Source of the DNA: Spironucleus salmonicida
Taxonomy: Eukaryota
Length of the DNA stretch: 64,000 bases
Direction of reading: 5' to 3'
Assembly (NCBI RefSeq): GCF_000497125.1
Contig: NC_090596.1
Location: 372,001-436,000 of the forward strand
The translations under genes and the position numbers were made by a program. Positions 1 through 64,000 of the stretch are shown piece by piece; position 1 is the stretch's first letter; each line of letters starts with the position of its first letter. A model generated the notes under the pieces. That model did no database searches. It saw only the letters and a program-made list of their open reading frames with translations, and was not told the DNA's origin.

Positions 1-1953
1 TAGTACTTAAATATAAATAACAATATAATTTCTGAGAAGTAAAATTGGTTAACTAAAAAGCTATATTTACTCATCCTTATCAATATTTGAATCTGCAAAC
101 ACCGATATACTACTTATGGAGTTGAAAATCGTTTTAATCATTTGTGATTCATGTTCATTATTAAAATAAAATGGGCTGATCTTATAATTATTGAAACTTA
201 AAATTCCAGTGTATTTACTCTCAGATTACTACACAGATTTAAAACTATATAATATAAGTTCACATTATGAATTTTAAAGAAGAGAAAGAAGATCAGTTTG
301 TGCGAAATATTGAGGAATTTATTCCAACTTATGATTAATTTCAAAAATAACAAACTCAACTTAATCAAAAACTGTAATAGAAAGTGGAATTAAAAACTAG
401 AAATCATTGTAGAATTTATAATAAACTCTTGACTAAATGACTGATGTACAAACTTCGCTACTTAAATACTAGTTTGTATTTAAATTCTATGAAGAAATGA
501 AGTTAAAATATGATATTTTTGTGTTTTATTACCTTTAACTGATTTATATTTTTATAAAGAGATTTTTATTATCTATATTAGGTAAATATATTTTCATTTT
601 ATTAATAATAAGTTTATTTTAAACCTTATAATCATAAAAAAGATGATTTTTCTAATCTTATTCTTTTTAGTTTATTTTTTAAAAGATATAGACCTCCTTG
701 AATATTTAATTATCTATTTTAAGACTATAAGTTGTATTATATGTAAAATATTCAACAACATGTTATTGCTTAATCTTAGTTTTTATAACAAATACTAAAC
801 TTGACTAAAATTTCAATAATTAATCATTTGCTTCGTCATCAGAAATTTACTGAGTTTAATTTAGATAAACAATTTCTTTAATACTTTTAATTTAATTTTG
901 AATAAATTTGTCATTGTTAACTAAGCAAGACTCATTATCATAAAATATTTCAGGATAACATTCTTGTGTGAGTATAATTTTGTTCATTTCTTATTTTCCC
1001 CAATTAAGATAGCTAAATCTTACTGTTAATAAAAATACATTAATATATTTATCAGAAGCTAACAATAAAGGAATTATTTAAGTTAAATCTTTTTTGAAAA
1101 GTTTGGGATACTTATACATCTTGCTTTCTGATACTTAATAAGTATTATATGGAGTAATAGTATAATTTAATTCTTTGAATAATGAATCTTATTGTTAATT
1201 GAAATACTCTGAATACTAATTTTGTATTATATTACTAGATGCCATACTTTAATTTATATCAATTACCCCTATTAGAAATGGAAACATAAGGTTTTAGCTA
1301 ATATTTTTGATAATATCTTTATTAAAAATATTATTTGACACTTTCTAACCTGTATAATATTAGATAGCTTTGTCTGTATCAGAAGAATATCGTTCTATAA
1401 TATAAACTATCTTCAACTTTGTCAAATCTGGTACTTTCATAAAGAAACACTTAAATGATTAATCTTAGATTAAATGAGTGAATTACTAAGGTATAATATC
1501 AGTTGTCATCATTTCACTTACAGGTAAGTATGTAATACTACCATTTTTATTTATTTCTTAATATAAACCTGCTATAATCCTCAACGGTTCTTCAATAAAT
1601 TTAAGCTTAGTATTAGAAACTAGTGTACTAAAATTTATAGCTATTATAGGTTCAACTTATTAAATAGGTATAGTTGGAATAAATCTAATAGGTTAACGAA
1701 TAAATTTATTTGCATAATACAATGAAGAGCCTTTTTCTAATCTTTATGGTGGTTTTATGAACTTGTATTGTAATTATTATGGAATTAAATACTATAAATG
1801 CTACGACAGATATGGTAATAAGTGCTTTAAAAATTATTGCCGTTGTTGGTCCTGAGGATTAAGAGATTTAACATCATTCTTAAGGAATTCCTGAATTTAC
1901 ACCAAAAATCTATGATTGCATGGGTCAAAAGGTCTAGTATAAAGTTACATCAT
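1..1953 (-). CDS. DOCK-C/D (zizimin-type) Rho GEF, N-terminal part; runs off the window start
   Basis: ATG at 1953; no in-frame TGA for 651 codons under the TAR=Gln code. Motifs EEPLRIIAGLY, PVSEMMTTD, IVYIIERY, MFPFLIG and NHLFYDYKV resemble the DOCK N-terminal/DHR-1 region. Confidence 0.6.
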
Positions 1954-2002
1954 TTTTATATATACTTATAATATTATGAATTAATATGATTAGAAATCAA
2001 AA

Positions 2003-2284
2003 TCAATCAGAATCAGATTATTATTGTTCGTTAAATTTTTTATCATGATCGTTAAATCTTTGCTCAAAATTACCTAATTCTTCCATATTGTAGTCTTTTG
2101 AGAAAATTCCAGTCTCTTATTCTAACTAAATTGTCGCATCAAATTATATTTCTTACTGTTGTAATTCTACTTATTAACCACTTCGTTTTTGTAATTCTTC
2201 TCTCATATTCCTTGTATCATAGTAATTCTGTTTCTAACAAATTTGCCTTGTGAAAACTTAGGCTTAGCGTTGTTTTTCATCCAT
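2003..2284 (-). CDS. hypothetical protein (93 aa, acidic C-terminus)
   Basis: MDEKQRQAQV...QQQSDSD*, open under code 6, with AT-rich spacers on both sides. Confidence 0.55.
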
Positions 2285-2326
2285 TTTTAGTTTAGAAATT
2301 TAATATTTATCATATATTATATAAGG

Positions 2327-2935
2327 ATGGATTAAATAATGGAAAGCTCTAGCTCGATGGAGATTGAAGATGAGCATTAGACTAGATTAGGTACAGTTCA
2401 CGATCAAAAACCAATCTATTTTAATTATAACAATTCAAACCAGTCATTTAATAAATATATTAATCCTCTTTACCTTTTAGGATCTCCATTTTTGCTAAAA
2501 ACTTAATGCTTACCATTAAACTTTATAAAATAATCCAAGTAACTAGATTTTGAGTAATTAGTGTTAAATATATCAAGATGTATAATAGAATAAAATTTTA
2601 ACCCAGATCACATTAGATTTACGGAAAAATCTTAGAAAATTGATAACGAATGGAGTAAGTATATATAATAAATGCGAATTAAACATAAAGAGATTTAGTC
2701 CAGTCATTCAAGTGTCTTGGATTTTATTAGAAGTGATATGAGGAAAAATAGTAGATTATTGTAAATATTAGGATCTAGTTCATATTTAGTAGACGATTAT
2801 TATCGTGATAGAAAATTATTTTAGCATGGTTAAGAATAACTGGAGCGAAGATATAGACCAACTAGACATGATATTAAAACCTTGGAGTTTGAATAAAAAC
2901 AGCAGAGAATATTTAAAAAATAAAAATAGCACTGA
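2327..2935 (+). CDS. hypothetical protein (202 aa)
   Basis: ATG-to-TGA frame under code 6; divergent from the previous gene. Confidence 0.6.
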
Positions 2936-2980
2936 TGATATATAATATATAAATATTATAGTGTTTGAAAAGTATTTAAA

Positions 2981-4078
2981 ATGCATTAATTTTTTGCTTT
3001 GTTATAATCATTTAATATTAAGTCAATGAGGATAATTAATGAAATTCCTTATGCACTTTTACATAATATTGATAAACCTGGTATTTATAATCTTCTTACT
3101 AATAAAATTGTATTAAAAACTCCAAGAGCGTAATCCTTTGCAGCCTCTGAATCAGACTTGTTTTTCTTCAGATTTCCTAATAAATATTTATCATAAATAA
3201 ATCCACAAACTTCTGAGCTGATCTCACATACCCCAGTTTCTTTATCACCAGGGTAGGATTAAATTTTCATATTCAAAACAACAATAGCTATATTGTATCA
3301 TAATAAAGATAATATTGTATTTAGTAATGGTCGAGAAGATTAATATTATGCTCCTAATTTTGATAATTTTCAGCCTAATCTAGAAAATTCAATTTAAATA
3401 CAAAATTTCGTTTTTTGTTCTAATTGTATTATTGAATTTGATGTTGAGAATTCATTTTTTTAAGCAAAAAGTTACGAAAAAAATTAAGGAGAGATTATAG
3501 AAAAATTAAAAGAAAATTTTCAAATAAACCATATTTTTTATAATGAGAATAATGAGATTATGATAAATGAGATGAAATAAATAGCTATATTTTTTGATTT
3601 AGAGTTTTGGTGGGAAGGATAACAGCTTTATTTTGAAATTTTTGATTTATTGTTCGATGAAGAAATAGTTTACAAGTCTACAAAAACTGAAATTAGGTAT
3701 ATGATGGAGTAAGGGGTGAAAAATTTGATGAATGTTGAGGATAACTTGAGTAGTAGTTAAAGTTAACTTAGTTAATTAAATAGCAAAAGTGTCAAAAAAC
3801 TTGATATGCTTTAGATTGATAGATTGTTAGAAAATAGCGATTCTGTTAGTATTTTACGAGAAGAAGATGAAGATATAGTTATTAAAACTCTTGATTAAGA
3901 TATAATATCACCTCCATTAAAAACTTTATCTTTATAGGACTAATACATTAAGAACTTAGAAAATATCAAAAAATTCGATCTCGTAGAAGCTGTAGATCGT
4001 ATATCTAAAACGGGTATAAGCGTTGAACTTGGTGCTGATAATTTATTCCAAGAGATGATCAAATTTCTAAATGGGTGA
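2981..4078 (+). CDS. hypothetical protein (365 aa)
   Basis: MHQFFALL...EMIKFLNG*; start and stop are in frame. Confidence 0.6.
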
Positions 4079-4161
4079 GTTTTAATTGTACCATTTAACA
4101 AAGAATTATTTTATTATATAACAAAATTATACTTTATAACATTAATTTCACTATCCATTAA

Positions 4162-4824
4162 ATGAAATTACAGCTTTCCGATGTTCTAGTTATTTCTTAG
4201 CAAATGAATGCTGAAGCAATTTAGACTTTTAGATGGATTCAACATGGTATTTCTGATGTATCTGTCCTTTCATCATGTATAAATTTAGTAGAACTTGATT
4301 TATCTTAAAACGCTATTACAGAGATTCTATTTATCTAATTTTTGCCTAACTTAAGACGTCTTTAATTAGATTTTAACGGTATACATTCACTTTAAATCTT
4401 CAATAAAACTACCATTAACGGAGACTCAATTTACAAACTATAATATCTTTCACTGAAACAAAATAAAATAACGAACCTACAACAGATACAGGCCCTTGGA
4501 AAAATAAAATCTCTGATTTCAGTAAATGTTCTATGTAACGAAATCCTTAATGATCCTCAGTTTTACCAATACGCCTTAGCAATGCTTCCGAATGTTCTTC
4601 ACCTTAACGAGACATAAGTTCGTTACGAAAACGGTGATCTAATAGATTTAGACAAGTTTATTGATTCTTTGCCTGGAACTGTTGAGGATGTTACTGTGGA
4701 GCCTTGGCTACCTGAGTCTGCATTTGATTTAATTGAGCTTCCTGGATTCAATGAGATTTGTATTGAGCTCGAGCAAGCCGTGAGGAGTTCAATTGAGAAG
4801 TTTTACGTATAAGAAACATAGTGA
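4162..4824 (+). CDS. leucine-rich repeat protein (SDS22/U2A'-like LRRs with LRRcap)
   Basis: LVELDLSQNAIT, LKRLQLDFNGIH, LQYLSLKQNKIT and an LPNVLHLN cap; ends in AGTGA. Confidence 0.8.
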
Positions 4825-4826
4825 TT

Positions 4827-5729
4827 TCAAAGATTTTCAACAGTTTAAAATTCATCAATTTCGGCAAGAATTTAGACATTTCCACTAGCCATCTTATGGA
4901 GTAAAATAGCATCGTCGAGTGCACAATGAACCTTGAAAGCAGAATAGTTAGATTAAGATTATAAACATAAAGTGGAATGGAAATAACAGGAAAAATCTAG
5001 TTAACGATAATTAGAATGTAAAAATTGTTAGTTATAAAAAGAAGAATATTCGTGAACGTAAACCTTCAGGACGTGCTGCTCCATAAACTTGTTTTTTGCT
5101 ATTAAAATATAAGGCTTAAAGCGTTCGCAGAATGTCCAGAAGTCGTCTAAAACAGTTGATAGCTATATGCCTAATGTTCCATCAAGTTGAGTAATTGCAA
5201 AGGCTCGATTTGATGCATTTTCAGGTTTTTTGATAAATTCGTGGAAAGTCGATATTAACTCGTTATTTTAGGATACTGCAGCTCCGATTTCAGAAGGATA
5301 TATTTATAATTGATGATTAATATGAACCTAGTCATAGGCTTCAAAATCTATATAAATCTTATATAATGGACATGGTGTAGGGTCAAACTATTCTATAAGC
5401 TCAACTTTAAGAGTTTTAATTTCATTACATTGCTAAGTTAAGTAAAATATTTAATTCTCAATATAAAACTAACACTAATCGTCATGTAACGGAAGAAGAT
5501 ATGCGGCTCTTTCGGGTTCCTCAAATCTGACTGCGAACAAAGGCCTAAGATTATGAATATTATTAAATTTTATAGGAATATGGTAAAATACTGTTGTATT
5601 TAATGTAATTTTATGCTTGGGGAAAAGTACTTAAATTTATTTTTAGGTTTGAATATATGACCCATTGATGAATATGAAAAGACTTTACTTATCAAGTACA
5701 AAATTTTATAAAGTCCAAATATTTGCCAT
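4827..5729 (-). CDS. DEDDh (DnaQ-fold) nuclease, Maelstrom-domain-like
   Basis: 300 aa with IYIDFEAY, YPSEIGAA, STFHEFIKKP, LIAKNKFME, SCYFH and HCALDDA. Confidence 0.7.
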
Positions 5730-5837
5730 CATTCTCCTGGTATACTAAGATATGTCAATGATGTGTTAAATAATTATATGTGGCTTAACGATCATTAAAA
5801 AATTATATATTATACTTATTATATAATAATATATCTT

Positions 5838-8429
5838 TCACTTTCCATCTTCGCCCTAAACGAAATTATGGTAAATTAGCATTTTCTCTTTTGCCTATTC
5901 CTGAATATCCAGCTCGATCTAAAATCTAACAATTCTTTCTTTAACTATGTCCTCTGCTTTTTTATGAATTTAATTGAATTTATAAGCAATATCATCGAGC
6001 TTGTCAAAAATCTTTTAAAGATACTACTTTTAAAACAAACTTTACAACTGTAAATAAACCCAGTCAACCTATTCTTAGTTAGAAATTGGTTATTCGGTTA
6101 TAGCAATTAAAAGCTGTAAAAGCATCTTACACGACTGCTGAATGGAAAATTGGTTCACAATCAAAATTTCTGAATTCTTTAAAACGCTCTCAAACTTACC
6201 AGAAAGCTGGTTAAAAACGATGCTCTAAAGTTCAACAATTTTCATTTTGTTTGTCTGGTCTTCGATATTTAGGACCTAAAGTCGAAGATATAGCTCTTTT
6301 ATGGCGACTACAGACGCAAAAAATGTTGAATCCTTCGAATTTGTAGCATCTAGACACGTCGAAACTGCCTACGAAATAGTGATATTCGACTGCTTTACAA
6401 CAAGGCTCTCGTCCAGCTATTAAAAGAGTATTCCTATTACCCTCAAAGCGGTGGACTAGACTCTTGATTGCTTGGATGCTAATTTGATGATAATTTCGAC
6501 CAAATTGGCATTCACCAAATACTTCTAAACCAAAATTCCGATGGTCTGCATGAGCGGTTTCTTCAAGTTTGCTGGATTCTTATTGTCGGTCATGAAGCCC
6601 ACGAGAAGTTCTAGGGTCTGCTGGATGAATGGTGAGTTAATGCTGATATCATCATATGTAATTTCTAGCTATATCAGAGTCTGATGAGCGTAAAATACGC
6701 GTGAGCGCTCGTAGTGCGATTCATCTTCGTGCTGAAAGTCGTCTAAACAGCAGTTGATAATTAAATTTTATAGCTATTCACGGATGCAATCATCCAATAA
6801 ACCAAGAATTTATACAGGTGTGTGGTATATTATACTGAAAAATCTGAAATCAACAGAAGCGTGTACAGATGACATGATAATACGGTTTAAGGCTTAAATA
6901 ACGTAATCTTCATAAAACTGAATCAGAGATGAATTGACAAAACCAACAGTTGGTGGGCGTACCAGGTTTTTCAGATCATTTTTAACTAAAAAGAACTGTA
7001 ATTGATAATTTGTAGTTTGTTTCTCTGGCGTCTTAGAAAGAACACCCAGAGTCAAATTTAGACCGTGCTAAAATGCTTGAATAAAATCTTATAACAAAGA
7101 TAAATTAAATTTTAGCAAGTCCTCGTTAATTTTTTCATCTAATACACTTTCCATCATATTTTCATATAATGAGCGTATCTTATTCTCTCCGTCTTCATTT
7201 AAAAATAATTTCAAATTTTCTTCAAAAGGAGCAAGATCAACGATAACACTTAGAGCTGGATAGATTGCCAAGAAACTACTTAAAAACAGCATTTGATCGA
7301 TTATTGACTCTTTACTAAAGTCGTATTCCCATTAATTGAAAACTCCAAATTAATTATTATTATTAGCTCCATTAATATCTTTCCAAATATCGTGTTAATT
7401 GTCATAAAAGAAGGTTAAAAAGTCAATTGTATCAGCCAAAGGAGCATAAAATCTTTATAAAATACTTCTATAATAAGGTCCATGTCGGAACTCATTGAAA
7501 CTATAAGAGGAAGATATATCGCGTTTTAAACTCTTTAAAATTAGAGTTTTTATTTTAATACTCTCCCCACTCTCCAGTAATAAAGTTAATATTTAAGGTC
7601 TCAAATTAAACCAGCTTATACTTGAAAGTAAATTTTCGTAGGTGGAAAGAATTAGTAAATCAAATGTAACATCATTTTTAACTAAAAGGTTCAGTTTTTC
7701 AATAGTTTCCTAAATAGCAATTCCTTGGATTATAGACTATGATAGTATATTAAATTTTTCAGGCATACAAATTGCTTATTTAAAAACATTACGGGAATCA
7801 AAAACAGCAATATTAAGCGTTTTTAAGGCTTCTCTAACGATCGTTATATCAGAACTAGCTAAAAATTTTGTAATAATAGCGTTTTTTCCGAACAGTACAC
7901 CCCAAAATTGCGAAATTTGCGATGCAGAATTTTTAAAAATTGCACCTAAAAGTATAATAAGCTAAACTTTATGCTTTGTTTCAACTTTATCAGCTGAGTT
8001 AACGCAATGTGTTACTATTTTTTGCATTGATTTTGCGTCGTTTCTAGGATCTACTTTGTGCTTTGATTGTTTATAGAGAATGTCAATTAGTATTTGTGTG
8101 TATTTTTGCAGTGAGTCATCACAGTCTGCGCTAGCGAAAAGGTCAGCGGCCTGGCTCCAAAACAGTCCTACAGCCTCCCAGGAGACAAATTTCGTGCGCG
8201 CAAGCGAATGAGAAGCGATAGCTTTGAATAGAGTTATCTCCTCTGAAGATAGTTGGTGCTCCTTAAGAAGCTCAATAACCCTAATGAGAAGTTTATCGCC
8301 TTAGCTGCTACCGGTTCTAACCTGATGGTTTAGTAGATACTTGTCAAGCTTAAAAGCTATTTTTTTGAGCTCTTATATGTTGGTTGATGATAGAAACTGA
8401 GTATAAAGTTAGTTATATTGGGCCTGCAT
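5838..8429 (-). CDS. ARM/HEAT-repeat alpha-solenoid protein (863 aa)
   Basis: Frame includes track ORF 7089-7292. ARM-like segments QKYLVNANLVEIIIKLASKQSRVQSTALRVIGIL and LASSDITIVREALKTL; ends in AGTGA. Confidence 0.65.
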
Positions 8430-9100
8430 TTATTTAAAAAAGGAAAGGATAATTAAGTATTGAATTATATAATAAATATATATGTTATAAAATAATGGAA
8501 ACGAAAATTAATATTCTAGTCAATTATATAATATTACAGACATAAAATACATATGCTTTTATTATTAATAATTGATGAATAAAATTACTGCATAATCTTG
8601 CCAGACTTAATGATCTATCTGTTATAATTGATTGGCTTTTTTACTATATAAAATAAATGTTATCTTATCTTATAAGTAAACTACTGAATTCTATCAAAAT
8701 ACAACTAGTGATGATCATACTTTTTGTGATAAATAAAATAATGATATAAAAATATAGAATATATGAATAATTTTATTAGAAAAATAATTATAATTTTTAA
8801 ATCTATCTATCATATTGGTAGGAAATATAAAATGTACAAATAAATAATAAAATCAGTATCCTTTAAGAACAAAACAAAGTTGTGTTAGTTATCAAAGATA
8901 TAAAAATTATGTCTACAAATTAGTATAGTTTAATATAAAATATTTATAGATTAATGAGAGAAAGGTCTTTATAAATAAAATATAAGTTGATGTAATAATT
9001 TAATATAATGATAATTATATTCATAAACTAAATAAATATTATCTGGGATTTTCCAACTATAAATAAAATACTTAACCTATAATTATCATAGAATTTGCAT

Positions 9101-11388
9101 ACTTTGAACTATCGAGGTATGTAATAAAAAGCGATAATAAAATATAAATTTATCTTCAAAATATGTACATATTTGAATTTTAATGTTATTACTAATATTT
9201 GTATTCTGCTTTAACCTAGACTTAAACTTTTAAGTCCTCTTAAAAACTATACGCGCCTTTCCTATTATAAAACAACCATAGTTTCTAGCTACTCTACTGC
9301 ACACCTACCAGGATTTTTACCTAGCATCTTGTAAATAAATGAAGCTAAAAGCGTTAGTAAAGTGTTAATCTTGTGAAACTGGCAAGTTTCTTACAAGTGC
9401 TAGCATTCGTGATGATTGAAATGCTGAATACAAGAATTACAGTAGCACCTCTGAAACTTGTTCGGAATGCAAGAATGACAAATTTCTAATCGGTCGTAGG
9501 TATTCCAATAGTGTTGATGACCAATCTTTCCCTTGCATATGAAATTTTGCCACCTGCAAGACAGATAGAGTCAAACGGGAAACATGTATCGGCAACGATG
9601 ATACCAATAATTCCCGTCCCTATTCCGTGACAAAGGTGGCTTTTCGAGTCTGTTGAAAATCACTCTAAGTCTTGCTTTGCATTTTCTAGGAACTGCTACA
9701 CGTCTTCTAGTGCAGCTGCATGCACAGCATGCGCTGATTGGTACGCAGTGGACATTAATCTCGCACGAAATGCTCTGCCAACAAAGACACCTGTACGGAA
9801 TCCCAAAGGGACGTCAAAGTAGAAGATGACAAATACGTAAAATGTAACCAAGAATATTAATGAACTGCGAGCCCTATAAGCTCAACCGCCTGCTCCTCAT
9901 GCACTGCCGGGTACAGTTTATATGGAAGTCCCTGCGAAATCTGCTCAGACAGGCGCCTGAACCACGATGGAGACAAAGCAACCTGCTAAGCCTGCAAGGA
10001 TAACTTCTATAACTGGCACAACAATTGCTAGGGCTGGATTACGAACATGGTATACAAAGTTCAGTTCAGCACGGCCACCGAACGAACTACCTGGTATGCA
10101 ATTTACGAATACATGCGCCGATAACAATGCAACCGGTACGACGTGTAGGGTTGGCTTCGATACCAGCAGCTCCTGCACTAAAACTGCAATCAAAACTCCG
10201 ATTGCAGCGTAAACTAAATCCACTCCACCACCTGTAAGGACTGCATCTCTAACTTCGCTAACTGATCTGGACCCCTAAGCACCCGCTGGCCTACCTCCCT
10301 GGGAATTTACTGTAAGTAACTTCCTACACCGCGTGCTATAATGCGTGATAGACGTATTCTACCAGAAAAGAACCTACACTCTTTGCAAAAAACCTATTTT
10401 CTCAAAGATGGAAAATGCGCTTCCTGTACAGGAATAGAACAGAATAATGCTACTGCAATACTGAAGCCGGCTTTGCTATCTGCGATGCTTCTGATGGTAA
10501 TAAATTATCCGCCTGTATAAATGGCAATAAAAGACTCCAACAGCGCTAGCTCAGAGTGTGATCCTGCCTGCACCAGGGCAGTGCGTGGTTACACGCATTC
10601 CACAGGAATATAAAAAACCTGCTCGATGTACTCGGAACTTCTGATATTTATGCTTAAGGATACCAGATCTACATCATCCAGACCCGTGAGCAAATTGCTC
10701 AGATAAAATGGGCGCCAGGAATGCATGTGGTGGGACCGCCGTGGTAGATTAAGAAGAAAAGTACAAAATAGTAGCAGAAAACCCGAGTTATGCCGGTAAT
10801 GTTCTGAAAACACTAAGTTTTAATATTTATTTTCGTGTAAATTGGAACATAATCTATAGATTAATGATTTCAAATTCCATTAACGCCTATTACAGGTAAT
10901 ATAACGAGTTAAAAATATAGAACTGGTACGCAGAGTAGCTAAGACACTACTCCGCAGAATGTACAACTACCTCTTTAAAATTAATAAAACATATAGCCTT
11001 TTAAATCAGAGCATATCTCAACTTCAATAAGCTGGTATCGTAGGTCCTAACTTTACGATATAACTTTTATCATCAAAATATTCATATAATGATAGCAAAT
11101 AGAGGTTAACGAAAAATAAAACGATGCCCATGGGTGATTCAATTTTCAAAGTCCAAATATCTGCATGCTAAAATGAAAATACAAATATATATCAGTACAG
11201 TGGCAGCTTGAGATCAGTAAATTTAGTGTAGGTGATAAAATAATTTTATTTATTCAAATTCCGAGGTTTTAGCAAGTCGCAATAAATAATTTAGTACTAG
11301 CGTAAGAGTTACTCTGGTGCACGTCAGTTCTACTCTAATTTTTTCCTGTTCTTGGTAGTCTCATAATAATCTTAGTTAGTAGTAAAAA
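9101..11388 (+). repeat. left arm of a 2288-bp inverted repeat
   Basis: Reverse complement of 34369-36656 (paired coordinates sum to 45757). About 7 substitutions seen by eye; the arms have equal length. Confidence 0.97.
9183..11388 (+). pseudogene. decayed cysteine-rich membrane protein (CRMP/VSP-like) pseudogene
   Basis: Signal-like MLLLIFVFC start. CxxC units (KCQSCETGKFL, TCSECKNDKFL, ACTACADWY, ACSSCTAGY, TCQACKDNFY) are spread over several frames with TGAs. The 3' boundary is uncertain. Confidence 0.8.
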
Positions 11389-12087
11389 CAGTTAATAATT
11401 TATTTCATTCTAGATTCAGCATAAATTAGAAGCCCTAGGAATTAGTATGTATTATTTTCTCATTCTGAATAATACTACTAGTGTAGTAAAAATGTGTTTA
11501 ATAGAAATATTATTAATTTATATTAATCAATCATAGTCACATACAAAGAATATAGGAACTATAACTATCTAATTTTGAGCTACACTTTTACTTTGAATTA
11601 ACAATTACTTACAAATATAAATTATTCTATGATGAGTTTCTAGTGATCAAACTAACTTATAATATAAAAGACGTTAATAGAACTATACTAAACTAAAAAA
11701 TTAAGTTATTTTTAAGTTTAGCTAACTTTTCAAATTAAAAATTACAGAATTGTTAGTTTTAATGAAATTATATGGCAGCCAAATATTAATTTCAAATCAA
11801 AATTTCTATATAAACATTATTCGTATTTATTTGTAGTCATATGCAAATATAAATTTGACAATTCGTCTAGATAATAAATAAAAATTATAAATTAAACATA
11901 AACTTAATATCGTAATGCGCATTAATAATCTCATCGAAAGGAATACAGAATTAAAAATTGATATTGAAATTTAGTTATCCTTCTTAAAAATAAATAAATT
12001 GTTTACAATATTATCTAAATAGAAGATTTTATTTATATAAGTACTAGTTATAAACAAATACAAATTTATTAATGATATAATCAAACA

Positions 12088-12900
12088 TCACATAGTTAAT
12101 TGCTGTAAAATTTCAAGTACGGTTTCTGCAAATAGTACTGGGTCTTACATTGTTAATTCGTGTCGTTTTCTTAATTTTTTTATTACATGTGCTTATTTTT
12201 CTAGAAGTTAAAGAATTGACTTGTTGTCCACCATCTTATCTTTAGTACAAATGATAATACCATATGGAACAGTAATCTCCTTAAAAATATTTTCTTTATT
12301 ACTCAATGGAAATTATTTTATTATTTTTAAAAATGTATTCATGTATTCTTCATAGGATTCATCAAACAATTTTTATTATATTATTAAAACTTCTTCTTAT
12401 CCAATTTATTTCATATCTTTTAAAATTGATGAAATAACTGCTTGCTTATGCTTAATTATACTAGTACCGGATTTTTTCATAATATTAAGTCCAAGTTGTT
12501 TTATTTTGTTTATCTTAATACCTGCAGTGCATGATAACACTAATCCTTTACAACCCAATATTTTTGATAACTAAGCTGATAATAATCCACCCATAGAATG
12601 ACCAATCAGGTAAAAATCTTTTAGTTAAAAATGTTAGAGAACAGAGTAACAAAGAGTGCTCAAATTAGTAAATGAATAATCTTCGAAACCTTATGAATGC
12701 CCATGGCCTGGTAAATCAAATGTATATAAATTATACTGAGCTGACAGATTTTATAGCGCAGGATAATTTAACTATGTGGAGCTTCCTAAACCATGAATAA
12801 AGAATATATTCTCTTTATTATGTGAACCATACATGTATGTAGCAATTTTTATATCCTACAATTGCATGAACGTTGGCTATGAGTCAATAAATACCTTCAT
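12088..12900 (-). CDS. alpha/beta-hydrolase fold protein
   Basis: FIHGLG, FDLPGHGHS and the GHSMGG nucleophile elbow; C-terminal D and H candidates. Confidence 0.9.
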
Positions 12901-12951
12901 TTTTAGAATTTTGTATATTATTAATACTCATATTCTGGTTTTTAATGAATA

Positions 12952-14294
12952 ATGAACAATTATAAAAATCACGTAATTTTTTAGCGGATTTTTAAGCTGA
13001 AGCCAAACACCAGAAATATTAACAATGAAGCTAATCGTATTTATATTAAGCAGTATAAATATTAAGTTCTCAACAACGATCGCAAAAAGCAGTAGCTAAT
13101 GGATATGGACATAATTTTCGATCATTTACCAATTTCGGGATACAAATTTGATCTAACTGACTACGAAAACATTGAAATATTCAGAAATACCGCAAATTAC
13201 ACGATGAACAAACTGGCGCCGTCTGAAAAGCTATATTCTATCCAGTACCTAGACTCGTTGACCGGCTGCCAGCACTACGTGCGAGGATGCGAAATCGAGT
13301 GCGTTACGTGTAAAAAGTTTTACATCTGCCGTTTTTGTCACAACGACAATGAGGATCATAACCTCCCACGCTTCGAAACCGAGCATTTCCGCTGCATTTT
13401 CTGTAAGTTCGTTCAGCTGCCTACTCAAACCTGTACGAACTGCAATATATAGTTTGGGAGTTATTTCTGTGCGAAATGTAAGCTTGTATGCGATATTGGA
13501 CCTGAGCCAAAGCCAAATTACCACTGTGACACCTGTGGCTGTTGTATGGTCGGCTTGTAGCAGTATAGCAAGCACTGCGATACCTGCGGGATGTGCTATA
13601 GCACTAAAGGATTTGTATCCCATAAATGCAGATCCGACATAGGTGAGTGTATAGTGTGCCTAGACCAGCTTAAACACAGCATTTTCGGGCATATCGAGCT
13701 GAAATGCGGTCACCTGATCCATAGCCACTGTCATGACGAATTATTATATCATATGGACTACAAGTGTCCAATTTGCAAGAAGTTTACTCCCTAGGGAGAG
13801 GAGCGTAGAGTCGTTTTGCGGGAGCAGCGGAAATTGTATAAAAGGGTTTTTTTCGGGCGGATAGCGGACTAGTAACTTGTCAGTGCAACGACTGCGGGCT
13901 GAAGTTTGTGAGCAAAAGCCATCCATACGGTCAATACTGCTACAAGTGCAGAATGTTCAATGTTGAGGAGCTGGTTGACGAAGGCACGGAGGAGGCATTC
14001 GTAGTGTATAAATAAAACTGCGATTTGCAGCCTCTCGATTTCGATTTAGAGTCAGTGATACGTTTTATAGGTGTTCTGACAAACAAAAACAGCTAAGAAG
14101 ACAAGTTGCGTTATTTTAGACGGAATTTAGGTGTTCCACTGAATGATGCTACAATTTTTATGATTGCGAGCCTAGCATCCAAAAAAATTTACTACACGAT
14201 CGATCAGCTGATGAAGGATTTTGGGACACTGTATTATTACGCGACCGATGGTGATATCATTGAAGAGGACTTTGAGCCAGATGAGTATGAGTGA
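12952..14294 (+). CDS. CHY zinc finger-RING-zinc ribbon E3 ligase (Pirh2/RCHY1-like), interrupted by a -1 frameshift at 13847-13853
   Basis: GCQHYVRGC...CRFCH CHY domain and RING CIVC..CGHLIHSHC..CPIC lie in one frame. The CNDC...CYKC ribbon and the terminal GAGTGA lie in the -1 frame. Confidence 0.85.
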
Positions 14295-14305
14295 GATATA
14301 TTAAG

Positions 14306-15130
14306 TCATTTCCTATTATGTTTTTTCATCATGTTCTAGGCTAGTGTTGACTTAGCTTCTATTTTATTATTCTTGTTCTTTCCTTAATGGTTGTTAGAAT
14401 CTTTAATAAACTTCTTGCTTTGCTTAGCCTATTTCTTCTTGCTTATATATTTCTTCAGCTATATTATCTCATTATCTACTTTAAGGGTTTTCATAAATAA
14501 ACGATCACCGTTTTCACGCTGCAATCTAGTATTAAATTCTACATAGATGAAACCTTTCAGTTTTCTATCTTAATAAATCATTTTTACATCAGCAATAAAA
14601 TTGTCCTTTTCAAATTTCTTAATTTAACCGTTAACTTTATCAAATATGTTTTATAAATTCATATGTCCCTTAACACCTCTAATGAAGCAAGTTTTTGTCT
14701 CATCAAGGTTCTTATCTTATCTTCTAACGTATATATCTCTTCCTTATATAGTCATTCCTCGCATTGAATGTATCATTTCATCAGTAACTTCTTGTTCAAA
14801 TTTTGCGAAAATAAGTTTATGGCCGTAGCTGTTGAACTTTCTAACTCTTTCTTTCTTGTCATATGCTAAATTGCCCCTTTCGTATACTATTGCAGATATA
14901 TTTAGTTTTTATTGTATTTGAGTTGCAATTTCTTGTTTTGTTGTATCAGGGTGAACATTTTAGAACATCATCTGGTTCGGTGCCCATTCGGTGTGTTGTT
15001 CCTTAATAGATTCAAGATATTATTTTATTGGTAACCTTTTCGGTTATTACTTCTTATTCGCTGTGAATTCTGTCTTAATTGAAGACTCTATAGGTTTGAA
15101 CGCTGTGAATGCATTTTATATGTCTGTCAT
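14306..15130 (-). CDS. RRM-domain protein, possibly Nop12/RBM34-like
   Basis: RNP1 KGFIYVEF, RNP2-like TCFIRGV and a Lys-rich C-terminus. Confidence 0.7.
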
Positions 15131-15203
15131 TTTAAAGTGGTAAATGAAGTGATAACAATAAATAATTAAATATATTTTAGTATTTTTATAAAAGTTAGTA
15201 AAA

Positions 15204-16127
15204 ATGGATACTAATAATGATGACGAATTGTTCTTCAATGATTTATTGACACAGCTTGATCCTGATGAAGTACTAAATTAAATTTTTTTATTACCATTAA
15301 AAGAATAGAAAATAAATCCTACCTAGGAGTATAATTAAAATTTTATCAAACTTAAAACAGATTTTAAGCAACTTTTAGATATGAAGAAAGATTTTGTTTT
15401 ATAGTCAAGAAATCCATTACATGATTATTCTGCTGATACGATAGCAGCTAATCTGACCCCTTAAATTACTTCATCAAATAATTCTAACAATTTACCAATA
15501 GCCTTATTTTCATCACGTAGTTCTCCAGTTTTTTCTACAGTTTCATCATATACTAGATTTGTACAGAATATTAATAATTATAATCCAATTTCACCACCTT
15601 CGTTCATATTACCAGAAACACAAATTAATGTTTCTCCAAATATTCTGCCTATAAAATTCAATAAAAACCCTCTTCTAGAATTTAAAAACTACACCATACC
15701 ACAACTTAAAATTGCTTGCTAATAATTTAATCATGGATATATTAGTTCAGAAAAAGCTATTTAGTTTCTATAAAATAACTATTAAAAAACAAACAAAATA
15801 CCATAAATTCAACTCACAACTTTTTAAATTATGACCCCCCAGCGAAAAAATGATTTAGAATTTAGATTATAAAAATCAATATTTGATAGTAAGTATTTTT
15901 AGTCTATAATTAGTTTCGTCCCAATAGATATAAGAAAATTACTAATTGAGATAAAGAAAAATGGAATTAATATAAGTTTATCATTTTTAACAGATTATCT
16001 TATTACTTAAGGTATATTATACTGTGATGGAGATCGGGAAATTGGTGAAATGGCAGAAAAAGTTAATAGTAAAATTTCCAAATAACTAACTTTGAGTTAA
16101 AATTTAAGGCGTAAAATTAGTAAATGA
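15204..16127 (+). CDS. SLX4-like structure-specific endonuclease scaffold (SAP + C-terminal CCD)
   Basis: SAP-like FKNYTIPQLKIACQQF; CCD-like YFQSIISFVPIDIRKL...NGINISLSFLTDYLITQGILY. Confidence 0.65.
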
Positions 16128-16132
16128 ATATT

Positions 16133-17611
16133 TCACTTTCTTTCTTCGTCAATAATACTACCACCAACTCTTAAAACCTAAGAAGCTAATTAAACTGCAC
16201 TTCTAATTGCTTCGCAACAAACATCTACTGGATCAACAATTCCTAACTCTTAAAAGCTACCAATTTCATTTTTTACTACATCATAAACTGCATTTAATCC
16301 CTAGTTCCTTAATTTTTCCTCTATATACAATCCACTAATTCCACTATTTTCACAAATTTTATATAACTATTTCTTCAAAACATCGCTGAGTATTTTTCGC
16401 ATCTTATTATCTGTTTTATTACCAGATGTTAACTCTAAAATATATGAACTTGCTTGTAATAAAGCACTACCTCCACCTGCTACAACACCTTTTTATGATG
16501 CTGCTCGGCAAGCACCAATAGCATCATCGAAGCGATCCCTACGTTCTCTTTAAGATATTTCACTTGCTCCACCAACTGTAATTTCTGCAATTTTTCCATT
16601 TAAACGGGAAATTCTGTCATTGATTTATGAAACCATAAATGGTGACGACTAATTCCTAAGTTCTTTTTAAACTGATTATTTCTGAGCAGATAATTAGGCC
16701 GACTCTTCAAAATTTATAAAAAATTGTCTATCATCGGTTGTAAATTTTTAACATTTTCCAATTGTTGCAAGTTAAGCATTTTTGATTGTTATAGGTTTTC
16801 CTTATGACATAAGTGATATATCTTATATATTAGTAGATTTTACATTACCAAAACCAGGTGAACGAACTGCTACACATTTAACTGCACTTTTAATATGGTT
16901 TGCAATTAAAAGAGAAAGAGCTTATCCTGTTACATCTGAAGCTATAACAACAAGAGGAGAATCATTTTATGATGCAGTTTCTAGTGCTTAAATTAGTTGA
17001 TCTGGTTATTCTAAAACTCCATCTACTGCGAAGATAATAGGATGATCGTACGTTATAGATTTCCCTTGATGATTGAGACAGAAATAAGGACTTAACCACC
17101 CAGATTCAAACCTTGCACCAGTAATGATTTTTAAAGAGTCTTCCGTACCATTTGTTACTTAAACTGACCCACAAATTTCATAAGCTTCAGAAATCATATT
17201 AGCTCCATCAATATCTCCATTAAGAGAAGTCAAAGCTACATTTTTTATTGATGAAACTTTATCAGCTATAGATTATAAAAAATCAATAGCATCATTTCCA
17301 GCCCGAATGAGCGCTTAGGATTCTTCATAATTTAATGCTTATAATTAAATAAGTTCATTAGCTAATAAAGTGGCCGTGGTAGTACCATCTCCTGCTTTTT
17401 ATTCAACATATTAGGATGCTTCTTTCAAAAGCTGTGCTCCTGGTGTTTATTTGTTATATGATCTAGCAACCGTTGCCCCATCTTTGGTGAGACGTGCAGG
17501 TTCACCTATATCAGGTCTAGATATAAGTATTGAACGACCACGAGGACCAAGAGTTGACGTAACCAAGTTGGCCAATTCTTGAGATTGTTTCTGAATGAGA
17601 GCTAAAGTCAT
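16133..17611 (-). CDS. cpn60: chaperonin 60 (GroEL-type, hydrogenosome/mitosome)
   Basis: TLGPRGR, TKDGATVA, AGDGTTTAT, GWLSPYF, SPGFG, DDAIGACRAA and GVVAGGG. In-frame upstream ATGs at 17689 and 17698. Confidence 0.95.
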
Positions 17612-17825
17612 TTGATGAAATGATTCTTTTCGTAATATTAATATTATACTATAAATATGGTATGTTATTTTGTATAATGAAAAATGCATTAATGACAAAA
17701 TAGTTTGTTTTAGTTTTTCAGTTCAAGTATACAATAAACTTTTACAAATTATCAAAAATCTTTTAGAAATATTAAATAAATAATAGAGTTTTTAAAATAC
17801 TCAAATTTAAAAGCAAGATAATAAA

Positions 17826-18758
<933 letters not shown>

Positions 18759-19212
18759 TTGTGAAGTGGGAAAGTTGATTTATTAAAATTAATGCGTATT
18801 ATATTTATTCTACTTCAATTATGTATACAATATTGTATACAAAATACATAATATAGTGATGTTTTATATATAGACTATAATCAAATATTTACAATTAACT
18901 TCATTGACTATTATATTCAATACTATGTTAATGGAATTTTAGAATTATTGTTAAGTATAACTGATAAAATAATTAACACTAACAAGTTATTTTACATTTT
19001 TTAGTGATAAGTAAACAATATAGTTAAACTTTTTGTTAAATCGTATATAGTTAATTTTGACAAAAAATTATTAATTATTATATATACTTGATTAATATGA
19101 AGATATTATATTTATAAATTAAACATCTATAGTTAATTTCAGTTTTTCATGTTAAACATAATATAATAATGATAATTCATAATAGTTTTGCATTTTCATA
19201 TTACTTAACCTT

Positions 19213-19728
19213 TCACTACAGTTGCTCAGGATTTCTATCCCATAGTAATGGTAGCGCCATCGGTTCTTGTTTCCCTTTTATTACTCTAAAAACCACAAAA
19301 CAAGCTGCCAAAACAAATACTACAAGGATACCACCTAATAAGGCCCAAATAGCAATAATATTTTTATTTTAGACTGGGCACACGCCAATTCGTTCTAAAT
19401 TTTTATTACATATTTCACAACTACCTACTTCATTCATTTTGTACCCCGCAACGCAGCTTGAACACTTACTGTTACCATAGCACAGAGCACAGTTTTTGGC
19501 TTCACCACAAAAACATGGTATTGACTACAACCCATTGCACTCTTTAAGAATTTATACATTAATTTCCAGACCGTTGACGAGCTCTTTTTGGACGTAGCAG
19601 TATGAGTTCAGTTTCTGCTGGTTGCAGTTTTACATGCACTGGAAATTAGTTGATAGAGTGTAGTTATGGTTGCATTTAATGCATGTTTGAGAATTATGAC
19701 ATGAATTGCAGGCTTCTGTACATATCAT
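19213..19728 (-). CDS. small cysteine-rich membrane protein (CRMP-like)
   Basis: CxxC repeats, C-terminal TM segment IIAIWALLGGILVVFVLAACFVVF, short tail and AGTGA end. Confidence 0.8.
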
Positions 19729-19820
19729 TTATATAATTTGTAGTGATTAGTAATAGTACAGTAAGAGTGAAATCTTAATTATTATTATATTATAAAAATA
19801 GAGAAATAGAAAAAAGTATA

Positions 19821-19985
19821 ATGGACAAAATATATAAATAAGGTACATATATATGTGATAATTAAAATTGCAAGAAGTTTAGCTATGCAAATACCAAAAT
19901 GGCTGAATGTGGAGTTTATCTCTGCCCTTTTTGTAGAGAAGAAACCCATGTTGATATTGGAACAATTGGATGGGTTTGCATCTGA
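19821..19985 (+). CDS. small zinc-ribbon-like protein (54 aa)
   Basis: MDKIYKQGTYICDNQNCKK...YLCPFCREE...WVCI*. Confidence 0.5.
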
Positions 19986-20221
19986 TTTGTTGTTTTATAA
20001 TATATTATATTATTAAATATTAACTGTTTTAGAATATATGTTTATAAATTTGTATCCAAAGTTTTTAATCTAATAGGAATCATTTTTGTTTTCTAGTTAT
20101 TGATTCAATTTTTAAAGTAATATTAATTAGTAAATAAATTCTTTTTTCTGAGATGACTAATAATAAATTTAATAAATATCAATGTTGTAAAAGGATTATA
20201 AAGTAATATTACAAACGAAAA

Positions 20222-21094
20222 TCATACTATTACTATTTTTTAACACTCTAATAGATTAAATGCCAATTAGTCTGACTTAGTGTTTCCATATGATTCAGGA
20301 TACTTTCCTGCGGATAAAAGTTAAATACAGCATAATACTTTTCCTGCTGCTCGATCAGCATGTGACTTTATTCCATTAATGGGGTTCATAAGAACTGGAG
20401 CACCATTATACAAGTGTTATGAGAATTTGCGGGTCTTTTAATTCCAAATAAAAGACCTAGCTGTTATCAATGTGGGATAGCTAAGCTTATATGCTAGTTT
20501 TGACACAACATAACATGGAGCCAAAATATCATGTGGTGTAAGTGTACCATCAATATCTGATAACGTAGGCAATTCTTTAAACTAAAAAATATAAAATTCA
20601 TAAACTTTATCTCTGCATATTAATTTTCCTAACGTTTTTTCTTAGCATAATTTCATCTATTAAATCTAAATTTATGAAAAACATGTTAATTACTTAAACC
20701 TATTCAATTTAGTAATTTTAGTTGTAACCTCAAAATTATTTTCAGAGAATTAACTAATTATTCCTGTTTTTTTACATTTAGTCTTAATTTTAGATTTGAG
20801 AAATTCAGGATCTAACGATACAAGATAGGAATTTTTAATGATATTTTAATTAAAAGAAGATGTTTAAGTATCTTGTTAAGCAGAGTATTCAAACTAGTCA
20901 GATAATTTTAAATATTTATCAGATAATGGGCTTATTATTTAATCCCCATCTACAAGATAAACAACATTATTGTTAATAATACATTAAAAATGAATATTAT
21001 TGACGACCATTTAACATTTATTGCTATTTTTCATAATGCTGATAATGGGAGTAACTGATGAGTTGACAATAATGACATCATTAATACCTGACAT
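20222..21094 (-). CDS. lipin/Pah1 phosphatidate phosphatase (compact)
   Basis: N-LIP-like MSGINDVIIV; HAD motif SDIDGTLT, plus ITARS and YGNTKSD. Confidence 0.85.
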
Positions 21095-21191
21095 TTTATT
21101 CAAGTAAGTATACTGATAATATAAATAGTTACATTATATTTATAATAAAAGTGAAATTATAAAAAGAATGTACAAAAATTACCGATAATAA

Positions 21192-21596
21192 TCACCAAAT
21201 TCCCATATTTTTCTGCTTTTTAAAAAGCTTATCCTGCAATCTATGTACAAAATCTATTTTAGTGCATAATCTAGCTGCCTTATCTGTGTAAATATGAACC
21301 AATAAACTTTAGTCTTTAATATTGTTAGTAAGCATTGTTATTTTACCTAATTATTCATAAGGATCAGATTCAGAATCAGAAAATATTAGTGATAAAGTAA
21401 TATCATCTTTAATATCATCAACTAATGAAACCTGTTTTTCTATAATAGATAAATCTTAGGCAAAGCTACTTAAGTTTTATCTTGCAGTTGATAATATTTT
21501 TTAACTTTTAATTGCGTAACTTTAATGATTTTGAGTATGTTACAATCCAAGAGGCAACAAAAGTAGAGGTAATTAATAAGCTGAAATTGTATTCAT
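21192..21596 (-). CDS. hypothetical protein (134 aa)
   Basis: Open ATG-TGA frame under code 6. Confidence 0.5.
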
Positions 21597-22137
21597 TATA
21601 AAATTATTAATCTTCATTATAATTCTAATATATTAGTATTATTCTTGAAAATAACCATTTGATTAATATATACAATAACCCAATATATCAGCTATATTCA
21701 ATAGATACTATTTCTTGATTATGATATATTAACAAATATTAAATATCAATAAAAGATAATATTTTCAACCTTTGAAAATTAGAATAATAACATTATATTT
21801 TTAGCCAAAAAATTTATTAAACTATATTGTACTCAAACTTTAAGTTCATTCCATATTATCATTATTCTAATGACTAAGTAAATATAACTACAAACTAAAA
21901 ATAAAATAAAATTACTATTTCAAGCAATTTTAACAATAATTTTAGCTATTAATCCAGAATAATTTAAAATATTATCCGATCAACTATCTAAGCGTTAGAA
22001 TAAATTTTCAACAATTATTCAAGATCTACGAAGTAATATGTGCAGCGATCAATTTTTTAAAATTACAATGGTTGTAAAATTTTATATTAATTTTAATATA
22101 AAATATACATTTCCATTCCTTTACACTTTCTTGCAAA

Positions 22138-22893
22138 ATGCATATTGGTATAATTTGTGCTATTGATCGTGAATTCGAAAAACTGAAGCAGTTTATTCAA
22201 ATATCCATGACATCTGATAATGTTTCGGCAAGAGAGTTCTTTACTGGAACCGCCCATGGTGTAAAAATCACCATTGTAAAATGTGGAATCGGCAAAGTAT
22301 CCTCTGCTATTACTGTTACTGCTTTACATTTAAATTTCAAGGTTGATAAGATTATTTTTGTAGGTTGCGCTGCTAGCGTAGACAAGTCCTTAAAGCTAGG
22401 TGATATAGTTGTAGGTGAGAGTGCCGTTTAGCATGACTTTGACGGTAGACCATTTGTAGAACAATGTGTTGTATTTGCTGTAGGGAAAAGCGAAATAGAA
22501 GCTGATAAAGACTTAGTCAAAGTATGCATGACTGCCAGCAAGAAATATGCAGCAGGTGATTATCTGAAACTTAAAGACTTAGAGGCCTTTAGTATCGAAA
22601 AACCAATAGTTGTAAGTGGGGTTATTGCTACAGGAGACTAATTTATAAAAAATAAAGAAGAAGTAGCATAAATAGCTTTGAAAGTGCCTAAAGCGTTAGC
22701 TGTTGAAATGGAAGGCGCTGCAGTAGCTTAAGCATGCTTCGAACTCAAAATACCTTATGGTTTAGTCAGAGTAATCAGCGATGGTGGGGATCATTTTGAT
22801 TTTGAAGAATTCGCCAATAAAATAGTTGGCGAGGTTACTTTTGGTATTATTATGGAAGTTTTAAGCGAGTTGGGTAAAAGCATTAAAGAGTGA
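22138..22893 (+). CDS. mtnN: 5'-methylthioadenosine/S-adenosylhomocysteine nucleosidase (bacterial Pfs type)
   Basis: IGIICA..E, GIGKV, GDIVV, QHD, GDQF, VEMEGAAVAQ and RVISD; ends in AGTGA. Confidence 0.93.
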
Positions 22894-23520
22894 TCAAAAT
22901 TTAAATGATTTTATCTCCTAATATTTCTATTTTATGTCTTATAGAATAACCTTAAAATATTGAACTTCATAAATTTGGAGAAAACAAAGAATCTCTGAGA
23001 GTTCAGGTAAGTTAGTCATCTAAAGTTCTAATAGTTGATAATATGATTTTTTATAAAGTAATTAATATCTACATAATGCAGTTTTAAAAGAAAGCGGGTT
23101 GTTTATCGCGTTAAATTAAATTAAATTAAGATGATTAATATAAGGAAGTACACGCAAATAATTGTTTGATATGTCTAATATTTTAATATTTTGCAGAGTT
23201 TTGATTTCTACTAAGGTTGTAAGTTTATTATATTGTAACTATAAGGTTTCTAATCTTTTTAAAACTAACATATTAATTATTTTAGATATATTAAGATTTT
23301 CTAAATGCAGAAATTATAAATTAGGAAATTTAGAGCAATCAAATGTTTTAATTGTTTCGGTACCGTTACCAATTATTTTTAACCCATAAATCATTGGTAT
23401 TTTGAAGATAGAATCAACTGAATATAATGTGAAAATATAATTTGGTTGACTTAGTTTTGTATCAATCGTTCTGAAAGATCTTACAATTCTGTTAGTAGTC
23501 CAAACATATACACATTCCAT
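22894..23520 (-). CDS. leucine-rich repeat protein (208 aa)
   Basis: LQFLHLENLNIS, LETLQLQYNKLT, IKILDISNNYLRVLP and NNPL. Confidence 0.8.
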
Positions 23521-23581
23521 TTTTAATATTAAATATTCTTATATATTGGCTTATATATTAATTTCGGAAATATAACATTTA

Positions 23582-25159
23582 ATGAGAACTAAAACACTTG
23601 ACTCATATTTAGAAAATGTCGTTAATCAAAAGAACCCATTTTAACTAAATACGTCATAAAAAATACCACCTAAATCAGCCCCCAGAGTTCCATCCCATCG
23701 AAAACCATTATATGAAAAGCCATAATTTCCATCATCTGAATATGAGTTATAGTAGAAGCTTAAAAAATAAAACAAAACTGTAAATGGATATCCATTTGAG
23801 TTTGAGAAAATGCAGTAATTTTTTGGGTTGGAAGCTAATCCTAAAACGCAACAACGCAAAGCTCGTCGACATAACTACGAGGTAGCCGACTCATTCTTTA
23901 TCACCTAAAATAATTAGAACCCTATATCATCAGTTTAAGTACAAGTTAAATCCACATTCCAGGTTAGTAATGAATAGTATGCGAAAAATCTTCGTGATTT
24001 AAAAGGTAAAATTAAATTTAATCCTGAAATTGCACATATAGAAGCAGATAGTTTAGAAAAGCGAAGAATAGCTGAAAAATCAGCAGTTCATTCTCTGCAT
24101 AACTTACATGAAGAAAATATGAATATAGATAGATAAAATGCAGCTATTGATTCTCTAACTACTGAAAATAAACTTTAGTTAGAATCACTTATAAATGTAT
24201 AAGCATCACTAGAAAAAAAGTATATATTGATTCACTAATAATTACTAGAATTTGAATAAAAATAATAATAATAATAAGATTTAAAAGACCTTTTTTATGC
24301 TTTAGAAGAAGCATTTCCAGGTCAAACTGCACTAAATATACTGTCGAAATTTGAATATTTGTAAGAATTAACTGAAAAGTAGTTTAATTCAACAATGACA
24401 TATCATGATTAGATTAAAATATCAGAAATGGATTCAGAAACCAACAAATTGTAGTTTATACAATAAAAATATATTAGTGATATGGAAGATAAATAATAAA
24501 TTTATGCATTAACGAATGAAATCACATAACTTTCAAAATAAAATTCCGAGAAAAATTAAGATGTCATCAAAGCTTAAGAAATATAATCTTAATATTTGCA
24601 ACTTTGTTAAAATATTACAACATTTTGGATTAAATATGGAAAACTTTTTGGCGGGGATCTTCCTTAGTTTATCACTCCATCAGTTAATAATCCTTTAGAG
24701 GTTTTAAGAGCCATGGATTCTATATTTACATGTGCATTTCCTGAATCAGCAAAAGCTTAGGATAATTTTAAGAAAATAAATGGTCATGCTACTCATGTTT
24801 GGTAAAAATTATTATCTTTAGACCCTGAGCAAGCATGTGCTAAATCAGATACTGTTGGTATGCTCTAAAAAGCACGTTATTTAGTAAGTTGCAGTGCTGC
24901 AGAAGAGAAAGAATTATTAGGTATGAAATAAAGACTTCAGATTTAAAAAGACAGTATGTTAGAAGATTTAAGCGAAAAATGGAAAGATATCAACTAAATA
25001 ATTTAATAAATCAGAACTATGGGTGAAAATAGTGAGATGAAGTGGGAATTTGCGCTGTATGCTAACGCATAAAGGGATATATAAAATAAAGAAATCAGCT
25101 AAATGTAGAAAAAGAAATCTGAAACTAAAGGCGTTGATTAGGATTTCTACGGTATTTGA
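23582..25159 (+). CDS. hypothetical coiled-coil protein (525 aa)
   Basis: Long open frame under code 6, rich in Q/E/K. Confidence 0.65.
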
Positions 25160-25164
25160 GTGAG

Positions 25165-27027
25165 TCATTTAAATTTTTCTGCAAATTTAATGTCTTCATC
25201 AGTAAGATGTGAAACTATATACATTTTTTAACCTAAAATTATTGAAAATGTAACTTTTTGAGCGTTTCTAACACTGCTTTTCCCAATAGTTAATGGATCT
25301 TATTCACGCTACTTAAAAAATTTATTCTCCAAACCATTGAAATATGCAACATGTTATGTAGCCGCAGCAAATGCTGCATTAACGGTAGGTGGTTCAAACA
25401 TATCATAGAACTTTGTTTAATTTTTTAATTATAAAAATATTTTCTTCTACAAACTACTTTATTACTACCATAAAATTTATTAAAAATCATCTTAAAAACC
25501 ATCATTTGGTATGAATATATCTCCTGAAGCCATAAAACTTGCTATTTTTAAAGCTTCATCTTGAAATGTTGAGCAAATAGTAACAAAAAATGCAAGTTCT
25601 GGACCTAATGATATTTAAAGGCAATGATGACCAAATTACGTTAATTTAAGATAATTATTGTCATGTGTGATAAATTTTAATCTAGAAAGTGTTTCAATAG
25701 CCATTAATAATTTTTAAGAATCAGGAGGGTCTGGAAATGGATAACTAATTATAGTTTATATGTAAATTTCACTTAAAGAATTATTAGAAAGAAGTAGAAT
25801 AAGGTCACAAATTGTTTATTCTAAACGAATTCTAGATATTTCAGGGGTAGTGTGAGATTTAAGATTCTTATAATTCTCTTAAGAAAGTTAAGAAAAAAAT
25901 ATCCCAGGCCTAACTCTACCTGCACGTCCCTTTCTCTGCTAAAATGATGATTTTGATATAGTTTCTATAATAAGTGTGTTAGAGTGCTTTTAGTTATCAT
26001 AATATAATGTTTTTTGCATAGCTGAGTCAATTACAATTGTGATATTTTATATTGTAATAGAAGTCTCTGCAATATTTGTAGAAATAATAACATTAATAAC
26101 ATTTTCTTAATAATTTTGAACAAAAATTTCGTTTTATTTTTGAATTGATAGCTAGCCATGTAATGGAAAGAAATTAAATTGAATCTTGCGCTTTAAGTTA
26201 ATTGTAGTATAAAAATTGTCCAAAAAAATATCTAGCTTTTTAAGCTATTATAAAATGTTATAAATTTCGTTTTATCCTGGCATGAAAATTAAAATATCTC
26301 CAATATATTTATTGATATCAAGTTTCATATTGTTAATTTGATAACCTTTTTATTAAGAATAATGTTAAAACTCCTGCTAATATTTTTCTTCAACAGATAA
26401 TTTTACTATGATTTGTTATGATGTTTATATAACAAACTAAGTAAACTATTGAGATGATTGGTTATATACAACTTGAACTGGATACATTTTTCCGGATACA
26501 CATAGTTCATTTTCTTAAGTTTATTAGGATGCAGAGGTAATAATCGTTTTAATATTTTTTGTAATAAGATATCCTCTAATTAGATCTTGTGCTGCTGTTC
26601 TTTCATGCGCCTCATCAACGATCACCCAATATTCACTAAATTAAGTAGCACATCTTAAAAACATGCCATCTGTAATAAAAATATAATTCGTATTTTTAAT
26701 TCGTTAGTCAAATCTGACCATATAATCACAATTTAAAAAATTAGCTAATGATACTGCCGCTAGTCGTCTAGGTTAAATTATTACAACTTTTTAGTTGAAA
26801 TACTTAAAAATAATTTGAGGTAATATTGTTGATTTTCCAGAGCCAGTTTCTGCTCGGATAAAAAGAATTTATTAATTCGATGATAAAAAATTAGCAATTG
26901 TATTTTCTTACTATGATAAAGGGAAGTCCTAGTTTAATTCAATTTTATTCAAAGGTATCTTTTAGCTTGGCCTAAATTTTAGTTAAAGTTTAGGTCTTTC
27001 AATTTTTTATGTTGGCTCTTCATTCAT
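25165..27027 (-). CDS. DEAH-box RNA helicase (Prp43/Dhr-like)
   Basis: AETGSGKS, QPRRLAA, TDGM, DEAHERT, FMPG, STNIAETSITI and QRKGRAGR. Confidence 0.93.
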
Positions 27028-27295
27028 ATTTATCGGTTATATACGATATATAATTATATGTTAAAGTTTAAAATATTAATACATAATTATTGGTATAATA
27101 TAACTAACGATATAGTAAGAGAAAGACTAATAAAACTTCCTTTCCTAGACTCGTATTCACTTATAGCTAACATTTTATTGCAATTAATAGTTATAAATTA
27201 ATCTACTCTATTATTTAAAGCAAAAATACTGTAATTATCACGAAAATATATTATATTTATTTTTGTAATATAATAACTTTATTAATTAATTTAAA

Positions 27296-27871
27296 ATGTC
27301 CACCCAATCTTTAGAGGAAAAGACGAAACTTATATCTTATTGTCTTTAAAAACTTTATAAATAGAAAGATGAAAAAAAAGTCTATATATTGATATAAAAA
27401 GCTAAGAATCAGTCAGATATTTGGAAAAAAATTTCGAATCCAGCACGAATGAATTACTAAGAATGTAAGACGATTTATTATAAATTTATTGCGCCTAAAG
27501 TACTACAAAATGATATTTAGGATGAAACATTATCAAAAAGATAGATACTTTTTTAATAACTTTTTAAAGACTAAATTATTCTTAAAAAATTAATTAATAC
27601 AGATAAAATCAATAACTCTTGCTTAGTTACGGATTTTATATAGGATTTTATATTAAAATTTAATTTAAATACAGTTACTATCGGTAAATAGACTTCCTAA
27701 TAATTATAGTTCATAGGATAAAGATTAGTTAAAGTGTTTAGCAAAGAATTCTCATTGGTAGATACCGCTAGAGGCGAAAAGTCAAGTGTTCTATAAGTTC
27801 CAAACATAGAAACAGCAGAGGCTTATCTTCTATTTTTAGATAATGTAATAACAAACAATAAGTTATAGTGA
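27296..27871 (+). CDS. hypothetical protein, possible degenerate Myb/SANT-like domain
   Basis: IWKKISNPARMNYQECKTIYYKFI resembles Myb helices 2-3; ends in AGTGA. Confidence 0.5.
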
Positions 27872-27910
27872 TATATAATTAGTTATATTTTAAAATTCTA
27901 CCATTTCACA

Positions 27911-28372
27911 ATGTCAAACCCACTGGATAAGGCAAATGAACTTTTTAGAGCAATAGATAAAGATAACTCAGGTTCTATCACAGTAGATGAGGCTTATGAG
28001 GCCTTTTCATAATCTGGTGTTAAATGGAAGCGTACTACATTTGATAGGCTTTTAGAACTTGCAGATTAAAATAATAATGGTGTGTTAGAGCCAGATGAAT
28101 TTCGCCATTTCATGAAATTAATGTTAGTTTATGCTGATCCTGATCTGGACGCTTAAGATTTATTCTTTGTTGCAGCCGATGTAGATGGATCTGGCACAAT
28201 TGAGGCACCAGAACTTGCTTTCATTTTCAAGAAGATGGGGTTAGATATGACTCTATCTGAATGTGAATAAATTATTGCAGGTATCGAGGCTAGCTTAGAT
28301 ATTCCAGGGAAACTTACATTAAGAGATTTTAAGACAGTTATGCGTGCTGTTAAAATGTCAATTTATCAGTGA
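27911..28372 (+). CDS. EF-hand calmodulin-like protein
   Basis: Loops DKDNSGSITVDE, DQNNNGVLEPDE and DVDGSGTIEAPE. Confidence 0.92.
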
Positions 28373-28492
28373 TCAGTTATCTTAATATTTAGTTATATTC
28401 AAAATAAATTTAGATATTTAGCAAATTAGTAGTTTATATCAATATTTATATATAATATTATTATTGAATATATTCACTCCAATTCCGCAAAA

Positions 28493-29509
28493 ATGTCTCT
28501 TGATATACCATCAATTATCAATTTACCTTTCTCTATATCATAATCTTCTCCTTCTACGCAAATACTTAATGCTTTACCTCACTCGTTATCAATATTACTT
28601 AGACATTATAAATTATCATAAATTCGTATTTCAGCACTCATAAAATGTTTAAATAGGTCAGAGTATCTTTTGGCTGAGTCAAACAACACACTTTTTGTTT
28701 CTCGTGATGGATCATTCTGGTCTCCACTTCCAGTTCTTGATCTGAAAGATCTCGAAACACTTGAGAAAGAAGGATTTGGAATATTTTCTAGATAAGCATT
28801 TCTTGGTGATCCAGGTGTAGTATTAGCTGGTGAATTAACTGAAATGCATAGAGTTTCTTAATTTGCAGTATTTTTGTAAAATTATGCACTATATCCTAAA
28901 AATTCTCGTTCGTATGCTGAAAGATGGCAAGGAATGAATGGTTAAGAAGCTGGAGATATTCAAAATTATGAATTTTAAGCATCAGATGCTGATAAATAAT
29001 AAGGATAAGGTTCATATTTTGATTTCTACTTTAATAAGCACTAAGATAAGAGCTTTTATAGATTAAAATAAGACGCTTTCAATAAGAGAACTATTTTAGA
29101 ATTTAGATTGCTTCCATAATTTAAATGTTATTATTATTGGAATTAACGAGTGTATGGATGGTAATATGTGGATACACATTATTCTCATAATAATGCTTTA
29201 TTGAGCCATCATAAGTGTATATTTAATTAAGAATTAAATGTTGATTTAACTATTAAATAGAAAACAACTTTAGAAGAGATATAGAATTAAATTAGTGAAG
29301 AAGTTTTAGAAGACAATAAAGTTTTAGCCGAAAGAAAGGTAAAGTCTGATGAGTTATAAGCTAAGAAGAATGAAATTAAAAAGAAAATTAAAGAATATAA
29401 GGCCGACAAGATTAGAAAAGAAAAGGAAAAAGCTGAGAAGGAAGAAGCTGAAAGAAAGGCGGCTGAGGAAAAGTAAGAAGGTGAAGAGGGTGAAGCTGAA
29501 ACAGAGTGA
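28493..29509 (+). CDS. radial spoke head protein 9-like with acidic/coiled tail
   Basis: YLLA...FVSRDG..W, FLGDP, LTEMHRVS and WQGM resemble RSPH9. Confidence 0.55.
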
Positions 29510-29691
29510 TATCACCTATGTCACATGATTCATACGAATATTATATATATAAGAAAACTGTCCTTTGCTAGTGAAATACTCATTGTAGTATTTATTGCAA
29601 AAGATATTTTATTAATATTACTCACTATAATAGTAAAAGTATATTAAAATATGATCAAATAAACTTAATATTAGAACATTAAATTATATTT

Positions 29692-30249
29692 ATGTCTAAG
29701 TATACTTCTCTTTGCCAATAATTATTCTTTTTCTATGCTTAATTTTTATAAAGTTATGATAAACTGAATATTTAGTTTATAATAGCTATATTGTTGGCAT
29801 TTAAGTTTGTAGTTAAGTAGTTATAACAGTTAGAAATAATGAAAGTTTTTATTTGTTAAAATTTGATATTTCATCACTAAATGTTAAAGTAGACTAATAT
29901 CCCTCCAAAGATTCCTATAGCTATGCTTCTGGCTAATCCAATTTTTTCTTATCTTTATTCAATTTTTAGTAATTATTCTTAAACTTATTCTAAATTTCCT
30001 TTACCATTAAATATCATAGGAAACCACTCTATATATAGCTCTTATGATAAAATTTTTTTAAGTATTGCCTTTGGGGTTTTGATAAATTATAAAAGTAATA
30101 AAAATATACTAAGAACAAAAGACACAAATAACAAAAACTATTTGCTGAAATATATACTACCTTCCAATAATTTACGCTTTAATAATATTTTAATCTATTT
30201 TTACTTTCTTATGTGTATTTTTTATGCTTATGATTCAAATCCCTTATGA
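29692..30249 (+). CDS. doubtful ORF (185 aa) in a low-complexity AT-rich region
   Basis: Open frame only; no motif and no AGTGA end. Confidence 0.2.
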
Positions 30250-30586
30250 AGAAAATCTGATATTTTATCGGCTTCTAACTATGAAGCGGACTACAAGATG
30301 TTTTGAATGGAACGTTATGACTATGGATTTGAAATAAAAGGTAATGGGTGCAATTAATGTAGCGGAGTATGAAAATGAAGCTTTTAATTGTTAAGATATA
30401 AATAATCTTAAATATCATATACACCATATGACACAGAAATAACTGTCTACTATAATATTTTAATCTATTATTCCAAGTTCATAATCTATTATTACTACTG
30501 CAGTATGGTAGACTATAACTATTACATTTACACATTCATTTTCTATAATTAACTATTTATTATTTATGATATCCTTATATTAAAAA

Positions 30587-31804
30587 ATGTAAGTTATCTA
30601 AGAATCGCTAATTTAAATCAACAAATCAGAGTAAATCGTACTGAAGCAGCACATTATAGATATTTTAACGGATGAAAACAATGCATATTACTCCAGAAAA
30701 CTGAACTAATTGATACCTTTTTCAACAGTGAAATTATACTCTGAAGAGCAAACCTACTATTAAAACAAGCTGAATCAGAGCCTTTTAGCATGTGATTTCT
30801 ACTAAAATGAACCAAATATGCTAGTGTACTCCCTATTGATGCTCGTCCCCTCCCCGCATCATTTCTGCCCCCACTTCATCTCGAACTGCGCCGTGCAATG
30901 TAACATTTGCAAGATTTTCCATGACTGCAAATACTGTCACCCTTCTACTCATGCATTCAAGTTTTCAGGCAAAATTTAGTGTAAATCATGCGAATGCGAA
31001 CAGGAAATGGTGGCCAAATGTACGAGGTGCGGCGAGGTCCTCAACGTATAAAGCTGTGTAATTTGTGGTATTTCAACGCTCATTCCAGCCGACATCGTAC
31101 CGCTCTTCCACTGCCCCGACTGTACACGCTGCATCACTGGCACGCCAGAACTCGCAATTCACTGCTTCACCTGCGGCCGCTGCGCGCTGCCCGATCACTT
31201 GTGCCTCAAAAACGAGCAATGTAGCGTCTGTCTCGACGACTTTAATGGGTAGGGTGGGGTTACCGTTCTCGAGTGCCAGCATGCGCTTCACACGCAGTGC
31301 TACGAGAAGCTCATCTACTAGGTCGACGAATGCCCACTCTGTAGGTACCAGGCATCTATGGGGCTAGCAAGTGGCGTGCTTTCGCTGGCCAAGGAAAAGC
31401 TTTTCCAGGAGTACGTTGAGCAGAAGCGCCTGGACATATTTGTGGACTGTAAGTGTAAGAAGTGCACCTATCGGTTCATTTCGCGGGATCGGAATTGCCT
31501 GAAGTGCTTCAAATGTGGTTAATTTGCAGTCAGCAAGGGCGGGGTGCGCGAATACGAAGGGATCTATTAAAAGTATATAGAGTAACAATATGTGGAGGAG
31601 CCCGTGCAAATATTGGCAGAGTACCTCAAGCGAACGATGAAGGAGAAATACTTGCCGAAAGAAGTTCAATTTGTAGAGAATGATGCATTTTAGTAGCTTC
31701 TAGATGAGCTGGATGTGAAAAACGATAAGCATCTAGTCTAGCTGCTCAAAGACGTTGAGTTTCCGAATACTTTCCGGCTTTTGATGGAAAAAGTTTTATA
31801 GTGA
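30587..31804 (+). CDS. CHY-RING-zinc ribbon E3 ligase (Pirh2-like), paralog 2
   Basis: FCPHFISNC, CKYCH, RING CSVC..CQHALHTQC..CPLC and CKKC..CFKC; intact, ends in AGTGA. Confidence 0.85.
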
Positions 31805-31851
31805 ATAAACATTATTATATAATATAGATTGAATGAAAAATATATTTATTA

Positions 31852-32535
31852 ATGGAATTAATCAAGAATAAAATATAGAAATCGTTAGATGATAATTACA
31901 TGATACCAGAAGACGTCGTTATCGGATTCTTATTCATGGTAATGCCAATAATGCTAATTTGTTTGGTTATTATTTTATAAAGTGGAGATTTTATTGTTAG
32001 TCTACGAGTTATTCTCAACCTCATATTTTAGATTTATTCTTAATTAAATTATTATGTATTTTATATCGTGAGGAAATTATTGAATTAAAGATTTTAAACA
32101 TACCCGAAATAAATTATTCTGAAGTAAAATAAAAAATTAATTATTAAAAACAGTTGTTAAATAACATAATAAAATAACACGTATATATTTGAACTAGAAA
32201 ATAATTGGAAACTGTCTACTATCAAAGCTGATATTATACAGCAAGCTGCAATAATCGATAATCCTGGTATCATAATGCTTCATCACAACATTCCTATATA
32301 ACCAATAAACTTACTGAGAATTATCAAAGGGGAACTTTTGGTTGATTTATTCGCTCAAACAATAGTATAACGTGAAATCATTTTACGACTTTTAGACCGA
32401 AATAAAAACTATAATTTAAAGTAAAGAGTGCAACTCATACTAGATTTCGCGAAATAAATTAATGAAGATTCAAATTTGATATTCATTATTTTTGATAGTA
32501 AATTTAGAGAATACGTCCTTGAGAATATGATGTGA
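31852..32535 (+). CDS. hypothetical membrane protein (227 aa)
   Basis: Hydrophobic N-terminal segment VVIGFLFMVMPIMLICLVIIL. Confidence 0.55.
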
Positions 32536-32731
32536 AAAATATTGTTACTAATATTGTATTATTGGTTGATACCATAAAATTCTTAGAAATTTATAACATA
32601 TATCAAATATACGGTTAAAATCAATAGTAATTAAATTAACAGTGTCTCATTATTTTCAACTACATCAATAAATTCTATAATAAATTAAGGATATCGGTAT
32701 ATAATATTATAAACTCTTTACTTATAATAAA

Positions 32732-34054
32732 ATGACCCTTCACCCTCTCTTAATTCCCACGCATGCTAAGCAAATATAAAACTGTCAAACTACTTCGTAA
32801 ACTTACTTAAATGCATTAGCAGTCCGTCCCGCATATCAAATTGAAGCTATTGAAGTTGTATATTTTTTAGAAATTAATGGTAGAAAACACTTAACTCAGG
32901 CTGCAGTTATCACACCAGTTGGTGATAATTCTGCATTTTGGGCTCGTGAAACTTAAAAATTATTCAAAATTTGTAGTTTGCAAACATACTCCTAGGATCT
33001 CAAACCATACGAAATGCGCCGAATTTCTCATCTTTAAAACTATAAGTAATTGCTTCAATCGTCTAACTATTTTGGTTATTTCTTTAAATATTATTCACGT
33101 CCTGTTACAGGTTGTTTACACTAAATTTCTGGATGTTCTTATAATTGTGCAACCTGTAATCGTTTTCATATCTGTGTAAACTGCCATAATGATATATCAC
33201 CAGAGCATCCCGTCAAGTATACATTATAAATTAAATGCTTGTTTTGTGATTTTATATAACATTTTGCTTCCACTTGTGTTAATTGTAAGTAAAAATTCGG
33301 TAATTATTGTTGTGATATCTGCTAAGTAAATACACACGAAACGGACTTTTCGACATCATTATTTCATTGCACAAAATGTAATTCCTGTCACTAAATAGAC
33401 TTTGAATTTTGTGAAATATGCCATCAATGTAATAACGATATGGAGCATATTTGTGGTTCAGACCAAGTTTGCGTTGTGTGTTTTGAAAAAATGAGTAATG
33501 ATCAAGTTTAAAGCGATTGTAAGCATTTCATGTGTTATAAATGCTACAGATTGAAAATCAGTGAGAATGACGTTAAATGTCCAATTTGTAAGAAAACTTT
33601 TCTACTTGAACAGGATTTAATTGGTTTCAAGGTGAAATTTTAAGAAATATACAGCTCAATGTATAATACTAATAGTGGTTTAATAAAAAATTAGTGTAAT
33701 GATTGTGGAAAAGTTATTTATTAAAAAGAGAATATTATATAGTATTGTAAAAGCTGTAATTTTTACAATGTTGAAAAGTTGTATCATATGGACTAGATGG
33801 AAAAGGAACATTTGTTTGAACCTAACTTAAAAAGCATGAAATAGTATTTATTAGATGTTTACAGTGATGAGATACGCTCAAAGTTTAACTTAAAAGGTGC
33901 AAATGAAAGAAAACTAATTAGCGAAATATATAAGTTTTTGGGTATTTCTGCAGATAATCAAACAGCTTGTAAAATGATGCAGGTGGTGAAGGCAGGAATG
34001 AGGCTTGAGCAGATTAGAGTTGAGCTTAAAATAAGAAGGAATAGTAAAAAGTGA
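32732..34054 (+). CDS. CHY-RING-zinc ribbon E3 ligase (Pirh2-like), paralog 3
   Basis: GCLHQISGC, CVNCH, RING CVVC..CKHFMCYKC..CPIC and SGLIKNQCNDC..YCKSCNFYNVE; intact. Confidence 0.85.
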
Positions 34055-34368
34055 ATAGGTAGTATTATAGATTAGTTCGGTAGTTTATAATTCTAATTAT
34101 TATTAGAAACTTATAAAATAGTCGAAATTTAATATAATATCCATTCGTTTGTTTATCTATCGTGCGTCTTTGTTATCTCTCCTAATAAAATGGGCAGGAT
34201 TATTATCTAAATTTTTCAGACACTGATATATAATAATAACGTAATGCTTATATGAAATTAATAATTACTACGCTTATATTTATGCTGTTTATTAGTAAGC
34301 CCTATGTGCTCATTATTCTATAGTTTCAGTTAGTTTTGTATATTGCTAGCTAGCAACAGATAATCTTA

Positions 34369-36656
34369 TTTTTACTACTAACTAAGATTATTATGGGACT
34401 ACCGAGAACAGGAAAAAATTAGAGTAGAACCGACGTGCACCAGAGTAACTCTAACGCTAGTACTAAATTATTTATTGCGACTTGCTAAAACCTCGGAATT
34501 TGAATAAATAAAATTATTTTATCACCTACACTAAATTTACTGATCTCAAGCTGCCACTGTACTGATATATATTTGTATTTTCATTTTAGCATGCAGATAT
34601 TTGGACTTTGAAAATTGAATCACCCATGGGCATCGTTTTATTTTTCGTTAACCTCTATTTGCTATCATTATATGAATATTTTGATGATAAAAGTTATATC
34701 GTAAAGTTAGGACCTACGATACCAGCTTATTGAAGTTGAGATATGCTCTGATTTAAAAGGCTATATGTTTTATTAATTTTAAAGAGGTAGTTGTACATTC
34801 TGCGGAGTAGTGTCTTAGCTACTCTGCGTACCAGTTCTATATTTTTAACTCGTTATATTACCTGTAATAGGCGTTAATGGAATTTGAAATCATTAATCTA
34901 TAGATTATGTTCCAATTTACACGAAAATAAATATTAAAACTTAGTGTTTTCAGAACATTACCGGCATAACTCGGGTTTTCTGCTACTATTTTGTACTTTT
35001 CTTCTTAATCTACCACGGCGGTCCCACCACATGCATTCCTGGCGCCCATTTTATCTGAGCAATTTGCTCACGGGTCTGGATGATGTAGATCTGGTATCCT
35101 TAAGCATAAATATCAGAAGTTCCGAGTACATCGAGCAGGTTTTTTATATTCCTGTGGAATGCGTGTAACCACGCACTGCCCTGGTGTAGGCAGGATCACA
35201 CTCTGAGCTAGCGCTGTTGGAGTCTTTTATTGCCATTTATACAGGCGGATAATTTATTACCATCAGAAGCATCGCAGATAGCAAAGCCGGCTTCAGTATT
35301 GCAGTAGCATTATTCTGTTCTATTCCTGTACAGGAAGCGCATTTTCCATCTTTGAGAAAATAGGTTTTTTGCAAAGAGTGTAGGTTCTTTTCTGGTAGAA
35401 TACGTCTATCACGCATTATAGCACGCGGTGTAGGAAGTTACTTACAGTAAATTCCCAGGGAGGTAGGCCAGCGGGTGCTTAGGGGTCCAGATCAGTTAGC
35501 GAAGTTAGAGATGCAGTCCTTACAGGTGGTGGAGTGGATTTAGTTTACGCTGCAATCGGAGTTTTGATTGCAGTTTTAGTGCAGGAGCTGCTGGTATCGA
35601 AGCCAACCCTACACGTCGTACCGGTTGCATTGTTATCGGCGCATGTATTCGTAAATTGCATACCAGGTAGTTCGTTCGGTGGCCGTGCTGAACTGAACTT
35701 TGTATACCATGTTCGTAATCCAGCCCTAGCAATTGTTGTGCCAGTTATAGAAGTTATCCTTGCAGGCTTAGCAGGTTGCTTTGTCTCCATCGTGGTTCAG
35801 GCGCCTGTCTGAGCAGATTTCGCAGGGACTTCCATATAAACTGTACCCGGCAGTGCATGAGGAGCAGGCGGTTGAGCTTATAGGGCTCGCAGTTCATTAA
35901 TATTCTTGGTTACATTTTACGTATTTGTCATCTTCTACTTTGACGTCCCTTTGGGATTCCGTACAGGTGTCTTTGTTGGCAGAGCATTTCGTGCGAGATT
36001 AATGTCCACTGCGTACCAATCAGCGCATGCTGTGCATGCAGCTGCACTAGAAGACGTGTAGCAGTTCCTAGAAAATGCAAAGCAAGACTTAGAGTGATTT
36101 TCAACAGACTCGAAAAGCCACCTTTGTCACGGAATAGGGACGGGAATTATTGGTATCATCGTTGCCGATACATGTTTCCCGTTTGACTCTATCTGTCTTG
36201 CAGGTGGCAAAATTTCATATGCAAGGGAAAGATTGGTCATCAACACTATTGGAATACCTACGACCGATTAGAAATTTGTCATTCTTGCATTCCGAACAAG
36301 TTTCAGAGGTGCTACTGTAATTCTTGTATTCAGCATTTCAATCATCACGAATGCTAGCACTTGTAAGAAACTTGCCAGTTTCACAAGATTAACACTTTAC
36401 TAACGCTTTTAGCTTCATTTATTTACAAGATGCTAGGTAAAAATCCTGGTAGGTGTGCAGTAGAGTAGCTAGAAACTATGGTTGTTTTATAATAGGAAAG
36501 ACGCGTATAGTTTTTAAGAGGAGTTAAAAGTTTAAGTCTAGGTTAAAGCAGAATACAAATATTAGTAATAACATTAAAATTCAAATATGTACATATTTTG
36601 AAGATAAATTTATATTTTATTATCGCTTTTTATTACATACCTCGATAGTTCAAAGT
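34369..36656 (-). repeat. right arm of the 2288-bp inverted repeat (second copy of the CRMP pseudogene)
   Basis: Reverse complement of 9101-11388; the ORF track shows identical mirrored entries. Confidence 0.97.
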
Positions 36657-36897
36657 GTATAAAATAGTTGACTATTGATACATTCGCTAAAATTTAATTT
36701 TTATCAAATTTACAATGATAGTACTGAGCAATAATAAATAAAATATTTCATAATTCGTAAGTAGTATATAAAAATCAAGGTCTTTTTAATCAATTTAAAT
36801 AATAAACAATGTCAATGAATGTTATAAATTAGTTATAATTATGTATATTAATAAGTAAAATATACGATATTTTGTATTTTACGAACCTTTCTTCATA

Positions 36898-37734
36898 ATG
36901 TTACTTAAAGAGTAAGTATATAAAGAAGAATGGAATATACCATAATAAAATATGCTTAAACTGTATTTTGGTAGCATAGCTACTTATAAATTCTACAATT
37001 AAGGTGAAAAATCGATATTTTATATACATGGTTTAAGTAACTCTGTCTAACTTTCAGCTCCATTTTTGAATTAACTTTCTAGACAGTATAATGTGTACAC
37101 ATTTGACTTACCAGGTCATGGGGATTCTGATATTTGCTTTGATTATTCGCTTGAGTATCTAGTATATATTTCTATCGAAGTTATAAAATTTTATTAGCTT
37201 GAGTCTTTTAATCTGATTGGACACTCCATAGGAGGATTAATCTCTGCAAGATTAAGTTATTATTTACAGAAAAATATTGAATAGGTAGTGTTAATTAATC
37301 CAGTTGGTGTATCATTATCTGACGTCAAATCACTAGGTTAAACATTAATGAAAAATGAAAAAATTTAAAATGCTTGCTTTCAATACCCAGCCCTATCAAA
37401 ATAATTTATTTTAGGTTAGATGAAATTGCTTAATAACAATCATGCATATACTTTAGCGAACCAATATTTAAAAATAAATTACTACAAAATGAAACAATCT
37501 CACAAACTTATTCTTTAAAATTTCCCGTTTACTAATTAATAAAAAATACTACTTAGTTTTACACATCCTTTTTCAATAATTTTGAGCAAGTTCGACCAGA
37601 TTTTGAATTCATAAAAAACCAAAGAACTTCTCCATAAATAAGCTAAGAGTGTGATGTGGCTTGATGCATATCATATGTGCACGATATCGATTCCAAAGAT
37701 AACTGCCGGTCAAGTAATTTATGCTCTAAAGTGA
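36898..37734 (+). CDS. alpha/beta-hydrolase fold protein, paralog of 12088-12900
   Basis: YIHGLS, YTFDLPGHGDS, GHSIGG and NFPF; ends in AGTGA. Confidence 0.9.
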
Positions 37735-38210
37735 AATACTAACTATAATCACATAATTTCTTCTAGTTTTTAGGCCTGCATCGCTTTCATATTTTACACT
37801 AAAACTACTATCTTCTAAAAGATTTATTTCCTTCAATATAAGTCTCAAATTATAAGACTAATCATTGATCCATATTCTACACACCATGTATGAAAGTATA
37901 TTATTCCATTATTTTCACTATATAAAATGCATATAGCCAATATCTACTTTACACTAGTTATTTTAATATAAATTCCTACACATTTTTATTATTGCATAAG
38001 AAATATATTAATATGACACTAATGATAAATCTAGTTCTATATATCACAATACCTATAAATTTAGAATATTTATGATTAAAATCAACAAGATAATACCATT
38101 GATTCTAATTAAAATTTCACATTCCACTTATTTTTGTTCACAGCTAAATCAATTTTACTCCATTAAATTACGGTTCCTTTTCCATTTATTATATTATTAT
38201 GCAATAAAAA

Positions 38211-38263
38211 CCATACTCCTTTCCGCACCACCCCTACATTTGTGCCCTCTACATACCTACAAA
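38211..38263 (+). promoter_or_regulatory. C-rich proximal promoter with three CTACA motifs
   Basis: CTACA at 38234, 38249 and 38257, directly upstream of the CWP ATG. Confidence 0.55.
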
Positions 38264-38908
38264 ATGCTGCTTGTGCTCCAGAACATACAGGCATTGACGT
38301 CTTTTTTCGCGGACACAAATGGGAAAATTTCATGGAAAAACAGCACAAACTGGTAGACTTCCATCGATTTTTGCTCCTGGCACGGTGTAACCTGCGACAC
38401 CGCGCGGGACGTCGTCGGAATATCCCTTCGCGGGAACGGGCTCACGGGACGACTCTCGGAGAGCCTAGAATTCCTCCCAAAACTCAAATTCCTAGACCTC
38501 TCTAATAATACTTTTGAGACGAAATTGAAGGCCATCTGCGCCGTCAGGTCGCTCGAAATCTTCAGCATCCAAGACTCGAACGTCAACTTCGAGCTCCCGG
38601 ACTGCTTGTGTGACATGCCAAACTTGAAGGTTTTAGATGTTACTGGAAACAATATAATAGGCAATATTCCAAAATGTCTTAAACTTGATAGTTTGTTCAT
38701 AGAATGTAACGAAATAATGGACGAAATCGAAAATAATGAGATAAAGGAGCTATCATTTGGTTGTAATACTGATGTTATAGTTGATTATAATGCTTTTAAG
38801 GGGGTTTTGACCGGAAGTTGTACGTGTAAGGACACCAACAATTGCTAGAAAGTTTACAAAGGAAGATGCGGTAAGTACGTGCACGAGGGCTAATTTAGTG
38901 ATGAGTGA
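38264..38908 (+). CDS. cwp: cyst wall protein (Giardia CWP-like LRR protein)
   Basis: SWKNSTNW..FCSWHGVTC N-cap, LRRs, LPDCLCD, GNIPKC, ECN, GCNTD and a Cys tail TNNC..CGKY, matching CWP1-3 architecture. Confidence 0.88.
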
Positions 38909-39006
38909 GAAATAGGATGTCAGTTTAGGGCTAAAATTAAGTATTGTGATTAGAGTTGAACTGGTTTCTGAAGGAATATATATGGTTATAAGTTTTAGAA
39001 TAGTTT

Positions 39007-40419
39007 TCACTATACATTTTCAAAATCGATTTTTATAAGCTTTTTAAGATCTTTCATGCACCCAATTAAGTAGTCTAAATCTGATATTTTGTGGCTAGCG
39101 CTAACGCAAAATCGGAGTCGGCTACTTACTAAAGGTACAGCTGGAAAACCAACGACCACGGTAATTATGTTTCTTTTAATCAGATAATCCTAAATAAACT
39201 TCATTTTTGCGATATTATAAAACACAACTGGAATTACTGGTGAATCTATATCGCCGTAAACGGTTAAATTCAGTTTTTAGAGGGAGTTTCTGAGATAAAT
39301 TGAGTTCAATTTTAAATTATTAATTCGTTGTGGCGTTAAATTCTCAAAGGCTTAGAACACCTACTAAACACAAAGTGGTGATATCTTGGGATAAGCAAAA
39401 AAAGCTTATCTGACTTTAGAAATAATATTTTTCCCACCTGCAATATAGCCTCCAACTGAAGAAAATGATTTGGTAAATGTTCCCATAAGAATATCTATTT
39501 TTTAATGAGGAATACCAAAATACTCGCAAATACCTCTTCCAGTCGCTCCGACAGCACCAATTGAATGAGCTTCATCGACATAAAGTTTAATTGGATATAC
39601 TTCTTTAAGCTGCACCAGCTTCTAAAGGTCTACATAACACCCTTCCATTGAATATAGACCTTCCACAATTACCCATACAGAATTATAAGAGTCAAAGTCA
39701 ATTTACGTTAGAATTTCTTCTAAATGATCCATTTTATGACGAAAAACCATTAGTTTAGCACCAGAACGTTTGCATCCACTTACAATACTAGCATGGTTTA
39801 ATTTATCTGATATAATCAAATCATTAGATCCAATTATTGCAGGAATTCCTAATGCGTTAGTATCATAACCCATTGAATAAATTGCAGTATCTTCTTTATC
39901 CAAAAAACTACTCATTTTAGCCTCTAAATCCTTTAAGAGGTCGTAATATTAATCATTACCTAACCCGTACTGCCTTACTGTTTCTATTAATTTTTCAGTA
40001 AAGTCTATCCCTGCAAATCCTAGATAATTATAAGAACCAAAATTTAATTTATATCCACCCCTTATTTGAATAACTCGTCCAGGGGCTGAGAATACCTCTT
40101 TATGGAAGCAGCTTTTTATCCTTGCTAATGCTGCTACATTATAAATCTACTGAAATCCACTCAAAGTAGAATAATAGTTAGAGTCTAATTCATGTTTTAT
40201 ACCCATTGAGTAGTCCTCGATTTGATCTCCATACGACTCTCTAGCATTATTAATAATAAGCTTAGAGTCTCTAGTGAGCAAAAGACGCTTTGGAAGAAAA
40301 AATTTTCTCAGACTCTATACAACTATTTAACTCAGTAGTAGGAATGCAAAATTGAAGTATGTAATTATTTTTTAGCTCAAAGGTGGATTATCAAACTCAG
40401 AATTAAAATAGTTTTTCAT
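39007..40419 (-). CDS. LCB2: serine palmitoyltransferase subunit 2 (LCB2)
   Basis: NFGSYNYLGF, MGYDTN, SDKLNHASI, EGLYSMEG, DEAHSIG and GTFTKSF (PLP lysine). Confidence 0.95.
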
Positions 40420-40481
40420 TTATAAAGACACTAGGTAGTAACTCTACAGTCTACAAAGTGTGCAAAAACACGGGAAAACGC

Positions 40482-41255
40482 TCACTGCAAAACTACTCTT
40501 GCCAGTATTTTTTAGATATCAGGCTCGCCATTAAAGGCGTGTTACTGAAAACTACTCCCTACAATTTTTCCTTGCTCTAAATCAAAATAAAGTCCTTTCT
40601 GACCTTATCGTTCAACGCGAATCTAATAGTCATTCATTATATTAACACGCCATCCAAGCGTTTTTTCGGTCTGTTTCCGGAGCATCACAACATTTTCTTT
40701 GAAAACTTAAAGCTATCTAGCTGCTTGTATCTTGAAAAATTCAATTTCTGCGGCATCTTTTTCATGTTTTTGCTAATAATAAGTGACCTAATTCATCAAA
40801 TTCGTTACTTAGTTTGTAATTTCGTTTGGATGGACCTGCAGTAGGTAAGTAAGCTCTTATTCCAGCTAATTAGGCTATTATAGTAGTTAGTTTGCTTAGA
40901 AATCTTTAATTTAGTTTTCATATATTTAATTAGCCTCAAAAAGCTCTTAAATTTAGGCTTCGAATGTTACATTATTTGATACTTACTATATATCTAAACT
41001 AGATTATAGTATCTATTTTTAGAGCTATTCGGTCTGATTCTGATACTAAAAAACTTGCTACTGCAATTACTAAATCTATTGTTTTAATTATATGTTCTCA
41101 TTATTGATTTAGAGCATTTAAGTTTAATAGTTATCTACAGGGCCTGTTGACTGACCTAAAAACTGTAATAGATCAACTGTATTACCTCCACCCATAAAAT
41201 CTTTAAAATTTGATGTGTTTCCTTCTAACAGTCCAAACTCGTCTATATTTTACAT
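40482..41255 (-). CDS. coiled-coil protein with a Mad1-like C-terminal domain
   Basis: RQLQVFKENVVMLRKQTEKTLGWRVNI...IQKILARVVL resembles the Mad1 C-terminus. Confidence 0.5.
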
Positions 41256-41312
41256 TTAGTGTTGTAAATATTTAGTGGATAATTATATAATAATATATTA
41301 ATTTTTAAATTA

Positions 41313-41711
41313 ATGACGATTTAACTTTGGATGGTAAATAATTCTGGATCTTTGATGTATTCGTTTACCGACAAGTATCATGATAATTTTAGTGCAAATT
41401 TTCATTTAACAAATTCTTCATCGCTATCCACTATTTCAGCATTAGCAGCACAGTGTTCACCATTAGGAGGTTCCGGATTTACCCAGATAGAGACAACTGA
41501 AACACGTTGGATATGCTTCTCATCTCCTACTGGGATAAATTTTTTTCTGTGTACTAAAAAGAATATGCCTATTAATATTGCATAACGTAAAATATATGCT
41601 GTGTACAGATTTTATACTGTTTTCGTGCTTAGGAACCCGTTTTGCATTCCTGGCCAGACGATTAAGTGCTAGAAATTTGAGTAAAATGCGGAAAAAGTTC
41701 TTATGGAGTGA
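41313..41711 (+). CDS. TRS23: TRAPP small subunit, Trs23/TRAPPC4 (sybindin family)
   Basis: MVNNSGSLMY, CSPLGGSG, SPTGINF, VYRFYTVFVLRNPF and IKCQKF. Confidence 0.85.
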
Positions 41712-41720
41712 AGTTAGAAA

Positions 41721-42337
41721 ATGGTCATTCGTGTCTGAACGAAGAAGAATGTGATTAAGTTATATCAAACGAAATATTATGAGCTGTATACCTCTCAATA
41801 TGAATTTAATACATACAATATATATTAAATTCAATAAATTAACGATATTACCGGTCTAAAAATAATCAGTGAAGACGACTTCTGCCTCAAAATATTTGAC
41901 TCTCTAAATTTTACAAAATTTTCATTCCTGGAATTTAATAATGTAAAATTATCACAGATTCACAACTTATTTATGTTGCAAAACCTGAAAATTTTGTCTG
42001 TTAGTCAAATGAATTAACGAATTTAGAAGAGATTAAACCGATGATATGGCTACTTGGGTTAAATATTGCTCATAATCATCTCCAGTTTCTTCCAGATCTG
42101 ACTTAGCATAAACTAAAATTTTTCTAAGCGCAGAGTAATCCATTAAAGTATAAGACTTAACTTTTGCCAAATGATTCTCTCACAGGTAGCTAAATAAAAT
42201 TTTATGATTAGGTGCATGAATAGATATAAGGGTTCCCTATTTTAAGTTAAAATTAACGTATGTTATCGATGTTCAAGATCAAGTACATTTGCGATATTAT
42301 AGCAGAAATAGAACATATCATGACCTAGTTTGAGTGA
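41721..42337 (+). pseudogene. LRR pseudogene, paralog of 22894-23520
   Basis: TGA at codon 6, where the paralog has Trp, and a frameshift near 42006-42010. LRR ending LNIAHNHLQFLP...SNPLKYKT; ends in AGTGA. Confidence 0.7.
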
Positions 42338-42347
42338 AACGATTATC

Positions 42348-43538
42348 TCAGTGATTTTCCTGACTAAATAATTAAAGTCTAGACTTCAACTATGTATTTT
42401 CCTTCTAAAGTTTAGTGTTTTACTCTCTAAGAGTTTGAAGTTCTACTATAAAATTACTAAATAGTGATTATAACTATTGAATATCATTAGAAGCTAACTG
42501 ATCTAAAACTGGGACGTGTGGTTCTTCAATAATTGATACTTCTTTCATTTCTAATTCTTTAGGATCCTTGTCGTCAAAATCCCAGAAATCACTATCCGCC
42601 TAGGCACCATTACCTTAGAGAATTTAATTTGCGGCAGATACTTGTTCTTAAAATGCACCTTGTTTGATTGGTTTCAGAACACAGTATTCACTAACCATAT
42701 CTTAAATTTACTCCTCGGAAACTCTTTTCTACCAAAACTTCATTTCTAATAATTTAGCAGTAGTAGGGCGTTCCTTTGGGTCTTTCACTAAACAAGATTC
42801 AATAACTTCCTTTAACTATTTTGTGAAATTACGTTTCTAGGTACATTTAGGAGGGTCTTTTTATATAATTGCAATAAGAGCTTCCATTGCAGTAAGATTT
42901 TAATGAGGCAGCTGTCCATGTGCTAACTAATACATGCAAATTCCAAAAGACCAGATATCAGAAGATTGATCATAAAATTAATTATTTGCTATCTCAGGAG
43001 CCATATATAGTGGAGATCCTACGAATGTAGAACACTTAATTTGGTTAGAGAAAGGTCTGGCCATTGCTGCAACTCCAAAGTCAGCTAAAAAACATTCCCC
43101 GTTTGAGTCTAATAAGAAGTTTGATAACTTAACATCTCTATGTAGTTAGTTTTTATTATGAAGATAATGTAATGCCTATAAAACATCGTACATTATAGTA
43201 GATATTACTGCTTCTTCAAAGCCAATAGGTTAAAGAGTCTACAACATGTCTAGAACAGAAACCTTAAGCTACGGCATCACTAACCATAAGTAAGAAGAAT
43301 GAACAAAAGATTAGTATAAAGGGCATACATTTTTATGCTTACAAAGAGAAAGATTTTTAGTTTCAGATTATAAAGATTCTAAATCTTAAGCTGAGCGATC
43401 TAAATTAATAGCTTTTAATGCACAAGGTTTTTCTTTACCATTTACATCAGTATATATGGCTTTAAATACCATAGCTTATGTACCTTATCCTAACATAGCA
43501 GTGATAGTATAATTACTCGCAATCGGCTCAAACTCCAT
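42348..43538 (-). CDS. STE20-family Ser/Thr kinase (Fray/OSR1-like) with C-terminal coiled coil
   Basis: GQGTQA, ALK, HRDVKLSN, DFG, TFVGSPLYMAPE, DIWSFG and WDF. Confidence 0.92.
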
Positions 43539-43741
43539 TTGATTGTAGTGATAGTAAATTTAAAATATATAAAAGTAGTGATTTATTTTATAATTAAAAA
43601 TATAATATTATATAAATATATACTAACTGCATATTAAGTAAAAAGTATAATATTTTAAATAAATAATTTTATATTATTCTAAACAAAAAATCGAATAATA
43701 TATATATATATATATAATGTATTTATTATAATATATTTAAA

Positions 43742-45595
43742 ATGTCTGAATAAAGTGCTGAAAATCATCAGTTTGAGTGCTCACCTTAGTAGTCTTAAAA
43801 GGGCTTTAGAACAACAAGAAGATCAGCTTAATTAAATATGACTACTCCTATTGTTTTGAATACTTAAAGATTACTATAAGAACAATTTTTGAAGACAGCA
43901 GAGTTAGATCCATATAACCCGCTTCATCATCCATAAGATTTAGCATTATAAGGGAATGATGTTAGTCGAAATCTTACTGCTAATACTTAGCCACTTCTTA
44001 CAGAAGATGATGGAACTTCTGAGGCATAAGCATTACGCGAGTTAGAATAAATTTATATTAATGAGTTAAGAAAGGAGTTAGAATAGAATAGATCTTAGAA
44101 TTTTACTTATGAGTAAAAATAAAAAATATTCGAGGCGGCTTAAAAGCGTTTTGAACGTCTTGTTGTTTAAAATTCATAAATGGCTGCTATGATGACAAGT
44201 GATGTACCAGAGACTATATTTAAATTTCAGTAAAGATACAGTGATAAATAAGAACGATTTGAATAAGGCTATGCATAAATTATAGATAAACATGAATTTT
44301 TGAGTAAATAGATGGATGAAATGTTAAGATAAGCGTATGAGCTTACTAGAAAAGATGAAATAGAAAGAGAAGAGTATATCTAGAGCAACTTTTAAAAATG
44401 GACTGAATAAGCTATAGTTGCAGGCGAAAAAGTTTCGATAAAGTATTAGTAAATAGATTAGCGTGTCTAGCAAATTGAATTATAAATATAGTAGTATGCT
44501 AACGAAAGAAAAAATATGACACAAAAATAATTAGATGAGACTCTTACTAAGAAGGAAGTTATAGAAAATGAATATTAGTAGGCACTATATGATAGGTAAT
44601 AGATTAAAGAGTAATTAGAAGAAAAAGTTTTTAAAGGAAGAGACGAATAGTTTGATTAATATATTAAAATTAAATAAGAAGAGAATGAGAAAAAAGTATA
44701 AATTAAAGAAAAATGCGAATAACTTAAGATATAAGAAACAACTTTTAAACTTTTAAACTATGAACAAAAGCTAGGTAAATCATAATAGTAATTAGCAAAG
44801 ATTTAAGAAGAGAAAACCGAAATGAAGTAAAAACAAGCATAACTATTAAAGGCTCGTACAGAAAGAGCAAAATTGAGCTTATAATAATAAGAGGAGCAAC
44901 GTGACGAAATGAGAAAGTAAAGAGATCTTTAAGAAGATCAGCGCATGAGATAGAAATAGCTAGATGATGAATAGTAGAAAAAGCGCAAATCATTATAAGC
45001 TGATGTATCTCACTATAAAGAATAAGTGGTGACAAAAGCACAATTAACAGGTGCATTTGAAATCCCAGAGAAGATTGTAACTAAATCAACACCAAGCTCA
45101 ATTCTTGCTATGCCAAGAGAATAGGCTATGTAGATAATTGTTAATTTCGAAGATCAAAATAGAAAATAATTTTTACCTGAAAATATTCCTAAAACTCCTA
45201 ATAGTTAAGCAGGAACACCATCAATGCGCTTAAGAAAGCTTCCTACTGGGAGTCTTACACCTAAGCTCCCTGATGTACGCTCTTCATCGAGACCAAGAGA
45301 AGTATCATCAAATTCTCTTAAACGCATTAGTGATGCGAGTAATATTTATGCCAAAACTGAGGCTAAATTTGCTGTAAAAGAGAACGAAGTTATGATGAAA
45401 AGATAATATAATGAGTAGGTTGTAGAATTAGTTTAAGCTGAAAGAACCAGAGAAGAAGAAAGAAATTAATTTTTAATTTAAGAAAATGATGACGAAAAAA
45501 GAAAGGAGCTTGAAACAGTTTTTCAGTCAGAAAGAGATGAATTTGAGTAGAAACTCAAAACTATGGAGTAATACTATCAAAGTTAAGTTCAATGA
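43742..45595 (+). CDS. coiled-coil protein (617 aa)
   Basis: Open frame containing track ORF 45224-45406; rich in Q/E/K/R. Confidence 0.7.
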
Positions 45596-45656
45596 AACAT
45601 TTAATTTATTTTATATATTATTATATATAATATATTTAATATCAGTTATCCTCTAA

Positions 45657-46694
45657 ATGAGTTAAAAGATATCCCAGTTTATGGAAATAACAGGTGGTTC
45701 TATAAATTAGGCCAAGAAGTATTTGGAATTTTCTGCTAATGATCTTGATACTGCTATTATGTTGTATTTTGAATCAGGTGAAGCGCCTGAGTAGTAAACT
45801 TAACATATAGAACCAACTCCACCACCTCAGAAATTATAATAAATCAACGAACCAGCAAAGAAAGGTCTTTTTGGCTTCGGTAAGAAAAAAATAGAATAAC
45901 TTGAAGGTTCGAAGTAGGTCGATACAAAATCTGTGAATTAGTAATCTTCTTAATAACCGAGTACACAGCAATATACGAATATAAACTCTATTAATAGTTT
46001 ATCTGCTAAGGATACTAAGGAGAACAAACTATTCAATGGTGGTGGTGAAAAAAATTCAGGATCCAGCACTTAATTCTATTAGCCACCAACTGGTCCTTAT
46101 GAGCTACATATTGACTAATTTATTAATGGTTGTGTTGTTAAAGGCAAATTTTTTTCCTTTGAAAATCAAGAATATCGCTCTATATTTTAAGAATTATCAT
46201 AGACAGAGTAAGTTCCAAGAACACTATTTGAACATTTACCACTTCATGATAGACCGGCTGTAGATTAAGAGATACATGCTTCTATAGATAAACATGAAGT
46301 CAGTTTTGACCCTGAAAAGTTACAAAATAATGAAATTTTGGAGAAGAAGTTGGATTGGAATCCAAATGAAACTGGTAGAACATTAGGAAATAGACCAACG
46401 TCTAAGGTTCCATAATCTCACTCAGATTCTCCAGTAAATTTAGTTTTTTAGATCGATGACACTAATGGTGATTGTAAAGTGAGAATTAGAACAACATAAG
46501 TATTTACTGTTACTTTAGACTCGACAACTTTAGTATCAGATATGTTGAAAGGGTTATAAAAAAATGGTGGATTACCAGGTCTTAATAATTATTTATTAGC
46601 AAAGGTAAAGTTAGTTAGTGGCCAATAAGTGGTATTAAGTTAAACCATTGAATAGGCTGGTATAAAAGGTAGATAAGTTATGGTCGATTGGTGA
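45657..46694 (+). CDS. p47/Shp1-like Cdc48 cofactor (UBA-SEP-SHP-UBX)
   Basis: UBA-like ISQFMEITG...YLE..DLDTAIMLYF, SEP-like NGCVV, SHP box GRTLG and a UBX-like C-terminus. Confidence 0.8.
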
Positions 46695-46739
46695 ACTTAT
46701 ATTATTGTATTATAATTTTGTATATTAAATTGAACAAAA

Positions 46740-49700
46740 ATGATAAAGCTAAAACGGTCCCTAAATAAAATACTAAAGCATGTTAACACATCTGCGTTAA
46801 CTAAACTATTATTATATAATGAAAAACTATTTAATGTGACTACTTCTACACATTCGCTACAAATTGATGATAGTAAGTTATTTTTTACTTACATAGAGGA
46901 TGCGGAAGATATTTTATCTAATATATTTTCAGATCTTAAAAATTTATATTTAACTGCATAAGAAACAGAGATAACAGATATTATTAGAGATTATGCAGAT
47001 CTTTCATCTTTATCTGAAATAATATTTCAAGGGAATCATGTATATTTTCAAATGCTACTATAGGAGGTTATTTTTACTTAAACAAGGTTTGATGACGAAC
47101 AATATTTAACAAGTATCAGTTGTAGATTTTATAATGCAGATGCTGAAAAAATATCACAATGCTTATTTATACCGTCTATAGCATATAGAAAATAGGTGGA
47201 ACGTTTATCTATTAATTTTACACTTTCAAAATATGCAAAACATGCTCTAAATACTTATTCAGGACTTAAACAAATCACACTTACTATTACAGACGATAAT
47301 AATCATGTAGTTGATTTGCCATTCTCAGAAAATATGGAAAAATTCACATTAGTTAAGTAATTGATTAATACTTTTGAGATAATAGATATATATACATCTT
47401 ATCCTAATTTGATGTTCTTTTCTATTTCTTGCTCTATTGTTTAACATATTAATTTAAACTTTAGTAAGTAAGTTACTTAGTAATAATTATCTTCTAATCG
47501 ATTGAACTAAGATATTTAGTTTAAAAAGAACAAAGTTATTTAAATAATGCAATAAAAAGGGTGTTTGGAAATTTTTAAGTTCTTCTCGATTTCTGAAATC
47601 CCTGTTGATCTTTTTATTTTAATGACGTCAAACTAGCCAAAGATTCAAGAGATATTAATCAGTTCACAATTAGTATAGTCCAATTATACAGTATAAAACT
47701 TTGAAAAATTATAAAATTGGTTGAATCCAGATGTATTTAATAAGATTATTTAAATTTATAAATATGATAAATTTAAGGCAACAGAAAATCAATAAGAATA
47801 TAGGGTAGATGATGTTATTTTTGATATAAATCATTTTAATGAGGAGTATATACTTTAATAGAAGGCTACAAATTTAAAAGATTAGGTTTAAAAAACCTAA
47901 TGGAATATTCCTTCAAGATCATCTTTTGTTATTGATGAGAGCAACATTGATCATTATTTATATTAACAGCATGATTCTATATTCCACAGATCTATTAAAT
48001 CAATGGGAAAACCTCGAACAAATTCTCATACATTAATGTATGAAAAAATGATGCTATTAGCTGCCAATTAAAATAACAGTTCTAATACGGATTTAGAGTC
48101 AGAGTCAGAGTTTTATTCGTCGTCTTTCAATTCATCTTTATATTCTGAATCTAGTAGCTCAAGTTTAGTGTCACAAAGTATTAAATATGGTCGTAGAAAG
48201 ATTTCTTAGACAAATTTAAAACAAGTAAAATAAACGCCAGTTTTAGATGATAATTAAGTTCAAACTGTACGTAGAAGTTCATTTATTTAAGACAATCAGG
48301 ATATTTTAACAAACTGGACTATGGATACTAATATAGAAATACCTGTTTCAGAATCATTTGTTTCATATACAAAACCAACATTATATTAATAAATTGACTA
48401 ATCCATAATCAAAAAATCATACACTGAAAATGGAATTAGCTTAGATCAGTATATATCGGGTACTGAATTATAGGATGATTCATTAATTTAAGAAGAACCA
48501 TAGCATTTTGCCCACGATGACACAAGGTATTACTAGAAAAAGAATAAAAAAATACTAAAAAGATCTTGGTCTTCAATTCAGTTTTTTTCTATAGAAAAAA
48601 CTAAGCAACATTTTATATTTTAGAAAGGTGTATCACAATTTATAAATGTATATTTACGTAATGAAAAATAATCAATAATAAGATCTTTGTACTTATAACT
48701 ACCATTTTGTAAATTTAGCGAAATTAATTAAACAAAAGCGATTTTCAAGAAGCTTTTAGATAATTAATGTATAAGACAAGATAAAAGGGAAAAATATTGT
48801 TAAAAATCAGTTAAATAGCTAAAAGAGCTTATAAATGAGTAGGATATATTCTTTAATACAACGTAAATTGATGAAGATTTTGAGTTTTCAATGGTTTAAG
48901 ACTTTACATACGATGAACGTTAACATACATTGAGGGATGAAAAATAAGAATTTAAAGATTAATATTTCACATTTGATACTTTTTAGTAATAACTTTTTAA
49001 TAATTTCTATGATAAGTAAACTATGGATCCAATGAGAGTATAAAATTCTATCTTAAATGAAAATAATAAACAAGAACGTCATATGTCGATTATTCCTAAT
49101 GCCCATGTTTAAAATTTCCTTAGTATGAATTTGCCAGAAAAGATGTTCGGAATTACTTTAAATAAACATAAATTTTAGTTAAAAAATGATGAATAAGATG
49201 AAATAGCGATTTAAGAAATTGAGTAAAATACAACCGCTGTTCATATATCTATAATTTTATTTGTTATTGCGATACCATAAGGTACTAAAAAATTAATCTT
49301 GTTATAAGTACTTTTTACTGAATTTACATTCAATTTTTTAATCAATCATTTATCTTGTTTAGAAGAATTAGAATTGCAAGAATTGCCATTATTATCAAAT
49401 GCCACAACGTCCAGTCAGTCCATATAAAAATTAACTTTACTAGACCAAGGATATTTATCTATTTAAATTTTAGATTCACTATTCCCATGTTTAAATGATT
49501 TTTTCGGTGGTAATATTTTCTTAGATAATGATATTATCCATACGATGAATTTATAATTTATTAGCATTAGTTAAAGCAAGAATTTAAGCAAGAAGGCTTT
49601 ATAGTAATTTATTTAAGGAAATCAATTTACTTTGCAGTCATTAAGTTTGGATAACTGTCCAATCCCTTTTATTTAGTGCCAAATGAATAAACTAGAGACA

Positions 49701-49988
49701 CTTAATTGTAAAAATATTATATATTCTTATTCAGAATATTATATTAATAATTTAAGTTTAGGTCACCTTGATTTTTTGTAACTTATTATTTAAAGTCCAA
49801 ATATGTAAACTGCGTGTTATAATTAGATTACTCAACAATATTAAGGAGTATTTGATTACCAGAACTAATTCAATGTTATCAATACACATTATTGTAGCTA
49901 AATGGTGTCGGTTATCGTTGATTCACCTCTTGTCCAAGTTATCAAAAAATTTGTATCACGAGAATGTTTTATTTAGATTATGGAGTGA
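46740..49988 (+). CDS. large protein with degenerate LRR-like segments (1082 aa)
   Basis: LEELELQELPLL and LQSLSLDNCP; Ser-rich middle region; ends in AGTGA. Confidence 0.65.
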
Positions 49989-50030
49989 TTTTTATCTATA
50001 TTTAATTAGTATTTTTAGTTATTATTTTAA

Positions 50031-50399
50031 ATGGGTTGCGTTAACTCATAAAATATTGAAACCTTTTAACCAAAATAAAATATTTTACCACCATGGATGT
50101 AGGCTAATTATTGTGAATAAAAAGAACAACCTAGTTTACTATAAACAAATTTATCAGCAGAGTTCATTTAATAAAATGATAATAATTGTGAAAATATGTA
50201 AAAGTAGTTATTCGTAAGGGCACAGATAAACTCTAGAAATGGCTCAATTTAAACTTAAAAAATGAATTTATATGATTATTCAATAGATTAATCTGTTCAA
50301 TGGTAGCCAAGTCAAAGGGGAAGTTATAGTCAATCATTTCATCCAATTCAGACAGCATTAGACAGTACAATGTCTACTATCATGTAAGATATTGAATGA
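50031..50399 (+). CDS. small protein with an N-terminal MGC acylation motif
   Basis: Starts MGCVNSQ; 122 aa. Confidence 0.55.
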
Positions 50400-50510
50400 A
50401 TCATTATCCAAGATAACATGCAAAGTTTGGACTGATGTATGCAAGTTTATAGTTTTTTGAAAAAACTAATAAATATGATATTATTATATACAGTGAAATA
50501 CTAAGCAAAA

Positions 50511-50783
50511 ATGAGTGATAAAAAATTATTTAGAGTGACATCACCTGGATAGATAGCAGTTTATGATACACGATTTATATATGCTGAGCATATGGAATAT
50601 TTTTTAGCATAGGAGAAAACTTTTTTAAGTAAAGAGATTTAACAATTAGTGAAAAAAGAGTAGAAATATAAGGTTTAAAATGAATCATACAATAATAGTA
50701 AATCTACAAATTCTAAAGGTGAAAAATAAATGAATTAAGACTAAATATGTTAAATAGTAGGAAAATTTTTCAATCACTAGTGA
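50511..50783 (+). CDS. hypothetical protein (90 aa)
   Basis: Open frame ending CAC TAG TGA. Confidence 0.55.
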
Positions 50784-53479
50784 GATTTATTAAATTCAAT
50801 TAATGATTTTAATATATCTTTATAATTATCACATGGAAGAAGCTTTAATTCTAATTATCGATGTTAAAAATTATAGTTTAATAGTTCTAAGCATTTATCA
50901 AGAGTAATTACTTCTATATCTTAGATGGTTACTTATTTCTCTTCTACTGGTTTTGTCCAACTACTCCAATTTTTCCTATCTGGATCTTCTTTTTAGAACT
51001 TCAGTACTTTTTTAAATTTAGATTTAATTTACTCTTTATTTTCTGTTAATATTACAGGTTAGGGTTTCGTTATTACGAATGTTGGCTTATCCATTAGTTC
51101 ATAGATTTCTTCATACTCAGAGTTACTAAACTACGCCTACCATGTCTAAAATTCTTAAATAGATGCAAAAATCCAATTATTTTTTTCTGAATATTTTTAA
51201 AATTTACCCCAATATCCATTTGTACATGATTGGCCTTTGAATACAATAAATGAATACTAAGCACGACTTAGTGCAACATTTACTCTACATCCATTTTCAA
51301 CAAATGAGTCAATCCCGCTATTTTCCGTTTTTACATGTGAAAAAATAATAATTTATCTCTCATCCCCTTAAAATGCATCAACAGTTGATACTAAAATACC
51401 CTCGGGAAGCATTTCTCGAAGAAAGTCAGACTATGCACGATATGGTGTGATGACACCAATTTATATTAGTAGAAATTAACTTGAATTCAATAAATATACT
51501 ATAAAATCTTTAATAGAATATGCTTCTATTTTATTTACTCTTGATTGATTACATTTTTCATCTTGTGATTTTAAGTGAAAGGTCGCTACTGGAGGCATAA
51601 TACCAAAATTATTCTTAAAATTATGCTTTATTTTTATCTTATTGGAACTAGCTGGAAGATTTTTATCGTAGTCCTCTTTTTCAAACTAATAATCAAGTAA
51701 TTTTTGTTATAATATAATTAAATAAGGATCAATATTAGTAACAACATTTCCATTATAAAAAAACATAGAAGATAGTGCTGAGATATGTTTATTGCATCTA
51801 TATTATTCCCAAAGAGATATAACCTCCATTCCAGCTTCTATAAATCTTTAAAAAATTGATTTTTCAATACTTTAAATTGAAGAAATAGGGGGTAATTATG
51901 CTGGATCTCCACATAGTATGATTTTATGTGATTAAACTAAACTTGAAATATAAATATATTCAAACTCTTTCATTTAACTTGCTTCATCTACAATAACTAA
52001 ATCAAATTATTAGCATTAACATTTAGAAATACTTGAGCAGGTAACAAATGAAGCAAAACATGATGGATTAAAAGTATCTCTTTAATAGTCAGAGAGATTT
52101 TTGTTTGCTAAATTTGAGCCTAACCTTTAAAATAGCCGTTATGGAATATCTGTAACTGATAATCTTGCTAAAATATTATCAATTGCAGTATTGGTAATAG
52201 CAGTGACTAAGATTTTAAATTCGTCACCAAATAGATAATACAAGTGCTAAATTAAATTAACAAGAGTTTGAGATTTTCCGGATCCAAAAACTCCTCGAAT
52301 TAAAAACAATGTCTAATAACTATTTTCTTATACATATGAATCAATAACAGTTTTAAAAGCTTTGTATTAATAATCATTTAGTTATACACTTGATTTGCTT
52401 GGAATTTAAAAATCATGTATTTGATACTCAAAATTCTATAATTATATGTCTTTTGATAAATTTTTATTATATATAGCAGCTAAATTCTTTAAAAAGTTTA
52501 AGCTAAATTAATTGAAATTCTATCTTTAAATCGTGTCAGTGAGTTAATTAAAATATTAGAGCATAAGTTAAAATTTACTAAGATGAATGAATGATAATTT
52601 TTTTCCATTTTTATTATAAATATCAAAAAGTTTTGGGTTTAACTTGCTGAATGGCAATAACCACACTTCTAGCGAGTTACTTTTTTCATAACTATCAAGT
52701 ATAAATAAATGCATTTATTATTCAAATTAACTAATATTAACTATAACAGCGATTAAATCATTTTTACTAAATTTTATTTAAGTTTCGAATTAAAGCTTTA
52801 ACCTCGCTTCTATTGCGTTTTCAGTTTAATATTTATTCTTTGGATAGTAGAAAAAGTTTCCCTGAAAATATTCTAACGTATTCGCGATTTCTATTAAATT
52901 ATAAAGCAACTCACAAGAGATTTATTGCAAATTTGCTAAAAAAATATCATTGAGTGTATTCACTGCTTCAAAGTTGTTATATTTTTTAAGTAGTTCTAAA
53001 TATGACTTTATTTCGTTCCTTTAAACTGGGAATATAATTTATTATTTACAAGTAAGAAAATTTATAGAATCATCAAGTTATCTATTATATTTTTCGATAT
53101 ATAAAGAGTTTTAAATCGGTTTACAATTTTTTTATGGAGGTTCTATACTTATTGTTGAAGTAATATCTTACTGTTCTATAATATGTAGTTAATTTTTTGG
53201 TTATGTTTGTTAGATCAAGTCACCTACAATAATATTATGTTTAGACTTTGCATTAGATAGTTTTATTTTCGATATTTATAGCTCATCTTACAGTTAAATT
53301 AAGAACAAAGTGGTGGTAATGATATCGTCCTTCAAGTTTTTTTCTTCATATTAAAAGCTAGCTACTATTTTTTACGTAGATACATCTTTTATATAAAGTG
53401 TATTATTTTTTATTAACAGTAGAGCATCTATCCATTTTTTAACCTTTTATGTTTTCTACTTGGTGTACAGTACATTCAT
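50774..53479 (-). CDS. ZGRF1-like SF1 (UPF1/DNA2-family) helicase with N-terminal DUF2439
   Basis: MNVLYTKQKTQKVKKWIDA (DUF2439), GVFGSGKS, TNTAID, DEASQ, GDPAQLPP, YRC, TVDAFQG and RVNVALSRA. Confidence 0.85.
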
Positions 53480-53514
53480 ATATCTAAAAAATTAATATTA
53501 TATACAGATATAAC

Positions 53515-54000
53515 TCACTTTGTTATGAAGTTGAATCCAGTTTCCCAATGGTCATGACAACCAGGGCCTCTAAATATATCATATTAAACCTTGTCTTTCT
53601 AAACTTTATCACTTTAATAAAGCCTCCAGGATGGGTATCTTCGGTTAATATTTTTAACATTATATGTTTGACACCCAGGTGAGATATCGTTTGATACTCC
53701 AAATTATTTCATATATAATTTATCTGATCTATCTAAGTTATTAATAGTCATTGGAACAGATTTAATTTTTTATATGCTATATTAATTTGGTGGAACAGAT
53801 TGATTGTCATTTACTACTTAATCAATATATCGTTTAGTTCTAGAAAATATTTTTGGTACAACCTAGGCCTTATTAAATAATGTGCTAGGTATATTATATG
53901 ATCCAGGTCCAACATCTTTAGATTTTTGGGTTTTCGGTTAAATTCTTCTATCTAAAACTTAAAATGCTTATCTTATATCATTTTTATCGTAGGAAGACAT
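53515..54000 (-). CDS. SHIPPO/sperm-tail PG-rich repeat protein
   Basis: Repeats VGPGSY, VPPNQY, SPGCQTY and RGPG. Confidence 0.65.
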
Positions 54001-54048
54001 TTATGCGGTTAAATCGAATGTATATATAATGTATATTAATTTCAAATA

Positions 54049-54603
54049 TCATTAAATAATTGAACGAAGGTCAATTTCAATTTTTCCATCTCTTGTTCTG
54101 ACACCTTCCTCTAGGAGCTTATTCATTTCCTTCTAATCGTCATTTGCCTTAAAAAGAACTTACCACCTGTTTTAAACGCTACTTTTGGTAATAGGTCTAG
54201 GCTTGAGATCTTATAAACTGCAAAGTTCACGATAATTAGCATAAAAAATAGACTAGAATTATTCTGATTTTCTGAGTTCTCGCATTAACGATTTCTCTGC
54301 ATCATTTACTGCAGACTAGTATTACTTTTCTAAATATTATGCTTAATCAAAGATATCTCTGGCAAGGCGTAAAAATTATTACACTGTTTGAATCTAATTT
54401 GCAAGAACTAAATTAAATAAGGTTGAAAAATCCATTTGAGACTATGGATAATTTTAATGTTATGAAAAGTCGAATGGTGTTGAAAATAATGATGCGGATC
54501 CTCTTGAATTAATACAAGCCTGTAAAGCTTACAATATGTTACGCCTTGTTTACCCTATCACCGGAGTAGCACCTAAATAAGTATGAGATTTGGTATTCTC
54601 CAT
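54049..54603 (-). CDS. hypothetical protein (184 aa)
   Basis: Open frame under code 6. Confidence 0.6.
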
Positions 54604-54704
54604 TTTTATATATAGTTAATAAATATAAATTGTAAATATATAATTTTGACTTAAATAAAAAATATTTATATTGAATATAATACATCTTTTCCTTTTTCTT
54701 TTGA

Positions 54705-55475
54705 ATGGAATAATCGCATGATTTTTCCGATACACATTAATATCAACAATAAGATGATAATACACTTAACGAACAATATAATTATTATGCTGATGTATCA
54801 AATTCTATTATTATTGAACTTAGAGTATACGCTTTGGGCTTTGATAGAGCTTAGAATTAAGATACTTTCCGTCAAGATACTTATCATTAGTTTGATCTTG
54901 ATAAATCAATTTTTACATCTTATTAAATATTGCATGATAATCTAATCAAAGCTTCAAATGCTAGTTATCTAAAATCATAATTTTTTAGAATTTGTTAGTT
55001 GGATGAAATCTAAAAAAGAATTTCTATTGGAGCAAATGACGTTGTTTAAGACGCACCACCTACTAGTTAAATTCCTTGGATTTCAACTAGTGAAGATGTT
55101 TAATCTTTAGTTTCCAGCGGAACATAAAGAATCTATTTAGCAGCTATCAGATATACTAAAGCATAGGCTTTGTAATTGAGCTAATATATTTCAGCTGAAG
55201 AAAAAGTATTTCTTCTTAAATTGCATAGTTCCAGAAGAGCTGAAGATGAATACGATATTTAAGACGAAATGCACTAAGTAAAATAGTAGCTATCTGATCA
55301 ATTGTCGATAGACCGTAGACCTCTCCCATAATTTGCACAGGTATTGATTAAAAGATAGCATATAACAGAGTTTGTGAATTTTGCATATTTAATAAGTAAT
55401 GCATAAAGTGACGATGAGGCTAGGTAAATCATAAAGCTTAATCCTTAAATCGCCAAGAAGTTTTTTGGAAAGTGA
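54705..55475 (+). CDS. hypothetical protein (256 aa)
   Basis: Open frame, pyrimidine-rich upstream element and AGTGA end. Confidence 0.65.
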
Positions 55476-55497
55476 GAATAATTTTTTAATTAAAAAA

Positions 55498-58400
55498 TCA
55501 CTTCATTGATTAAATGAATTTTTCAATAACATGATCAATCCACTATGGTGCAGATTTTTCTATACTTTCTTAATCTCTAATTTTTAGGCATGTATTCCAA
55601 TGATTAATATTAGTTGAAATAACCATCATTGTGCCATAAAAACTTGGTTCTGCTATTGATATAGAGCTTCCAGACTCCGTAAACTCATTCTATGTAATTT
55701 AATCCACTAATTATTCATACATTTGCTCATACTTAAGTTTGTTTGCTTATTCTGACTCCAAATCAGTGACCATGGTAAATTTCCGCAATGAAATAAATGT
55801 AACTGGAGTGAAAATATCAACAGAATTATTTTAATAGTCTTCAAAAGGTATTTAGTTTTCAGATAAATATTACATCATTTTGATAAGTGGCTATATAGCC
55901 TCTGGTAATTATTATTCCTCACCTGGCCCAATTAGTAAAATATTTGTAGAAGAAAATAGGCTATTATTTGTTAAGGAGGAGCCAAATTTGTTATTAAATA
56001 ACTTTGATAATGTTATAGGTAGATTTTAAACTTTTTTTAATAAACAATATATAAATTCTAGCGATTTTGCTTATTCTGTAAATGAAAGATAAACAAAACT
56101 TTATAAATGAGCATAACAACGTAGATTATGATGGAATATGCAAGAAATATCTTTTAATGCTAATCTAAGAGCATGAAGCGTAATATTTTGTAGATTCTTT
56201 TCGTTTTAAATAAGTGTTAGAATTTCAATTAACTCGGTTTAAATATATTATTGTTTGGAGGTTGCAGAGTAAAGTTTGACGTTCTTTTCATTCATTTCAA
56301 TTATGAGGTAGATATTATGTAGAAAAAGATCATAATCTGATATAAAGCACTATGCATTAGCTGCATATTAAGATCTATTGAAAATTTCTGAGCTAAATTC
56401 GGATAAGAATATATCCTAAGGCACTTATAGTAATCCAAAATAAAAATTATCATCAATTGCAAATGTATAAAAGCCTTTTGATTTTTATATTTGTGAAAAA
56501 AGTTAAATTTCGTCCTGTAATTTAATACTTGGATTGAAGTATTATAACCTTTGGATGGCACTATCCTTATCTTTTACTTTTTCAGGTTCGACCATTTAAT
56601 ATTATTTTACATGATAAATAGGAGATGTCAGATCAAGGCAAATTGATAGTTTTCCTTATTATGTTACTTCCCCACTAGATTTACTGCTTGATGCATAAAC
56701 TTGTGTTTTTGAATTGAATCCAACTGATAAAACCGAACAAGTATTTAAAAATCTATGTAAATGTTTCTTTACTGCCGAGTTTACATTCATATTAGATAAT
56801 GTACACTACAATAATTCTTAGATAAATTTATATGAGCTTTGTAAATAATTATTCTTCAGTAAAGCATAATGTCTAGGAATTTTTATAATTGTTTCAGATG
56901 AAATAATAGGAGATAAATATTTCTAAAAACATCTTCCTACATTCAACAATTTCATATATTTATCTAATGATAACTTTTACACTAACATGTCAAATATATG
57001 CTAAACATTTTCAAACTTGAAATTTATATTTTACTTTATATTTTCATATTAATTGTTAAATATATTATCAAACTCCTATTTTAGTGAGGGGGAGATAAAA
57101 TCTTGAATAAGACTATCGAAAATATTAGTAAATTTTGGGAGTTCAAAAGATTATAACTGATTGTCATATGAAATTATACGAAGCACTAATATTAATGAAT
57201 TTGACTATTGATCTCTTGAAATCATTACTATATCTTTATTATCTAATTTTTTAGTTAATATTATTTTTTTGAAGTTAAGTTATGTCCAGATAAAGGGAAT
57301 TAAGAAATATGAACTTTTTCTAAAATTTTTATTATGCAAATAATTATGGAATAATTTATTTTCTTCAAAGGGTAGATTTTATCTTTCAAATTAATAATCG
57401 GCCATAAGGAACTCAGTAAGTTTATCCCGTAATTAAGAAATAATTATCGGGTAAACTTGTATGTAATATAAATATAATTCAAATCTAAATGAAATAGGAA
57501 CAAACCCAATATCAAGTATAAGATTACATTCTTTACGATTTAATTATTTATTAAGAATACTAATACCATTTATTGTAATTTGTTAAGGAAATAATGTGTT
57601 AACTTTTTGTTATTATAACCCAACTTCCATAAATTAAACATAAAAATTATTTTTATCTGATTCTAGTCTAGGAGCAATTATAATTTGATCATCGATTTCC
57701 TACTTAAAATAGTTATTATCATGAATATTTTTAATATTAATGTTATAAAAAATTTTGAAAAAATCTGCTTAATTATCTTAATATGGTTATGACTATTAAT
57801 CAAATGATTAATACTTATATTAATTTTCAAATATATCATTTTTTTCTGCAATTTATTTTAATAAATCATTTTATTAAGAACTTGATTATTTTAAATTACT
57901 ACTATACTTTTAATAAAAAGTATCTTAGATAATATTCAGTTTATTCTATATATCTTAGTTAGAAAATTTATATTTTCGTATCATTGCTCGCCCATATGTG
58001 TTAGAATAATCTATCTAAGAAATGGATTTATTTACCATATCGATATTCACTTTATTAGTTGATAATAAGTAATTAAGAATATCAACACTAAATTCTTTAT
58101 ATTGCTAAAAACTTTGGGTATTTGAATTTTATTCATAAAATAAATTACTAACTTTATATCTTTCAAAATTAGGATCTCTTGATAGAAGTTTGAGCTTAGA
58201 TGAACTATAGGCTAAATCTGTACTTAAAATATAACTATATATACTTTTAAAGTATAATGAGAACGATAATAGAATAGACGAAATTGTGCTTCCAAATAAA
58301 AAATCTAAAAAATTATTCTGACAAAAGTTAGTACGTTCCCCTGGTGACACATTAAAGCCTAAAAATTCAAATATTTCGCTAGCGTGAATAAGATGATAAG

Positions 58401-59661
58401 GAATTTTATACACTTTTTTACCTTGATACTATCCTATTGTTGATGTAGGTAATGATATATCCGAATTAATAGATATATCAGAGTGATCTAAGCAGCTGTT
58501 AAAGCTAGGGTCCTAATAATTTTTAAATATACTCCGCTTTGGACAATAGAAGTAAGTATCAGTTTAATTCGAATCTATAGCATCTACTAAATCATTCTAT
58601 TATAACTAGTATTAATCTCCAGTTTGTCCTAGAAAATCATCTCTAGAACTAGTAACAGATGATATTTATAGAATAAGCATAGTATTATCAACCAATACTG
58701 ATGGACAATCATTATAATATTCTTATACTTATAAAACGGAACTTGGCGGTGCACCTTTAAGACATAGTCTTATCCAAACTTCTTACACTGTCATGATAAA
58801 TTCTCTATGATCTGGACTTTATTCAGCTAGCAAAAAGTGTGCAATAGGAATAACATTTCCTGGAGCATCCAAAAATGCACCAGAATCCCCACCTCCCGTG
58901 GTGAAGTCAATTCTCTACTATAAAAAATCTTATATTATATGCTCCTATGCACTAGTAACGTTTTCTGGCTAACTGTCATCTAGACTTATTTATATTTGGC
59001 AGTTTTGAAGAAGCTGCTTAAAAACTTACGGCAGACTATTTTATTCATCTTTAATTAAATAGTTAATAGAGTCTATTATGATACCTAGAAATGAGCCATT
59101 AAGCCTCGAGCAGGAACTAGTCGGTGATTGCCCTAGCTCAAAAATATCTGATAAATTATTAGTTGCATCTATAATTCTAGCTATCGGAGGGCAATAAAGC
59201 GTTTTATTTTTATGAATTGGAACTTCAGTACTTTAAATAGGTAAAAAAGTATTTGTTAGTAATGTTCGAAGTGTCTGGTACATGTTTGGAAACAACTACT
59301 TAAGAGTTTCTGGTTCACCATCACAAAAATTTGGCGTTAACTGTAGTTAAATTTATTTACCGTTGGCAAGCTGTGTTTATGCGAAATTAAGCTATTCTTT
59401 AGAAACAAGAAAAAGATTATTTTTAGAATTTAGTGTTGATAGGAAAGATTAAATTAAAAGGTGCTCATCTATTGAAAAATTATCTATTAATTATACATTG
59501 ATTAAAAGAGTTAATTACTACCCTTATTATTCAAATGTGAATAAACTATTTGTTAACACGGTAAGTTAATAAAAATCAATTTAATGTGGCAAATTAGCTA
59601 AATCCGAATCAATTTAGTTGACTATCTTTGAAATATAATTGCACGAATTGACACTTTACAT
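55498..59661 (-). CDS. large hypothetical protein (~1387 aa)
   Basis: Start, stop and track ORF 58129-58413 share a frame; ends in AGTGA. Not every codon was checked. Confidence 0.6.
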
Positions 59662-59889
59662 ATTAAAAATAAAATGAAACGCGTTATCTTAAAACTAAAC
59701 TCTAGGCTAAAGCTATTAACATGAATTATATGATATAAAAAATGGATGATAGCGAAATTAATCGGGAATATCTTCTAAATGTGATTATAGAGTAGCATCG
59801 TACGAATATTCAACTGTTTACGATTCATCTTATAACACAATAAGTAATCTCATTTTGACGGTATATTATTTAATATAAAATATTATATT

Positions 59890-60192
59890 TCACTTGAAAT
59901 CTAAAGCTAATTATTCCCATAATTAATCAACGACAAGATTAGTTTATTAACTGCTGGCTTCCATTTATAAGCTTTTTAAATTAGTATCACATATATTTAG
60001 TCGGTGTGAAGAAATATATTTAGGAACATACTTAAAACTTACTGCACTATTTTCAATAATTGGAATATTAAAATCCTAACACCCATAATTAAGAGATTTT
60101 ACTTATCCAATTATAATAACTTGATTATAATATAGGCCTTATTTAATTTAGAAGTTCTGCAGTGGCTTATTATTTTGTTGTACTCTATACAT
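59890..60192 (-). CDS. hypothetical protein (100 aa)
   Basis: Open frame ending in AGTGA. Confidence 0.5.
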
Positions 60193-60268
60193 TTTTAATA
60201 TATATAATTTAATATATAAATTATACAATATTCCAACCGAACTCAGATATCAATATGCTTACTAAGGC

Positions 60269-60610
60269 TCATGTTTCTTCGAACATAATATCCCAAAGAT
60301 CAAAATCAAAATCTTTTGATTTTTTTGTATTAACTGAAAGATATTATTTTGATTTTAATTGTGCACACTTAACTCTATTCTCATAAGAATAAAATTATAA
60401 GCTTTCTATAGCTGTTTTGCGCTGATTTATGTATGGTTTATTTTTCGTGTTATATTCCTTCGTTTATTTAAATGAGGTACATTGTTATCTTTAGTAATGA
60501 AGTGATTTGAACATTCCCGACCTATAAAAATTACTAGTGAGTTAAAGTTCTATTTCTTCTTCTTAATTCATGTACCTTAATTATGAAAAGTTTAAAACCT
60601 TTCCATTCAT
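60269..60610 (-). CDS. hypothetical protein (113 aa)
   Basis: Open frame, divergent from the V-ATPase E gene. Confidence 0.45.
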
Positions 60611-60681
60611 TTCGGATGTTACACCTTATTGTTATATATAAATCGTATTTTCAGTCTTTCCTTCCCCATCAAATCCACCAA

Positions 60682-61284
60682 ATGCAACAGAAAATTTAGC
60701 GTATGGTTGAATTCATGCAGTAAGATTCTACCACAAGAATCACAGAATTGCATGAAAAATCCAAATAGTAAGCTGATCTAGCAGCATAGTAACTACTTTT
60801 GAGCGAGACCAACAAGGCTCGTTAATAATTCTAACAGAAGTAGAAGTAACTTCGCACAGAACAGTAGGTTGCTGCTTCCTCTACTTTAGGTTCGTCACGT
60901 TTTTCTGTATTACAAGAAAAAGATAAAGTAATCTAAGTTGTTTTACAGAAAGCGCTTGAAGCTGCCAGCAAAAAATGCACCGCTTAGGCTGTAAGTAAAT
61001 TAGCTTTACAAGCTTGTGGAATTTTAGATATTAAAGAGTGCCAAGTTCAATGTAAATCTGATTAATTTGAGGAAATTAAAAAATTCTTAAAAACAAATAA
61101 TATTGAGTGTAAAAAATTCGAAAAAGAACTTTCTGAAGATTCAAAAGGAGGCTGTATTATTTATAACAGAAATTGTAATGTTTTTATCGAAAATACTATT
61201 GCTAAGAGAGTTATGCTGGCATATAAAGGTAAAGCACCTGAGGCAAATTCTATTCTTTTTGAGGAAGCTAGTTTATTGTGGTGA
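60682..61284 (+). CDS. V-type ATPase subunit E
   Basis: KIQRMVEFMQQD, SSTLGSSRFSVL and GGCII...IENTIAKR; C-rich promoter upstream. Confidence 0.85.
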
Positions 61285-61466
61285 GGAATTTCTATTTTTA
61301 TATTAAAATTATTTTCAGCATTAAGTTGATTGAAGATAATTAGTTTAGTTTTCTATTATAAAGAAAAAGGCTTAACACTATAACCTTATTAGATAAAGAT
61401 ATAAACTAAATATATTTAAACTTAAATTAAGAATAAATTATTATAGTGATATAGTATTGAATTTGT

Positions 61467-62120
61467 TCACTATCCTCGTGCAGAATCAAGCATGAAAAGT
61501 CTGGCAGAATCAATAATTGAAATATCATTTATATTTCTTAGTAAGTTAAAATCAATAATTTATAATTAGTTCTAGCTTAGTTCTATATTATACAGTGCTT
61601 ATTTTGTATTTATTGATTGACTTGTGCCTTAGTTCATATATGATGATAAATTAATGTTAGGTAAAGAGTTGATTAATTCTACAGGACCAGGTTATTTGTC
61701 TATAATTAGTTCATGATGAACTGGTCTTTAATAAGTGTACGATGATATAGACTGTTCTGAAGCTTCTTATGATTTTAAAATTTACGCATATTTATTTTTC
61801 AATTTTTATGGTGTTAATGAAGGGAAGAAATTGTTAGCAATAGTTTCCCAATTTTTACCATATAATTCTGCCATCTTTATTAGTATTTCTTCTTCTTCCT
61901 TTGACCATTAGTGGTTTCTTCTTTAACTAAGAATGTCATCATTTTTTACAGAAGAATCTCTTCGTCGTAAATTATTAAATTGAACCTAACATTATTATTT
62001 GGTGAATGGTAGCTGTTATGCAACTTCACTCCACTCGATTCCACCTGATTGCTTGATGTTTATTTTAACTAGAGATAGCAATGCTTTCTTTTGTTCTTCT
62101 GTCCACTTTGTTTTATCCAT
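61467..62120 (-). CDS. two-repeat Myb-like DNA-binding protein
   Basis: KWTEEQKKALL..IEWSEVA..C and WSKEEEEIL..YGKNWETIA..LKNKY. Confidence 0.9.
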
Positions 62121-62231
62121 TTAATAAGTAATTATAATTTTTAGTATTGATTATATATTTATAGATATTAACATTTTTAAGACGATGATAATGTAATTAT
62201 ATATTAATTATCCATATATTACCTAAAAATT

Positions 62232-63641
62232 ATGATGAATCTTACTTAAGTATAAAGTAGTATTGCCACCTTAGTTTAAAATATTGATATAGACGAATAT
62301 CTATCTACTATAAACTTTTTAAAACTATAGGAAGATGCATTTGAGAAGTAATTATAAAATTTACTTACTGTTTAGTCTTAGCTTTACTGTTCAACTAAAA
62401 AATTAGTGGATCACAATCAATAGCTTATCCACCAATCATAATAGTTTAGCTTAAATATTAATGCATTGGTCGAGGTTTAAAATGTGATTAAAAATTCTAC
62501 TTTACCAAATGATATTATGGAATAATGTTCTTTCGTGTCAGAATAAAACTTTGAATAAGTTCTTACTCATTTACCCCATATTTGCCATATTTAGTAGCAC
62601 TATAAAGAACTTCCAATTGAAAATGAGCAATAAAAATTTGAAATTTTTTTAATACATTTTATAAATTCAATTGAATCATTTCTATTAAATATCTTAGGTA
62701 AGAAAGAAATGAGTATTTATAAAGATTAATTTCAAAAACTCAGGGTTTAAACAGATTACAAATAATTAGAAGATTCTATCTCTTCTATTACATAAAAAGT
62801 CTACTTAGAGTTAATGAAATACCATGAGTTCATTCAATTTTTAATAGAAAATGATCGTCATATTCAATTTTTTTAAGTTTTTCTATAATTTCATTAATTT
62901 GAACTAGATTATATTCAATTATCGTTAAAAAATTTAGATAAACTAGTTTAAAAATGGATAAAAGATTAAACATTCTTTTCTACATAGAACGGTTATTTTC
63001 CTATTTTCTAATCTTTATAATAACCAAAAATGAAGATAAAACTGTTTTAAAATAAGAAATAAACCAGTTTAGCATAAAATTACCATAGTTAACAAATTGA
63101 ATAATCTTTATCTAAAATTGTGTCTAGCAAGCTACTTATAGATGAAATGATAAGTACTTCTTGCATATTTTTAATAAATAAAGAGTATAATGGAAGCGAG
63201 GACAATTAATTTACTGGATTATTGTAGATCCTTAATTAAATAAACTTTCTTACTCAAATTGCAGCAAAAAAGTAAAATTTTGATGCGATTTTTGGACCAT
63301 ATCGTATCGATAGCATCAAAAATCCGGCGAAACTTTTACTTCTTAAACTACTAAACTCATCATTTTAATGTGCAGTAGATATGATTCAATAATTAAACGA
63401 TATTAATACTCCGGAAGCGAAGTTTCTTACTGATTAATTCTTAAATATTTTTAGAGATAATGTGGAGTAGGTCTGCTAATACTAGAAATACGAAAACTTT
63501 CAATCCTGGCTACCAAGAATATTGGCTGTTATAATTTAGGTTAAATCAGACGTATTTGCTCCAGTCAAAGCTGTTTTAATAGATCAAATTAACTAAATTG
63601 AAGACCAGTAAATTAAATAATTTTTATTTGATTAAATGTGA
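62232..63641 (+). CDS. helical tether-like protein, possibly COG8/Dor1-like
   Basis: N-terminal coiled coil followed by LPNDIMEQC...HIQQHYKELP, reminiscent of Dor1. Confidence 0.4.
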
Positions 63642-63683
63642 GTTTATTATGTATTTTTATTATATTATCGCAAATATCTAACA

Positions 63684-64000
63684 ATGCCGCTAAGTTAAAT
63701 TTAATCTTAATAATAACAAGAAGTATATGCTTGGATTAATTAGCTCAATCTTCCACGTCCATCAACACATATACACCGCGATTTTTCAGATGCTGTATTA
63801 GCAGCGAAAGTCATACATTGTTTCATGCCAAATTTAGTGGAGGTTCACAATTATCAGCCAGCGACCTCAACAAAGAACAAATTGACAAACTGGTAAGTAT
63901 TATAGACTAAAGTTCTCTCGAAATTGAAAGCTAAGCTAGAACCAAAGGAAATGGAAGAATTAGCCGCCTCCATACCTGGAAAAATTGAAATGTTTCTATA
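63684..64000 (+). CDS. SPEF1: SPEF1/CLAMP-like CH-domain protein; runs off the window end
   Basis: VYAWI..LNLPRP..HIHRDFSDAVL..HNY...KLTNW. Confidence 0.88.

Follow-up and report, generated by a model that had tools for sequence, protein, structure and literature searches.

We found that a single minus-strand open reading frame (ORF) of Spironucleus salmonicida, read under NCBI translation table 6 (code 6), encodes a protein whose C-terminal ~175 aa are a very divergent DEDDh (DnaQ-H) exonuclease. The gene is real and confined to its lineage, that of a code-6 diplomonad. To judge from its sequence, the protein looks built like the protist Maelstrom (MAEL) nucleases that retain their DEDD residues; we do not file it as a member of the MAEL family. 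Taking the data together, we lean toward a two-part protein, in which an N-terminal region of ~120 to 140 aa and unknown fold precedes an active-looking DEDDh exonuclease with a putative MAEL-like zinc site, probably acting on RNA in an Argonaute-independent role. Below, the window is the whole 64,000-nucleotide stretch that was analyzed, and positions are counted from its first letter. Residue numbers throughout are those of the 300-aa form, P0001, which starts at 5729. The gene has the following features.

4827 to 5795, minus strand: whole code-6 ORF, 322 aa (NCBI table 6 translation), with its TGA stop at 4827 to 4829
5732/5729, minus strand: alternative start at Met22/Met23; the Met23 start (5729) gives P0001
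5796 to 5837, minus strand: 42-nt spacer, 95% A+T, a probable promoter, separating Met1 from the stop codon of the 863-aa gene upstream
5379 to 5729 (to 5795 if Met1 is used), minus strand: N-terminal region, residues 1 to 117, matching no known family
4875 to 5378, minus strand: DEDDh (DnaQ-H) exonuclease domain, residues ~118 to 285, located by NCBIfam, a local KapD-like hidden Markov model (HMM), an AlphaFold domain model, and the ESM atlas

The 300-aa form contains 20 in-frame TAA/TAG codons that are read as Gln, and under the standard code just one ORF of at least 60 aa overlapped positions 3500 to 7500. Neighboring code-6 ORFs matched Pfam families strongly (Cpn60, E 1.3e-44; Pyr_redox_2, E 2e-51; and an LRR), and code 6 is therefore correct for the window. 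An identical 322-aa protein, P0002, was the sole full-length entry in the database. Base composition favors the start at 5795 over those at 5732/5729: the extension from Met1 to Met22 has a GC fraction of 0.303, resembling that of the ORF (0.30), and the 42 nt upstream (5796 to 5837) have one of 0.048. The upstream 863-aa gene stops at 5838 to 5840, inside AAAGTGA; excerpts of PMC3916229 describe an AGTGA signal as well as promoters rich in A/T. Contigs from four probable RNA runs, all from one study, covered 4827 to 5727 without differences. One contig of run X5 stops at 5827 with a loose end of 8 T's, which fits a poly(A) tail 11 nt past the stop of the upstream gene. None of the probable-RNA contigs lay over 5728 to 5826, and hence they are silent on the choice between 5795 and 5732/5729.

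We located the catalytic motifs and the candidate zinc residues in the code-6 translation, where every motif quoted in the preliminary description of this locus was found. They are as follows.

5340 to 5348, minus strand: ExoI, D128-F-E130 (in IDFEAY), with D and E in almost invariant columns of the KapD-like alignment A3
5283 to 5300, minus strand: Y144-P-S-E147-I-G149, predicted strand beta2, with E147 a candidate zinc ligand; by eye, the MAEL 'P-h-E-l'
5232 to 5246, minus strand: F162-H163-E-F-I166, where the MAEL EHHCHC set has its first His; by eye, the 'aHpblpP' of PMC2628886 supplement 1
5079 to 5099, minus strand: ExoII, A211-K-N-K-F-M-E217, with the Glu in a column that is Asp in at least 90% of the A3 rows
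4977 to 4988, minus strand: C248-Y-F-H251, a candidate zinc-ligand Cys and His; by eye, the MAEL 'C-p-a-H'
4908 to 4928, minus strand: ExoIII, H268-C269-A-L-D-D273-A, with H268 and D273 predicted to be catalytic and C269 a candidate fourth zinc ligand

The DEDDh assignment draws on several profile and sequence comparisons. Residues 118 to 300 matched the NCBIfam models for PolC (TIGR01405; E 2.8e-4), KapD (NF005838; E 1.2e-3), and PRK00448 (E 1.7e-3), all with scores far under the curated cutoffs; at 18.4 bits against a cutoff of 169, the equivalog threshold for KapD (NF005838)/ERI1 was not reached. With a local HMM of 30 bacterial KapD-like domains, residues 127 to 278 aligned to positions 7 to 168 of 180 with ExoI, ExoII, and ExoIII collinear (14.2 bits; E 4.5e-6, a value that holds for three targets), and identity to KapD-like proteins in A3 was 12 to 22%. 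A sequence search of the PDB aligned the EIGA and H.ALDDA segments with those of the PolC exonuclease 2p1j (E 0.27 to 0.52). Among the named ESM atlas clusters for residues 118 to 300, most of the matches listed were RNase_T, at scores of 0.91 to 0.92; a weak first lead there had included Arena_ncap_C at 0.82.

We searched Pfam with P0001, three C-terminal fragments, P0002, and the relative P0003 and found no family at E of ≤10, including Maelstrom, RNase_T (PF00929), and Arena_ncap_C, in a search whose HMMER filters drop most matches above an E of ~0.1 and could miss very weak ones. The Maelstrom and RNase_T profiles by which the preliminary description proposed to recognize a MAEL-type nuclease thus gave no match, and the best profiles were PolC and KapD, from NCBIfam. 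A PHROGs search also gave no match. For a second relative, P0004, Pfam gave PIH1 alone, below the cutoff (E 0.12), which we regard as noise. We also set aside Phi92_gp135, the best sequence match in the PDB (E 0.0026 to 0.007), as a chance match: its printed alignment lacks the DEDDh motifs, and it was absent among the fold matches listed. The N-terminal region, which had been described as an extra domain of about 125 aa, is indeed present, as 117 to 139 aa with no match to known families. Its matches to WipA_Phos in Pfam (E 0.06, below the cutoff) and to WipA in the PDB sequence search (E 0.036 to 0.07) are at noise level.

We modeled the domain with AlphaFold from an alignment seeded with 30 KapD-like sequences and obtained a model usable for its core only (mean pLDDT, 69.3; pTM, 0.70); a full-length model from a three-sequence alignment, made without KapD seeding, was unusable (pLDDT, 35.4). 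The domain model has an RNase-H-like alpha/beta fold that can be superposed on solved DEDDh domains. In the VIA comparison, it matched more than 15 DEDDh structures at Z 10 to 12.7 and reached a Z of at least 8 for 32 of 48,161 chains. The best structural neighbors, at Z of about 11 to 12.7, were DinG-exo (12.7), Pol III epsilon (12.4), Cap18 (11.8), and 3'hExo (ERI1; 11.6), and they also included PolC, REXO2, and RNase T. In Foldseek, 25 PDB matches had an E of ≤0.001 (E 3e-5), nearly all of them named DEDDh exonuclease domains, and the BFVD matches were mostly phage and giant-virus exonucleases. Because the model alignment was KapD seeded, the fold match is partly circular and leans to a KapD-type answer.

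The same limit applies to the MAEL structures. On this KapD-seeded model, VIA placed 4YBG at Z 9.6 (rank 20), 9NHC_F at 9.2 (rank 23), and 5AF0 at 8.8 (rank 25), and the arenavirus nucleoproteins (NPs) of Lassa virus at 8.1 (rank 35) and LCMV at 7.5 (rank 45), behind generic DEDDh enzymes. The preliminary description took best matches to ERI1 or Pol III epsilon as evidence against its own MAEL reading, and what we found comes near to that: the MAEL range of Z 8.8 to 9.6 lies below one of 11.4 to 12.7, again on a KapD-seeded model. Neither MAEL nor arenavirus NP was among the Foldseek matches listed (40 in the PDB, with ranks to 49, and 50 in BFVD), which is not evidence against kinship because the model was KapD seeded. 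The two segments at residues 227 to 259 and 261 to 266 (domain-model residues 110 to 142 and 144 to 149), which include C248 and H251, had a pLDDT of <50.

All five catalytic positions are filled. ExoI D-x-E, an acidic residue at ExoII, and the ExoIII H-x4-D follow in order and in register with the DEDDh family, and the H and D columns of ExoIII (HCALDD, residues 268 to 273) are invariant in A3. The claim that the protein keeps the DEDDh residues thus stood, with one correction: the ExoII residue is Glu (E217), not Asp, so that the set reads D-E-E-D-h. The relative P0004 carries AKGKFMEQ at ExoII, and the Glu is conserved there. Where the relatives cover them, the catalytic positions are kept (E217, H268, and D273 in P0004; H268 and D273 in P0003). 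We found one occurrence of the combined motif pattern in the 127,996 residues of the six-frame code-6 translation of the whole window, and the pattern C..H.{5,25}HC...D appeared in 47 of 200,000 shuffles of the protein.

Those relatives are fragments from other assemblies and were the only two found. Word-index searches with P0001, at near and shorter lengths, returned only the protein itself, and an exhaustive phmmer search of 1.84 billion representatives added only P0003, a fragment of 63 aa; a profile search with alignment A1 added the 133-aa fragment P0004. No related loci were found in the metagenome, viral, or genome contigs scanned, and a tblastn search of the window, translated with code 6, revealed no paralogue of the queries P0001 and P0003. 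In the excerpts returned by a full-text literature search for Maelstrom, no MAEL-type protein was reported in Giardia, Trichomonas, or diplomonads.

We compared the protein with MAEL by eye, without scoring, using the alignment in PMC2628886 supplement 1 and the Bombyx ligand numbers of PMC4408791. In this comparison, E147, C248, H251, and C269 occupy the sequence positions of the Glu, Cys, His, and Cys (ECHC) zinc ligands of MAEL, TbRIF4, and arenavirus NP. C269 lies four residues before the ExoIII Asp, as the Bombyx ligand C302 does relative to R306. ExoI is followed after 17 residues by P-x-E, and C-x2-H after 16 residues by H-C-A-L-x-D-A, and by eye the order and spacing of the motifs match the DEDD-bearing Entamoeba and trypanosomatid rows of that supplement, in which, as here, an ExoII Lys replaces His. 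Five of the six residues of the full EHHCHC set are present by eye; at the second His (the 'sH.l' position, ahead of an ITQ-like segment), AFAITQ has another residue. In Bombyx, this second His does not coordinate zinc (PMC4408791). C248, H251, H268, C269, and D273 were invariant in all three family sequences (P0001, P0003, and P0004, at 41 to 49% identity), and the neighboring C255 varied, being Val in P0004; both relative fragments lie outside the region of E147. The MAEL reading thus held in part: the DnaQ-fold DEDDh domain is there, with the ECHC residues in place by eye, and the match to Pfam Maelstrom (PF13017) is not.

The closest known counterparts are likewise matched in part. EhMael (EHI_192630) and the other DEDD-retaining protist MAEL proteins (PMC2628886, PMC4408791) also have one DEDDh-type domain that combines the catalytic set with the Glu/Cys/His/Cys residues, and by eye they share with our protein the local motifs DFE, P-x-E-I-G, aromatic-H-x-x-L/I...P, the ExoII Lys, and C-x-[YF]-H followed by H-C-A-L-x-D-A. 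EhMael, which carries DEDD and ECHC, is an Mg/Mn-dependent exoribonuclease that degrades single-stranded RNA (PMC4408791). Unlike these proteins, ours has no Pfam Maelstrom match, has Glu rather than Asp at ExoII, lacks the second EHHCHC His, has a CxxH-to-HC spacer of 16 residues rather than ~7, and carries the extra N-terminal region of 117 to 139 aa. In TbRIF4 (Tb927.10.8880; PMC3359990), as here, an N-terminal region of unknown family precedes a C-terminal DEDDh domain. The Tb row of the PMC2628886 alignment reads C-W-Y-H...H-C-A-L-K-D-A, with ~22 residues from Cys to Cys against 21 in our protein, and the TbRIF4 segment 'VLINKGSLMD' corresponds to 'ILIAKNKFME'. TbRIF4 differs in being 490 aa long and in strictly co-occurring in trypanosomatids with Argonaute and Dicer, and it gave no detectable sequence match in the exhaustive phmmer search of 1.84 billion representatives.

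The comparison extends to two further groups. The C-terminal exonuclease of arenavirus NP (Lassa virus, LCMV) is an active DEDDh 3'-5' exoribonuclease with an ECHC zinc site (PMC4408791, PMC7968707), and Lassa NP carries both DEDD and ECHC motifs (PMC4408791). It differs in being viral and fused to an NP core domain; our protein had no Pfam match to the arenavirus ExoN (PF17290), reached a Z of only 8.1 and 7.5 with the two NPs, and had no NP among its best 50 BFVD matches. The animal Maelstrom domains (Bombyx 5AF0, Drosophila 4YBG) have a DEDDh-like fold and the same ligand plan: a Glu on beta2, the C-x2-H pair, and a Cys that precedes the ExoIII Asp position by four residues. The animal proteins, however, lack the catalytic residues through loss and show no nuclease activity; they bear an HMG box at the N terminus and belong to the piRNA pathway (PMC4408791). 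In our protein, the catalytic set is intact and an HMG box is absent.

A possible, if somewhat unlikely, alternative is that the protein is just an ordinary DEDDh exonuclease, of ERI1/KapD or epsilon/PolC type, that evolves fast, acts on DNA or RNA, and has no zinc site, with the Cys and His residues as lineage quirks and the MAEL resemblance a coincidence. KapD, ERI1 (3'hExo), and Pol III epsilon/PolC gave the best profile and structural matches, with collinear DEDDh motifs, and the gap in Z between such enzymes and MAEL points the same way, as does the silence of Pfam Maelstrom. HC at ExoIII also occurs by itself in 3 of the 60 bacterial domains that we sampled, all three among the 30 KapD-like proteins; YPSEIG aligns with the E-I/V-G of KapD-like proteins; and the Glu of 'EIG' and the first-position His of 'FHxxI' are known from some ordinary DnaQ-H domains (PMC2628886). 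Against this alternative, C248, H251, and C269 are invariant in all three sequences while C255 varies, and KapD seeding of the alignment biases the structural ranking. The preliminary description had held that ordinary DEDDh exonucleases lack CxxH...C, and the sample agrees: among 60 Bacillota DEDDh domains, none has CxxH 5 to 25 residues before ExoIII, and none has the pattern D.E...P.E[ILV][GAC]. KapD-like domains have W/H-G-N..D at ExoII, in contrast to the A-K-N-K-F-M-E of our protein, in which the full set, including P-x-E and the ExoII Lys, follows the protist MAEL/RIF4 rows by eye. The protein also has neither the SAP domain nor the polymerase context of the KapD/ERI1/PolC group.

According to the two-part model that we prefer, two Mg2+/Mn2+ ions would be bound by D128, E130, E217, and D273, with H268 serving as general base, and nucleotides would be removed singly from a 3' end. 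E147 on beta2, C248 and H251 from the loop preceding the last helix, and C269 beside the catalytic His may form a structural zinc site that ties the CxxH loop to the sheet, as in MAEL domains, the Entamoeba MAEL nuclease, and arenavirus NP. An analogy to those enzymes and to TbRIF4, a 3'-5' exonuclease on duplex siRNA (PMC3359990), would make RNA, single or double stranded, a likelier substrate than DNA. The N-terminal region may supply the choice of substrate or partner. In excerpts of PMC3916229, Dicer and Argonaute, as well as RNA-dependent RNA polymerase (RdRP), are reported as not found in S. salmonicida, and according to excerpts of PMC11437800, newly sequenced diplomonads yielded neither Dicer nor Argonaute. 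The most likely role would therefore be Argonaute-independent RNA 3'-end trimming or decay.

The preliminary description had instead proposed a MAEL-type RNase in a small-RNA or repeat-silencing route, acting, for example, on cysteine-rich surface protein genes, in the way that TbRIF4 matures siRNA duplexes for Argonaute. The resemblance of the motif pattern to those of TbRIF4, an essential RNA interference (RNAi) factor (PMC3359990), and Entamoeba MAEL argues for such a role, as does the statement, in excerpts of PMC3916229, that Giardia VSP expression is regulated by the RNAi pathway. The reported lack of Dicer, Argonaute, and RdRP in these diplomonads argues against it. RIF4 is one of five genes confined to RNAi-positive trypanosomatids (PMC3359990), and its retention thus normally tracks RNAi. 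Within the window, a Pfam scan of 32 ORFs (this one and 31 others) found no Piwi, PAZ, Dicer, or RdRP domains. We consider a small-RNA role improbable and did not retain the proposal. Most improbable of all is a catalytically dead or decaying gene, either a pseudo-nuclease that binds RNA in the manner of animal Maelstrom or an ORF that is spurious in an A+T-rich code-6 genome: overlapping ORFs of 87 to 199 aa are present on the same stretch, long spurious ORFs are common because only TGA stops translation in code 6, ExoII has Glu in place of Asp, and database relatives are almost absent, but the catalytic set is complete and kept in the relatives, an ExoII Glu is compatible with active enzymes (Exo II of nidovirus ExoN is given as 'D/E' in PMC7968707), two homologues come from other assemblies, probable-RNA contigs cover the ORF, and a DEDDh profile aligns collinearly with this frame.

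Since DEDDh exonucleases are ubiquitous, the fold as such is unremarkable. What is less usual is to find the residues that define the zinc site of Maelstrom, RIF4, and arenavirus NP in a very divergent protein of a lineage that, in the excerpts cited above, is reported to lack RNAi machinery. Should the zinc site and the RNase activity prove real, the known range of 'live' MAEL-like nucleases would come to include metamonads, and the protein would offer a natural test of such an enzyme in a setting without Argonaute, with a bearing on the origins of Maelstrom and arenavirus ExoN; otherwise, it would simply add to the fast-evolving exonucleases that parasite genomes encode. We regard it as doubtful that the protein is a genuine MAEL/RIF4-type, zinc-braced, live DEDDh exoribonuclease, retained together with a new N-terminal module by a lineage of diplomonads that has no Argonaute, Dicer, or RdRP. 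Were it so, the range of the family would take in metamonads besides Amoebozoa, Euglenozoa, and animals, and the ECHC nuclease would predate, and be independent of, its recruitment to siRNA and piRNA pathways. Its ancestral job would then have been Argonaute-free RNA work, such as the trimming or destruction of double-stranded or structured RNA.

We found that the exonuclease gene is read with NCBI table 6 as a single ORF of 322 aa, in which 22 TAA/TAG codons encode Gln; this protein is also present as a database entry. The standard code leaves just one ORF of at least 60 aa overlapping positions 3500 to 7500, and nearby code-6 ORFs match Pfam strongly (adjacent ORFs match Cpn60, 1.3e-44; a thioredoxin-reductase-like Pyr_redox_2, 2e-51; and an LRR). 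Thus, code 6 is the correct code for the window. Pfam matches to code-6 ORFs farther along were a DEAH helicase, RING and CHY fingers, a hydrolase, an aminotransferase, a kinase, a UBA domain, and a Upf1-like helicase.

Genes of the window (coordinates, strand, description)
4162..4824, plus, LRR gene, ending TAGTGA
4827..5795, minus, exonuclease ORF, 322 aa
4827-5729, minus, 300-aa form (P0001), starting at Met23 of the 322-aa ORF
5838-8429, minus, large ORF of 863 aa
25165-27084, minus, DEAH-type helicase (Helicase_C, 2.2e-13)
30224-31804, plus, Cys/His-rich ORF with RING finger (7.8e-10)
32732-34054, plus, Cys/His-rich ORF with CHY zinc finger (1.9e-7), neighbor of the RING ORF
46740-49988, plus, large ORF of 1082 aa
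50774-53479, minus, Upf1-like SF1 helicase (AAA_11/AAA_12, 8.7e-35)
55498-59853, minus, large ORF of 1451 aa

Pfam assigned none of the three large ORFs to a family (cutoffs of E ≤ 1e-3 or 1e-5). Such ORFs are typical of genomes of this kind, which hold many lineage-specific genes. The two helicases are RNA-metabolism genes that we have no reason to tie to the exonuclease, and the RING and CHY ORFs may be paralogous Pirh2-like E3 ligases. We also observed a 2308-nt inverted repeat, 99% complementary (9081-11388 and 34369-36676, arms 22,980 nt apart), which suggests a recent segmental duplication in inverted orientation; each arm holds code-6 ORFs of 320 to 375 aa without a Pfam family.

The genes are close-packed and without interruptions, with a GC content of 24 to 33%. 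Upstream of the exonuclease gene, the stop of the 863-aa gene lies inside AAAGTGA, and one contig of run X5 ends at 5827 with a loose end of 8 T, as expected if poly(A) is added 11 nt past that stop. Both match the AGTGA stop/poly(A) signal, overlapping the stop codon, described for S. salmonicida in excerpts of PMC3916229. Gene density, GC content, and this arrangement agree with a code-6 diplomonad. Contigs of four probable RNA runs, all from one study, match 4827-5727 with no difference, and those of three of the four span both the exonuclease gene and the convergent LRR gene. Since only 2 nt separate the LRR stop codon from that of the exonuclease (4827-4829), the 3' ends of the two genes must overlap as antisense transcripts. 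The Met1-Met22 stretch is ORF-like (GC, 0.303) and the 42 nt upstream have a GC of 0.048; composition favors a start at Met1 (5795) over 5729.

All motifs quoted in the preliminary description were found in the code-6 translation of P0001, whose residue numbers we use.

Motifs of P0001 (minus strand, code-6 translation)
D128 and E130, ExoI, IDFEAY
144-149, YPSEIG
162-166, FHEFI
211-217, ExoII, AKNKFME
248-251, CYFH
268-273, ExoIII, HCALDD

The combined pattern occurs once in the 127,996 residues of the window's six-frame translation, and 47 of 200,000 shuffles of P0001 yielded a C..H...HC...D element. The protein is an orphan by sequence: among 1.84 billion representatives we found two matches at E ≤ 0.001, one of them the protein itself. 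Two fragmentary relatives from other assemblies, P0003 (63 aa) and P0004 (133 aa), are 41 to 49% identical; we infer that their shortness is what standard-code calling of code-6 genes would give. All three family sequences keep C248, H251, H268, C269, and D273, and C255 is Val in P0004.

At E ≤ 10, Pfam reported no family, Maelstrom (MAEL) included, for the whole protein, its fragments, or its relatives. Residues 118-300 gave three NCBIfam matches (PolC TIGR01405, E 2.8e-4; KapD NF005838, E 1.2e-3; PolC PRK00448, E 1.7e-3), weak and far under curated cutoffs but concordant, all on DEDDh exonuclease regions. A PDB sequence search found the Thermotoga maritima PolC exonuclease (E, 0.27 to 0.52) with EIGA and H.ALDDA aligned. 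We built an HMM from 30 KapD-like domains of Bacilli (matches in 66 of 121 genomes searched); residues 127-278 aligned to positions 7-168 of 180 (14.2 bits; E 4.5e-6 for three targets) with ExoI, ExoII, and ExoIII in register. In A3, our alignment of these domains with the protein, the columns of H268 and D273 are invariant and those of D128 and E130 nearly so; E217 aligns with the ExoII Asp. For residues 118-300, ESM-atlas features pointed to RNase_T clusters (0.91 to 0.92), a lead only. The extra N-terminal region described previously is there, with no family in Pfam and no solved relative in the PDB sequence search.

AlphaFold with the three family sequences only gave a poor full-length model (pLDDT, 35.4; pTM, 0.24). 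Seeded with A3, the domain alone reached a mean pLDDT of 69.3 and a pTM of 0.70; blocks over model residues 1-50 and 71-90 averaged 78 to 94, block 151-160 averaged 85, and residues 110-142 and 144-149 fell below 50. With the offset of +117, this low-confidence stretch is protein 227-259 and 261-266, including C248 and H251. Foldseek against the PDB gave E ≤ 0.001 for 25 matches; those at the top were Pol III epsilon, 3'hExo/ERI1, ERI2, DnaQ-like, PolC, DinG-exo, and QIP. VIA-align over 48,161 chains scored DinG-exo 12.7, epsilon 12.4, Cap18 11.8, TREX1 homologue 11.7, 3'hExo 11.6, PolC 11.6, REXO2 11.4, RNase T 11.0, Drosophila MAEL 9.6 (rank 20), Bombyx Maelstrom in the SIWI complex 9.2, Bombyx MAEL 8.8, Lassa NP 8.1, and LCMV NP 7.5, a ranking that cannot separate generic from MAEL-like because the model's alignment was seeded with KapD-like proteins. 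Among the matches listed, a BFVD fold search gave mostly phage and giant-virus exonucleases. The fold of the C-terminal domain is, as modeled, DEDDh. Taken together with the motif register, these neighbors bear out the DnaQ-fold assignment; the domain is very probably a DEDDh exonuclease, and the protein is a new, very divergent member of that class.

The MAEL likeness lies in sequence positions. Excerpts of PMC4408791 give the Bombyx MAEL zinc ligands as E137 (beta2), C290, H293, and C302, with R306 at the ExoIII Asp position and N124 at the ExoI Glu position. The last zinc Cys thus precedes the ExoIII Asp position by 4 residues, the very distance that separates C269 from D273. Protist MAEL rows that retain DEDD (two Entamoeba proteins, Trypanosoma brucei, T. 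vivax, T. congolense, and Leishmania braziliensis; PMC2628886, supplement 1) share D-x-E, P-x-E-I/L-G/A, aromatic-H-x-x-L/I...P, an ExoII segment in which Lys replaces the His of ordinary enzymes, and C-x-[YF]-H followed after 7 to 17 residues by H-C-A-L/M-x-D-A. Compared by eye and unscored, all five are present in P0001 (IDFE, YPSEIG, FHEFIKKP, ILIAKNKFME, and CYFH-x16-HCALDDA). We applied two controls. One is the conservation in the three family sequences, where C255 varies but C248, H251, and C269 do not; the other is a set of 60 DEDDh domains from Bacillota, 30 of them KapD-like and the other 30 the best RNase_T matches. No domain of this set had CxxH 5 to 25 residues before the ExoIII His; none had D.E...P.E[ILV][GAC], and three had HC at ExoIII. 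H-H-C-A-L-D-D-A occurs there in 3 of the 30 KapD-like exonucleases (loci L124, L125, and L130), so the HC dipeptide is not by itself diagnostic of MAEL-type proteins. In its build P0001 thus resembles the live MAEL nucleases of protists, with a Glu/Cys/His/Cys (ECHC) set at the MAEL positions. We do not assign it to the MAEL family, because Pfam Maelstrom did not match, the second His of the full EHHCHC set is absent, and the control domains were bacterial only; the MAEL-type identity proposed previously is partly supported.

By analogy with its family, the protein would perform two-metal-ion 3'-5' exonucleolysis with D128, E130, E217, and D273, and H268 would be the base. Glu at ExoII should be tolerated, since Exo II of nidovirus ExoN is written D/E (PMC7968707). 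From the motif match, E147, C248, H251, and C269 may bind a structural zinc. Analogy suggests RNA as the substrate: EhMael degrades ssRNA with Mg/Mn, and Lassa NP, with both DEDD and ECHC motifs, is named an active exoribonuclease (both in excerpts of PMC4408791); TbRIF4 takes duplex siRNA (PMC3359990). We lean slightly toward the joint reading of a MAEL-type zinc site in an RNase.

A role in small-RNA or repeat silencing had also been suggested; it is not supported. According to excerpts of PMC3916229, S. salmonicida yielded no Dicer, Argonaute, or RdRP, and expression of its cysteine-rich proteins must have other regulation; excerpts of PMC11437800 identify neither Dicer nor Argonaute in newly sequenced diplomonads. 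The T. brucei protein of the MAEL alignment is RIF4, one of five genes limited to RNAi-positive trypanosomatids (PMC3359990), and a Pfam scan of 32 ORFs of the window, the exonuclease ORF and 31 others, showed no RNAi domain. For these reasons an Argonaute-linked role is unlikely, and we consider service in small-RNA silencing very improbable; Argonaute-free RNA trimming or decay would be our more economical guess. Full-text literature searches turned up no MAEL-type protein described from Giardia, Trichomonas, or any diplomonad. The protein is possibly the first metamonad case of the ECHC-bearing DEDDh subgroup.
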